Shown here: positions 1 to 64,000 of the stretch, piece after piece
Position numbering within the stretch: the stretch's first letter is position 1
Layout of the letters: every line of letters starts with the position of its first letter
DNA from: Eledone cirrhosa
Taxonomy: Eukaryota
DNA length: 64,000 nucleotides
Reading direction: 5' to 3'
Assembly: GCA_964016885.1 (NCBI GenBank)
Contig: OZ024742.1
Location: forward strand, 190,898,001 to 190,962,000
The notes under the pieces: model-generated
Databases searched by the model: none
The model's input: only the letters and a program-made list of their open reading frames with translations
What the model was told of the DNA's origin: nothing
Made by a program: the position numbers and the translations under genes

Positions 1-47
1 ACCAGAGTTGGTCAAATGCTAAGTTGATGTTATTCTTTATTTTCAGG

Positions 48-515
48 CGTCGAATCCCGCTGAGGCTAACTATTCCTTTCATACTTCCTAGTCAGATAAA
101 ATAAAGTACCAGACACGTACTGGTGTCAATATAATTAACTTTCTCTTCCCTTAGAATTGCTAGCCTTGTTCCAAAACTAGAAACCGTTATTAAGATATAT
201 ATCACTCTGAATTCAAATCCCGTCGAGGATAGCTTTGCCTTTCCTCATTATGGGGTCAATAAAATAAAGTACCAGTAACGCACTGGTGTTGATGTAATCG
301 ACTTTCCCCTTTTCCTAAAATTGTTAGCCTTGTGTCTAAATTAGAAAACATTTTATTACATATTGTTCTGAATTCAAATCTCGCTGATGTTAGCTTTGCC
401 TTTCATCCTTAAGGGGTCGATAACATAAAGTACCAGTGACGTAGTTGGGTTCATATAATTGACTTTCCCCTCCCTTCAAAATATTTGGCCTTGTGCCTAA
501 ATCCCAAACCATTAT
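48..515 (+). mobile_element. Three tandem 5'-truncated copies of a tRNA-derived SINE with a Deu/Nin-like core
   Basis: Box B-like TTCAAATCCC, core GCCTTTCATCCTT..GGGGTCGATAA..TAAAGTACCAG and tail GCCTTGTGCCTAAA..GAAAC..TTATTA recur at about 48-190, 207-355 and 367-515. Confidence 0.8.
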
Positions 516-639
516 TATATATCGTTGTTGCAGTAGTTGGACTTGTTGTCAGCTGTAACTGAGTTCGAGAAAGAAAATAGAAGTTACGTATATTGTGAAA
601 AACATTTTGTCGATGTCTATCCTGTCATTTATCTAGCCA

Positions 640-1137
640 TCGCGCTGGTATCAAACACTGTGCTACTCAATGTAACTCTATTCCAAATTCATTCGTAATA
701 GAGTCGATGGAAGATGAAATGCATTCCGCCATGCACCAAACCCCATTTCACACATCTTTATATAATGCTGCGGAATCAAATTTGGTTTTGTTAATTGAAT
801 CGGTCTTTGATCAAAAGCGATAATTCCATGGCCATCTCTTTAGTTATTTGGCCATCTCATATCTATTATCAAATTTAAACTTTTTCCGGCCTTCATCTGT
901 TCAATAGAGTGTAGTGGTACTCCTGCCATTCGTAGCTTTTTGTTTGTTCTGTGGGGAGGACCAGATACGTAGATTTCAGGACCATCTCAAGTGCATGTCG
1001 TTTATGACATAAGAGAGGGAGATCCATAGAGTTCTCGATAATCAGCATCCCCTACTGCTGGTGAAAAAGAGGATGAGGTGAACTCATTTGCTTCCATTCC
1101 TATTAAGACATATCTTTTTTGTTCTTTTCGTTTAACC
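640..1137 (-). pseudogene. Possible decayed exon of an unidentified gene
   Basis: Acceptor-like AACTTACAG|GTT on minus. Protein-like frames VKRKEQKRYVLIGME... and LRMAGVPLHSIEQMKAG...GHGIIAFDQRPIQL...GFGAWRNAFHLPS are broken by stops and shifts. Confidence 0.25.
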
Positions 1138-1709
1138 TGTAAGTTACAACCAACCTGGCCAAAACCGGCTCTGGTTCTATGAAATAAAAGCAAACATTTC
1201 AAAGGTTTCCAATTTAAATTAAAATCTTCCAACATAATTTTATATAAGAACCTTACATTAAGTTACAATCTTAGTAATGAAATAATTAATAGCTTTAGTA
1301 AATCTCTCAAAACCCTTCATTAATTAATTGAAATAGACTGTATTTCATTAGAAATATGGTAATGAAAGGGTTAAAAATAATCTTAGTTCGTGAGTATTTA
1401 GTTTACTGATACCATCACAATGGCTAGTATCTCTTCTTAGAATTTCTCGGATGAAGGTTGGGAATTTAGCATCGGGTTATATTGAAAATCATTAATATTA
1501 TTTAAAAAAAAAAAACAAACCTTGAAACAATTTCATTTTCAAAATAATTAAAAGCATTTTCATTAGTTCAAACTTCCTCCAAAAGTTTTTTTTTTTTCAA
1601 TAATCTAAGCGATATAAACCGACTGACCGATGGCTAGACGGTTTCTATTAAATCATTTCCCACTTCAAATCTAGAAGGATTGTCTTGCTTTGTTGTCAGA
1701 TTCTTAATT

Positions 1710-2186
1710 AATAGACTGTGAGTATTGGTGTCATTTCTATCACCGGGGGACGTCCTATCTTAAAACCACTTAACTCGTTAAGTAGCATTAAAGTCTGTGT
1801 GTCTTTAGAGCAAGAATCCAGCTACGCAGTATAAGCCTCTCTTGACACTGGAATCCAGCCGTTTCCATATCAACTCCCCCAAGCAAATATTTCTGGAACT
1901 TGTTCACCATTTTCCCATCTTCTCTTATAATGCGAGACATATTTACTTTGATATGCACTTTTAATCACATAAAGACCGTCCGTCTTTTCTACTCTGAGAT
2001 GACCAGGAGAGGGATGACCTCCGCCAAGTTTATAATGTCTACAGCATCCCGTACAACTTCAGTTATGGGTCTAGAAGAGAAGATGGATACTATGGTAACG
2101 GACAACAACATTCCTTGTTGTGTTTGGTGATGTCTCTTTAAGTTCTGAGTCAAAGGTCCAAGTTATGTTGTCAATGAACTCTCGTC
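1710..2186 (-). pseudogene. Possible decayed exon of an unidentified gene
   Basis: Pyrimidine tract + AG on minus, then one frame of about 160 codons with 4 internal stops (REFIDNITWTFDSELKE...WENGEQVPEIFAWGS*YGNGWIPV...). Confidence 0.25.
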
Positions 2187-2309
2187 TTTACGGGAATTGA
2201 AAAAATAGAGTATTTCAGAGTTGAATTAATCGAATATGACAGTTTCAGATAAAATCTTCATCATCGACATTATCGTCGTATTCATTGTTGTTATTATTAA
2301 TTTTACTCA

Positions 2310-2530
2310 AGGGCAGTGAATTAACAGTATCGGTAAAGTGTTTGACAACATGCTTTGTAGCATATAGTTACGAGTCTTTATGCTCTGAATTCAAATCCAG
2401 TCGAGGTTAGATTTATCTTTCATCCTTACGCGGTCGGTAAATTAAAGTACCAGTTACACTCTGAGGTCAATTTAATCGATGTTCCCTTCCCCCTAAATTG
2501 TTGGCCTTGTGCCTACTTCAGAAACCAGTA
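2310..2530 (+). mobile_element. Deu/Nin-core SINE, near full length
   Basis: tRNA-like head plus the same core and tail as 48-515. Confidence 0.75.
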
Positions 2531-3069
2531 TTACTTTCACTCTGATCAAGGTATTGGATTGGCAGAATTGTTAGGAAAATATTGAAATTTGACTGGTTTT
2601 CAAACAGTTTCTGTCCATTCACTTTCATTCACAAAGCATTGGTCAACGCGAGCCGAGACTATAGTAAATGACACTTACCTTTGATGCTACGCTGTGCTAT
2701 AGAATATGTGGTTGATAAAATAATTTAACGGTCATACACTGAGTTCGAATTAATCGACAAATCCCGAACGACCCCGCAATTTTTTGCATTTTACCATGTC
2801 AGTGGAACCGAACACGTTATTTCCAGACTGCAACGAGAATCCTTTAATCACACAGCCATAAAAGTATATATGGAATCTCTGAACACTACACTTTCATATA
2901 ATTTTCTCTTTTTTTCAGCCACAATGTTGTGTTTTGCTATGTTCTCTCTGTGGGAACTAAATCACCCAGACTTCCCCTATAGTCTATATCTTACAGTACA
3001 TATATGACAAGTTGTATTATACACTGTCGCGCTGAATCCTCCCGAGAACTACATTAAGGCTAAAAATGT

Positions 3070-3350
3070 CTAAACTCTGTCTTAAGCGAGAAGGCTCATT
3101 TGGTCGGTGCTTATCTCGGTTTCATGGGCGTGAAGCGACTGAAAGTACAAGACTCCCCGCTGGACAGGACGCCAGTCCATCGCAGGGTTAACCACCCAGG
3201 TATTGCTGGTACTCATTTTCAGCTGAGTATACTGGAGCAACGTGAAATGAAGTGTTTGCTCAAGAACACAACACGCAACCTAGGAAACTAAACCACGACA
3301 TTATGATCGTAAGTCGAACACCCTTACGACTAGTTCACGTTCCTCCACCA
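3070..3350 (-). mobile_element. Second tRNA-derived SINE family (CORE/Meta-like central region)
   Basis: Reverse-complement match to 63015-63300. Confidence 0.8.
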
Positions 3351-3844
3351 GTAAGGGTCCGCGTATATGTGGTATGCTTAGCCACCTGCAAGGTAATTTC
3401 ACGATTACGTTGTTCCGTTATTCGGACAACTGGAACAGTCGTCGTTGTAACCAACTGAGCTGTTGTAACACACACACACACACACACACATCCAAACACA
3501 CACACACACGCGCACACACACAGACACACGCACACAAATACACACACACAGACATATATATTTCTTAATACTGACATATACATCATGGATTGGTTCTCAC
3601 ACAATCTCACTCGATATTGTCCTCTTAATCTTCTACTTCTTCACACAACATGCTTCTACTTCTCCCACACCTCCACCTCTTCTTCACCCCCCCCCCCCCC
3701 CTCACACTTTGTCCTCACATCCACTGGTACATGTTATCACACATTACTCTATTATCTTTCTTACGTCAACATATCCTCTGGCTTCCACTCCTACGCTACT
3801 TATTCTATTCTTTCCCCGATATCTCGTCTACCATAGTTTTCCCT

Positions 3845-3859
3845 ATATATACATATATG

Positions 3860-3908
<49 letters not shown>

Positions 3909-3959
3909 ATGTATATATGTACATACATATATATATATATATGTATATATATGTATGTA

Positions 3960-4026
<67 letters not shown>

Positions 4027-4081
4027 TTATATATATCTATGTCTATATAAGTACATACATATATATATATGTATATATACG

Positions 4082-4114
<33 letters not shown>

Positions 4115-4246
4115 GTGCATATATATATATGTATGTATATATGTGTATATATATATATATATACATGTATATATATATATATATATTTACATACACATAT
4201 AAAAAATATATATATATATACTTACACAGACACACACACACACACA

Positions 4247-4298
<52 letters not shown>

Positions 4299-4380
4299 TG
4301 TGTGTGTGTGTGTGTGTGCGTGTGTGTGTGTGTGGGTGTGGGTATGTGTGTGGGGGGGGGGGGGGTGCTTGTGTGTATGT
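3845..4380. repeat. (TA)n/(CA)n compound microsatellite
   Basis: Direct reading. Confidence 0.95.
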
Positions 4381-6604
4381 ACGTGAAGAGTAAACCGAAA
4401 CAAGAAAACAAATAATACAGTGCTATGAAAAATTAGATTGGTTTAACGTTTAACGGAAAAGAGCCTTAAATTTCGGACAGAAAGGAAATAAAAAATAGAA
4501 ATATAAACGGGGAGAGAATGAAGGACCGGAAAACAACATTTTGGAGAAAAGCAGGTATGTTCAGTCAGGCATATATTTGTTTATTTCTTGTACTTTGAGA
4601 TCTTTTTACTCAGAAAAACTTCGTCTCTACCACACACATATATATATATAACACCACTCCGTATCACCTAGACACACACACACACACACACACACACACT
4701 TCACCATGCCACACACACATGCACATAAAAGAATCATATAAACATACACGTATTTCCTCATTAATCCTCTCCCTCGCCCTCTCTTTCAATTTCTTGCTCT
4801 CTTTCTCTCTCATTTTCTCTCTCAACCTAATTACATCACCGTAAAGACTTGCTCTCTCCCAACAGTGTACTCTCTCTTCTATTATATATCAATTCAACAA
4901 TAATTTCCTTCTTCTCCTCCTTAATACTCTCACTTCTATATAGAGACGTTCATATCCCATCTTCTCATTACACGCTCCTTCTTCTCATGTCATATCTCTC
5001 TTCTAACAACACACCCACCATTCGCACCACACATGTTTCTCTCTCGCTACGTATATTCCTCTCCCAACAACATATTTACCCTTCTCACAACTTATCTCCT
5101 CTCCTCACTACACATCTCCCGCATCACTATCCTTCTCTCACAATATATCCATTCTTCTAACTACATATCTTCTCTTCTCACAACGTATCTCTATCTTCTC
5201 GATTTATATAATCCTTTAAACGACATGCCCTCCTCTTTTCACTACATTATGTTACCCTGTGCACTCTTCCCCACGCACTCACAGTCCCAGAGGTCTTACA
5301 ATCACACAACAATTTCTCACTAATCCTGCCATAATCATTGATTTGGTCTCCAATGCTACTTAAGCACTAATTAGTACCAATTATTATGGACAGTTTATCA
5401 TTGCTCTGCAATTCACATTCTTCAGAATGTAAAGGGCAGTTTTTTCCCTACCCTACAATCCACATCATTCACAGATTATTCCTGTCCAACAACCCAGATA
5501 CTGTGCACTATTAATGACAGTTCTTCCCTGCTCGGTATACCTCCTTATCCATAGAGATTAAAGACTGTGTACCCCCGCTCTACCGTCCACACCCTTTACT
5601 CTATTGTGGACAGTTCTTCCTTGTCCTGCAATCCAAATTCTTCACAGATTAACAAGTTACCTTCATTTACATTGTGTGTTCCTCAGCTTTACAGAATGCT
5701 CCTATATTTGCGTGTTTATTCATGTGTTTGTACGAGTTTTGGGGTGTGTTCGCGCGGGAATGTGTGTGAGCATGTTGATATGTGTGTGCGTTGGCATGTG
5801 TGTGTTTGTGTATCATTCACCATTCGTGTTTGTGTGATTGTGTTTGTACGTGTTACTGTGTGTACACATGTATGCGTTTGTGTATGTGTATGTGTATATA
5901 TATATATACATGTGTATGTCGGCGTGTAAGTGCTTCCGATTGTGTTTCGTTGTGCGTTTGTGTGGTCTCAGTGTGTTTGTGTGTGTGTGCAAGTGATTGT
6001 GTTCGTTTGACTCTGTGGTTGTGTGCTTTGGCGTGTTTATATGAGTGTGAATTGTGAGTGAGTGCGTGTTTGTCTGTGTGTGTTTGTGTGTATTACATGT
6101 ATGTGCCACCGTTTTAAGCCACCACTCAAATATTTCAATAACATATCATCTATCATCTACCCGACCAATAAACGAGGTAATAACTTTAATACCCGACAGG
6201 CATAGCTCTTGTTGTTAACAATACTGTCCTTATTCTGCCTCCTTCAAAGATGAAAGATTCGTTGTATGTATACACATACACACATTTAAATACACACACA
6301 GACATATACATCAGTGGCGAACGGTAACCTGGAAAGCAGGGCATGCAGTCCAATCGCCATGGCGGAAAGTGGGACTGTGCAGCCTTACCCCCCTCCCCCC
6401 AATTCCCTCTAAATGACCCTCCCGGTCAAAGCCGCATGTAGTGTTATCTAGTGTGTGTGTGGGTGGAGTGGAGTGGGGGTGGGGTCAAAGCCGCGTGTAG
6501 TGTTACCTAGTGTGTGTGCGTTATCTTTTCATGTGTCTACGGCTTAGCAAGCAGCCAAAATTCTGCTTGGTTCAACCGACGTTGTCGTGTGTTTCTGTGT
6601 ATGG

Positions 6605-6636
<32 letters not shown>

Positions 6637-6796
6637 GCGCGCGTGTGTGTGTGTGTGTGTGTGTGTTGTCTTTTTATGTGTCTCCGATTTAGCAAGCAGC
6701 CAAAATTCTGCTTGCTTCAACCGACGCTGTCGTGTGTTTGTGTGTGTATGTGTGTGTGTGTGTCTTTTTATGTGTCTACGATATATATTATACATA

Positions 6797-6840
6797 TTGG
6801 GGCGTTATGGTCCATCTGGTTCCTTACCACAATTCCTTAG

Positions 6841-6842
<2 letters not shown>
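6797..6842 (+). mobile_element. 3' tail fragment of HHR family A
   Basis: GCGTTATGGTCCATCTGGTTCCTTACCAC..TTCCTT.GTT followed by (AT)n; matches the tail at 56605-56650 in reverse. Confidence 0.75.
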
Positions 6843-6911
<69 letters not shown>

Positions 6912-7149
6912 CATATATACGCACATAAGTACGCACACTCATGCATACACAAACACGAATACACCTAGGCAATCATGAAACACTGCAGGCTGACGTTCTC
7001 ACACGGCAACTGAGATAGCTCTGACATAATCACTGCTCAAAATATTCATAGCGAAACATATATATTTGTTTTACGAAAAACATCGTATATGCCTTATATA
7101 CATCTCTATTATGAATCACACTATGTTATTGTTTACTTGTAATTATCTG

Positions 7150-7600
7150 TATAGTATTTAGAGCGTCGGGCTTGCGATCGTGAGGTTGTGAGTTCGACAC
7201 TCAGATCTGCTGATAAACTGTGTCCTTGAGGAAGACACATTATATCACATTATTCGCAGTATCGGTAGCGAGTCGGACGCCATGCTTTCCAGCATAGTTA
7301 CGTCCCTTTACGGCCTGAGTTCAAATCCCGCCGAGGATCACTTTGCCTTTCATCCTTACGGGGTCGATAACATCAAGTACCAGTAATGTACTGGCTAATT
7401 GCTGGCCTTGTGCCAAAAGTAGAAACAATTATTTCACATTGCTTCTGTTTACTCAGCTGTAGAAATGAATTGTGACGTCACTTGTACCAAGCTGTATCAG
7501 CTATTGCCTTTCCCTTGGATAACATCGGTGTCGTGAAGAGAGAAGACTGGTATGCATGGGCGCCTAGTGGTCTTACACAAACATCCTTGCTCAGACATGT
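7150..7600 (+). mobile_element. CORE-like SINE interrupted by a Deu/Nin SINE (7255-7432)
   Basis: GTTCGA box B and TGTGTCCTTGAG.AAGACAC core; the nested SINE is flanked by the duplication ATTAT(A/T)TCACATT. Confidence 0.7.
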
Positions 7601-7782
7601 ACCTCGGATGGGAAATTTCCAGGTAAAAATCGCATGTGTATTCGTGACTAAAGGGTGTCTTCATATATATATACACACATATATATATATATGTGTAAAA
7701 GGTAAACAGAAATAACAACACAATCGGTACAGCATATGGAAGATATATATTAGGTTAACGCTTGAAATAGCAGGAAGAGGTT

Positions 7783-7813
7783 CATAGAGTTTCGGACGCT
7801 AGTCCTTCATCAG
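7783..7813 (-). ncRNA. Minimal HHR motif with degenerate stems I and III
   Basis: Minus reads CTGATGA-A-GGAC-TAGC-GTCC-GAAA-CTC. Confidence 0.55.
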
Positions 7814-8342
7814 AATATATATATATAGTTAAAAGAATAGAGGTGTAACACACAAGTTATTATATATTGGTAAACGGAATAGAAAATGCTGACAAATTGT
7901 TCACAGTTGAAAAATGGTTTAATTAGGAATAAAAGAGTATTAGTGATTGTATGGGTTAGTATTCAGTTGTGGTTTTAAGTTTTTAAGTTTTTACCGGTTG
8001 CGCATTTCTAAATGCTTTTCAAAAATAATTTTGAGATAGAGTGTCCGTGCTGTTTGCTCTGATCTGATTAGTTTTGGGAATTCTACCTGTTTTTCTGTTA
8101 AAAAAGTGGCTCCAGCGTTATTTTTGTGTTGCAAAAATGCTTGTGGTCAAAACAATTTTGATTGGTCGGTAGAGGTCATGTGAATGTAAAAAGTTGATTT
8201 TGCGCCAAGACTGTTTTTATGTTAAAAAAGTGGCTCCAGCAAAAATTCTTGGTCAAAACAATTTTGATTGGTCGGTAGAGGTCATGTGGATAAAAAATTG
8301 GTTTTGCGCCAAGATTGAGAAATGACTCTTTCACAACAAATA

Positions 8343-8405
<63 letters not shown>

Positions 8406-8496
8406 TTGTGTGTGTGTGTGTGTGTAGTAGTAGTAGTAAGGTGTTCGATGCTGCGACAATGGCCAGCAGCGATGTGTGTCAAATGGCTATTAAGAT

Positions 8497-8537
<41 letters not shown>

Positions 8538-8754
8538 GCAGAGTAATTCGATGGTCAGTAAGAATGTGTCTGAAAGCAATGGGGGGTATTTTATCATGTC
8601 AAAAGATATTTTTCAGCTTTTGTCTTGTACGGAGAAGTGCGTGTGTGTGTGTGTGTGTGTGTATAAGTCTCTTTGTATGTTGATGTACGCGTGTGTATGT
8701 GTTTGTGTATATATGTGTTTGTGTGTGTGTGTGCGTGTGTGTGTGGGTGGACCA

Positions 8755-13114
<4,360 letters not shown>

Positions 13115-13208
13115 ACACTTCGGCGGCTAGCGCAATTCTTCATATATATCTTATTTAATTGCCAACACGAGTGCTAATTATATGCAAGTTATCATGTCCA
13201 TTTCAAAA

Positions 13209-13209
<1 letters not shown>

Positions 13210-13244
<35 letters not shown>

Positions 13245-13245
13245 G

Positions 13246-13319
<74 letters not shown>
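13210..13319. repeat. (ACT)n microsatellite
   Basis: Direct reading. Confidence 0.95.
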
Positions 13320-14041
13320 CAGTGAATGGGTTTGTAAGCCTACTAAATACAGGCTCCCTTGTGGTTCTTTGGATGATATGCTTGCCTTCTCATTAGAGTC
13401 CAATTATGTACGAAAACCGGTTAAATGTGTTTATTACTTTTTCAATTTAAAGGGTAATTCTAGCATGCTTAAATGTCTTCATATTAGATATGTGCTTATT
13501 TATATACAAGTTGGTGTAGTCTTAGTTACACACATAAAATGTAACAGATATATCTTTTACTCACGCTTCGGCTGCTAGCTATATAGATATACTTACACTA
13601 AATATGGTAAATAATTGGAGTTGCGTATGCCATAAACCAATAACTGAACAATAATGCAATTAAATTTAAGAAGATAACGTTATGTGTTTTGTTCCAAATA
13701 TGATTCGTGATTCTGAGGCGGAGTATATATAGAATGATGGGATCGGATATAAGCGGATATTAGCATGGACAACATCACATCAGTCTGTTCCCTTGTCTTT
13801 AGATTGGATTGCTTCGGCAAACAAACCTAATTACATAAGATACTGTCTGATGATGTAATGTGCCTGGTTACGTGATCGAATCATCCCGTAGCTGTGATCA
13901 CCATTGAAATATATAGTACAGTTTTAACAATGAAGGGTTTTTAACATCTAAACCGAACTTCGCATTTTCTACACACACACACACAGACACAAATAGACAT
14001 ACACACACACACACACACATACACACACACACACACGCACG

Positions 14042-14143
<102 letters not shown>

Positions 14144-14157
14144 CGCATATATATATC

Positions 14158-16041
<1,884 letters not shown>

Positions 16042-16822
16042 GTATGTATGTATGTGTGTCTGTGTCTGTTGTGCATATAAGTATGCATATATTATTGGGA
16101 AGTCAAAATATGTAGTTGTTTAATGATTTAGTTTGCTTCTCTTGAAAAAATACATATAAATACGCACACTCACACTCGCTCACACTCACACACAAACACA
16201 CACACACACACACACACACATACACACACGTGCACGCACATTAGTAGACAAACACACACAGGGTCTCATACACACTCATTCATTTATCGTAATCGGAACC
16301 TCTCTTAAACTTTATTTCTTCTATTCAACTCCCCCATTCTTCAACTCCTTGATCTCACCTCCTTATTTCTTTTACCTTCCATTTCTCCTTCACTCTCTTC
16401 TCTTCCTCTTCTACACACTCCATTCTCTTGACTTTACTTTCCACTTCCATCCCTTTCTCCTACTCCTCCCTTTTCTCCGCCTTGTCGACTTCCTCCTTTA
16501 TTCCATACCTCCCACCACTACCACCATCTTGACATTTCTCAGTGATGTAACGCAGGACAAACCTGAACCAACAGAGACCACAAATATCCACTTCCCACCT
16601 GCCGTCTCCCTCTGCATATTAGCCATCTGAAGCCAAGTCCTATTGTAATCGACAATGTAATAGCTTAGATGAAGTGAATAGAATTAATAAAGATTTCGTT
16701 GATTAATAACTAATGAAAAATTTGCAGAGAATTCCGTTAATTAAAATGCTTTATTAACAATCGGTCTTGTCAGAAGCACATATCGGAGGAAACTGGAAAA
16801 TTTCATTAAATAAGTAAGCTAA

Positions 16823-16874
<52 letters not shown>

Positions 16875-17050
16875 AGGTGGAGGCACAGGCATGACTATGA
16901 AGTTAAGTGGTTCGATTCGCTAAGATGGCGTAAAGTGTTCAGTCCCATTGTATAGCGGCACGTTGAGCAAGTATCTTTGTAACTATAGCCACGGGTTGAC
17001 TAATGCATTGTAAGTGGAATTTAGTAGTCGGAAACTACAGAAGCCCGTCA
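16875..17050 (+). mobile_element. Degenerate tRNA-derived SINE (third family)
   Basis: tRNA-like head, ..TTGAGCAAGT.TCTT..ACTATAGCC and end GAAACT.CAGAAGCCCGTC; a related reverse fragment lies at about 2590-2700. Confidence 0.55.
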
Positions 17051-18204
17051 TATAAACATACATACGCGTTTATAGAAGGTATTGTAGGGATTCGACAAAA
17101 CATATAGATGAATTAAGCACCATATTTGAAAAGAGAAAACAAGGACTTTGGTCGATCCGATCGACTAGATCAAAGTGGGACCCTAGCATGAACGTAATCT
17201 AATGACTGAAACAAGGAAAATGAATAGCAACAGAACAGACTCCATAAATCAACAGACATTTTAAGCAACAACAGCAAAAGCAGCAACAAGAGCAGAAACA
17301 GCAACAACAGCAGCAGTAGCAACATCAGGTTTACTAGCGAGTAAAAGAAAGAGTTTGCAACTGGTAATACGACATGTTAAAGAGAGTAGTTAAATCAGCC
17401 TCCAATTGAATATGGAAGGAAACATTAACCTATGTATGAAAGTCTGTACGTGTATGTACATATATATATACACATATATATATATATAGTATATATATGT
17501 ATCTAGTAATATGTGTTAATACACACACAAAAACACACACATAAATATATTACGGATATTCGTTAGAACCACTATCTGTACATCTGTACTTCTCTCACTC
17601 ACTCTCTCTCTCTCTCGCTTTATCTCTCTCTCTCTCTATATATATATATTTATATGTGTATATATATATATATTTACATATATATATATGTGGGTGTGTA
17701 TGTGTAAATATATAATTTATATATATATATATGTGTGTGTGTGTTTGTATGAGGTTCAAAGAGCTCGTCATGAACCTTTCCTCTTTTACCTGTCATGTCT
17801 GTTGCCATCACCGTTACACAATAATTATACCTTAGAGATTTATCAACAATGAAGTTGTGTCGTTAAATGTTTCGTCTCGCCGGCAGCCATTTTTAAAACA
17901 TGACATCAGCAAATCCGCTCGCAGTTTGGGGAATAAAATTTTACTGCTCAGAGTCTATCATACGCTGCTGTTAAGCACAAGATATTTCCCACAGGGATAA
18001 TTTTAAATGGCACTATAGACACTAATAATGATATTACAAGGGAAAGAGAATGACAGACAGAGGGAGCTTTTGCGATGTTGCAGGAGCAAATGGAAATAAT
18101 GGGGCAATCAGAAATTTTAAAGGCACTTTAACTAATGCTATTCATAAGAATTAAGTGTGTGTATAAACTAGTATATTCACTGTTGGGACAGATATAGCTG
18201 AATC

Positions 18205-18266
<62 letters not shown>

Positions 18267-18338
18267 TCTCTCCCCCTCTCTATCTCCCCCTCCCCCCCTC
18301 TGTCTCTCTCTCGTTGTATATATATATATATACACACA

Positions 18339-18448
<110 letters not shown>

Positions 18449-18631
18449 ATGGTGTTTCGAATAGTAGCAGAAAGAGGCAACAGTTACTTAAAGTAATCAA
18501 TGCTTTACGTAGTATGGGTACTTGATTTCAAAAAGGAATCACTTCCAGAGAAGATCTAGAGATGATTTTTAGTGAAACATTTATAATATTTTTAGAAGTC
18601 AGCTCTATACAAAATATAGAAACTCACTCAG

Positions 18632-18972
18632 ATGATGGATGGTTGCTACACGAGAATGCTGAGGATGGCTCTGAACATTAATCAGTATACACTGAGGATG
18701 AAAATTCAGAGCTGTATGGGAGCCTCCCAAAAGTCAGCTCAAAAGTGACACAGAGGAGACTGAGATTAACTGGACATGCAGAGTTGACATTGCACTCAGT
18801 GCTCCTGTGGGAGCCCCTACATGGATACACTGGAAGTGGAAGACCAAGGTTAACGTGTGTTGATGCCCTAAGGGCAGACACTGGTCTGTTGGAGACACAG
18901 GACATGGCAGCGGTAATGAGGGACAGAGACCGCTGGAGAGAAGTCGTCCATGGATCTCGGGAATTTTACCCG
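18632..18972 (+). mobile_element. RTE LINE 3' end fragment
   Basis: YTRMLRMALNI..ELYGSLPKVSSKV.QRRLRLTGH...VLLWEP.HG...GRPRLT.VD.L..DTGL. Confidence 0.8.
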
Positions 18973-18995
18973 CTCTATATATATATATATATATA

Positions 18996-19064
18996 AATGG
19001 AAAAAATGAAACGAAATTTCATTTCTCACTCTTCGTACGGCTGTTACTTAAATACGTATACATA

Positions 19065-19105
<41 letters not shown>

Positions 19106-19150
19106 CAGCCGGACTAAGAGTGAGAAATGAAATTTCGTTTCATTTTTTCC

Positions 19151-19151
<1 letters not shown>
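18996..19151. mobile_element. Inverted pair of family B tails around (TA)n
   Basis: 18996-19068 and 19104-19151 are reverse complements. Confidence 0.75.
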
Positions 19152-19221
<70 letters not shown>

Positions 19222-19315
19222 AAAGAATAGATATATATATATATACATATATATACATATACATATATATAAATGCGTGCTGACGCACAAGGACAAACAC
19301 ACACACACACACGCG

Positions 19316-19357
<42 letters not shown>

Positions 19358-19365
19358 TATATATA

Positions 19366-20682
19366 TCTAATATATATTTGTGAAATGGGTGGGTGGTTTA
19401 AATTCAGTTGTGCACGGTTAAATGGTAGTAGACGAGGTCGGACGGACATGAAAATTTACACACCTATGTAAAATGTGCCAAGGAAGCAAATAGACGAGGT
19501 TTGAAATCTCTAACCTCAAAAATGTGGTCCCTAGGGCCCCCAAACCGTCTATTTACTATCGCTTTCGGTGAGTTATTTCCCCCTGTTCTAATACAGTTAT
19601 TTTCCGTAGTCGCTTTCAATATTCATTGTCTTATTTACAATTTCATACACATTTTTAAACTCATCAATTTTTTCATAACATATCAAACACAACGTTCTTT
19701 CGCTGTTAACATACAGTACCGTTTTATGAAATCGATTCTGCAGTACCATATTACGAAATGCCAAACCGAAAACAGTCACTGTTTTCCATAAAAAGAAATA
19801 AAACCCTTAAATTGCGAAGAAGGGACGCATGTTCACAAGTACGTTTTTTTCGATATCATTTTTATTTTAATTCTAATACATGTTAACCACCACTAACAGT
19901 AAGTAGTATTTTTGAAAGTCAAATGAAAAGTTTAAAGAATACATGCATGTAAACTTAATGAATGGGATCTATAAGCCGTTTGGTTGCTGAGTTAATTGAT
20001 TCAGTTTTTTTTTAAATATTCATTGTAAACTTAAGGAATGGGATCCATAAGCCCATTGATTGCCGAGTTAATTAATTCAGTTTTTTTTTAAATATTCATT
20101 TTCTTATTTAAAATAACATATCAAAGACAACGTTATTTCGCTGTTAATAAACTGTTGCCTTCTACAGTACGTTTCATTTTCATTTTTAAATTACAGTTGC
20201 TCTATATTAAATTTAAATACTTCTATAACGATCATACAGTACCGTTTTATGAAATCGATTCTGCAGTAGGATTTTACGAAATGCCAAACCGAAAAAGGTC
20301 ACTGTTTTCTAACAAAAGAAATAAAACCCTTACATTGCGAACCCCCTGTTCTAATACTGGGGTTAGTTATTTCCCCCTCTTCTAATAAATGTCTAATATA
20401 TAGAGGCCCCTCTTGTTGACCAGGTCAATCAGAGTGTAAACTATCATACAAACCTTCATAATCTGCATTTTCAAACTTGCATATCATCGACATTGCTATT
20501 TCGCTGTTAATAAACAACGCTTTTCACGTCGCTCCACTTCTCATTGTACGCCGTCCAGCCCCAAGTGCATATTTTTATTTTTTTCCCTGAAACTGCTTCT
20601 TTATAATAAACTTTCAATAATATTTTTCAAATTATTAACTTAATAAAAAGTGGCCCCGGGTGCAACAGGGCTCAGCTGCTAG
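19366..20682 (+). mobile_element. Non-autonomous Helitron
   Basis: A|TC 5' end, subterminal GCCC..GGGC hairpin (20653-20671), CTAG|T 3' end, internal duplications. Confidence 0.65.
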
Positions 20683-20783
20683 TATATATATATATATAGA
20701 TAATAGTCTAAAATATTTCAGAACATGTATCGTTCACTAGAGGAAGTGTGTGTCGGTAGAGAGATAGATAGACAGATAGCTGG

Positions 20784-20861
<78 letters not shown>

Positions 20862-20864
<3 letters not shown>

Positions 20865-20912
20865 TATGTATGTATACGTACATACATATATGTATACAGA
20901 CGTACAGTACCA

Positions 20913-20956
<44 letters not shown>

Positions 20957-21705
20957 CAGGTACACATACATATATGCACGTATCAGTTTAGCGGACGCTC
21001 ATTTTAACGCCGCTTTGTTCGTTTGTAAACAAACTGAACAGCCTGAATTTATGCCGTACGGTGTTAAGGCAACAACGTCACCCTTTTGTTCAACACTGAC
21101 ACAGGAACGATGTACTAGTTTCAAGCTTGTTAGCTATCATCAGCACCGTATACCCTTCTGCCAGATAGTTGAACGTTCGAAAGTATATACTTTCATTATG
21201 AAAATTAACGGCTGAGCAGCCTAATTTGCATATCGAGTGAGTTAAGTCGGTCAGGCATACCGAAAACGATAACTCACTCGATATGCAAATTAGGCTGCTC
21301 AGCCGTTAATTTTCATAATGAAAGTATATACTTTCGAACGTTCAACTATCTGGCAGAAGGGTATACGGTGCTGATGATAGCTAACAAGCTTGAAACTAGT
21401 ACATCGTTCCTGTGTCAGTGTTGAACAAAAGGGTGACGTTGTTGCCTTAACACCGTACGGCATACATTCAGGCTGTTCAGTTTGTTTACAAACGAACAAA
21501 GCGGCGTTATAATGAGCGTCCGCTAAACTGATACGTTCATATATGTATGTGTACCTGTATGTATATATGTATATATATATATATATATATGCATGCTACT
21601 GTACGTCTGTATACATATATGTATGTACGTATACATACATACTTACATTTAAGTAAGTGCCGTACTAAGAGTGAGAAATGAAATTTCGTTTTCATTTTAT
21701 TTCAA

Positions 21706-21708
<3 letters not shown>
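20862..21708 (+). mobile_element. Family B hairpin element (non-coding, HHR-bearing)
   Basis: Arms 20862-21244 and 21270-about 21645, 25-bp spacer, extra 3' tail, (TA)n on both sides. Confidence 0.88.
21366..21406 (+). ncRNA. Type I minimal HHR, family B (mirror copy at 21108-21148, minus)
   Basis: CGGTG-CTGATGA-T-AGCT-AACA-AGCT-T-GAAA-CTAG-TA|CATCG: 5-bp stem I, palindromic ACTAGT stem III, GUA site. Confidence 0.8.
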
Positions 21709-21799
<91 letters not shown>

Positions 21800-22277
21800 A
21801 GACAGAGAGAGATTATAAAGGGAATCGGGGGAGAAATAGGTAAATAAATTAGTGGATTAGAATTTTTAAAAAAGGGTCAGTTCAATGATGACATTAAGGA
21901 AAAAGAATGAAAGTAAAAATGAACGAAATGAGAGAAATATAATCACAACTATTGAGGACAACGAAAAACACACCATAATAAAACATGCAATGAAAATATA
22001 ACAATGATAGAAGCGAAACATCTAAAAAGACATAACAAAACTACGACAATCAGCGAAGTGAATAAACGAAAGTAAAACAAAGATTAACAAGAAAAAATAG
22101 TAAAGAATGGGTGACACAGAATGAAAAGAACAAGAAATGAAAAAGTATTAAAAAAAGTAAAGACGGTAAGGTATCTTAGGGATGCCAGCCAGAAGACAGT
22201 GAGAAGTTAAAACAAGAAGAAAAATGACAGAGAAACAACATAAACGTCAACGGTGATTGAAAACGAAGACATCTTTT

Positions 22278-23720
22278 GGATTTTGTTTCACAAATATGTT
22301 AACGAGACTACTGTTGGTTGCGACTGCGTAAACATACACACGTGTGTGTGTGTGTGTGTATGCATTTCTGTGTATGTGCATGTGCATGTGCATGTGTGTG
22401 CATACATTTCTGTGTGTATGTGTGTGTTTCTGTGACTGTGTTTGTGTGTTTTTCGGTGAGTGTGTATGTGATACTTTGTGTAAATGTGTATGTGTGAGCA
22501 TGCCTTTCTATGTGTATGCGTGTTCATATATTTCTGTGCATGTGTGTTTCGATGAGTGTGTATGAGATACTTTATGTAAATATGTATGTGTGAGCATGCC
22601 TTTTGATCTATGTGTATGTGTGTTCATACATTTCTGTGTGTATGTGTGTGTTTCTGTGAGTGTGTTTCTGTGCGTGTGTGTGTGTTTCGCTGAGTGTGTA
22701 TGTAATACTTTGTGTAAATGTGTATGTGTGCGTATGCCTTTCTGTCTATGTGTATGTGTGTGCATATATTTCTGCATGTACGTGTGTGTGTTTCTGTGAG
22801 TGTGTGTGTGTGTGTGTGTTTCGGTGAGTGTGTATTTGATAGTTTGTGTAGATGTGTACATAATGCTGTGTAAGCGAGTATGATAGTTTGTATGTGAATT
22901 TTATTTGACAAATATGTTAACGAGACTACTGTTGGTTGCGACTGCGTAAACGTACACACATGTGTGTATGTGTGTGTGTGTGTGTATGCATGTGTGTATG
23001 TGTATGTATGTGTGTGCATTCATTTCTATGTGTATGTGATTGTTTCTCTGTGTGTCTGTTTCGGTGCGTGTGTATGTGATACTTTGTAATGTGGATTTTG
23101 TTTGACAAATATTTTAACGAGACTATTGTTGGTTGCGTCTGCGCAAACATACTCGTGTGTGTGTGTGCGTGTGTGTTTCGGTGAGTGTGTATGTGATACA
23201 TTGTGTAAATGTGTATATAATGCTGTGTAAGTGAGTATGATACTTTGTAATGTGGATTTTGTTTGACAAATATGTTACCGAGACTACTGTTGGTTGCGTC
23301 TACTCAAACATGCACATGTGTGTGTGTGAGCATGCATTTATGTGTGTATGTGTGTGTGTGTGTGTGTGTTTGTCTGTTTCGGTGAGTGTGTACGTGTTAC
23401 GTTGTGTAAGTGTGTATGTTTCGCTGTATAAACGAGTGTGAGTGTGATTGTAGATTTCGTTTGAAAAATCTTTTACGGAGAATACTGTTGGTTGCGTCTG
23501 CGCAAACATATGCGCGTGTGTGTGAGTATGTGTGAGTGTGTGTGTGTGTGTGTGAGTGTGTGTGTGTGTGTGTGTTTCTGTGGATGTGTATATATTATTT
23601 TATGTAAATGCGTATTGTGTACACTATGCAAATAAGTGTAATTGTGCGTATTTAGGTATGTGTCTTTCGTTTCACAAATATTTTAACGGGCCTACTGTTG
23701 GTTGTATCTGGACAAACACA
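22278..23720. repeat. Degenerate tandem repeat with a conserved ~55-bp core and TG-rich spacers
   Basis: TTTGACAAATATGTTAACGAGACTACTGTTGGTTGCG.CTGCG.AAAC at about 22280, 22900, 23095, 23257, 23455 and 23670. Confidence 0.75.
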
Positions 23721-24080
23721 CTCGCACGCATGTGTGTCACTGTATGCATTCTACGTGTGTGTGTTTGTGTAAATGTATATGTTACTCTGTGTAAGTAAGT
23801 GGATTGCGTGTATATAGGTCTTTTCGTACGTGAGTAATTGCGTCTGGGTGTGGTATCTTTCTGCTTGTAAGTGTATCACTATATGTGTGTGTTTTGGTGT
23901 GTGTGTATGCGTGTATGTGTGTGTGTGTGTTTGGGTTTTTGTCTCACTGTGTGTATCTGTGTTTGATCACAACCTGTATCTGTCTATGTGTGTGTGAGAG
24001 CATGTGTCTCGCTGTGTATAGTTGCATGTATTTCTGAGTTACTCTGTGAAAATACGTGCGTGTATATATAATATATGAAT

Positions 24081-24117
<37 letters not shown>

Positions 24118-24394
24118 CATGATGGTTTTTTTTTTAACTTTTTAATTTTTTAAAGTGGAAGAATACTTAAATTACGGTCCTCTTTCTTGAAGAAACACAG
24201 ATTTTTCACGCCATTTATTATTAGATATACAGATCCACAAACAATGCATGTGGGAATACGTAAGTGTGCGTATATGTACGCGCGCATCTATGCATGTTTC
24301 TATATATGTATACACACACGAATATATATATAAATGTATAGACCGAGGACATGTATATATATATATATATATATATAATGCATAGACCGAGGAC

Positions 24395-24438
<44 letters not shown>

Positions 24439-24497
24439 GTGGAAAAGTAAGAAATCAGAGAACAGACCGTTAATACATATTTATTTAAAACAGCACT

Positions 24498-24528
24498 TAC
24501 GTACGTTTCGCCCAGTTGGGCTTGTCAA
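24498..24528 (-). ncRNA. HHR-like motif with U3-A8 core; stem I not evident
   Basis: TTGACAA-GCCC-AACT-GGGC-GAAA-CGTACG-TA. Confidence 0.5.
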
Positions 24529-25459
24529 CGGCCTAAATAACCAAAAGTGTTACTTACATTGCTCGGAAAGTGTTTTGGGGGTTAAGTTCACGTCATAATT
24601 CATTCTCTCGCCCACTAAATATTAACACTTCTACTATTTAATACTGCCGGCACTAGTATTGAGCACCTTTTGCATACGCTATTTGGCAAGTAACTACATG
24701 TATCACTTATCCTTCCTTTTTTCTCTCTCTTGATACGTAAATACTTTATTAAATATATATATATATATATAAATATATATATACATAGAATACACAAGAA
24801 TCAAAGCTATGTTAGAACATTTAATTGCTGACAATTGTTTCTTCCAAGCCTAGGCTTCGAGTCTTCGGAGCATTATTAATAATGTTTGTACATATAATCA
24901 GCCTCCTATTCTGCTGAGAGTTATACAGATAACAGTGGACAACAGCGTGTGATGGATAAAATTCAAAATTACAATTAAATGCTTTTGGTGGAGCATGTGA
25001 CAGATAATACAAGAGCATCTAGTAGATAAATAAAATTAAAGAGACAGTACGTGCGTTAGTCATACATAAAGCAATTGAACAGGCAAAAGTATCAAGCATA
25101 TATGAATGCTGGGTGTTGCATAAAAAATACAAGCACATAAAGCAGGTGTGTTAATATATTATGGTGGTTGCAATGCTGAGATATTTTCAGTGTAGATCGA
25201 ATATGTGTGTATGTAGAATAAGAAAGTTCCAGGTTTCACATCCATTACATATGTCACGATGTATTTGTGTTGAGTGTTTGTTATAGTAATGGCTTGTAAT
25301 GTAAAGTAACTTAGTTTTATTTAGTCCGTACCGTATTTGTATAGATGGGAGAATTTACTACTGTTTAATACCCGGAAGTAGGGAATGGGAGTAAGGGGAG
25401 CGAATGCGTATGGGGAGGTAACTAGCTCATTATAATAATAATTAAACTCATTGTTCTAA

Positions 25460-26252
25460 TAATTAAACGTCTCTACCAACTTACCTAGGGCCTTCTTCTC
25501 AATCCTAGAAAGAAACTTCCCATCGGGCCACAAGTACCATAGGCTTTTAAATAAAACACCATTAAAATCTCCTACTCTACCACACCTAACATAGCATACC
25601 ATATAGCTAGTAGTAATAAAAGAAAAATTAATACTGATCTCCATCAAATTAAAACACAACAAGAGGGGAACTTTCGAAACAACATAATAACTACTAACCC
25701 TAATAGCAATAATAATAATAGTAGTAACAATATTGAAATCAATAACATTGGGACCGACATCCAGCATAGCCCTAATGCAATACCTAGCAACCAGACTTCT
25801 ACGCAGCATAATAACCGACGAGATATAACCCAAAATAAATGTAACTTTAGATCTAATAGAAACTGCCCTTTAGGTAACAACTGCTTAATCAAGGACATCA
25901 TTTACTCATGCACGGTCAACACTCTTCTAAAACCTATATAGGCTCCACTTCGAACTGCTTCAAGACGAGATACAACTCACACATTCACTCTTTCAGAAAG
26001 CACAATCTAACCAACTCCACTTCACTATCTAGCTACATACACTATCTGAAAACTAAGAATAGATCATATACACTTCAATGGGAAGTAGTAGGTAGAGCAT
26101 CATCGTATAAACTACCTAATAAATTTTGTAACCTCTGTCTTCTAGAGACCCATACTATAATATTTTCGCACCTTAATAAAAAATCGTAAATGTTTGCATC
26201 GTGCCAGCACCGCTTCCAACACACTTTCCAAAGCTTTAAACCTAGTATATAG
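25460..26252 (+). pseudogene. PLE thumb/linker + GIY-YIG endonuclease remnant
   Basis: ILERNFPSGHKYHRLLN, KISYSTTPN, CN.R...NCPLGNNCL..DIIY, TYIGST...FKTRY..H..SF, CNLCLLE and SCQHR; frameshifts and a stop; homologous to 60505-61251. Confidence 0.85.
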
Positions 26253-27538
26253 CAATGTCAGTTTTGAACTCAGCACCTCCATTAGCACTTCACTTTGCAT
26301 TGCACCACTACACCACACTCTTTGATCAACACTTTCCTCTACACAATTCAGTCGACCTATAACTCGATACCCTTAATATAGTAAAATTAGATTACTTATA
26401 ATTATATAGTGATGGAAATATAAGTTGGATAAACTTTAAATATTAAACGTGACAATGAATTATATATACATTTTCAATTAAATGTAAAAATTAATATCAT
26501 TGTATATATAGGATTAATGTAGGGGCATAAGGGATTTATCTAACTTAAATGCAATATGGAACAATGAATTATGTATACATCTATAATTAAATGTATGGAT
26601 TAACATTAATAACATTGTATATAAGGGATGTGTTTATTTACTCTAGAGATATATCTACCTTACCATGCAAACAGCTATACGGTATTACATAGCCTACCAT
26701 ATACTAGGTAGACAGCAATCTAGCAAAACCTTTGATATATTTTGGGAGGGTAGACTGTATCTAAGATTAAATTAATATAAATATATAACACTTTGTATGG
26801 GAAACTCAATTATGGCACTTTATAATACTTGATAGGCAACTTTATAATGATACCTTAATGTATTAGGAGAGAGTAGACTGGGTTTAAATTAAATAAAATT
26901 AAATATAAATATATAGTTTCTATATTAGGCCCTCAATTATAACACTATATAAAGTCCCTTAGAACAATCAGTTTAATTATTATTATAATGAGCTAGTTAC
27001 CTCCCAATACGCATTAGCTCCCCTTACTTCCATTACCAATCCGGGTATTAAACAGTAGTACATTCTCCCAGCTATACAAATACGGTACAGACTAAATAAA
27101 ACTAATTTACTTTACATTACAAGCCATTACTATAACAAACACTCAACACAAATACATCGTGACATATGTAATGGATGTGAAACCTGGAACTTTTTTTATT
27201 CTACACACATACATATTCGATCTACACTGAAAATATCTCAGCATTGCAACCACCATAATATATTAACACACCTGCTTTATGTGCTTGTATTTTTTATCCA
27301 ACACCCAGCATTCATATATGCTTGATACTTTTGCCTGTTCAATTGCTTTATGTATGACTAACGCACGTACTGTCTCTTTAATTTTATTTATCTACTAGAC
27401 GCTCTTGTATTATCTGTCACATGCTCCACCAAAAGCTTTTAATTGTAATTTTGAATTTTACCCATCACACACTGTTGTCCACAATATGTATCTGTATGAC
27501 TCTTCAGCAGAATAGGAGGCTGATTATATGTAAAACAT

Positions 27539-27844
27539 TGAGTTCAAATCCCGCCGAGGTTAAATTTGCCTTTCATCCCTACGGGGTCGATAAAATAAAG
27601 TACCAGTAATACACTGGGATAATTGCTAGCCTTGTGCCAAAAGTAGCAACAGTTATTAATAATTGTTTCTACATTAGGCACAAGGCGAGCAATTATCCAG
27701 TATATTGCTGGTACTTTATTTTATCGACCCCGTAAGGATGAAAGGCAAAGTTAACCTTGGCGGGATTTGAACTCAGATCGTAAAGGGACGTAACTATGCT
27801 AGAAAGCATGGCGTCCATGCCTCTACCGATACTGCCAATTCACC
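27539..27844. mobile_element. Tail-to-tail pair of Deu/Nin SINEs inserted in one arm of the PLE hairpin
   Basis: Plus copy 27539-27660 and minus copy 27661-27844; absent from the mirror arm near 24880. Confidence 0.85.
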
Positions 27845-27863
27845 GCGAAACAATTATTAATAA

Positions 27864-27910
27864 TGCTCCGATGACTCCAAGCCTAGGCTTGGAAGAAACA
27901 ATTGTCAGCA
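27864..27910 (+). ncRNA. Type I HHR variant (mirror copy at 24826-24872, minus)
   Basis: TGCT-CCGATGA-C-TCCAAGCC-TA-GGCTTGGA-A-GAAA-CAATTG-TC|AGCA. Confidence 0.7.
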
Positions 27911-28122
27911 ATTAAATGTTCTAACATAGCATTGATTCTTGTGTATTCTATATAACTTCTCTGTATAACAAATGATGTTCTTACATTGAGCTATTTATCT
28001 TACTGGTAATAAGGTAGTAATAAATTACTGACAATACCTGTTTATAGTTGTATATAGTATATATATAACTATAAATAGTATCGTTAACATTATATATATA
28101 TACATATATATGTATACATACA

Positions 28123-28203
<81 letters not shown>

Positions 28204-28204
28204 G

Positions 28205-28265
<61 letters not shown>
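28123..28265. repeat. (TATC)n microsatellite
   Basis: Direct reading. Confidence 0.95.
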
Positions 28266-28299
<34 letters not shown>

Positions 28300-28434
28300 A
28301 AGTGAGGTTTTTTTTACAAAATGAAAAATAACCGAGGTGTCCTACACGAGTGAAAGTATAATGAAAAAAAGATGAAATCTAAAATGCGACTGGAGTTTTA
28401 TTTAAAAAAATATATATATATATTTATTTGGTTC

Positions 28435-28470
28435 CTTTACCGGTTTCGCAGTTCTCCTGATTTTCAAAAG
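28435..28470 (-). ncRNA. Degenerate HHR-like motif
   Basis: CTT-TTGAAAA-T-CAG-GAGAA-CTG-C-GAAA-CCGG-TA|AAG. Confidence 0.4.
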
Positions 28471-28682
28471 TACAGTTGAGATGGAGGGTCTGTGGTTTTT
28501 CTCACATCTGGTTGGTCTTTGAATGTTACTTGTTTTATATGGAAAAAAGTGGCTCGAAACGCCAGGTTTTTAGAGAAGTAATTTGATTGGTTGGTATAAT
28601 AAATTTCGTGCCAGTTCGCGTTACAAAGTTCTTCAAACAAGGGGGGGGGCCTCAGGTTGCTTTTTCATATATGAGTGTTTGA

Positions 28683-28863
28683 AACGAAGCAAGTGTGGAC
28701 CATAACGCACCAGATTACTCAATATTTAGTGTAGTAGAGTGGGTAATAGGAGAATGTTTAACCCCGACAGCAGAACTCAAGCCGTTTCGATGGCTATTTC
28801 TGGACTCGAGTCCAGACATAGCCGTCGAAACGGCTTGAGCTCTGCCGTCGGGGTTAATTGTTT

Positions 28864-28867
<4 letters not shown>
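28683..28867 (-). mobile_element. Short family A hairpin copy (diverged)
   Basis: Tail + 3' half of the HHR, with fold-back at CTGGAC-TCGA-GTCCAG. Confidence 0.8.
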
Positions 28868-28914
<47 letters not shown>

Positions 28915-29690
28915 CATGCATACCCATGCACACACTCATACTCAAACACACATATACACACATATTGAGAAATATTGATGTGTCTCTGAATATATTTTGG
29001 ATATCTCTGTTCATTTTCGGTTGTCTTTTTCTCCCATCACACCTCCAACCCCACCACCATCACCATTACACACCAACACCCACCAACATCTGAATTCACA
29101 TTCATAAACGTTGAATATTCCACATAGTGACACCTTAGTTTATTCACTTCTCCTTCTCTCACATCTTCTCCCACCTCTTCTTGAAACATGTCTTCAATCA
29201 TGCCAACTGGTCGGTCCTTTCTAGAAATACCATACCATTTTTCTCTCGGTTCTTGTGACATCACTACCCCATTTAACGCATCCTTCTTAAGGAGATTATT
29301 TACACTTATTCCATGACTGATGTAAGATTCAGACAGAAGCCAAAGTCGATTGGAGTATTCTCTAAGCAGCTATTTTTATCGTTTATTTTATTTCATTTTA
29401 TTTTATTATCGAACTCTGCCCCACCCTCTGCCCCACCGTCTCTTAGGCAGTCATTTTTGTCGTTTATTTTATTTTGTTTTATTATCGACACCCCACCTAT
29501 CTCTACTTCCTCCACAGTCTCTCTTATGAAACATGACATCTGATTTGATTTCATAGGCGATAGAGTGTGGTTTCTTTTATGTAAACCTTGTTGGGACGTA
29601 AGGAAAACTTAAGAAGTGTGTTGTAGACCAGTGACATACTCCAATGTACAAAATGTTTCTTTTTGTATATAAATATGTATATATATATAT

Positions 29691-29888
29691 AACGAAGGAA
29701 ATGTGGTAAGGAACCAGGTGGACCATAACGCACCAAAGTACTCAATACTTAGAGTAGTAGAGTGGGTAATAGGAACGAGTAGGACCCCGACGGCTGAGCT
29801 CAAGCCGTTTCGACGGCTAATTCTGGACGTCCAGAATTAGCCGTCGAAACGGCTTGAGCTCAGCCGTCGGGGTCCTACTCGTTCCTAT
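29691..29888 (-). mobile_element. Short family A hairpin copy
   Basis: Perfect palindrome centred on CTGGAC|GTCCAG plus tail, in (TA)n. Confidence 0.85.
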
Positions 29889-29904
29889 ATATATATATAT
29901 ATAT

Positions 29905-31530
29905 ATCGTTATACTTGGGGAGGGTCATATTTGTGTAATAATATTGCCAGAATTAATAACAGAACACACTCACTGTTTGGTTGGTTTTCGATTCTGTGTC
30001 TTTTATATCGGTTAATTTAATTTATTCGGTCCTCAATGTTACCATTGACTGACCAACGGTCAAAAATACAGATATAATATAGACACAAACACATATATAT
30101 AGTCTAACAAAGTTCTTTCGTTGCATATCTGCAACATCATCAGTGGTGCTATTATGTTTCCTCCCGTTGTATTGTATGCCTACGCCATCTTTATTTAGTC
30201 AGTTTATTTATTTATTTATTTTGTCTTCTCTGCGCATGCGTTTGCGTGTGTGTTTAGTGTTTGATGTGTGTTCATGTCTGGGTGACTGTGTATAGGTTAT
30301 TGTATTCTATCTTAGTTTACTAGTGTGTGTTTATGTGTTTGCTGTTATTGTGCTTGTGTATGTATGTATTTATTTATTTATCCTTCTCCTAGTTCAGTAT
30401 TGTTTGTTTGGGTGTTGTTGTTATTCCATTCATTTTTACTGTTTAGCCTTGGCCTTCTAAGTTCTATTTCACTGGCCTCTCTGATTTGCCTATCTGCTGG
30501 GTCATTTCTATGTTTAGATATTATTCTAATTTCTATGTTGTCTATGTTACCGTCGTTTTGTTGTCTAGGATGTTCGTATAGTACTGAACCATTTTCGTCC
30601 TTTAATTTCCCCCCGGTGTTGGTCTATCCTTTCACCTATGCTACGAGCTGTCTCGTCTATGTATGTTGTTGTCATGTTTCTGCAAGTACCCTCTGCACAG
30701 CTTATGCTATAGACTACGTTTCTAGTTTTTCAGTTTATCCGGGGGTTTACTTTACATATAATACATTTCCTATTAGTACAGTGGGTTTTCTTAAAAGGGT
30801 AGCAAAACCTACCCTTTTACAACAACACGACAGTAACATAGATAACGTAGAAATTAGAATAATATCTAAACATAGAAATGACCCAGCAGATAGGCAAATC
30901 AGAGAGGCCAGCGAAATAGAACTTAGAAGGCCAAGGCTAAACAGAAAAAAATGAATGGAATAACAACAAAACCCAAACACACATTACTGACCTAAGAGAA
31001 GTATAAATAAATAAATAAATAAATAAATACACAAGCACAATAACAACAAACACATAAACACACACTAGTAAACTAAGATATAATACAATAACCAATACAC
31101 AGTCACCCAAACACGAACACACATCAAACACTATACACACACGCAAACGCATGCGCAGAGAAGACAAAAAAAAATAAAAGAAAAGAAACAGACTAAATAA
31201 AGATGACGTAGGCATACAATACAACGGGAGGAAACATAATAGCACCACTGAGGATGTTGCAGATGTGCAACGAAAGAACTTTGTTAGACTATATATATGT
31301 GTTTGTGTCTATATTATATGTGTATTGTTGACCGTTGGTCAGTCAATGGTAACATTGAGGACCGAATAAATTAAATTAACCGATATAAAAGACAGAGAAG
31401 CGAAAACCAACCAAACAGTGAGTGTGTTCTGTTATTAATTCTGGCAATATTATTACACAAATATGACCCTCCCCAAGTATAACAATATTTGTTTCGGAAC
31501 ACGATTTCATATCAAAAACCTCGCAAAACT
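29905..31530 (+). mobile_element. 5'-truncated PLE hairpin (family C)
   Basis: Arms about 29908-30560 and 30830-31485; GIY-YIG C-terminal motif RQIREASEIELRRPRLN (to 30954); 3' tail to (TA)n. Confidence 0.85.
31244..31284 (+). ncRNA. Minimal HHR, family C (mirror copy at about 30103-30145, minus, with CTGATGA)
   Basis: ACCA-CTGAGGA-T-GTTGCA-GATG-TGCAAC-GAAA-GAAC-TT|TGTT. Confidence 0.65.
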
Positions 31531-31604
31531 ATATATATATATATATATATATTTGTGTGTGTGTGTATGTATGTGCGTGTGTATATCTATATGAGTGGCA
31601 GGTA

Positions 31605-31682
<78 letters not shown>

Positions 31683-31685
31683 TGT

Positions 31686-31763
<78 letters not shown>

Positions 31764-31930
31764 TTGTGTGTGTGTATTTGTGTATCTGTGTCACTGCGTG
31801 CATTTCGTATCATTATATCGTTAGTGACATTTAACATATCACATAACTCCTATAAAAACACATCGACGTTCCGCTATTCCTAGTGTCTTGGTTAATGAGA
31901 GCACTGATGCTTTCCATTCATTTTCCAATA

Positions 31931-31984
<54 letters not shown>

Positions 31985-32270
31985 GTGTGTATGTGTTTAT
32001 GTATGTATGCAAAAAACTGTCGTTTGACCGAAAGCGTAAAGAAGCCCGAATCGAAATATCAAATTCAATCTCGATCCCACCAAATGTACCTGAACTTGAC
32101 ACCAGGACCCAGCCATATTACTTTAAAACTAAACCTTGACATACACACGCATACGTACATATATACATGCATACATAATTACATATATATATACACAAAT
32201 ATACACCCCCCCACACACAGATACATATATATATATATTTATAAACAAACAAATATATATATAATAATAC

Positions 32271-32355
<85 letters not shown>

Positions 32356-32360
32356 TAGAT

Positions 32361-33089
32361 AGATAATTTAATATATCAACTAACATAAGCGCACATATGC
32401 ACGCCTATGCCAGCAAATACACAGGTTATGTCATAGTACCTAGGTGGTTCAATGCAGGAGGATGCAGAACAATAATATAAAAGACGTAAAATAAGAAAAT
32501 CTTTTTCAAAAAAATTTTTTTAAAACATTTTTTACTTACTTACTTAAATTTTCACTCCAACTAATTAGTTTCTGCAATGGGATAAAGACAGTTACGTAAT
32601 CTAACTGTCGAGAATTCATTGCGTCATCAGGGAGTCTATTCTCAGCTAAGTCTCCAGGCAATGCGCGGACACTGGCGGCTCATATAAAAATAATAATAAT
32701 TCGGTAGATGGAACTGCTGGCGAGGACTGAATTCCATGCACTGAAATCCTCACTGCTTCTAGTCAAATGGCCGATTCTAAAGAATCAATCACGTGACACA
32801 GAGGCTAGTCAGAAGGAATGGGATGGTAAGATGACTGACGCCTACTAACACCCCCCCAAAAAAATTTTTTAGAAGTGGTTTTGGCAGGTTTGCTCGACAA
32901 ATCAGTGATTTGGAGATAAATATAGATAATTTAATATATCAACTAACATAAGCGCACAGATGCACGCCTATGCCAGCAAATACACAGGTTATGTCATAGT
33001 ACCTAGGTGGTTCAATGCAGGAGGATGCAGAACAATAATATAAAAGACCTAAAATAAGAAAATCTTTTTCAAAAAAATTTTTTTTAAAA
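32361..33089 (-). mobile_element. Retrozyme-like partial tandem (family D), period 563 bp
   Basis: ~165-bp direct repeats 32361-32525 / 32924-33089, no ORF, one HHR, microsatellite flanks. Confidence 0.75.
32554..32635 (-). ncRNA. Type I HHR with extended stem II
   Basis: ACTCC-CTGATGA-C-GCAATG..GACAGTTA-GATTACG-TAACTGTC..CATTGC-A-GAAA-CTAATTAG-TT|GGAGT. Confidence 0.82.
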
Positions 33090-33104
33090 ATATATATATA
33101 TATA

Positions 33105-33705
33105 TATATCATAAAACATGTCTATAGAATCACCAGATAAAATATATACCATTTCCTCTCCCAATTAGCATAATCAACTATATAAAACATCGAATAGACC
33201 AGGCTATAAGAATAAGGCTTCTATGAAGAAATCCCCAACAACTACCCGAAACTAGCCCTTCGCGTCGGCTGCGACGGAATATTTATTGAATATTTATTGA
33301 ATGTATTCTCGGCGCGATCACTTTGGAAAATTTAATGTCTAGATTAGAGCAAACTCCTGAAGAGTCCGATGCTAGAATTTCCGAATATATTGGAAATCTC
33401 AAAATGCGGACGAAACCATGGTAGAGGTAAATAAATGTATTCTCTTTTCTCCTAGTTTATTTTACACCTAATTCTGTTTAATTAACTGTATATCTGGGCG
33501 ATTACGCTGTCGAAATATTCAATAAATATTCCGTCGCAGCCGACGCGAAGGGCTAGTTTCGGGTATTTGTTGGGGATTTCTTCATAGAAGCCTTATTCTT
33601 ATAGCCTGGTCTATTCGATTTTTTATATAGTTGATTATGCTAATTGGGAGTGGAAATGGTATATATTTTATCTGGTGATTCTATAGACATGTTTTATGAT
33701 ATATA
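33105..33705 (+). mobile_element. Hairpin element (family E) with the HHR in its loop
   Basis: ~190-bp arms 33105-33295 / 33514-33705. Confidence 0.8.
33354..33426 (+). ncRNA. Type I HHR with extended stem II
   Basis: CTC-CTGAAGA-GTCCG..ATTTCC.AATAT.TTGGAAAT..CGGAC-GAAA-CCATGG-TA|GAG. Confidence 0.8.
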
Positions 33706-33794
33706 GTTCTGATTATTTAATTTATTAACTTTTCATTGAGCCACAATGTGACCCGTTGCAAAACACGTATATGTATATATATATATATGTAAAC

Positions 33795-33931
<137 letters not shown>

Positions 33932-34711
33932 GAAAGATTTGAATGGATACAGTTTAGTTGAAAGGAATTTATTGACACGTGTTTCTATAACAGTTACATA
34001 ACCTAAAACAGCTATCTACAAACTTTTAGTTATGCAGACATTCAATATTTCAATGTTATTATTTACTGTCATTTCATCATATATATATATATATATATAT
34101 TGTTGGGCGTTTTAAAGTCTCGCTATTGCTGTAGCCAAGACTACTGAAGCAAACGTCGTTCATATATTATGTGAACTATTAATGTTTCACTTCAATAACT
34201 ATTCAGATGCTAACAGTCCTTACATTGTTACTAATTGTAGGTCTTCCGAAGGCCTTAATCTCGAGTCAATGCACCATCAATGAAGGCTTCACCATTACGC
34301 CGTGTGTTCTGTCACATGTAAATACGTAGACGTAGCAGAGCAGATAATTTCTTACCAAACTGGAATTTGTGGGAAGGTGGTGGACTATGTGTCATCTAAT
34401 TCTTCAATCGAGAATCAAACCTATATCCAAGGATCAATTGCCAGGGGCTTACAATAGATAATCATTACTCAACCGCACGATGAATGAGCGAACGTAAATC
34501 CTTATTCTCTTAACAATTCCGTTACATTATTTCCAAAGATATCTCTAAATATCTTAATCATAATAACGCTGATATTTAGAGCAAAGCTTAATTGGTCCAT
34601 TACGATATTTCTAGTGAGAGAGACTGCCTATGAGTTATAATTAAATTTGAAAATATTTAAGATTACGGAAGGATTTGGTTACTTCGTAATTATTCTGTTG
34701 GGGTTTAGCGC

Positions 34712-35545
34712 GTTGGATTTGCAGAATCGGTAGTGCGTCGCAAAGCATACTCTGTGGTGTAGAGTTATTTTCTGAATTCAAATTTCTCCGACGTTAACTA
34801 AGCCATTTGTCCTTTATGGTATCGATGAAATAAAGTTCCTGTATCGCACTGGAGTCTATTTACTCGGCTTCCCTTCCCTCAAGTTGTTGAGATTGTGCCT
34901 AAATCAGAAATCTTTAAATAATTGTTTCTACATTAGGCACAAGGCCATCAATCACCCAGTGCATTACTGGTACTTTATTTTATCGAACCCGTAAGGATGA
35001 AAGGCAAAGTCAACCTCGGCTGGATTTGAACTCAGATCGTAAAGGGACGTAACTATGCTGGAAAGCATGGCGTCCGACCCTCTACCTATACTGCCAATCC
35101 ACCACCCAAGAAATCTGTAAATAATGGTTTCTGATTTAGGCACAAGGCCATACACTTTTGTGGAAGGGGATGTAGATTAAATCGACCCCCAGTGCGGGAC
35201 TGGTACATTATTTCATTGACCACAACGGGATTTGAACTCAGAACTTAATAGGCCATAACTCTATGCCAGGAAGTACGATGTCCGGTGCTCTACCGATACT
35301 GTCAATAACTGCACTTATATCAATAAATAATTGTTTTTAAATTAGGCACAAGGCCAACAATTTGAGGCGAAGGGGAAGTCGATTTAATCAACCCCATTGC
35401 GTGACTGGTACTTTATTTTATCGACCCAGTAAGGATGAAAGGTAAAGTTAACCTCGGCGGGATTTGAACTCAGAACGTAAAGGGCCATAACTCTATGCTA
35501 CTAAGCATGTTGTCCGACCCTCTACCTATACTGCCAATCCACTGT
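34712..35545. mobile_element. Cluster of four Deu/Nin SINEs (one plus, three minus)
   Basis: Core and tail motifs; duplications AGAAATCT(T/G)TAAATAAT and TATCAATAA(A/C)TAAT. Confidence 0.8.
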
Positions 35546-35883
35546 CCCCTTCTATCAATAACTAATGCTAAAAATTATGTATGCACTAAGCATCACATTT
35601 TTAATTAATAAAAGAAGGGAAACACTCAAAAAGAAAATAACCAAACCGGAACCGGAAATGTAAAACAGAAGATGATATCACCAAAGAAAATTATGATACT
35701 CTATTACTCTATTACGTGTACCAGTTGAGAGGCTAAGGCCATGCTACGTCACCACCATTGATTAAAACAATATACAAGCAAAAATATTTCAAAATAATAA
35801 AATAACATGTGTGTGGTGGTAGTGTTATTTAAATGGCTAAAATAATGTGTGTATGTATGCATGATGTATGTATGTAAGTATGT

Positions 35884-38235
35884 TCTTCTGGTTTTATAAT
35901 TTCACAATGTTTTTCCCAATAGAGAGAGAGTCGGTTTCTAACATAGACACAAGACTCTCTCATTGGAATTTACACAACATCAACTAGGTAGATATGTATG
36001 TATGCATGTGTAGATATGGATGTTATTGTATGTGTGGATGTGTATGGTTTGAGTTGTATGTGTGCATGTTTATATGTTTTGTATCTGTACATGAGTATAT
36101 GCAGTTATTAGATGCAAAATTGTTGGAATGTTTTACATATTTTTACTGTTCCATTAATGGATTGTACTTGTAATTTCCTAACTAGTTGTGTTCTTTCTGT
36201 TCCTGTGAAGCCTAGCTTCTCAAAATTTGTATTCATGCAGTTACTAAAATATGCCAGTGCCCCAATAATCACAAGCATAAATATGAAGGTGTAATAAGGG
36301 TGGAGTATCTGCAGATTTCTCATCAGTTCTGCATAAATATTCTCCTTTTCGCTAATCTTTGATATTATATTGGCATCTGCTGGGCATCTAATTTCCACTA
36401 CTGTGCATGCTTTCGTCTCCCTGTCCCATATGCTAATATCTGGTCTGTTATGCCTGCATTTTATTGGGGTTTTTACTGGAACATTCCACCAATACTCTTT
36501 CATATTATGTACATGGATGTCTTCCACATTGCTGTAGCATTTAATGTGTTTATTATCGGGGATATCTCTTTTACGAACTGCATTGTACAGAGTTTTGGTC
36601 ACTACATCATGCTTCATAGGTAGATAGTACCGCGATGACATCTTTGGACAGCTGCTGATGACATTGGTGATATCTTCGATGTTAGTTCTGCAGAGTCTGT
36701 ACTTGTTATCACATCTAGGTGTTTTGCCTGCATCCCTATCTCTTTTGTGAATCAGGTATTTCGTGTTAATCTCCTGTTCTTGGATTGCAAAAGCATATCC
36801 TTCCAAGTGGGAGCCAATATAGCGGTTGTTGGTCCAAGTTAGACTACTTTCCTTATCTATATTACTCTCACTCTGGAGCTTCCTGGCAACATATTCATGC
36901 ATGATTTTTTGCTGATAAGCATGCAGTTTTATATCCAGGCATTCACTGCGATACTGCTGAGCGACTTCCCTGGGTGTGAGTTTTTCATTATCACACAGGG
37001 AATATCTCTCGATGAGTTCCTTCCCAACTCTCATGATCTTATCTGTTTCATGCAGATAGACTTGCTCGTGAGACGGGCTCCTACGCTTCGAGGTTCGTGG
37101 ATGTTGTCGGAGAGATATGATGCGACATTCAAATGCTGTCTGGACTGATGTTAGGCCTCTGCCTCCCTGCTTACGTTTCAAGTAAAGGCGGTCTATGTCA
37201 CTGTTGATGTGGAAGTTTCTGGTGTTGTTTAGTATTTTTGGAGTTCCAACATCAACTGCTCGGATTTCGTCTATCGTCCAATTTAGTATTCCGAACATCG
37301 GTGTTAGGACAGCCACTATTTTGTTTTGCGCAGAGAGTTCTGATGACCAAATCTTTTTTAATCGGGTGTAGTATTCCCTGGTTACGCGTTCCTTATTACA
37401 GATACCATTATAGGATATTTTCTCATGTATCCCCAGGTATCTGTAGTAGTCCTCATCAGATATTGGTGAAACAGTTAGGCCATTGATGACAATGTTGCTA
37501 GATTGGGTTGTTGTTTTTCCCCGCTTTACAGTCATGTATGAGCATTTATCTTGGCCAAACTCCATTCCTATATCCTTTGAGAATGTTGTAACCAGGTTAA
37601 GATTTTTCTTCATCCCATCTATGTTCTTGGCATAGAGTTTCAGATCATTCACAAAGAAATTATGGGTTAGTTTCGTATTTCTGTCCTCCTGTGAGCCAAT
37701 GATGTATCCTTCACATTTCTTGATCAGAAAGGACAAGGGGTTTAATGACAGGCTAAATAATATCACAGAGAGACTGTCTCCTTGAAATATACCCCTGCGA
37801 TATTCTATTTCATCAGTGAAAATAGAGTCCTCCTTCTCTGTCTTTAACTTTAGGATAATAGCCCAAGAAGAAGACAGCTTCTCTACGGCTCTGATAATAA
37901 TGTCTGGGACATTCTGGTATAAGTGTATCTCCCTTAAGAACTTGTTGGTAGAGGTCAGTAAGATACCTCCGATAGAATATCACTTTTTTGTATCAGTAGC
38001 CGACAATCATGTCTCTTCTAGGTGTTTTCTTATCTTGGAGTTTTCCTATCACAGTCTCAAGGGTACCCTCACCTATTTCGTATGTTTTTGTTGTAGTGTA
38101 GGAGCAGTAGTTCTTTCGGATGTCTCTTAGCCACACTGCAACTTGGTTGAAATTCTTCTTTTCACCCCAAATTTTGCTCCAAAAGGAATCTATGTCTTTC
38201 TGGGATACTCAGTGACACTTATTATTTTGTTGTTC
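35884..38235 (-). mobile_element. 5'-truncated R4/Dong-type non-LTR retrotransposon
   Basis: RT, Zn-knuckle and restriction-like endonuclease in that order; 3' UTR 36107-35884; (TATG)n flanks. Confidence 0.85.
36108..37810 (-). pseudogene. RT + degenerate CCHC + restriction-like endonuclease
   Basis: RGIFQGDSLS, HNFFVNDLKLY (altered YxDD), YRYLGI, RLYLKRKQGGRGL, RLC..EDIT.VISSC, HD.V and HNRPDI.IWD...C.VVEI.CP. Confidence 0.85.
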
Positions 38236-38328
38236 TATGAATGTATGTATGTATGTATGTATGTATGTATGTATGTATGTATGTATTTATGTTTGTACGT
38301 ATGTACGTAAGTATGTATGCATTTATAT

Positions 38329-38815
38329 AGGGTCACTCTTGAGTGCTACTGGTAACATGTAATCCAGTACAACCTGTCGCATGGTCGGATCGTCGGTGAC
38401 TAAATCGGCAATCCCACCAAGCTTACTTGGTGAGGAGGGGGATTTTTATCCCTGCAGGATAAAAAACAAAAGCTGAGAAAGGGCGAAACAACTCATGAGT
38501 CAATGGCCATCCAAAAATGTGTAAATAAGTATATGCGCGGGGACATAGAAATAATCGGGCTGTATAGCCGATCACGCGGTTAAATAACTGGGAGTGAAGG
38601 ACCGGTAGCCTTTGTCAGGGCATACTTCTATGAGAAGGCAACTCAGGAAACTGGGATAACTCCGACATAAAGCCTGCGGCTCAGTAGTTACCGATGATGT
38701 TGATCCTTTCTTCTTTTAGGGTTATAGCTACTGTCGCTCAGAGAGTGGGATTGGCTCAGTGCACAGTCTTTCCTCACTTTAAAAAAATCTTCACGCACAG
38801 GCATTGCACGATAAA
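38329..38815 (+). mobile_element. Older relative of the ~600-bp structured retroposon
   Basis: Colinear similarity with about 39051-39450. Confidence 0.7.
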
Positions 38816-38821
38816 CTTAAT

Positions 38822-38951
38822 TAATAATTCTGCTTTTATAATTTTATACATTTTTCCCAAGCAAGGAAACGTTGAGGTAAAATGTTGAAAGAGCGGGCTT
38901 CTAATATAGACACAAGACACTTTCATTAGAATTTAGACATCAACTAGAGAG

Positions 38952-38953
<2 letters not shown>
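38822..38953 (-). mobile_element. Second R4/Dong-type 3' UTR fragment
   Basis: Similar to 35884-35995 (TTCTAA.ATAGACACAAGAC, CATCAACTAG). Confidence 0.65.
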
Positions 38954-38982
<29 letters not shown>

Positions 38983-39050
38983 TGTATGTATGTATGTATG
39001 TATGTATGTATGTATGTATGTATGTATGTATGTATGTATGTATGTATGTT

Positions 39051-40330
39051 TGTCAGGTCACCAGTTGGTGCTACTGGTAACATGTATCCCAGTACAACCT
39101 GTCTCATAGTCGGGTCGTTGGCGACTAAACTGGCAACCCCACCAAGGTTTCTTGGTGAGGAGGGTGACTTTGGACATCCTGCAGGACTAAAAACAGAACC
39201 TGACAAAGGGCAAAGATCTCTTAAGAGTCAAGGGCCATCCAAAATCACCGGGAGAGATGACCCCTTAGCCTTTGTTAAGGCAGAATTCTAGGAGAAGGAA
39301 AACTCTGATATAACACATGCAACCCTGATGGTATACAATGATGTTGACTTGTTCTACTTTTTGGTAAATATCATCTTTGTTAAGAGAGTGGGACTGGTTT
39401 TGTGCAGTGCCTTTGCTCACCATAAAAGCTTCACGGCACAGGCATTGCTTTATGTCTGGAGATCACTCTGCACTTGTCGTCACATGGTAGCATGGGCCCA
39501 GCACTATGTGTCAATAATTGTCACAAGTGTAGTGTTTGTACCAAAGTTTTCAAGTCGCTGGCTGGACTAAAATGTCACACTCGTTCAGCGCATCGGTAGG
39601 GTTTCTCCTACATGGATATAAAGTAGTGGCTGTACTCGAAAACGAGTTGGCAGCCACCATGTATGTATGTATGTATGTATGTATGTATGTATGTATGTAT
39701 GTATGTATGTATGTATGTATGTATGTATTATGTCAGGTCACCAGTTGGTGCTACTGGTAACATGTATCCCAGTACAACCTGTCTCATGGTCGGGTCGTTG
39801 GCGACTAAACTGGCAACCCCACCAAGGTTTCTTGGTGAGGAGGGTGACTTTGGACATCCTGCAGGACTAAAAACAAAACCTGTCAAAGGGCAAAGGAGCT
39901 CTTAAGAGTCAATGGCCATCCAAAATCACCGGGAGAGATGACCCCTTAGCCTTTGTCAAGGCAGAATTCTAGGAGAAGGACAATTCTGATATAACACCTG
40001 CAACCCTGATGGTATCCAATGATGTTGACTTGTTCTTCTTTTTGGTAAATATCATCTTGGTTAAAGAGTGGGACTGGCTCTGTGCAGTGCCTTTGCTCAC
40101 TATAATAAGCTTCACAGCACAGGCATTGCTTTATATCTGGAGATCTCTCTGCACTTGTCGTCACATGGCCCAGCACTATGTGTCAATAATTGTCACAAGT
40201 GTAGTGTTTGTACCAGAGTTTTCAAGTCGCTGGCTGGACTAAAAAGCCACACTCATTCAGCGCATCGGTAGGGGTTCTCCTACATGGATATAAAGTAGTG
40301 GCCGTACTCGAAAACGAGTTGGCAGCCACC
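39051..40330 (+). mobile_element. Two tandem ~600-bp non-coding retroposons with (ATGT)n tails
   Basis: Copies 39051-39658 and 39731-40330; 3' stem-loop GTGGC..CTCG-AAAA-CGAG..GCCAC; a third 3' fragment at about 40506-40540. Confidence 0.8.
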
Positions 40331-40451
40331 ATGTATGTATGTATGTATGTATGTATGTATGTATGTATGTATGTACATATATGTAGATGTATATGTGCAT
40401 GTATATATATATATATTTTATTTCTTTTTATTTATTTACTATTATCATTAA

Positions 40452-40490
<39 letters not shown>

Positions 40491-40978
40491 ATTCTTTTTC
40501 GTGCAATGGCCATACTCGATAACGAGGGGGCAGCCATCATGTATGTATGTATGTATGTATGTATGTATATATGTATGTATGTATATATGTATGTATGTAT
40601 GTATAATGTATGTAAGTATAATGTATGTATGTGTGTATGTATGTATGTACTTAAGTATTTCAGTGTATATGTAAGTATACATGATGTATCGATGTATATA
40701 TGATGTATCGATGTATATATGTCTATTTACTTTGGGTGATGTCCAGAAAAAAAAATCTTGCCAGTTGGTACGTTTAGAAACATTGGTATTTGAACGATGA
40801 TATATGTAAATATGAATACTAACCAAGGTATTATTTCTAAATGAAGGATAGGCTGTCTCTTTGAATTGCTGGTGCGTACCAACGTTGGTTGGGGAGCTTA
40901 TTATATATATATATAAACACTCAGACACAGACACACGTACATATCGACAGATATAGGTAGAGGTGTTCAAGTATGAGT

Positions 40979-41027
<49 letters not shown>

Positions 41028-41029
41028 AT

Positions 41030-42078
41030 TATGTATACGTACATACATATATGTATACAGACGCACAGTAGTATGTATATATATACATACATGCACACAT
41101 ATATACATGTACGTATGGGATTACCGAACATTTATTATAATATTCGGTTTTTTTGTAAACAAACAGCCAGAATTAAGCCGTACAGTGTTCGGCAACCATC
41201 GTTGCCCTTTTGTTCAACACTGACAAAGGAACGATGAACTAGTTTCAAGCTTATTAGCTATCGTCAGCATCGTATACCTTCCTGTCAGATGATTGAACGT
41301 TTGAAAGTATATACTTTCCTTATGCATATTAACGGCTGGGCAGCCTAATTTGCATATCGAGTGAGTTAATCGGTGAATTAAACATATATGTCAGTGTTGA
41401 ACAAAAGGGCAACGATGGTTGCTAAACACTGTACGGCTTAATTCGGGCTGTTTGTTTACAAACAAACCGAATATTATAATAAATGTTCGGTAATCCCATA
41501 CGTACATATATATATATATGTGTGCATGTATGTATATATATACATACTACTATGCGTCTGTATACATATATCTATGTACTTATACACACTTATATTTAAG
41601 TATCAGCCGTACTAAGAGTGAGAAATGGAATTTCGTTTCATTCTTTTCCATTTATTGTTTTCGGTACGCCCGGCCGACTAACTCACACGATATGCAAATT
41701 AGGCTGCGCAGCCGTTAATATGCATAAGAAAAGTATATACTTTCAATCGTTCAATCATCTGACAAGAAGGTATACTATGCTGACGATAGCATATAAGCTT
41801 GAAACTAGTTAATCGTTCCTTTGTCAGTGTTGAATAAAAGGGCAACGATGGTTGCCGAAAACTGTACGGATTAATTCGGGCTGTTTGTTTACAAATAAAC
41901 CGAACATTATAATAAATGTTCGGTAAACCCATATGTACATATATATATATGTGAATGTATGTATATATATACATACTACTGTACGTCTGTATACATATAT
42001 GTATGTACGTATAAATACTTATATTTAAGTATCAGCCGTAATAAGAGTGAGAAATGAAATTTCGTTTCATTCTTTTCC

Positions 42079-42080
<2 letters not shown>
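41030..42080 (+). mobile_element. Family B: inverted arm plus head-to-tail tandem (period 429 bp)
   Basis: Minus arm 41030-41372; plus units 41388-41650 and 41651-42080; HHRs at 41232-41272 (minus) and 41775-41815 (plus). Confidence 0.82.
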
Positions 42081-42151
<71 letters not shown>

Positions 42152-42442
42152 CACATATAAATATATGTGTGTATGTGAATCGAATGACTGTATGCATGTT
42201 CATATATTATATGTTATATTGTGTGAACATGTTATCAACTGACTAGTGCCAGGTATGTATATCTGATCTTTCACACCAGCTGAAACTTTCACTTCCCTAT
42301 TGGCTTCCAGCCTCGATGTACCGTGGCAGAAGACCAATATGTTAATTAGAAAAATAAAAGACGAATAAAAAAACAATTAGAATAAAACATACAAAAAATG
42401 AAATGAATATAACCACAAACAGAATCAGGTACACATATGTAC

Positions 42443-42485
<43 letters not shown>

Positions 42486-42486
42486 A

Positions 42487-42815
42487 ACGGAAAAAATGAA
42501 ACGAATTTTCATTTCTCACTCTTAGTACGACTGTTACTTAAATATAAGTATGTATACGTACATACATATATGTATACAGACGTACAGTAGTATGTATATA
42601 TATATATATATACATACATGCACACATACATATATGTACGTATGGATTCACCGAACATTTATTATAATGCTCGGTGTGTTTTGTAAACACACATCCAGAA
42701 TTAAGCCGTACAGTGTCTAGCAACCATCGTTGTTCATTTGTTCAACACTGCCAAAGGGACGATGTACTAGTTTCAAGCTGATTAGCTATCGTCAGCAACG
42801 TATACCTTCCTGCCA
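42487..42815 (-). mobile_element. Family B copy with HHR at 42760-42800
   Basis: CGTTG-CTGACGA-TAGCTAATCAGCTT-GAAA-CTAG-TA|CATCG, followed by the family tail. Confidence 0.8.
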
Positions 42816-43099
42816 TATATATGTAAAAGTCGTATTTAATTTGTTGGAATTCCGACAAACACAAATGTTTATAACTGATTTAGAGCACTGAACAGTTTAC
42901 TGGAGTAAATATTCCATGATATTAAATAAATGGAATCTATATTTATAGAACCATATTTATTTTATTATATATATTTCAAGGGTAACCATGCCAACCTTGG
43001 TGCGCTTTCATCAGATAAAATACAAAGTTTTTTTTATAAATAAAGACGTACCAATGAAATCATACCTTATCGGTCGGAAATTCACTGGATAGTGGAAAC

Positions 43100-43166
<67 letters not shown>

Positions 43167-43206
43167 CGTGTGTGTATCTATATTATATATCTATCCATCT
43201 ATCTTA

Positions 43207-43318
<112 letters not shown>

Positions 43319-43330
43319 ATATATATGTAT

Positions 43331-43405
<75 letters not shown>

Positions 43406-43438
43406 TATATATATGTATATGTATATAAATATGTATGC

Positions 43439-43470
<32 letters not shown>

Positions 43471-43471
<1 letters not shown>

Positions 43472-43663
43472 GGTAAGTTATTCCGGGTTGAATGAAGAGG
43501 TAACCACAGTAAGTAAGGTACTCAATACATAGCAGAGTATAACAGTTTTAATATAGATGAGATTCTACAGGACTAGAACTGTTTCATTCTTTAGAAATCA
43601 TCCTGATGATTTCTAAAGAATGAAACAGTTCTAGTCCTGTAGAATCTCATCTATATTAAAACT
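43471..43663 (-). mobile_element. Family F short hairpin element with an HHR-like motif
   Basis: ~56-bp palindrome centred near 43602; CTGATGA-TTTC-TAAA-GAAT-GAAA-CAGTTCTAG-TC; relative at 56125-56245 (plus). Confidence 0.65.
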
Positions 43664-43671
43664 ATATATAG

Positions 43672-44391
43672 TTCCTATCTTTCCATTGCAATACAATCTT
43701 GGTTTGTTTACATGTCTCGCTCGCTTCACCCTGTTCTACTTGTACCAATAACTTTATTTAATTATTGCTCGCACCAACCAGAGGTATATGATTTTTAAAG
43801 CGATGAAATACTAATGAATGTTGGAAGATCACTGATGAAGGACTAATTTTATTCATATGTATCCCATGTGCAACCACGCAGCACTCCATTTTTAGTATAT
43901 TTATATTTTTTGCTCAGCTGCGACCTGCCTGTTTCTTTCTTACTGCTTCCCCTCTCTTTGTATTCTCACCTTCTTTTTACCCCCTCTGCCAGCTGGCCTC
44001 TTCCTCACACTTCCACTCTCTCACTCTCTGCTTCACGCTCTCTCCCACTTCCTCCCCTTTGACCTGTGTGAAATCCTTTTCTCTCTCACATCTCACCCAG
44101 GTTGGAAGGTCTGTATCTCTCGTCCATGATTTCACCAAGCTTAAGCTTATAGATATCATGTACTTGTTTCTTCCTATCTTTCCGTTGCAATAGCATCTTT
44201 GTTTGTTTACATGTCTCGCTCGCTTCACCCTATTTTACTTGTCCCAATAACTTTTCTTAGTTATTGCTCGCACCAAACAGAGGTATATGAGTTTTATAGC
44301 GATGAAATACCTTTGAAGGTTGGAAGATCACTGCTGAAGGACTAATTTTATTCATATGTAACCCATGTGCAATCACGAAGCACTCCATTTT
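43672..44391 (+). mobile_element. Family G partial tandem, period 499 bp
   Basis: 43672-43892 is repeated at 44171-44391; homologous to 55461-56097. Confidence 0.7.
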
Positions 44392-44557
44392 ATATACATA
44401 TACATGTAATCATATAAACATATGTTCATATACGTAAATAAATAATATCATACATATACTTTTAAACACACACATACACAGGCACGCACTCACTCACCCA
44501 CCCCCACACACATATATATATAAATACATATGTGCAAATAGATATAGATATATACAT

Positions 44558-44612
<55 letters not shown>

Positions 44613-44984
44613 TTTTTTTATTTTTTTAGTTAACTCTATTGACTGATTAATCGCTTAAGTTTATCTTAAAAACAACTCGGTCGAGAGCTAAATTCGTTTT
44701 GTGCTGTTTTTGCAAACTTTTGCAATAACTACACATGCTGAATTCACTGGCCAAAATAGGGGTTTCCTCCTCTTAGAACCTCACATGTGCTTTCATAACC
44801 TGTTAGATTCTGGCGCACGAGAGCAAAATGCCTGTTGAGAAAGCAATGCCTTGTTCGATCACTTAACCAAAAGCTGATTTTTTATAAGCAGACAGTATTA
44901 TTGATTCAGGTGTTGCAGAAACCCAAATATTGGAGTATTCCATCTTCCCCGAGGGTCAGGGTAACTATTTCAATCACATATTAT

Positions 44985-45191
44985 TTTGTTTGACCCGTTT
45001 AGCTTGTTCGCCTTTTTGGCTATGGTGGTTAATGGCTTCTTAACCATCGTCACAGTTTGTATGACCATTTTAACTTATTTTTATACCTCTGGTATCTTCT
45101 TCATATCCATAGAGCGCTTGTCTGCACAATATGGAAGTTGCGTTTCGCAAATTTCTACCCGCCGAAATGCGATTTTCGGTAAATTTATATT

Positions 45192-45234
<43 letters not shown>

Positions 45235-45898
45235 GTAGAACATGGGAAGGTAATATCCGTAATGGTAGAGCACTCAGTCCATGGGACGAGTATGGTAGAA
45301 GTAGTAACACAATAGTTAGTTTACCATACCGAGAACAATTGTTTCACCTTACCCCTCCATTCTCTCTCTCTCTCCCCCACCACCCCTATACTCCTCACAC
45401 CCTTTCATCCCTTGTTTATTTTTATTTTTATTTGTACTTTAAAAAAATTTCCTTTACTTTCTAAAAAAATGTTTTCCCTCCCTTTTCTCGGCCACCCTTT
45501 TTTAAATGTCTTTCCACCACTCGCCCACACACCCTTCGAACTCTCTTCCTACCCACTGTTCTCCTGGTGAAGGGCTTATGCCTGAAACGCCCCTCCCCCT
45601 ATTCTCAAGCGTGAAACTCAAAACAATATCATTTATACGGCGTCTCTGTTTTTTGTTCTCTTTTCATTTATTAAACTATATATTTAATCATTTATTTTGT
45701 TTGACCTGTTTAGCTTGATTTGTTTATTAGCTTAGGTGGTTAATGCCTTCTTGACCACTTTTTCAGTTTGTATGGCGTTTTAACATATTGTTTAGCTCTA
45801 GTTTTCTTAACTATTGGAGCGCTTGACAGCATTTCTACGATATTGCGTTTCGTTTCGCTTTTTCTACCAGCCGAAATACGATTCTCGCTGAATTTATA
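44985..45898 (+). mobile_element. Family H pLTR-like repeats with a degenerate HHR at about 45564-45590
   Basis: 44985-45190 resembles 45695-45898 and the reverse of 62643-62838; CTGGTGA-AGGGC-TTAT-GCCT-GAAACG. Confidence 0.65.
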
Positions 45899-46125
45899 TA
45901 TATATGTATATATATGCAAAAGTTCTTGATGTCTTCCAAAACATCCTTGATGTCTTCGAAAAGTAACGGTTGCATTTTGAAAGGGTACGTCAATATTTAT
46001 TTATAAAACTGGTATATATTGTATTTTGTCCGATGAAAGCATACCATAATTTAACATTGTATCCTTGAAATATGTATAAAAAAATAGATATGGTTTTATA
46101 AATATAGTTTCCATTTGTTAATATC

Positions 46126-46174
<49 letters not shown>

Positions 46175-46249
46175 TACATACATACAACAAACATGCATAC
46201 CAGTATATAATTTACTACTCATATACAAATATACACACGAAGACGTCAT

Positions 46250-46257
46250 GCTACTAT

Positions 46258-46299
<42 letters not shown>

Positions 46300-46303
46300 A
46301 ACG

Positions 46304-46374
<71 letters not shown>

Positions 46375-46384
46375 CACCACCACC

Positions 46385-46470
<86 letters not shown>

Positions 46471-46516
46471 CACCACCACCACCACCACCACCACCACCAC
46501 CACCACCACTACTACT
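46250..46516. repeat. (CTA)n/(CCA)n compound microsatellite
   Basis: Direct reading. Confidence 0.95.
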
Positions 46517-46759
46517 CCCATCTGCTAGGCGGTACACATATTTGTCATGTACTATGTTCGGGTTCATATTAAACCATCACGAATGTATTGTTCAAATTGT
46601 GCCTATTTCAAAGCAATTCTGCGAATATCAATTATTATCCTGCATAGTGTAATCACCTGCGTACCTAGATTCACAGATCAAAGCCAACATGTAGAAATTG
46701 ATATCGTAGGAGATGTATAGATTACTATCCGTTTATGTACCTACAAATACAACCACACG

Positions 46760-47961
<1,202 letters not shown>

Positions 47962-48667
47962 GTGTGTGTATTTATGTACGGACGTATATGTACTTTTTTC
48001 AATACACTTGACATAGTAATACATTGTTATTGTGTTTTAAGTCAAAAATAGTGTTACATGCACCTGCCCTCTTAAGCTCTAGAATCTTAATATTTTCTGT
48101 AGCTACGCTTTTTTACATAATACATCTCTTGATAAATTCTGCAATAATGATTTCTGCCACTTGGTTTCAACGCTGAGTGTTCCAACGGTGCAATTGACGG
48201 AAAAACGTGATCGTGAAATCTAAGTATAAATGGCTGAACTTTCCACAGACACGTGTACATTTAAAGTATTTCCAATGTTTCAGTGTGACATGACAGGAGG
48301 TATTGTGTTACAGGTATATCTTATATTTGTTGTACGAATTAGTACATTTGAGCAGAGTGAAACATATTTTCTCCTTCAAGGACACAAAAGGACATTTTCT
48401 CTTTCAAGGACATAAAACTCACAACGTTACATTATGAGCCGAATACCCAAACCATTACTCACACCCACACGCACGCACATATTCACACATGCTCACAGAC
48501 GCACATACACACACACATATGTATATATATCCATAATGTCTGACTGAATCCGCACCTGTGTTTTTCCTTTTATTTCAAGCGTTAATCTAATACATATCTT
48601 CAATATGTACTGCATGTATATATTTGTTTTGCAATGTTTTTTATATGAGATTGTGTGTTGAAACAAA

Positions 48668-48855
48668 TAATTGTTTCTACTTTTGACACAAGGCCAGCAA
48701 ATTACCCAGTGTATTACAGGTACTTTATTTTATCGACCCCGTATGGATGAAAGGCAAAGTTAACCTCGGCGGGATTTGAACTCAGAATGGCAAGGGCCGT
48801 AACTCTATGCGTCAAAGCATGGCGTCCGACCCTCTACCGATACTGCCAATCCACC
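48668..48855 (-). mobile_element. Full-length Deu/Nin SINE with a 12-bp TSD
   Basis: GAAACAAATAAT on both sides. Confidence 0.88.
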
Positions 48856-48874
48856 GAAACAAATAATGTTTATC

Positions 48875-48895
48875 AATGATTGACCAACGGTTAAA

Positions 48896-48962
<67 letters not shown>

Positions 48963-49327
48963 GTCTATCAAAGTTATTTGGTCACACATCTGTGACATCC
49001 ACAGTGGTACTATTATTTTTCCTACCGCTGTATTGTATGGCTACGCCATTTTTATTTTATTTATTTATTCTTGTCTGTGTCTCTGTTTGCGCATGCGTTT
49101 GCGTGTTTGTTTCCTGTTTTGGTGTGTGTAATTTTAACCGTTGGTCAAACAATGATGAATTAATTATGGATATATAAAAGACACAGAAGGGAAAACCAAC
49201 CCAAACCAAACAGTAAATGTGAACGATTATTATTTCTGGCAATATTATAACAATATGACCTTTCCCAAATATAACAATATATATATATATATAAATGAAA
49301 GGTATAGAAAATATTTTGTGCAAAAAG

Positions 49328-49417
<90 letters not shown>

Positions 49418-49500
49418 GTATATATATATGTATATATTGTTATATTTGGGGAAGGTCATATTGTCATAATATTGCCAGAAATAATAATCGAACACATAGG
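48875..49500 (-). mobile_element. Diverged, rearranged family C fragments
   Basis: Similar to 29908-30270; decayed HHR at about 48965-49008. Confidence 0.7.
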
Positions 49501-49556
49501 TCTGTTTAGACCTATTATATTAAATCTTTGTTGGTTTTATTCAATGAACAAATATA

Positions 49557-49690
49557 ATTATTTCTGATAACAGCATATATATGTGTAGGTATGTATATTC
49601 CTTCTGATAGTTTGTAAAAATTTTACATAGATCTATATGATATGCATACCAACACTAACATATATATCCTAGAAACGATCGTAAAATGAT
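49557..49690 (+). ncRNA. Long-stem-II HHR, second copy (core CTGATAA)
   Basis: Homologous to 61971-62109; GAAA-CGATCG-TA|AAATGAT. Confidence 0.65.
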
Positions 49691-51032
49691 GAATTTTTTA
49701 ATATAAGGAACTGTTTCTTTGTTTATTCATTATTTTTATTAATTTATCTTGTCTCTGTTTTCCTGTATTTTTCATCGAAAAAAATTTTTGAATACATCTC
49801 TTTTCATGATATTCGGATTATATTGAGTTCTTCATACGGATTGGACACTACCGTACATTTTGGTAGATTTATCTACATATATATATATATATATATACAT
49901 ATTTATTTATTTATTTATATAGTCTTATAGAATCTTAAAGAATCAGTGTTGCCTCATATATATATATATACAACTGTGTTTGAGTGTGTGAGCTTAAAAA
50001 TATAGAGAGATACAAGAGTCCCTCACTGGAAGAAAATGGCGTCGACATGCGAAGGAAATATTTATCTATTGGAATGTAATGTGATTAGAAAAGTGAATAA
50101 GTGCAACAATGGAATCCAGGTAATATGTCAATACAGGGAATCGAAGAAAATAGGGGAATGAATAAAAACGAAGAGGTATTTTTCATTAAGTTTCAAGCTA
50201 GAAATAATGAGAAAAGAAACCAGAAAAGAATTGAAGGGAAGGAAATAAGTTGAAGGTATTTGTTAGCGGATAATATATATTAGTTTCTGCTGAAACTGTA
50301 TATATGCATGCAATTTTGTATGTAGTGCATATATACGTATGTATGGAGGTATGTATGTATGTTTCTGTTTGTACGTACATATGTCTGTCTGTATGTATGT
50401 ATCTATGTACGTATATACGTATGTACGTATATATATATACACATGTATGCATGCATTCATTTTCATCACATATATAGGAGAAAGAAACACATGCACACAC
50501 CAGAGATAGGAATATATATATAAATAAATAAATAAATATATATATATATATATATAGTGAGAGATGGATACATAGATAAAGAGAGGGAGTGAGAGAGAGA
50601 GAGCAATCTGCTGATATTTTTGTGGGGAAAAAGCCGCATGAAAAAGTCCGTCTATAGCGAATCAAGATTACATTGAAAGCAAAATTGTTTTACTATGAAT
50701 AAAGAAGAATATATGTATGTGGGTACATATATATGCCATACCCCACACACACACGCATGCACAGACACACAGACACACACGCACACACATACATATATAT
50801 ATATACTCATATACATATCAGAACCTTGTAGATATTTTCATGTACGTATGCAGGCATATGTACATGGTGTGTTACATAAATCGTCATGTAACATTCGATA
50901 CAGTCGTATAGAAATAATTGGTTCTTTCGGAATCGACATCACCAAGATTGGAATAACCACATTACAAAGTTATACATACTGTCACACGTAAGCATGTACA
51001 AACCTCACATATACATATATATATATATAAAA

Positions 51033-51211
<179 letters not shown>

Positions 51212-51256
51212 TATACATATATATATACATATATATATATATATACATATATATAC

Positions 51257-51357
<101 letters not shown>

Positions 51358-51362
51358 TATAC

Positions 51363-51418
<56 letters not shown>

Positions 51419-51442
51419 GTATATATATATATATATAAATAA

Positions 51443-51485
<43 letters not shown>

Positions 51486-51494
51486 TATATAAAT

Positions 51495-51766
<272 letters not shown>

Positions 51767-52562
51767 TTCGTGCGTGCGTGCGTGTGTGTGTGTGTGAGTG
51801 TGTCTGTGCCCAGACACACACCTATCCAGTGTGTACACAGTAAAATGTTTAATCCGTTAGCCATAATACTAAATATGCGTTACATCGGCGGTTAGGTCTC
51901 ATTAATGTATGCGTACATATATGTATCATGCAAAAATATGTGTATATATATTGTGTTATATTCAAGATTAATATGTTTTTTAAGGCAAACATTGTGTATG
52001 ACAGGTTCATGCTTCCACAGGAAAAAATCTAAAGTAACTTGACACAAGCTCGGACTTTTATATATATGATTTATTCCTTTGAATTCATCAGGGTCTTGAT
52101 AATGGTTTTCAGTGAATGAAACATTTCTGTTCAAGTAGAAATCATTTCTGCATGAAATAAGTGCGTACCATCGCTACTAATGTATTCAGTACCTAAATAA
52201 GATATGTTTTTTTCTCTCCCGTTGCTATCTGGAAATTCATTCATATATTTATACATACATATATAACCGAATGAAAGAAATATATGTATAGAGAGAAAGA
52301 GTCATGTATCACTCAAGAAATACGGTATATTGTATATATACCAAACACATATTCTACAGAAGAATATGTGTATATGTGGAATCATAAGTGAAACGTTATA
52401 GCGCTATTTCATACCCGGAGTGTGTGGTTAAAAATCAATCATCGAAAAAGATCAATCAATACAATCGATCATCCAATACAAACTATCGATTATGATTAAA
52501 CCACATGAGACTGAATCGGATTAAACCACACGAGACTCATCAGATTTAGAAAGAATGAAGAT

Positions 52563-52676
<114 letters not shown>

Positions 52677-52679
52677 GAA

Positions 52680-52726
<47 letters not shown>

Positions 52727-52739
52727 TAGATAGATAGAT

Positions 52740-52824
<85 letters not shown>

Positions 52825-52904
52825 TGTATAATACATCATGATGTAATAAAGTCCTGATTGTATATTGTATCCCGTTAGTAAAATAAGTTGGATTACTTTC
52901 AATA

Positions 52905-53891
52905 AATAATTGTTTCTACTTTTGGCACAAGGCCACCAGCAATAACCCAGTACATTACTGATACTTTACTTTATCGACCCCATAAGTATGAAAGGCAAAG
53001 TAAACCTTGGCGGGATTTGAACTCAGACCGTAAAAGGACGTAACTGTGCTGCAAAGCATGGCGTCCGACTCTCTACTGATACTGATGAATATTACACAAT
53101 TCATGTACTAAATTTCGTGTAGCTGTTGATAAAAATTAACTATTCTTAGATATAATTGTTTCTACGTTATGCACAAAGCCAGCAATGACCCAGTGTATTA
53201 CTGGTACTTTATTTTATCGACCACGTAAGGATGAAAGGCAAAGTTAACCTCGGCTATTCTTAGATATAATGATTGCTAACTATTCTTAGATATATTGATT
53301 GCTAATGTTAAGATTCACTTCTTTTAAAACTTTCACACGTCAATACTTCCGGTTATGATATAACGAGACTATATCACATGTCTCTTATATAAACGCTCAT
53401 ATATTTGCATCGTATATCATAACATTTATGTTTGTCACTAATTTTCTCCTATTTCGTTTTCATTACATTTCACAGTAATGCAGTATATATATAATATCAT
53501 AGGTATCAAATGTAGCATGGATTACTTTACTGATTACAGAAGACAGTGTAAAATAGTCTCTCTTCAATTTCTGTGCATATTGTCAATTCCGATTTTATTT
53601 GACATATCATATATGCATATATATCTGCGTATAATATCAATATGTACACTACACCTGCTAACAGAAAACCACCCGAAGGGTGGTTTTTCTGCTAGAATAT
53701 ATAATAATTGTTTCTATGTTTGGCACAAGGCCAGCAATTATCCCTGTGCATTAAGGTACTTTATTTTATCGACCCCGTAAGGATGAAAGGCAAGGTTAAC
53801 CTCGGCGGGATTTGAACTCAGATGATAAAGGGGGGTAACTCTATGCTTCAAAGCATGGCGGCCGACCCTCTACCGATACTGCCAATCCACC
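52905..53891 (-). mobile_element. Three minus-strand Deu/Nin SINEs
   Basis: 52905-53085, 53153-53254 (TSD CTATTCTTAGATATAAT) and 53703-53891. Confidence 0.82.
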
Positions 53892-53894
53892 AAT

Positions 53895-54122
53895 AATGAG
53901 TAGGAATGAGATGCCAAAGTATCATCATTAAGTCTATTCAGGTAAGACGCGCGTTTCACAATTGATCAATTCCATAAAAAATATGCACGGGTCTGATGAG
54001 ATATTGACACCAGAGTCGGGCCCGATTGATATGGATCGTACATTGAACTGATTGATCTCGAAACAGGTGCCACACCTGAATATACTTAATAAGGATATTT
54101 TGACATCTTGTTCCTACTCATT
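53895..54122. repeat. Decayed ~230-bp palindrome (MITE-like)
   Basis: 49-bp terminal arms AATGAGTAGGAA.. / ..TTCCTACTCATT with 7 differences; weaker pairing continues inward. Confidence 0.65.
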
Positions 54123-54127
54123 TACGA

Positions 54128-54912
54128 TCTGAGTTCAAATCCCGCCGAGGTTAACTTTGCCTTTCATCCTTACGGGGTCGATAAAATAAAGTACCAGTAA
54201 TGCACTGGTAATTGCTGGCCTTGTGCCAAATGTAGAAACAATTATTATTGGTGTAGAAACGATTATTATTGGTGTAGAAACGATTATTATTGGTGTAGGA
54301 ACAATTATTATTGGTGGATTGAAGGGCGGTGGTTTGGCAGTATGGGTAGAGGGTTGGACGCGATGCTTTGACGCATAGAGTTACGGCCCTTGCCATTCTG
54401 AGTTCAAATCCCGCCGAGGTTAAATTTGCCTTTCATCCTTACGGGGTCGATTAAATAAAGTACCAGTAATGCACTGAGTAATTGCTGGCCTTGTGCCAAA
54501 AGTATAAACAATTATTATTGGTGGATTGGCAGTATCGGTAGAGGGTCGGACGCCATGCTTTGCAGCAAAGAGTTACGGCCCTTTATGGTCTGAGTTCAAA
54601 TTCCGCCGAGGTTAACTTTGCCTTTCATCCTTACGGGATCGATGAAATAAAGTACCAGTAATGCACTGGGATAGTTACTGGCCTTGTGCCAAAAGTAGAA
54701 ATAATTATTATTTACATTCCTGGATTGGCAGTATCGTAGGGGGTCGGACGCCATGCTTTACAGCATAGACTTATGCCCCTTTACGTTCTGATTTCAAATC
54801 CCGCCGAGGTTAGCTTTGCCTTTCATCCTTGCGGGGTCGACAAAATAAAGTACCAGTAATACACTGGAGAAGTTGCTGGCCGTGTGTCAAAAGTAGAAAC
54901 AATTATTATTAT
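54128..54912 (+). mobile_element. Head-to-tail array of four Deu/Nin SINEs
   Basis: ~200-bp units joined at ATTATTATT|GGTGG; a 21-bp tail unit is repeated four times at about 54232-54314. Confidence 0.88.
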
Positions 54913-55460
54913 TAACACCCTACTTATGCATAGAATAACACCATATACTGTACCAAAACGGATCCACCGGCGTATCGAGTGCTCAAGTTGGTGAACCAAC
55001 AGTAACATAAAATTAGAGACAATTAAACTCTCCCCACATCTCTCTCTCTCTCTATATATATATATATAATACACAGACACACACATAAATATACATATAC
55101 ACATTATTATTTCCTCATCCGCGACACTCCTGCATTCATTCCCACTTACATCAACTTATGAAATACTCCCATACTCCATCCCCTTTGCCTTACCGTTGAA
55201 GTGGATCAGTCCAATTTATTTTCGTCTTATCATCTGACAGTGATATATTATTAAACAATTAATATTTATTCAGAGGACTGTTAATATATATTATATGCAC
55301 ATTCTTTTCATTAATGCAGAGTTCTCATCACCTCTATAACGAACAACTATCCCGTCAGCTATGAATTGTGATTAAGAAAATAATAATAAATAGTTGTCTT
55401 CTCTTTCGATACATTTTTTAATTTCACAAATGTAAATATATATATATATATATATATTGT

Positions 55461-56097
55461 CTTCTAGCTCTATTTTTTAATTCATATGTATCACATTCCC
55501 AACAACGCAGCACACCATTTTTCATTCCTATAATTTTTCCCTTCGCTGTGACCTGTTTTTTTCTCTTCCCTTCCTGCTATCCTCTTTCTCTCTCCCCATT
55601 CTCTCTCCGTGTACCTCTTACTTTCATTCACCCCCTCTGCTAGTCACCCTCTCTCGACTAGACTCTTCCTCACACTTGCACTCACTCACTCTCTGCTACT
55701 CACCCTCTCTCCCTTCCCCCCCCCGTCTGACCCGTGTGAAATTCTTTTCTCGCTCACATTTCGCTTGGCTTAGATGTGTCTGTCGTCTTCTCGTCAATGA
55801 TTCGCTAGATCTTATGTTCACATGTATCACTTATTTGTCTTCTCATTTTTTCCACTCTTTATGTTGCTTCACCATTCTTGTTTGTTTACATGTCTCTCTT
55901 TCTCCACACAATTCTTTTTATCCCGATAACTTATTTTAGTTATTATTCGAGCTAGCCTGAGGTATCCGATCTTTAATGCGAAGAAATACCGATGATGGCC
56001 AGAAGATCACTGATGATGGATAGTCCTGGCTTCTAGCTCTATTTTTTTTATTCATATGTATCACATTCGCAACAATGCAGCACGCCATTTTTCATTC
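55461..56097 (+). mobile_element. Family G partial tandem, period 569 bp
   Basis: 55461-55527 is repeated at 56030-56097; CTGATGATGGATAGTCC at 56010. Confidence 0.7.
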
Positions 56098-56313
56098 ATA
56101 TATATATATATATATAATGAATTTCTTGATGAGTTCCTTCGAATGAAAAAGTTCTAGTCCTGAGTATAATTATTAAATATTTATATACTCTGCTACGTAT
56201 TGAGTACCTTACCTACTGTGGGTACCCCCGATTGAACCCAGGATACACACACACACACACACACATACACACACACACACACACACAGACATATATGTGT
56301 ATATATATATATA

Positions 56314-56346
<33 letters not shown>

Positions 56347-56565
56347 TAATAAGAGGAATTCCTCTTATTAATATAATCTTCTATACACAATCATACACAC
56401 CCGTGTATATTTATCTATCATATCTATCTATCTATATATATGTATATATATATATGAAAGTTGTGATGTCATGTGTTTTTAACACTATTATTGCCAAAAT
56501 CGAGCACCAAAGTGTCGTGAATACACGGGATAAAATCTATTGACAGAAATTAGTAATAGAAAAAC

Positions 56566-56604
<39 letters not shown>

Positions 56605-56606
<2 letters not shown>

Positions 56607-59510
56607 CGAAGGAAAAATGGTAAGGAACCAGGTGGACCATAACGCACCAAAGTACTCAATACTTAGGGTAGTAGAGTGGGTAATAGGAACAAGTAAGACC
56701 CCGACGGCTGAACTCAAGCCGTTTCGACGGCTAATTCTGTACTGAATAAACATTTATTCTGGTATTTAAATAGCCGAGCTTATCAAGGGGTAATTCCATA
56801 TATGGTCAAAGAGATAATCACCAGGATTGGACACATCACAAGTTAGTAGTAAATCTGTGAAGGCAAATTGGTGGGGGAAGGGGTAGCTAAACCTGCCGGT
56901 AGGAGAGAAAGGGAGAGGGGGGGGGGGGGTAGACCCATTCATGCGTTGGTAGTGCCAGCTACAGCTGGGCGTGAGGTCAAAGAGGATACTGAGGAGGAGG
57001 AGGGGGAGGAAGTCGAAACGGTAAGTAGAACAATGGCGGGTAAAATTATAAAAGGTACTGAGAGAAAAAAAATAAATAAATAAAATAAAATAAGCAAAGT
57101 CTGGTTACTAAGACTTAAGTCTCTCGCTATTGCTAGGCTAAAGAAATACATAAATAAATAAATAAACTAATAAGTGAATAAAAGAATAGATAAATAAATT
57201 AAAAAAATATATATATATATAATGAAGAATAAAAAAATAAATAATAATAATAAACATAAACTAGGTGGGACGGAAATAAAGGGACCCTTATACGAGGTAT
57301 AAGTGCGTGTATCGTACGGTGACGGGTCAACAAGGGGGGGGGGGCCAAAATACTAAAGAGACTACCACGAAATAATAAAGGTTTCTGCCCCAATCACAGG
57401 GCCAGCAACCACCCAGTGCAAGAAAGTAAACTAGTACGAGAATATAATTCAGGGTCCCACAAAAAAATACTAGTGCTAACTCTAAGGGTACCGCCACGAA
57501 ACAAAAAGTCTTATACAAGCTACATGAAAGATCGTACGAAGTAAAAGTAAAGAACGGAAAATTAATACAGACCCCCCCCCCCCCCAAAAAAAAAAATAAA
57601 GGGAAAAAGAAGAAAGAAATACTGGATAAACGAGAAATTAAAGCAAAGATGCCACTAAGAAATATAGAAGGCACGGCAAAAAGGGACAGCGGTTTGGAGA
57701 AGGGCGCGAGTATCCGAAGTCTAACACCTCTGCTATAAAAAGCGGAGTCAGCCAAATCTATCATAGAATAGGGGAGGGGGGTGGGGGTGCTGAAGCTACA
57801 AGGGACCGAGGGGCTACCTCAAGTGGGCGAGAAAAAAACGACGGCAAAGAAATGGAACTGGGGTAGAAGGACTAGGGAGGGATGGGGGGGAGGAGGAAAT
57901 ATAGAGGAAGCGATAAAAGAATGTAAAAGAAGATCTTACGTCTCCATTGGCAAGCAGGGGTTATCCTTTACAAAATAGGCAAGTGGTGTGTTATAGCCCT
58001 AGTCTACCCCCCCGGGTCATTATGGGGTTGTACGGCGAGGTAAGTCCTACGTAATCGGTGTTTACATGCAGTAACCAGTTCATCTTTCTTGTTTGGGAGT
58101 TGGTCCGTCGAAAACTCCTAAACAAGAAAGATGAACTGGTTACTGCATGTAAACACCGATTTCGTAGGACTTACCTCGCCCTCAAACCCCATAATGACCC
58201 GGGGGGGGGGGGGGGGTAGACTAGGGCTATAACACCCCACTTGCCTATTGTGTAATGTGTAACCCCTGCTTGCCAATGGAGTCGTAAGATCTTCTTTTAC
58301 ATTCTTTTATCGCTTCCTCTATATTTCCTCCTTCCCCCCATCCCACCCTAGTCCTTCTACCCCAGTTCCTTTTCTTTGTCGTCGTTTTTTTCTCGCCCAC
58401 CCGAGGTAGCCCCTCGGTCCCTTGTAGCTTCAGTAACCCCACCCCCTCCCCTATTCTATGATAGATTTGGCTGACTCCGCTTTTTATAGCAGAGGTGTTA
58501 GACTTCGGATACTCGCCCCCTTTTCCGACCGCTGCCCCTTTTTGCCGTGCCTTCTATATTTCTTAGTGGCATCTTTGCTTTAATTTCTCGTTTATCCAGT
58601 ATTTCTTTCTTCTTTTTCCCTTTTTTTTTTGGGGGGGGGGGGTGTTTCTGTATTAATTTTCCGTTCTTTACTTTTACTTCGTACGATCTTTCATGTAGCT
58701 TGTATAAGACTTTTTGTTTCGTGGCGGTACCCTTAGAGTTAGCACTAGCATTTTTTTGCGGGACCCTGAATTATATTCTCGTACTAGTTTACTTTCTTGC
58801 ACTGGGTGGTTGCTGGCCCTGTGATTGGGTAGAAACCTTTGTTATTTCGTGGTAGTCTCTTTAGTATTTTGCCTCCCCCCCTTTGTTGACCCGTCACCGT
58901 ACGATACACGCACTTATACCTCGTATAAGGGTCCCTTGATTTCCGTCCCACCTAGTTTATTTTTATTATTATTATTTATTTTTTTATTCTTCATTATATA
59001 TATATATATTTTTTAATTATTTATCTATTCTTTTATTCACTTATTTGTTTATTTATTTATCTATGTATTTCTTTAGCCGAGCAATAGCGAGAGACTTAAG
59101 TCTTAGTAACCAGACTTTGCTTATTTTATTTTTATTTTTTTTTTTTTTCTCTCGGCACCTTTTACAATTTTACCCTTCATTGTTCTACTTACCGTTTCGA
59201 CTCCCCCCCTCCCCAGTATCCTCTTTGACCTCACGCCCAGCTGTAGCTGGCACTACCAACGCATGAATGGGTCTACCCCCCTCTCCGTTTTTCTCCTACC
59301 GGCAGGTTTAGCTACCCCTTCCCCCACCAACTTGCCTTCACAGATTTACTACTAACTTGTGATGTGACCAATCCTGGTGATTATCTCTTTGACCATATAT
59401 GGAATTACCCCTTGATAAGCTCGGCTATTTAAATACCAGAATAAATTTTTATTCAGTACAGAATTAGCCGTCGAAACGGCTTGAGCTCAGCCGTCGGGGT
59501 CTTACTTGTT

Positions 59511-59514
<4 letters not shown>
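56605..59514 (-). mobile_element. Family A long element: 2.9-kb non-coding hairpin
   Basis: Arms about 56683-58101 and 58113-59514, short spacer, extra tail 56605-56682, (TA)n on both sides; arms differ by scattered substitutions. Confidence 0.9.
59407..59500 (+). ncRNA. Type I HHR with U3-A8 core (mirror copy at 56698-56791, minus)
   Basis: ACCCC-TTGATAA-G-CT-CGGCTA..TAGCCG-T-C-GAAA-CGGCT-TGAGCTC-AGCCG-TC|GGGGT. Confidence 0.85.
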
Positions 59515-59565
<51 letters not shown>

Positions 59566-59654
59566 ATATCAGTAAAACATTGGAGGTGTGAGAATGAGTA
59601 CTCAATAGCGAAGTAGCGCCATATTATATATATATAGACATGTATATATATATA

Positions 59655-59762
59655 AGGTGGAGGCACGTGGTAAGGGTATTCGGTGTTCCAGTATACTCAG
59701 CTGAAAATCAGTACCATCAATTACTGGGTGTTTAACCCTGCAATGGACTGGCGACCTGTCCA
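59655..59762 (+). mobile_element. Internally deleted copy of the second SINE family
   Basis: Matches parts of 63015-63300. Confidence 0.65.
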
Positions 59763-59786
59763 TGTATATATATATATATATATATA

Positions 59787-59902
59787 GCGAGGGAAAAGTG
59801 GTAAGGAACCAGGTGGACCATAACGCACCAAAGTACTCAATACTTAGGGTAGTAGAGTGGGTAATAGGAGTAAGTAAGACCCCGGGGTCTTACTTACTCC
59901 TA
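59787..59902 (-). mobile_element. Shortest family A hairpin copy
   Basis: Tail plus a palindrome centred at ACCCC|GGGGT (59883/59884). Confidence 0.85.
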
Positions 59903-59920
59903 TATATATATATATATATA

Positions 59921-60304
59921 TTACTTCAACATATTAATAAATATAGACATTCATGTGATCAAATATATTTTATTATACATATTTTAGAGGTACTGAGATA
60001 TTTCATCAGTACGTCCTCATCAGATAAAATAAATTGATGTCTGACATACCTCAACTGTGTTGATGTTTCAATTCCAGACTTGGCAGGTATGTCAGACATC
60101 AATTTATTTTATCTGATGAGGACGTACTGATGAAATACCTCTGTACCTATGAAATATATATAATAAAATATATTTGATAACATGAATGTCTATATCTATT
60201 AATATTTTGAAGTAATATTAATAACTCTAGAAAACCAAGGTATTGAGTGCTTCTAATCTATTGTAAAATTTTATTCATTGATTAATCAATGAACCTTGTT
60301 AAAT

Positions 60305-60310
<6 letters not shown>
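59921..60310 (+). mobile_element. Family I hairpin element with HHR at 60105-60170
   Basis: Arms 59921-60051 / 60085-60217 plus tail; TATTTTAT-CTGATGA-GGACGTAC..GTACCTAT-GAAA-TATATA-TA|ATAAAATA. Confidence 0.7.
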
Positions 60311-60378
<68 letters not shown>

Positions 60379-60455
60379 TAGACAGGAATTACGCGAATAT
60401 TTGCTTTACCCACCGCGTTCACGAATGTATCTTCGCGTAAAAAGCAAACACACAG

Positions 60456-60504
<49 letters not shown>

Positions 60505-60506
<2 letters not shown>

Positions 60507-61251
60507 TATCTACAAATTAAAGATAATATACCTAAACAAAGTGTTTACTATCCTAGAGAAAAACTTCCCGCCAAACCATAAATACCATCAAATTTTAAAT
60601 AGATCAACGGTCAAATTCTCCTACTCAACAACCAAAAATATACAACAAAATATAAGTGCCTATAATGCATATAAATGTAAAAAAAACATGAATATACCAC
60701 CAATACATCAAACTAACCATAATACTAAAATAAAACACAGCAAACCACCATCTCATTCACATACAACAAGTCGAGAAAATTCCACACCTAATTTTACTAA
60801 CTCCCCTGATATAACATTCACGAAAGGTTGTAACTGTAGAAACCAAGCAAATTGCACATTAAAAGGAAATTGCCTTATTAATAACATAGTATATAAAAGT
60901 AAAATTAACACTAAGGACTCAACTTATTCATATATAGGAGCTACTTCTAACCAATTTAAAGTAAGATTTAATACCCACAAACACAGTTTTAAAAATACCA
61001 CATTAGCTAATACAACATCCTTAGCTGAAATAATTAATAATTATAGAAAAAAGAATATCGATTATAACTTGACCTGGAGTGTGCTCAAAAGGGCCACCCC
61101 TTATCAAAATAGGTATGAATGTAGATTATGTTCTCATGAACTTTTTGAAATAATGAAATCTAAGGATATCCTATTAAATAAGCGACAAGAATTAATTATA
61201 TCATGTATTCATAGAATTAGAAAAACTTTTAAATATTATAAACCTAATTAA
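60505..61251 (+). pseudogene. 5'-truncated PLE ORF (Naiad-like thumb, Cys linker, GIY-YIG); frame open
   Basis: NFP..HKYHQILNRSTVKFSYS, CNCR...NC.L.GNCL..NIVY, YIGAT..QFKVRF..HKHSF, CRLC..E and LLNKRQEL..SCIH. Confidence 0.88.
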
Positions 61252-61970
61252 TATACACTTATATTTTACAAATTATTATAATAATTTATTTTTTAAATTA
61301 GTTAACCTATAATTAATATTCTACTATTAATGAACTGCATAATTTTATTTCCCTTTTACAGCTATCTTTTCCTAAAATGTATACCAATAAGTATACATAT
61401 AAACTATTTTAATTTCAGGTTATGAATCTATATTCCTTGTAATCTATATAAGTTTGTTATTTTTCACTAATACATTCATCCCCCCAAAAAATTTGTTTTC
61501 CTTCGTTTTTAACAACATTCTTTAATTATATCTAACTTTTATTTATCATATCTATATGAATTAATATAAATTTATCCATATACATATACTTATCAATTAA
61601 ATTAATTAATTTTCTTTTTATAGATCTAAATTCCTTATGTTTTAAATAAGATTGATATTTTTCACTAACACATTTATCGTAAAATTTTATTCTCCTTAGA
61701 TTTTAACATTAGCATTATTCTTTAATAACATCAATTTTTCGTGTACCTTTCACCGGCTTGACCTATTTTCATTCCCAAAGTAATCTTTTCATTCAAAATA
61801 CTCTTTCCATTCAAAACTGAAGTCTGCATTCGTCTACCCCTAAATTAAATTTTTACTACTACTATTCTATCAACTTGACCACTTACTACCTTTCTATTGG
61901 TCAATTCAAAACCTGTTCCCAAACAGACCTATTATATTAAATCTTTGTTGGTTTTTTTGAATAAAGAATA

Positions 61971-62109
61971 TCATTATTTCTGAAGACAGCATATATATGT
62001 GTAGGTATGTATATTCCCTCTGATAGTTTGTAAAAATATTTACATAGATCTATATGATATACATACCAACACACACATATATATCCTAGAAACAATCGTA
62101 AAATGATGA
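61971..62109 (+). ncRNA. Type I HHR with ~100-nt stem II in the PLE 3' region
   Basis: TCATTATTT-CTGAAGA-C-AG..ATATATATGTGT.GGTATGTATAT...ATATACATACC..ACACATATATAT..CT-A-GAAA-CAATCG-TA|AAATGATGA (9-bp stem I). Confidence 0.8.
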
Positions 62110-62530
62110 ATTTTTAATGTAAGAAACTGCTTCTTTGTTTTTATTCATTATTTTTATTCATTATTTTTATTAATATATATATATATATGTATGTACGTAT
62201 GTATATAAGTACATATGTATGTATGTGTGCACGTGTGTATATATGTGTGTATATATGTGTGTGTATATGCACGTATGTATATATGAAAGTATGTACGTAT
62301 ATACGTATGTACTGATAGATGGATTCATGTATGTGTTCATCTTGCATAACTTAATGGCTAGCCGAAAGACAGATTAATGAAATAAGTAACAGAATTTAAA
62401 AAAAAGAGATACTGGCGTCGGTATGGCCCGCTAAGTAAAAGCGGTGCACATGCATGTTTGCTATCTAATAACTGAAACCAGTAAAATAACAGAAGCCTAA
62501 CAGAATACACACACACATACACACACACAC

Positions 62531-62641
<111 letters not shown>

Positions 62642-63014
62642 AATATAAATTAGCGAGAATCGTATTTCGGCTATTGGAAATTAGCGAAAAACAACTTCCG
62701 AGATGTGTGGCAAGCGCTCAATAGATTCTAACGAATCAGAGCTACAACATACGTTAAAAGGTCAAACACACTGAGACGATGGTTAAACCATTATCCGCAC
62801 AGCCATAGAAACGACCAAGTAATTCGGGTCAAACAAAATAAAAAAAATATGATTGAAAAATTTGATTGAAATATATATATATACGTACATACATATATAC
62901 ATATATACATATATACACGTATACATGCATATATAGCATGTATACATAGTTAAAAACACACATATGCATATTTATATATAGATATATATATATGCGTGTG
63001 TGTATATATGTATA

Positions 63015-63300
63015 TAGTGAAGGCATGTAGCCTAGTGGTAAGAGTGTTGGACTTACGAACATAATGTCGTGCGTTCGATTCCTGGGCTGCGTACTGTGTT
63101 TTTGAGCAAAACGCTTCATTTCACTTTGCTCCAGTATACTCAGCTGTAAATGAGTACCAGCAATAGCTGGCGGTTTAACCCTGCGATGGACTAGCGTCCT
63201 GTCCAGGGGGGAGCCTTGTACTCTTAGTCGCTTCACACCATGAAACCGGATAAGCACCGGCCAAATGAGCCTTCTGGCTTAAGACAGACTTTAGTCTTAG
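63015..63300 (+). mobile_element. Full-length tRNA-derived SINE (second family)
   Basis: Box A TAGCCTAGTGG, box B GTTCGATTCC, central CTGCGATGGACTAGCGTCCTGTCCAGGGGG. Confidence 0.85.
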
Positions 63301-64000
63301 ATATATGTATATATATATGTATCCATATGCGTACATACATATATACATACTTACATACATACATATGTATATTTATATATAGATATATATGAATATTAAT
63401 AGAAATAGAGAAACAGAGGGTGAGGAGTGGGAGCAGATGAATAAATGAGAGAGAGACAAGACAAAAATAGTTCGTGAGAAAATACAATGCAAGTATATGG
63501 TGAGTGGGAGGGAAAGAGACTTGAGGAAGATAAATGGATGTGGAAATGGTGTGTTTGTGTGATAGAGAGAGATCTGGAGATAAGGAGATTTGGAGTGGGG
63601 AGAGAATGAAGAAAGGGAGAGAGGGAGAGAGATAGAGAAATAAATATATATTTCTATATATGTATGAATGTATATATATATATATTTCATAGGTTATAGA
63701 TTCCATACACTGGTGGTTTTTCCCTGTTTTATTGATAACGAACTATATATCTCTCTCTAGTGAGTTACCTTTTCAACATATTGTATTTTAAAGAGCTCAG
63801 GATTTCTTCTCCTTTGAGAACATTATTTACAGGGAATGGCGAGGGTCTATGGCTCCGCTAATTTATCGTGATATTTCGCTCCTTATAATAGTCTTTCCTA
63901 TCTCTCTGTTTAGTTGAGCACACTTCTCTGAGTGGTTTGGGGCTGCCCTTTCTAGCAGCTTGTCCCTTAGAGGCCACTGGTTCACTGCCCTTAAACACGC

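What the first reader, a model, noticed from the sequence alone, without database searches (positions are those of the whole stretch)
56605..59514. 2.9-kb non-coding hairpin element with a U3-A8 hammerhead on each strand
Seen: 1.4-kb arms with no credible ORF. Each arm has a complete HHR: stem I ACCCC/GGGGT, core UUGAUAA, extended stem II, a stable stem III with a near-palindromic loop, and GUC (59493-59495). Established: C3-G8 is a tertiary pair, and U3-A8 is a rare compensatory variant that standard CUGANGA searches miss. Inference: the long form of a family with seven copies in 64 kb. The stable stem III may allow monomeric cleavage, and read-through would give long dsRNA.
Basis: partly seen in the sequence, partly recalled or inferred. 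Interest (0 to 1): 0.85.

Follow-up and report, generated by a model that had tools for sequence, protein, structure and literature searches.

The report
Penelope retrotransposon ends bearing ribozyme-cut footprint
The 2.9-kb hairpin is not a new non-coding element but two back-to-back truncated tail ends of a very common Penelope-type retrotransposon, and the extra find is that many copies in this genome start exactly at the predicted cut site of its unusual hammerhead ribozyme, which likely means the ribozyme really cuts in living cells.

Summary
The inverted repeat and both hammerhead-like motifs are real. Sister copies run 5' into a 717-aa RT plus GIY-YIG ORF with the Hydra-clade motifs of Penelope-like elements (PLEs), and the hairpin centre holds its last 34-36 codons. 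It is a 5'-truncated, head-to-head PLE insertion in (TA)n with a one-sided ~80-nt tail, a described layout (PMC8557442). U3-A8 is family-wide (4,480 exact copies) and already reported in Schistosoma PLEs (PMC4209133). It is not cleanly compensatory, since 1,504 copies carry C3-A8. Not found in my paper searches: genomic 5' ends pile up at the predicted scissile bond (382 vs 68 and 62 at flanking controls). In 184 places both arms end there. That class is depleted in subfamilies that are about half C3-A8 (6/49 vs 26/58 at a control site). This suggests low-level in vivo cleavage; an RT stall at RNA structure is not excluded, and cleavage itself was not assayed. New variant of a known kind.

The parts
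56605..58114 (-). Left arm: 5'-truncated 3' end of a Hydra-clade PLE (ORF end, ~1.4-kb 3' UTR with pLTR, long 3' end with tail)
   Evidence: 91.5% to positions 2281-3792 of full-length copy L033:5580-9371; 93.5% to L004
58113..59515 (+). Right arm: inverted 5'-truncated copy ending at the short 3' end, without tail
   Evidence: 90.9% to positions 2295-3709 of L033; 93.8% to left arm
58004..58114 (-). Last 36 codons and stop of the RT-endonuclease ORF, including the N..E..CxH motif
   Evidence: translation; the intact ORF has the same C-terminus
58115..58219 (+). Last 34 codons and stop of the same ORF in the right arm
58099..58114 (.). Head-to-head junction: left arm 14 nt longer, 2-nt overlap at 58113-58114
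   Evidence: alignment; starts 2281 vs 2295
59407..59500 (+). Type I hammerhead: stem I 59407-59411/59496-59500, core U3-A9 59412-59418, stem II to 59472, GAA 59473-59475, stem III 59476-59494, predicted cut after C59495
   Evidence: sequence; fold; positions
56698..56791 (-). Type I hammerhead of the left arm, predicted cut between 56703 and 56702
56606..56683 (-). ~80-nt PLE tail, present on one side only
   Evidence: contig ends at both tail boundaries followed by (TA)n in runs X1 and X4, and at the long end in X5
59515..59557 (.). (TA)n target, right flank (left flank 56569-56605)
59788..59903 (.). Minimal family copy: palindrome centred exactly on the predicted cut site (59883/59884), tail on the left arm only
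28695..51665 (.). Four more short copies (28695-28868, 29686-29888, 47461-47604, 51490-51665), 5'-truncated within stem II; plus a 51-nt tail piece at 6797-6847

Best explanation
The hairpin is a pair of 5'-truncated 3' ends of a Hydra-clade Penelope-like retrotransposon joined head to head in a (TA)n repeat, and it was likely made in one insertion event by the element's reverse transcriptase copying inward from both cut DNA ends. Shown: identity with the PLE 3' end, the ORF in sister copies, two alternative 3' ends ~80 nt apart, variable truncation points, and (TA)n targets. Inferred, by analogy with the Anolis PLE in vitro (PMC11167929): the GIY-YIG nuclease cuts both strands of AT-rich DNA, RT starts at two internal RNA sites (about 19 and 99 nt 3' of the ribozyme cut site), and the two cDNAs are joined at short overlaps. 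Also inferred: the U3-A8 hammerhead cuts a minority of transcripts after C17; RT then runs off the new 5' end, often adding one A, which gives the ~120-bp palindromes centred on the cut. Because a cut strands both RT start sites from the upstream unit, a weak ribozyme would be tolerated or favoured.
For: ORF: 717 aa; 22 of 150 listed hits have the 784-codon open frame; 6 fetched copies encode an identical protein; Hydra motifs present (vs PMC8557442 section 11). Layout: 29 other loci share the 3' end but not the centre. Of 258 distinct 3'-end contexts, 111 stop at the short end before a TA-like repeat, 104 after the tail, 7 run into the next unit, 36 other or unrecognised. A tandem array of 3,531-bp units is 99.97% identical. 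Depth rises from 8.7e3 to 3.1e6 toward the 3' end in run X1. Ribozyme: N7 takes all four bases while the core is kept in 141 of 146 hits. 5' ends at the cut: 382 vs 68 (4 nt upstream) and 62 (4 nt downstream). In the first 100 of 531 listed junctions, read by eye: 36 at the cut, 15 one base before, 27 over nine other positions, 19 indel artefacts, 3 unclear. 184 places have both arms ending at the cut; among the first 50, 20 have one extra base, A/T in 18. CCTAC-type subfamilies give 6 of 49 of those but 26 of 58 fold-backs at the loop III palindrome (Fisher p=2.7e-4).
Against: No biochemical or RNA evidence of cleavage. Fold-backs at the loop III palindrome (188) outnumber perfect ones at the cut (94), and C17-G1.1 is itself a 2-nt palindrome. 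4 of 7 window copies truncate in stem II. Copies starting at the cut are only about 4% of tail-bearing copies (382 vs 9,003 intact). A C3-A8 mismatch lineage reached 1,504 copies, so a paired core is not needed for transposition. The control group is mixed (5 C3, 4 U3 by cross-reading lists 45, 56, 63) and C3 copies are also predicted to misfold (median P 0.07, n=8, vs 0.75-0.87, n=39), which would equally remove a structure-based stall. In the Anolis PLE no RNA ends were seen at the cut site (PMC11167929). Pfam found nothing in the ORF. No tree was built.
Confidence: 0.9

Rival explanations
1. Same PLE origin, but the ribozyme is inactive and the pile-up of 5' ends comes from RT stalling at the stem I/III junction, or from joining at the CG microhomology.
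For: Stem III begins 2 nt 5' of the cut; fold-backs are frequent at other self-complementary sites (188 at loop III); C3-A8 copies amplified; C3 changes the predicted fold; HHR mutants do not affect PLE insertion in vitro (PMC11167929).
Against: Ends fall on G1.1 (36) more than on C17 (15, most also compatible with G1.1 by microhomology) or other positions; many have a base other than C before G1.1, so CG microhomology is not the cause (one search list); the single extra A/T base suggests run-off at a template end; free variation at N7 with a kept core.
Confidence: 0.3
2. The hairpin arose by fold-back self-priming of one cDNA (or of an antisense template) instead of priming at both DNA ends.
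For: The centre is nearly symmetric (14-nt offset, 2-nt overlap); self-priming was proposed for PLE palindromes (PMC3846280, passages); many short copies are perfectly symmetric.
Against: Offsets between arms range from ~20 to ~500 nt and reach kilobases (L034); a fold-back copy should include the tail, yet the second arm stops at the fixed short end.
Confidence: 0.3
3. A stand-alone non-coding hairpin element (foldback or retrozyme-like) that moves as a 2.9-kb unit and makes long dsRNA bounded by two ribozymes.
For: 1.4-kb arms with no long ORF; a hammerhead near each outer end.
Against: The centre is ORF sequence; no other of 29 loci shares the centre; sister copies continue into RT-EN; a read-through RNA would carry only one sense ribozyme, base-paired to the other arm.
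Confidence: 0.03

Closest known systems
Hydra clade of C-terminal EN+ Penelope-like elements (PMC8557442: section 11 read, passages, supplement parts 1, 2 and 7 of 59)
   Same: Single RT-EN ORF of ~700 aa; RW[K/R], DKT, CxCX5C linker, no CCHH, CxxC..E..N..CxH; (TA)n targets; pLTR hammerhead; partial tandems, inverted 5'-truncated copy, one-sided tail.
   Different: Unit 3.5-3.7 kb with a 1.4-kb 3' UTR (described Hydra mostly <3 kb); tail ~80 nt vs 30-40; core UUGANAA or CUGAGAA whereas all 26 Hydra rows of File S2 have CUGANGA (their descriptor sought canonical cores); stem III 6 bp vs 3-4; stem II ~50 nt.
Schistosoma mansoni Cercyon PLE min-HHRs with U3-A8 (PMC4209133, parts 1-2 of 4 read)
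   Same: U3-A8 in a PLE pLTR type I hammerhead, about 1,300 hits; pairs of HHRs on opposite strands 100-700 bp apart also noted.
   Different: Those are minimal motifs lacking stem III and thought to need dimers; here stem III is long with a palindromic loop, and a C3-A8 lineage coexists.
Anolis PAc (Poseidon) PLE in vitro (PMC11167929, parts 1-2 of 4 read)
   Same: Two internal RT start sites define the tail; AT-rich target; both strands cut and extended; HHR upstream of the start sites; HHR dispensable for insertion.
   Different: PAc HHR is canonical C3-G8, protein-assisted and overlaps the ORF start; no RNA ends at its cut were found. Here the ATG lies 190 nt 3' of the cut and genomic copies mark the cut.
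Non-LTR retrozymes (10.64898/2026.07.22.740005, part 1 of 5 read)
   Same: Type I HHR, PLE-derived, non-coding.
   Different: Retrozymes are short head-to-tail tandem units; this is a head-to-head truncated PLE that retains ORF sequence.

Membership tests
Penelope-like element (EN+) | Single ORF with RT followed by GIY-YIG endonuclease | tested here: met
   717-aa ORF with YRDD at 348 and GIY-YIG-type motif at 591 in sister copies; Atlas neighbours carry PF26215, PF01541, PF00078; local Pfam gave 0 hits
Penelope-like element (EN+) | pLTR formed by partial tandem; inverted 5'-truncated copy; one-sided tail | tested here: met
   L033, L037, L040 start with the 3'-end sequence; array; tally
Hydra clade | RWK motif and DKT in place of DKG | tested here: met
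   RLRWR at 35 (R for K), SDKT at 116; 95 and 118 of 120 homologues match, DKG 0 of 120
Hydra clade | CxCX5C linker; no CCHH; CxxC and CxH flanking E and N | tested here: met
   CNCPDRSIC at 572; one Cys between GIY and YIG; CNLCSEE at 670; N..E..CKH at 689
Hydra clade | Insertion in (TA)n | tested here: met
   215 of 258 3' ends are followed by a TA-like repeat
Hydra clade | Canonical CUGANGA hammerhead; length under 3 kb (typical, not diagnostic) | tested here: not met
   C3-G8 in 11 of 6,054 exact core matches; unit 3,531 bp
Hydra clade | Phylogenetic placement with reference Hydra RTs | not tested
   Reference sequences were only in a paper supplement; the N-terminus of Hydra-1_Obim looks alike by eye
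Type I hammerhead ribozyme | Three helices around the core, G10.1-C11.1, A15.1-U16.1, NUH triplet | tested here: met
   Helix pair probabilities 0.57-0.98 in both window arms; GUC at 59493-59495; a 2x1 internal loop follows G10.1-C11.1
Type I hammerhead ribozyme | Watson-Crick 3-8 pair conserved by covariation | tested here: inconclusive
   U3-A8 4,480, C3-A8 1,504, U3-G8 59, C3-G8 11; 11 is no more than A8G point mutants of C3-A8 would give (~20)
Type I hammerhead ribozyme | Self-cleavage after H17 | not testable with these tools
   Indirect only: 5'-end pile-up
Non-LTR retrozyme or foldback element | Fixed non-coding unit amplified whole | tested here: not met
   0 of 29 other loci share the centre; ORF remnant at the centre

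The most novel reading that the evidence does not exclude
This young, still intact Hydra PLE family records its ribozyme's activity in the genome: a detuned U3-A8 hammerhead cuts a few percent of transcripts, both RT start sites then run off the same cut end and leave ~120-bp palindromes centred on the scissile bond, while C3-A8 sister lineages largely lose that mark. That would be in vivo evidence that a PLE hammerhead cleaves, that cleavage costs full-length copies, and that both arms of PLE inversions are primed separately.
Probability: 0.55. Interest if true: 0.65.

Novelty: new variant of a known kind. Interest (0 to 1): 0.45.

Why it matters
As first described, the feature is ordinary: an inverted truncated PLE insertion. 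What PLE hammerheads do is open: PMC8557442 calls the function unclear, PMC4209133 notes no in vivo evidence, and PMC11167929 found no RNA ends at the cut. This family offers thousands of natural copies, an intact ORF, natural core variants and a countable footprint at the predicted cut, so both that question and the origin of the inverted, one-tailed layout become directly testable. It also shows that CUGANGA searches would miss nearly all hammerheads of an abundant family.

Tried and rejected
Rfam E<=1: only microsatellite-driven miRNA matches among 150 listed. The repeat finder was swamped by microsatellites. Pfam and PDB sequence searches of the ORF: nothing significant. No RNA holder listed, so expression, editing and dsRNA are untested; the three runs laid are contigs of unrecorded type and cannot show RNA ends. 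An early idea that 11 C3-G8 copies are an ancestral canonical lineage was dropped once 1,504 C3-A8 copies were counted. The idea that short copies mostly centre on the cut was rejected: 1 of 7 in the window, and loop III fold-backs are twice as common as perfect ones at the cut. Paper searches for a prior report of PLE 5' ends at the HHR cut: 0 papers; 5 listings, none read; listings; four papers opened. The library lacks most subscription papers, so absence is not shown; the Terminon, Perreault and Lunse papers (recalled) were not seen. PMC7151607 passage added nothing specific. Earlier findings of this scan: none. Supplements of PMC4209133, PMC11167929 and PMC3846280 were not opened and may bear on the U3-A8 and 5'-end claims.

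Full report
Observation. The window lies in a 3.0-Gb, microsatellite-rich genome (G000:C3). The inverted repeat is real: 56605-58114 (minus) against 58113-59515 (plus), 93.8% over 1,430 columns with 53 substitutions, both ends in (TA)n. The left arm has ~80 nt more at its outer end. Each arm has the hammerhead described, with GUC at 59493-59495; the three helices are the predicted fold, though z-scores are only -1.6 to -2.5. Seven family copies lie in the window. Rfam listed no hammerhead among 150 of 250 rows.

What it is. Thirty loci found with the left-arm end (the window's own among them) share the 3' end, differ in 5' truncation, and often carry an inverted partner that stops ~80 nt short. 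None of the 29 others folds back at the window's centre, and seven run past it. Ten 10-kb stretches showed that the sequence continues into an RT-endonuclease ORF, and full-length copies begin with a repeat of the 3' end, a pLTR. The hairpin centre itself encodes the last 36 and 34 codons. A protein search listed 150 hits, 22 with a 784-codon open frame; the ORF from the first plausible ATG is 717 aa, identical in 6 fetched copies, and one locus is a tandem array of 3,531-bp units at 99.97% identity with an inverted tailed piece at its 5' end. The window's arms belong to an older subfamily (91-94% to L033 and L004, 75-77% to the young unit). The ORF has RWR, DKT, YRDD, CxCX5C, no CCHH, and CxxC..E..N..CxH, the Hydra-clade set of PMC8557442; 120 listed of 2,049 homologues, mostly ~40% identical, largely share them. 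Pfam gave no hit; Atlas neighbours carry PF26215, PF01541 and PF00078. Of 258 distinct 3'-end contexts, 215 end at one of two sites before a TA-like repeat. Two exact 32-mers count 9,003 and 6,717 tail-bearing copies; 8 3' ends in 400 kb of arbitrary stretches from the four largest contigs suggest some 60,000 (rough). The inverted copy and one-sided tail are described PLE features (PMC8557442; PMC3846280), and two RT start sites explain the tail in the Anolis PLE (PMC11167929).

The ribozyme core. In 146 aligned hits (overlapping loci not removed), 141 keep UUGANAA, with N7 = U 80, G 56, A 3, C 2: the free position varies, as expected of a maintained hammerhead. Genome-wide exact counts are U3-A8 4,480, C3-A8 1,504, and G8 70, of which 59 U3-G8 and 11 C3-G8 by eye. 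U3-A8 is already reported in Schistosoma PLEs (PMC4209133); all 26 Hydra rows in File S2 of PMC8557442 are canonical with 3-4-bp stem III.

A footprint at the cut. The copy at 59788-59903 is a palindrome centred on the predicted scissile bond; 94 such exist, against 188 centred on the loop III palindrome, so symmetry alone proves little. Counting tail-bearing arms whose upstream bases are non-native gave 382 at the cut, 68 four bases upstream and 62 four downstream; about a tenth of the first 100 listed are G-run indels. In a 12-base window (531 matches, first 100 read by eye): 36 at the cut, 15 at -1, 10 at -5, 4 each at +1 and +2, 2 or fewer at each other position, 19 indel artefacts and 3 unclear dropped (36 of 78, p about 1e-17 against uniform). 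A script on the first 30 loci gave 11 at the cut of 25 non-indel. In 184 places both arms end at the cut with 0 or 1 base between; of the first 50, 30 have none and 20 one, A/T in 18, the pattern expected of non-templated addition at a template end (established for other RTs; recalled). As a natural control, CCTAC-type subfamilies (about half C3-A8: 5 vs 4 by cross-reading lists 45, 56, 63) give 14 of 56 assignable junctions at the cut after dropping 39 indel, 4 unclear-type and 1-2 other rows (Fisher p=0.018). They give 6 of 49 both-arm cases but 26 of 58 loop III fold-backs, one mixed locus dropped from each (p=2.7e-4). C3 copies are also predicted to misfold, so this control does not separate cleavage from a structure-induced stall. 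Copies need not all be independent events, and the patterns cover only some subfamilies.

Mechanism. Shown: PLE identity, two 3' ends, TA targets, variable truncation, the pile-up. Inferred: the protein cuts (TA)n on both strands, primes at two RNA sites about 19 and 99 nt 3' of the ribozyme cut, copies inward and joins the cDNAs; here both ran ~1.4 kb. Inferred at about 0.65: the hammerhead cuts a few percent of RNAs in vivo. The ATG lies 190 nt 3' of the cut, so a cut could also define the mRNA 5' end, but it separates the RT start sites from the upstream unit, which would favour a weak core. The long-dsRNA idea is untested.

Verdict. PLE of the Hydra type, confidence 0.9 (no tree built). 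The finding as posed is a known layout with a known core variant. The new elements are the non-canonical, stem III-stable hammerhead in a Hydra family, the amplified C3-A8 lineage, and the genomic mark at the cut, which my paper searches did not find reported. New variant of a known kind; interest 0.45.

Noticed in passing
window 20924-21590 and 41023-42818: Another inverted-pair family with canonical CUGANGA hammerheads on each arm (cores at 21143-, 21371+, 41267-, 42795-), in TA-rich flanks; likely another PLE.
   Followed up: no
window 29903-31488: Inverted pair with canonical hammerheads (30143-, 31248+) and a short endonuclease-like ORF end at 30316-30951.
   Followed up: no
window 24400-27950: A different Hydra-like element with inverted arms; a single U3-A8 minimal hammerhead candidate at 24528 (minus) with palindromic stem III but poor stem I, ~90 nt from a (TA)n end. 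May be an independent U3-A8 case.
   Followed up: partly
window 60469-61248 (+): 260-aa Hydra-type endonuclease C-terminus of another family.
   Followed up: no
window 9729-12099 (-) and 7813 (-): PLE-like RT ORF pieces and a downstream canonical hammerhead core.
   Followed up: no
window 36111-37979 (-); 14265-15715 (-): Non-LTR retrotransposon ORF fragments, R4/NeSL-like and AP-endonuclease type by eye, labels recalled.
   Followed up: no
window 59918-60218: 300-bp palindrome in (TA)n with a CUGAUGA motif on each arm but no clear stem II.
   Followed up: partly
L111-L112 (G000:C1:437198045-437214409): Array of four near-identical 3,531-bp units plus a truncated one; fits rolling-circle or multimeric-RNA copying.
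   Followed up: partly
run X5 (organism B): A second coded organism holds parts of the element, 23 of 30 bins covered, with the same long 3' end before (TA)n.
   Followed up: partly
window 28695-28868, 29686-29888, 47461-47604, 51490-51665: Short copies truncate within a ~10-nt zone of stem II, apparently the commonest truncation site; not counted genome-wide.
   Followed up: partly

What the first reader, a model, noticed from the sequence alone, without database searches (positions are those of the whole stretch)
59787..59902. A copy whose 5' end lies at the predicted ribozyme cut
Seen: this copy folds back at ACCCC|GGGGT, so its sense strand starts with GGGGT, the first bases after GUC in the long element (1-nt ambiguity). 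The inverted arm at about 51650 starts at about the same point. Inference: a genomic fossil of reverse transcription of the 3' cleavage product, which would be indirect in vivo evidence that the variant ribozyme cuts.
Basis: partly seen in the sequence, partly recalled or inferred. Interest (0 to 1): 0.8.

Follow-up and report, generated by a model that had tools for sequence, protein, structure and literature searches.

The report
Retroelement copies ending at ribozyme cut
This hairpin is one of a few hundred copies of a Penelope-type jumping gene that stop exactly where the gene's own self-cutting RNA motif is predicted to cut, which likely means the motif does cut in living cells, although most copies stop 41 letters further on at a predicted transcription start.

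Summary
The fold-back is real (axis 59883|59884) and starts at the predicted cut of a type I hammerhead (U3-A8 core variant) of a Hydra-clade Penelope-like element; I found its autonomous 3.54-kb partner. Most copies (64 of 132 sampled) end near -41, a predicted TATA/Inr start inside the ribozyme's stem II loop; about 2% have both ends at the cut. Microhomology does not explain that class: 22 of 34 cut/cut junctions carry spacers (16 kinds), 7 of 18 arm-less copies and 4-5 of 19 internal restart junctions also begin at +1, while insertions whose other end reached -40 stop at +1 in only 9 of 100. Cut-ended copies are enriched in subfamilies with a paired U3-A8 core. This single copy is of the ambiguous perfect type, and the 51650 arm (starts +4, partner at -40) is no support. 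No RNA data; a reverse-transcriptase stall at stem III is not fully excluded. The scan noted the same idea before on other DNA (e1-9541206, e1-8159350).

The parts
59785..59883 (-). Sense segment of the finding's copy, +1 to +99 relative to the predicted cut (TAC subfamily)
59884..59903 (+). Inverted arm, +1 to +20, ends at the family's fixed CCTAT point and joins (TA)n
59880..59887 (.). Head-to-head joint CCCC|GGGG, axis 59883|59884, at the predicted cut
59785..59863 (-). One-sided 79-nt tail (+21 to +99), present on the sense segment only
59765..59786 (.). (TA)n target, left side
59901..59921 (.). (TA)n target, right side
56604..58080 (-). Long element, tail-bearing half (5'-truncated; end of ORF plus 3' region plus ribozyme); left half of a 2.9-kb palindrome, centre approximate
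58085..59515 (+). Long element, inverted half, ending at +20; start approximate
56698..56791 (-). Predicted type I hammerhead: stem I ACCCC/GGGGU, core U3-UGAU-A8-A9, long stem II, GAAA, stem III, cut between 56703 and 56702
   Evidence: read by hand; no Rfam hammerhead hit
56765..56772 (-). TATA-like TATTTAAA, 29 nt upstream of the main 5' end, inside the stem II loop (function inferred)
56741..56745 (-). Inr-like TCAGT; its A (56743, position -41) is the family's main 5' end (predicted transcription start)
59407..59500 (+). Second copy of the predicted hammerhead, in the inverted half of the long element
51493..51637 (-). Family copy whose sense segment reaches -40
51649..51665 (+). Its arm, starting at +4 (not at the cut)
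29689..29893 (.). Family palindrome folding at -40 (main class)
47465..47604 (-). Arm-less family copy starting at about -41

Best explanation
The hairpin is a Penelope-like (Hydra clade) insertion whose two mirror-image segments both stop at the predicted hammerhead cut, and it likely records reverse transcription of an RNA that the ribozyme had already cleaved. Shown: the element, its partner ORF, two fixed 3' points (+20 and +99), and two sharp 5' end points (about -41 and +1). Inferred: the element's enzyme nicks both strands of a (TA)n target and primes two cDNAs, one at +99 and one at +20; each runs to the RNA's 5' end, often gains a few extra bases, and the two ends are joined head to head. 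Most templates start at a promoter inside the ribozyme's stem II loop (-41) and so lack the ribozyme's first half and cannot cut there. Read-through transcripts from tandem or upstream sequence hold the whole ribozyme; when it cuts, the 3' product starts at GGGGU and gives the +1 class, about 2% of copies with both ends there.
For: (1) Among short fold-backs (window +13 to about -3; 984 matches, first 100 rows read by hand) 34 have both ends at the cut; the next best symmetric position has 3. 22 of the 34 carry a spacer, of 16 kinds, so no CCCC/GGGG overlap is involved. (2) Perfect joints: 12 at the cut versus 1 at the equivalent CG centre at -4/-3 (first 100 of 596 rows; p 0.003). (3) Arm-less copies: 7 of 18 start at +1, 1 more ambiguous, no other position above 2 (p 6e-5 after x27). 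(4) Internal restart junctions, which have no arm: of 19, 13 restart at -45 to -40, 4 exactly at +1 (preceding bases T, A, G, T), 1 at +1 or -2, 1 elsewhere; none of these five insertions has a segment clearly past the cut. (5) Control: when one end reached -40, the other stops at +1 in 9 of 100 or 6 of about 98 (overlapping set), fewer than at -23; when the arm ends at +1/+2 the other end is +1 in 28 of 32 (p about 1e-16). (6) Unselected sample: 9 of 132 ends in -1..+2 against 29 in 42 other interior positions (p 3e-4). (7) Subfamilies with a paired U3-A8 core give 26 of 32 assignable cut/cut copies but 38 of 97 in the sample (p 4e-5) and 30 of 57 among other short fold-backs (p 0.011). (8) U3-A8 is a described PLE hammerhead covariation (PMC4209133); two initiation sites and extension of both target strands were shown in vitro for another PLE (PMC11167929); extra bases mark template run-off in R2 (PMC3774820).
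Against: No RNA run was available, so neither the cut nor the start site was seen. The +1 class is a minority. Mixed insertions exist (one end -40, other +1; 9 of 100; the unit-length copy L265 starts at +1/-1 but its arm runs to -6), which need two templates or another cause. The cut lies 1-2 nt from the base of stem III, a natural pause site. Of the 9 sample ends near the cut only 3 are unambiguously +1 (3 are -1/+1, 3 are +2). The CC subfamily, about half of whose long copies have an unpaired C3.A8, still gives +1 ends (14 of 43; 3 of the 7 arm-less ones). Subfamily enrichment is confounded with age and with the share of long/tandem copies. Rfam does not recognise the ribozyme and the 17 aligned copies are 93% alike, too close to show compensatory pairs. 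In vitro, the anole PLE did not need cleavage, and no RNA-seq reads ended at its cut. Most counts are by hand from the first 100 rows (contigs C1 and C2).
Confidence: 0.75

Rival explanations
1. Reverse transcriptase pauses at the 3' foot of stem III (after the G run) on uncut RNA, and the paused ends are joined, helped by the CG palindrome or a 1-nt match.
For: Stem III begins at -2. About 48 of the first 100 rows fold inside stem III, so structure and self-complementarity do set joints. 12 of 34 cut/cut joints, the finding's own among them, are perfect and could use CG. Mixed -40/+1 insertions occur.
Against: On templates known to reach -40, +1 is not the top stop (9 of 100 versus 13 at -23). 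Spacer joints exclude C-1 exactly; a pause would be expected to copy the unpaired C. Both ends stop together (28 of 32), restarts repeat +1 within one insertion (L234, L266), and stem III is nearly the same in all subfamilies while the +1 share is not.
Confidence: 0.15
2. +1 is a second, weaker transcription start (C|G fits a pyrimidine-purine start), not a cut.
For: It would give the same fixed 5' end, coupling of both ends and extra bases; none of my DNA tests separates a start from a cut directly.
Against: It must coincide to the base with the hammerhead cut. No TATA-like word lies 30 nt upstream of +1, and the sequence from about -36 to +4 is nearly the same in subfamilies that differ in +1 share.
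Confidence: 0.07
3. A few ancestral cut-ended copies were amplified or duplicated, so the peak is not made of independent events.
For: Some rows share details (two rows with the same substitution, the spacer AAGTT twice).
Against: The class occurs in at least four subfamilies, each arm matching its own sense segment, with 16 spacer types and different flanks on many contigs.
Confidence: 0.03

Closest known systems
Hydra-clade Penelope-like elements (Craig et al. 2021, PMC8557442; section 11, passages and supplement passages read)
   Same: C-terminal GIY-YIG-type endonuclease, RWK-like, DKT, CxCX5C, CxxC and CxH motifs, (TA)n targets, hammerhead in the pLTR, inverted 5' copy and one-sided tail.
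   Different: A different family from Hydra-1_Obim by eye (other protein sequence, other ribozyme); 3.54-kb unit; 79-nt tail; U3-A8 or C3.A8 core; about 40-nt stem II loop holding TATA- and Inr-like words. The paper calls hammerhead function in EN+ PLEs unclear.
PAc (Poseidon) of Anolis, Frangieh et al. 2024, PMC11167929 (parts 1-2 of 4 read)
   Same: Two internal initiation sites that bound the tail, both target strands extended, AT-rich target, uncut RNA as main substrate.
   Different: They found no reads ending at the cut and no need for cleavage in vitro; here a minority of genomic copies end at the cut.
R2 elements with HDV-like ribozymes (Eickbush et al. 2013, PMC3774820; passages read)
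   Same: Genomic 5' junctions reflect the ribozyme cut, with non-templated bases from run-off.
   Different: In R2 the cut defines the normal 5' end; here it defines a minor class, with a hammerhead, and joints are head to head.
PLE hammerheads, Cervera and De la Pena 2014, PMC4209133 (Results and Discussion read)
   Same: Type I hammerhead in the pLTR; U3-A8 covariation described in Schistosoma Cercyon; proposed processing of precursor RNA.
   Different: Those are mostly minimal, dimer-dependent motifs; this one has a 6-bp stem III. The paper states there was no in vivo evidence.
Adineta Penelope inverted pLTRs (Arkhipova et al. 2013, PMC3846280; passages read)
   Same: Palindromes at inverted junctions; putative TATA and Inr-like words in the pLTR.
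   Different: They favoured self-priming on an antisense template; ends at a sense-strand start and a sense-strand cut favour a sense template here.

Membership tests
Hydra-clade PLE | Single ORF, RT followed by C-terminal GIY-YIG-type endonuclease | tested here: met
   786-codon frame in four tandem units, YRDD and VIY..YIG motifs read by eye; Pfam copy, NCBIfam and PDB gave no relevant hit; 642 homologues at E<=1e-10, unnamed
Hydra-clade PLE | RWK and DKT motifs, CxCX5C linker, CxxC and CxH near the end, no CCHH | tested here: met
   RWR, DKT, CNCPDRSIC, CNLC, CKH in P0001 against the list; RWK appears as RWR; absence of CCHH judged by eye
Hydra-clade PLE | Placement in the Hydra clade by RT phylogeny | not tested
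   No tree built; likeness to Hydra proteins seen by eye in the supplement passages
EN+ PLE | Tandem units with pLTRs, inverted 5' copy, one-sided tail, (TA)n target | tested here: met
Type I hammerhead ribozyme | Three stems around the core, UH at the cut, G10.1-C11.1 | tested here: met
   Fold and alignment
Type I hammerhead ribozyme | Paired 3-8 core positions (C3-G8 or covariant) | tested here: inconclusive
   U3-A8 in GG 26 of 26, TT 9 of 11, CC 12 of 25, one TAC copy; unpaired C3.A8 in CC 13 of 25 and CAT 5 of 5 (rows include both halves of one insertion)
Type I hammerhead ribozyme | Match to an Rfam hammerhead model | tested here: not met
   No hammerhead hit at E<=10 on 56590-56900; the core variant and long stem II loop may be the reason (inference)
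Type I hammerhead ribozyme | Self-cleavage at the predicted site | not testable with these tools
   Only indirect DNA evidence
Non-LTR retrozyme | Short non-coding tandem repeats with a whole hammerhead in each unit | tested here: not met
   Short copies are single truncated stubs of the coding element; the tandem unit is 3.54 kb with an ORF

The most novel reading that the evidence does not exclude
This PLE keeps its promoter inside the ribozyme's stem II loop, so that the ribozyme can only act on read-through RNA; the cut product is a second, uncapped template that is still copied and inserted, even at unit length, and younger subfamilies repaired an unpaired C3.A8 core to U3-A8 with a matching rise in cut-ended copies. 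The genome would then hold a countable, subfamily-resolved record of in vivo ribozyme activity.
Probability: 0.4. Interest if true: 0.72.

Novelty: new variant of a known kind. Interest (0 to 1): 0.58.

Why it matters
Papers read here call the role of PLE hammerheads unclear (PMC8557442), note the lack of in vivo evidence (PMC4209133) and failed to find RNA ends at the cut (PMC11167929). A class of germline insertions that ends at the cut, with internal controls, is indirect evidence that such a ribozyme works in vivo and that its 3' product can be retrotransposed, while showing that cleavage is not the main route. The two end points also favour a sense template and two-sided priming for the head-to-head structure, and name exact positions and natural core variants for a bench test. 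The logic is already known from R2, and the element type and palindromes are known.

Tried and rejected
Rfam on the whole window and on the ribozyme region: no hammerhead hit. The repeat finder was swamped by microsatellites. Sequencing runs: no RNA holder listed; the four contig-only runs hold many family copies but cannot show RNA ends, and no listed piece spans the joint: no evidence either way. The first DNA search is biased by its query and was left out of all counts. Twenty evenly spaced 10-kb stretches held too few copies alone. The first parser miscalled three +1 ends through a decayed reference; redone, where four G-run length changes were miscalled as -1..+2 ends and were dropped. 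One search missed the TT/GG subfamilies (2 nt shorter); covered. Of 21 restart rows two were dropped (L225, 1.5 kb away; L231, an arm joint) and L288 was re-read as -41 (1-nt indel). The 51650 arm was rejected as support. Retrozyme reading rejected. Pfam, NCBIfam and PDB did not name the ORF. Two papers were not held (Lunse et al. 2017 on PLE hammerhead dimers; Arkhipova et al. 2017 on Terminons; titles recalled), so what they say on genomic ends is unseen. I found no paper to cite for C3.A8 being inactive; that point rests on recall and on the mismatch mutants.

Full report
Coordinates below are relative to the predicted cut: +1 is the first G of GGGGT, -1 the C before it. 'Sense end' and 'arm end' are the 5'-most positions of the two segments. 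Hand counts come from the first 100 rows that each pattern search listed (contigs C1 and, in some, the start of C2), not from all matches.

Observation. The window holds about eight copies of one repeat family. At the finding, the minus strand reads (TA)n, a 20-nt arm, GGGGT..., 99 nt, (TA)n; the axis is 59883|59884. The long element at 56604-59515 is a 2.9-kb palindrome. It carries a hammerhead read by hand: stem I ACCCC/GGGGU, core UUGAUAA, G-C closing stem II, GAAA, a 6-bp stem III, then GUC. Rfam does not find it. The core is the U3-A8 variant described for Schistosoma PLEs (PMC4209133, Results).

What the family is. An exact 34-letter tail pattern has 16,134 matches in the 3.0-Gb genome. 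A tandem array on contig C1 has a 3.54-kb unit with a 786-codon open frame. Its motifs (RWR, DKT, CxCX5C, CxxC, CxH; C-terminal endonuclease) match the description of Hydra-clade PLEs (PMC8557442, section 11), and it resembles Hydra proteins in that paper's supplement by eye; no tree was built. Short copies are 5'-truncated stubs of this element. Nearly all share two fixed 3' points: arms end at +20, sense segments at +99. This is the known tail signature; for the anole PLE two initiation sites and extension of both target strands were shown in vitro (PMC11167929). I infer two cDNAs primed from the two target strands and joined at their far ends.

Where the cDNAs stop. I sampled 132 copies without regard to their 5' end: 95 of the first 100 tail matches with their neighbours, plus 20 evenly spaced stretches. 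64 end at -46 to -35, 11 run to -50 or beyond, 15 have nothing alignable upstream of +12, 29 fall in the 42 other interior positions, and 13 were called at -1..+2, of which 4 were G-run indel miscalls; 9 remain (3 at +1, 3 at -1/+1, 3 at +2; p 3e-4). The main end is the A of T(C/T)AGT at -41, with a TATA-like word 29-31 nt upstream; joints there also carry spacers. I read it as the transcription start. A promoter in the pLTR is known for Penelope (PMC2377424, passages) and TATA/Inr-like words were noted in Adineta (PMC3846280). Here it lies inside the stem II loop, so RNA from it lacks the first half of the ribozyme. No RNA data test this.

The +1 class; 43 loci with the exact perfect joint (24 TT, 14 CC, 2 TAC, 3 mixed; GG excluded). 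(984 matches): 34 of 100 rows have both ends at the cut, 22 with a spacer and 12 perfect or decayed; 5 more have the sense end only, 3 (plus 3 ambiguous) the arm end only; 7 fall within 3 nt upstream; the best other symmetric position has 3. Scaled, about 330 copies, roughly 2% of the family. (596 matches): 28 of 100 at the cut (one, with spacer AAGTT, could be two CpG decays), about 48 folded inside the self-complementary stem III, and spacers almost only at the cut.

Tests against microhomology. Spacers such as A, T, TA, AA, ATT, TACTA leave no overlap. The CG centre at -4/-3 yields 1 perfect joint against 12 at the cut. Arm-less copies: the 100 rows are 44 loci, 18 without an arm; 7 start at +1 (one with a substitution), all after T, 1 is ambiguous, and the other 10 scatter from -22 to +5. 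Restart junctions in copies that continue into the ORF (78 such copies examined): 19 usable, 13 at -45 to -40, 4 exactly at +1, 1 at +1 or -2, 1 at -15. L234 and L266 start at +1 twice within one insertion; the nine junctions whose first segment reaches -35 or beyond all restart at the -41 site, against 4 of 9 for those whose first segment stops at -3 or later (p 0.03; L269 left out).

Test against a pause at stem III. If the enzyme paused there on uncut RNA, +1 should dominate among insertions whose other end reached -40. It does not: 9 of 100 at +1, 13 at -23, about 8 at -3, 7 at -26 (724 matches); 6 of about 98 at +1 and about 16 at -23 (1,080 matches, overlapping). When the arm ends at +1/+2 the sense end is +1 in 28 of 32. 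The windows of these calls are similar but not identical. The 9 mixed cases, and the unit-length copy L265 (start +1/-1, arm to -6), show that +1 ends can also arise beside uncut templates, by a second RNA, a pause or a 1-nt match.

Genotype. Long copies show U3-A8 in GG (26 of 26) and TT (9 of 11), a mix in CC (12 U3, 13 C3) and C3.A8 in CAT (5 of 5); one TAC copy has U3. Cut/cut copies are GG 17, TT 7, TAC 2, CC 5, CAT 1, mixed 2. Against the sample (38 U3-type, 59 CC/CAT) p is 4e-5; against other short fold-backs of the same call (30 versus 27) p is 0.011. That C3.A8 is poor rests on recall and on the mismatch mutants. GG/TT also have more long copies (3,046 versus 1,544 matches), hence more read-through RNA, which is a confound but also fits cleavage.

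Verdict on this copy. It belongs to the TAC subfamily and to the perfect-joint type, so alone it cannot tell a cut from CG annealing; the 12 to 1 ratio makes the cut the likelier origin.

Literature. Nine searches of the held library showed no paper that maps PLE insertion ends to a hammerhead cut; two relevant papers were not held, most subscription journals are absent, and I did not see the supplements of PMC11167929 or PMC4209133. Seen: PMC11167929 parts 1-2 of 4; bioRxiv 10.64898/2026.07.22.740005 parts 1-2 of 5; PMC4209133 abstract, Results, Discussion; PMC8557442 passages, section 11, supplement passages; PMC3846280, PMC7229834, PMC3774820, PMC2377424 passages. The R2 precedent shows the reasoning is established for another ribozyme. 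Earlier notes of this scan reported the same layout many times in this genome, a small excess at the cut in one (e1-9541206), and doubts in others (e1-9827944, e1-9815704); I did not check their DNA.

Score. A known element type and a known kind of inference, but a quantified answer, with internal controls, to a question the field calls open; limited by hand counts on partial lists and no RNA.

Noticed in passing
window 56743-56772 (-) and all long copies: The family's main 5' end and a TATA-like word lie inside the hammerhead's stem II loop; the TATA-like word differs by subfamily (TATTTAAA in GG/TT, TATTCATA or TATTCAAA in CC).
   Followed up: partly
L210, L211, L214, L234, L236, L240, L264, L266, L276, L279, L281: Insertions made of repeated segments that each run to the same 5' end and restart 160-960 nt into the element, often in A-rich sequence near +200 to +360: likely template jumps.
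   Followed up: partly
L177, L191 and the array L201-L203: The young GG subfamily has an A that pairs at the second position of stem II (C or U in others) and a G-U pair in stem III; it also has the most cut-ended copies.
   Followed up: no
L201-L203 (G000:C1:91.47-91.49 Mb): Tandem array of at least four intact 3.54-kb units; 326 exact matches genome-wide for copies continuing into the ORF. The frame is open from about -11, 68 codons before the first Met.
   Followed up: partly
window 20924-21590, 41023-42024, 42795: A second palindrome-forming family with a canonical CUGAUGA/CUGACGA...GAAA hammerhead core and short palindromic stem III.
   Followed up: no
window 29903-31488, 43603, 7813, 24528, 59927-60210: Further inverted repeats or hammerhead-like cores from other families (motif scan; the last seen by eye).
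   Followed up: no
window 59570-59770, 3161-3242, 63127-63205: A different short repeat beside the finding, three copies in the window; looks SINE-like (label recalled, not tested).
   Followed up: no
rows: Frequent 23-nt deletions between the two AGCCGTCG direct repeats at -30 and -7, and a joint hot spot at -23.
   Followed up: no
P0001: The Hydra-type ORF gets no hit in the Pfam copy, NCBIfam or PDB searches, although 642 database homologues exist.
   Followed up: no
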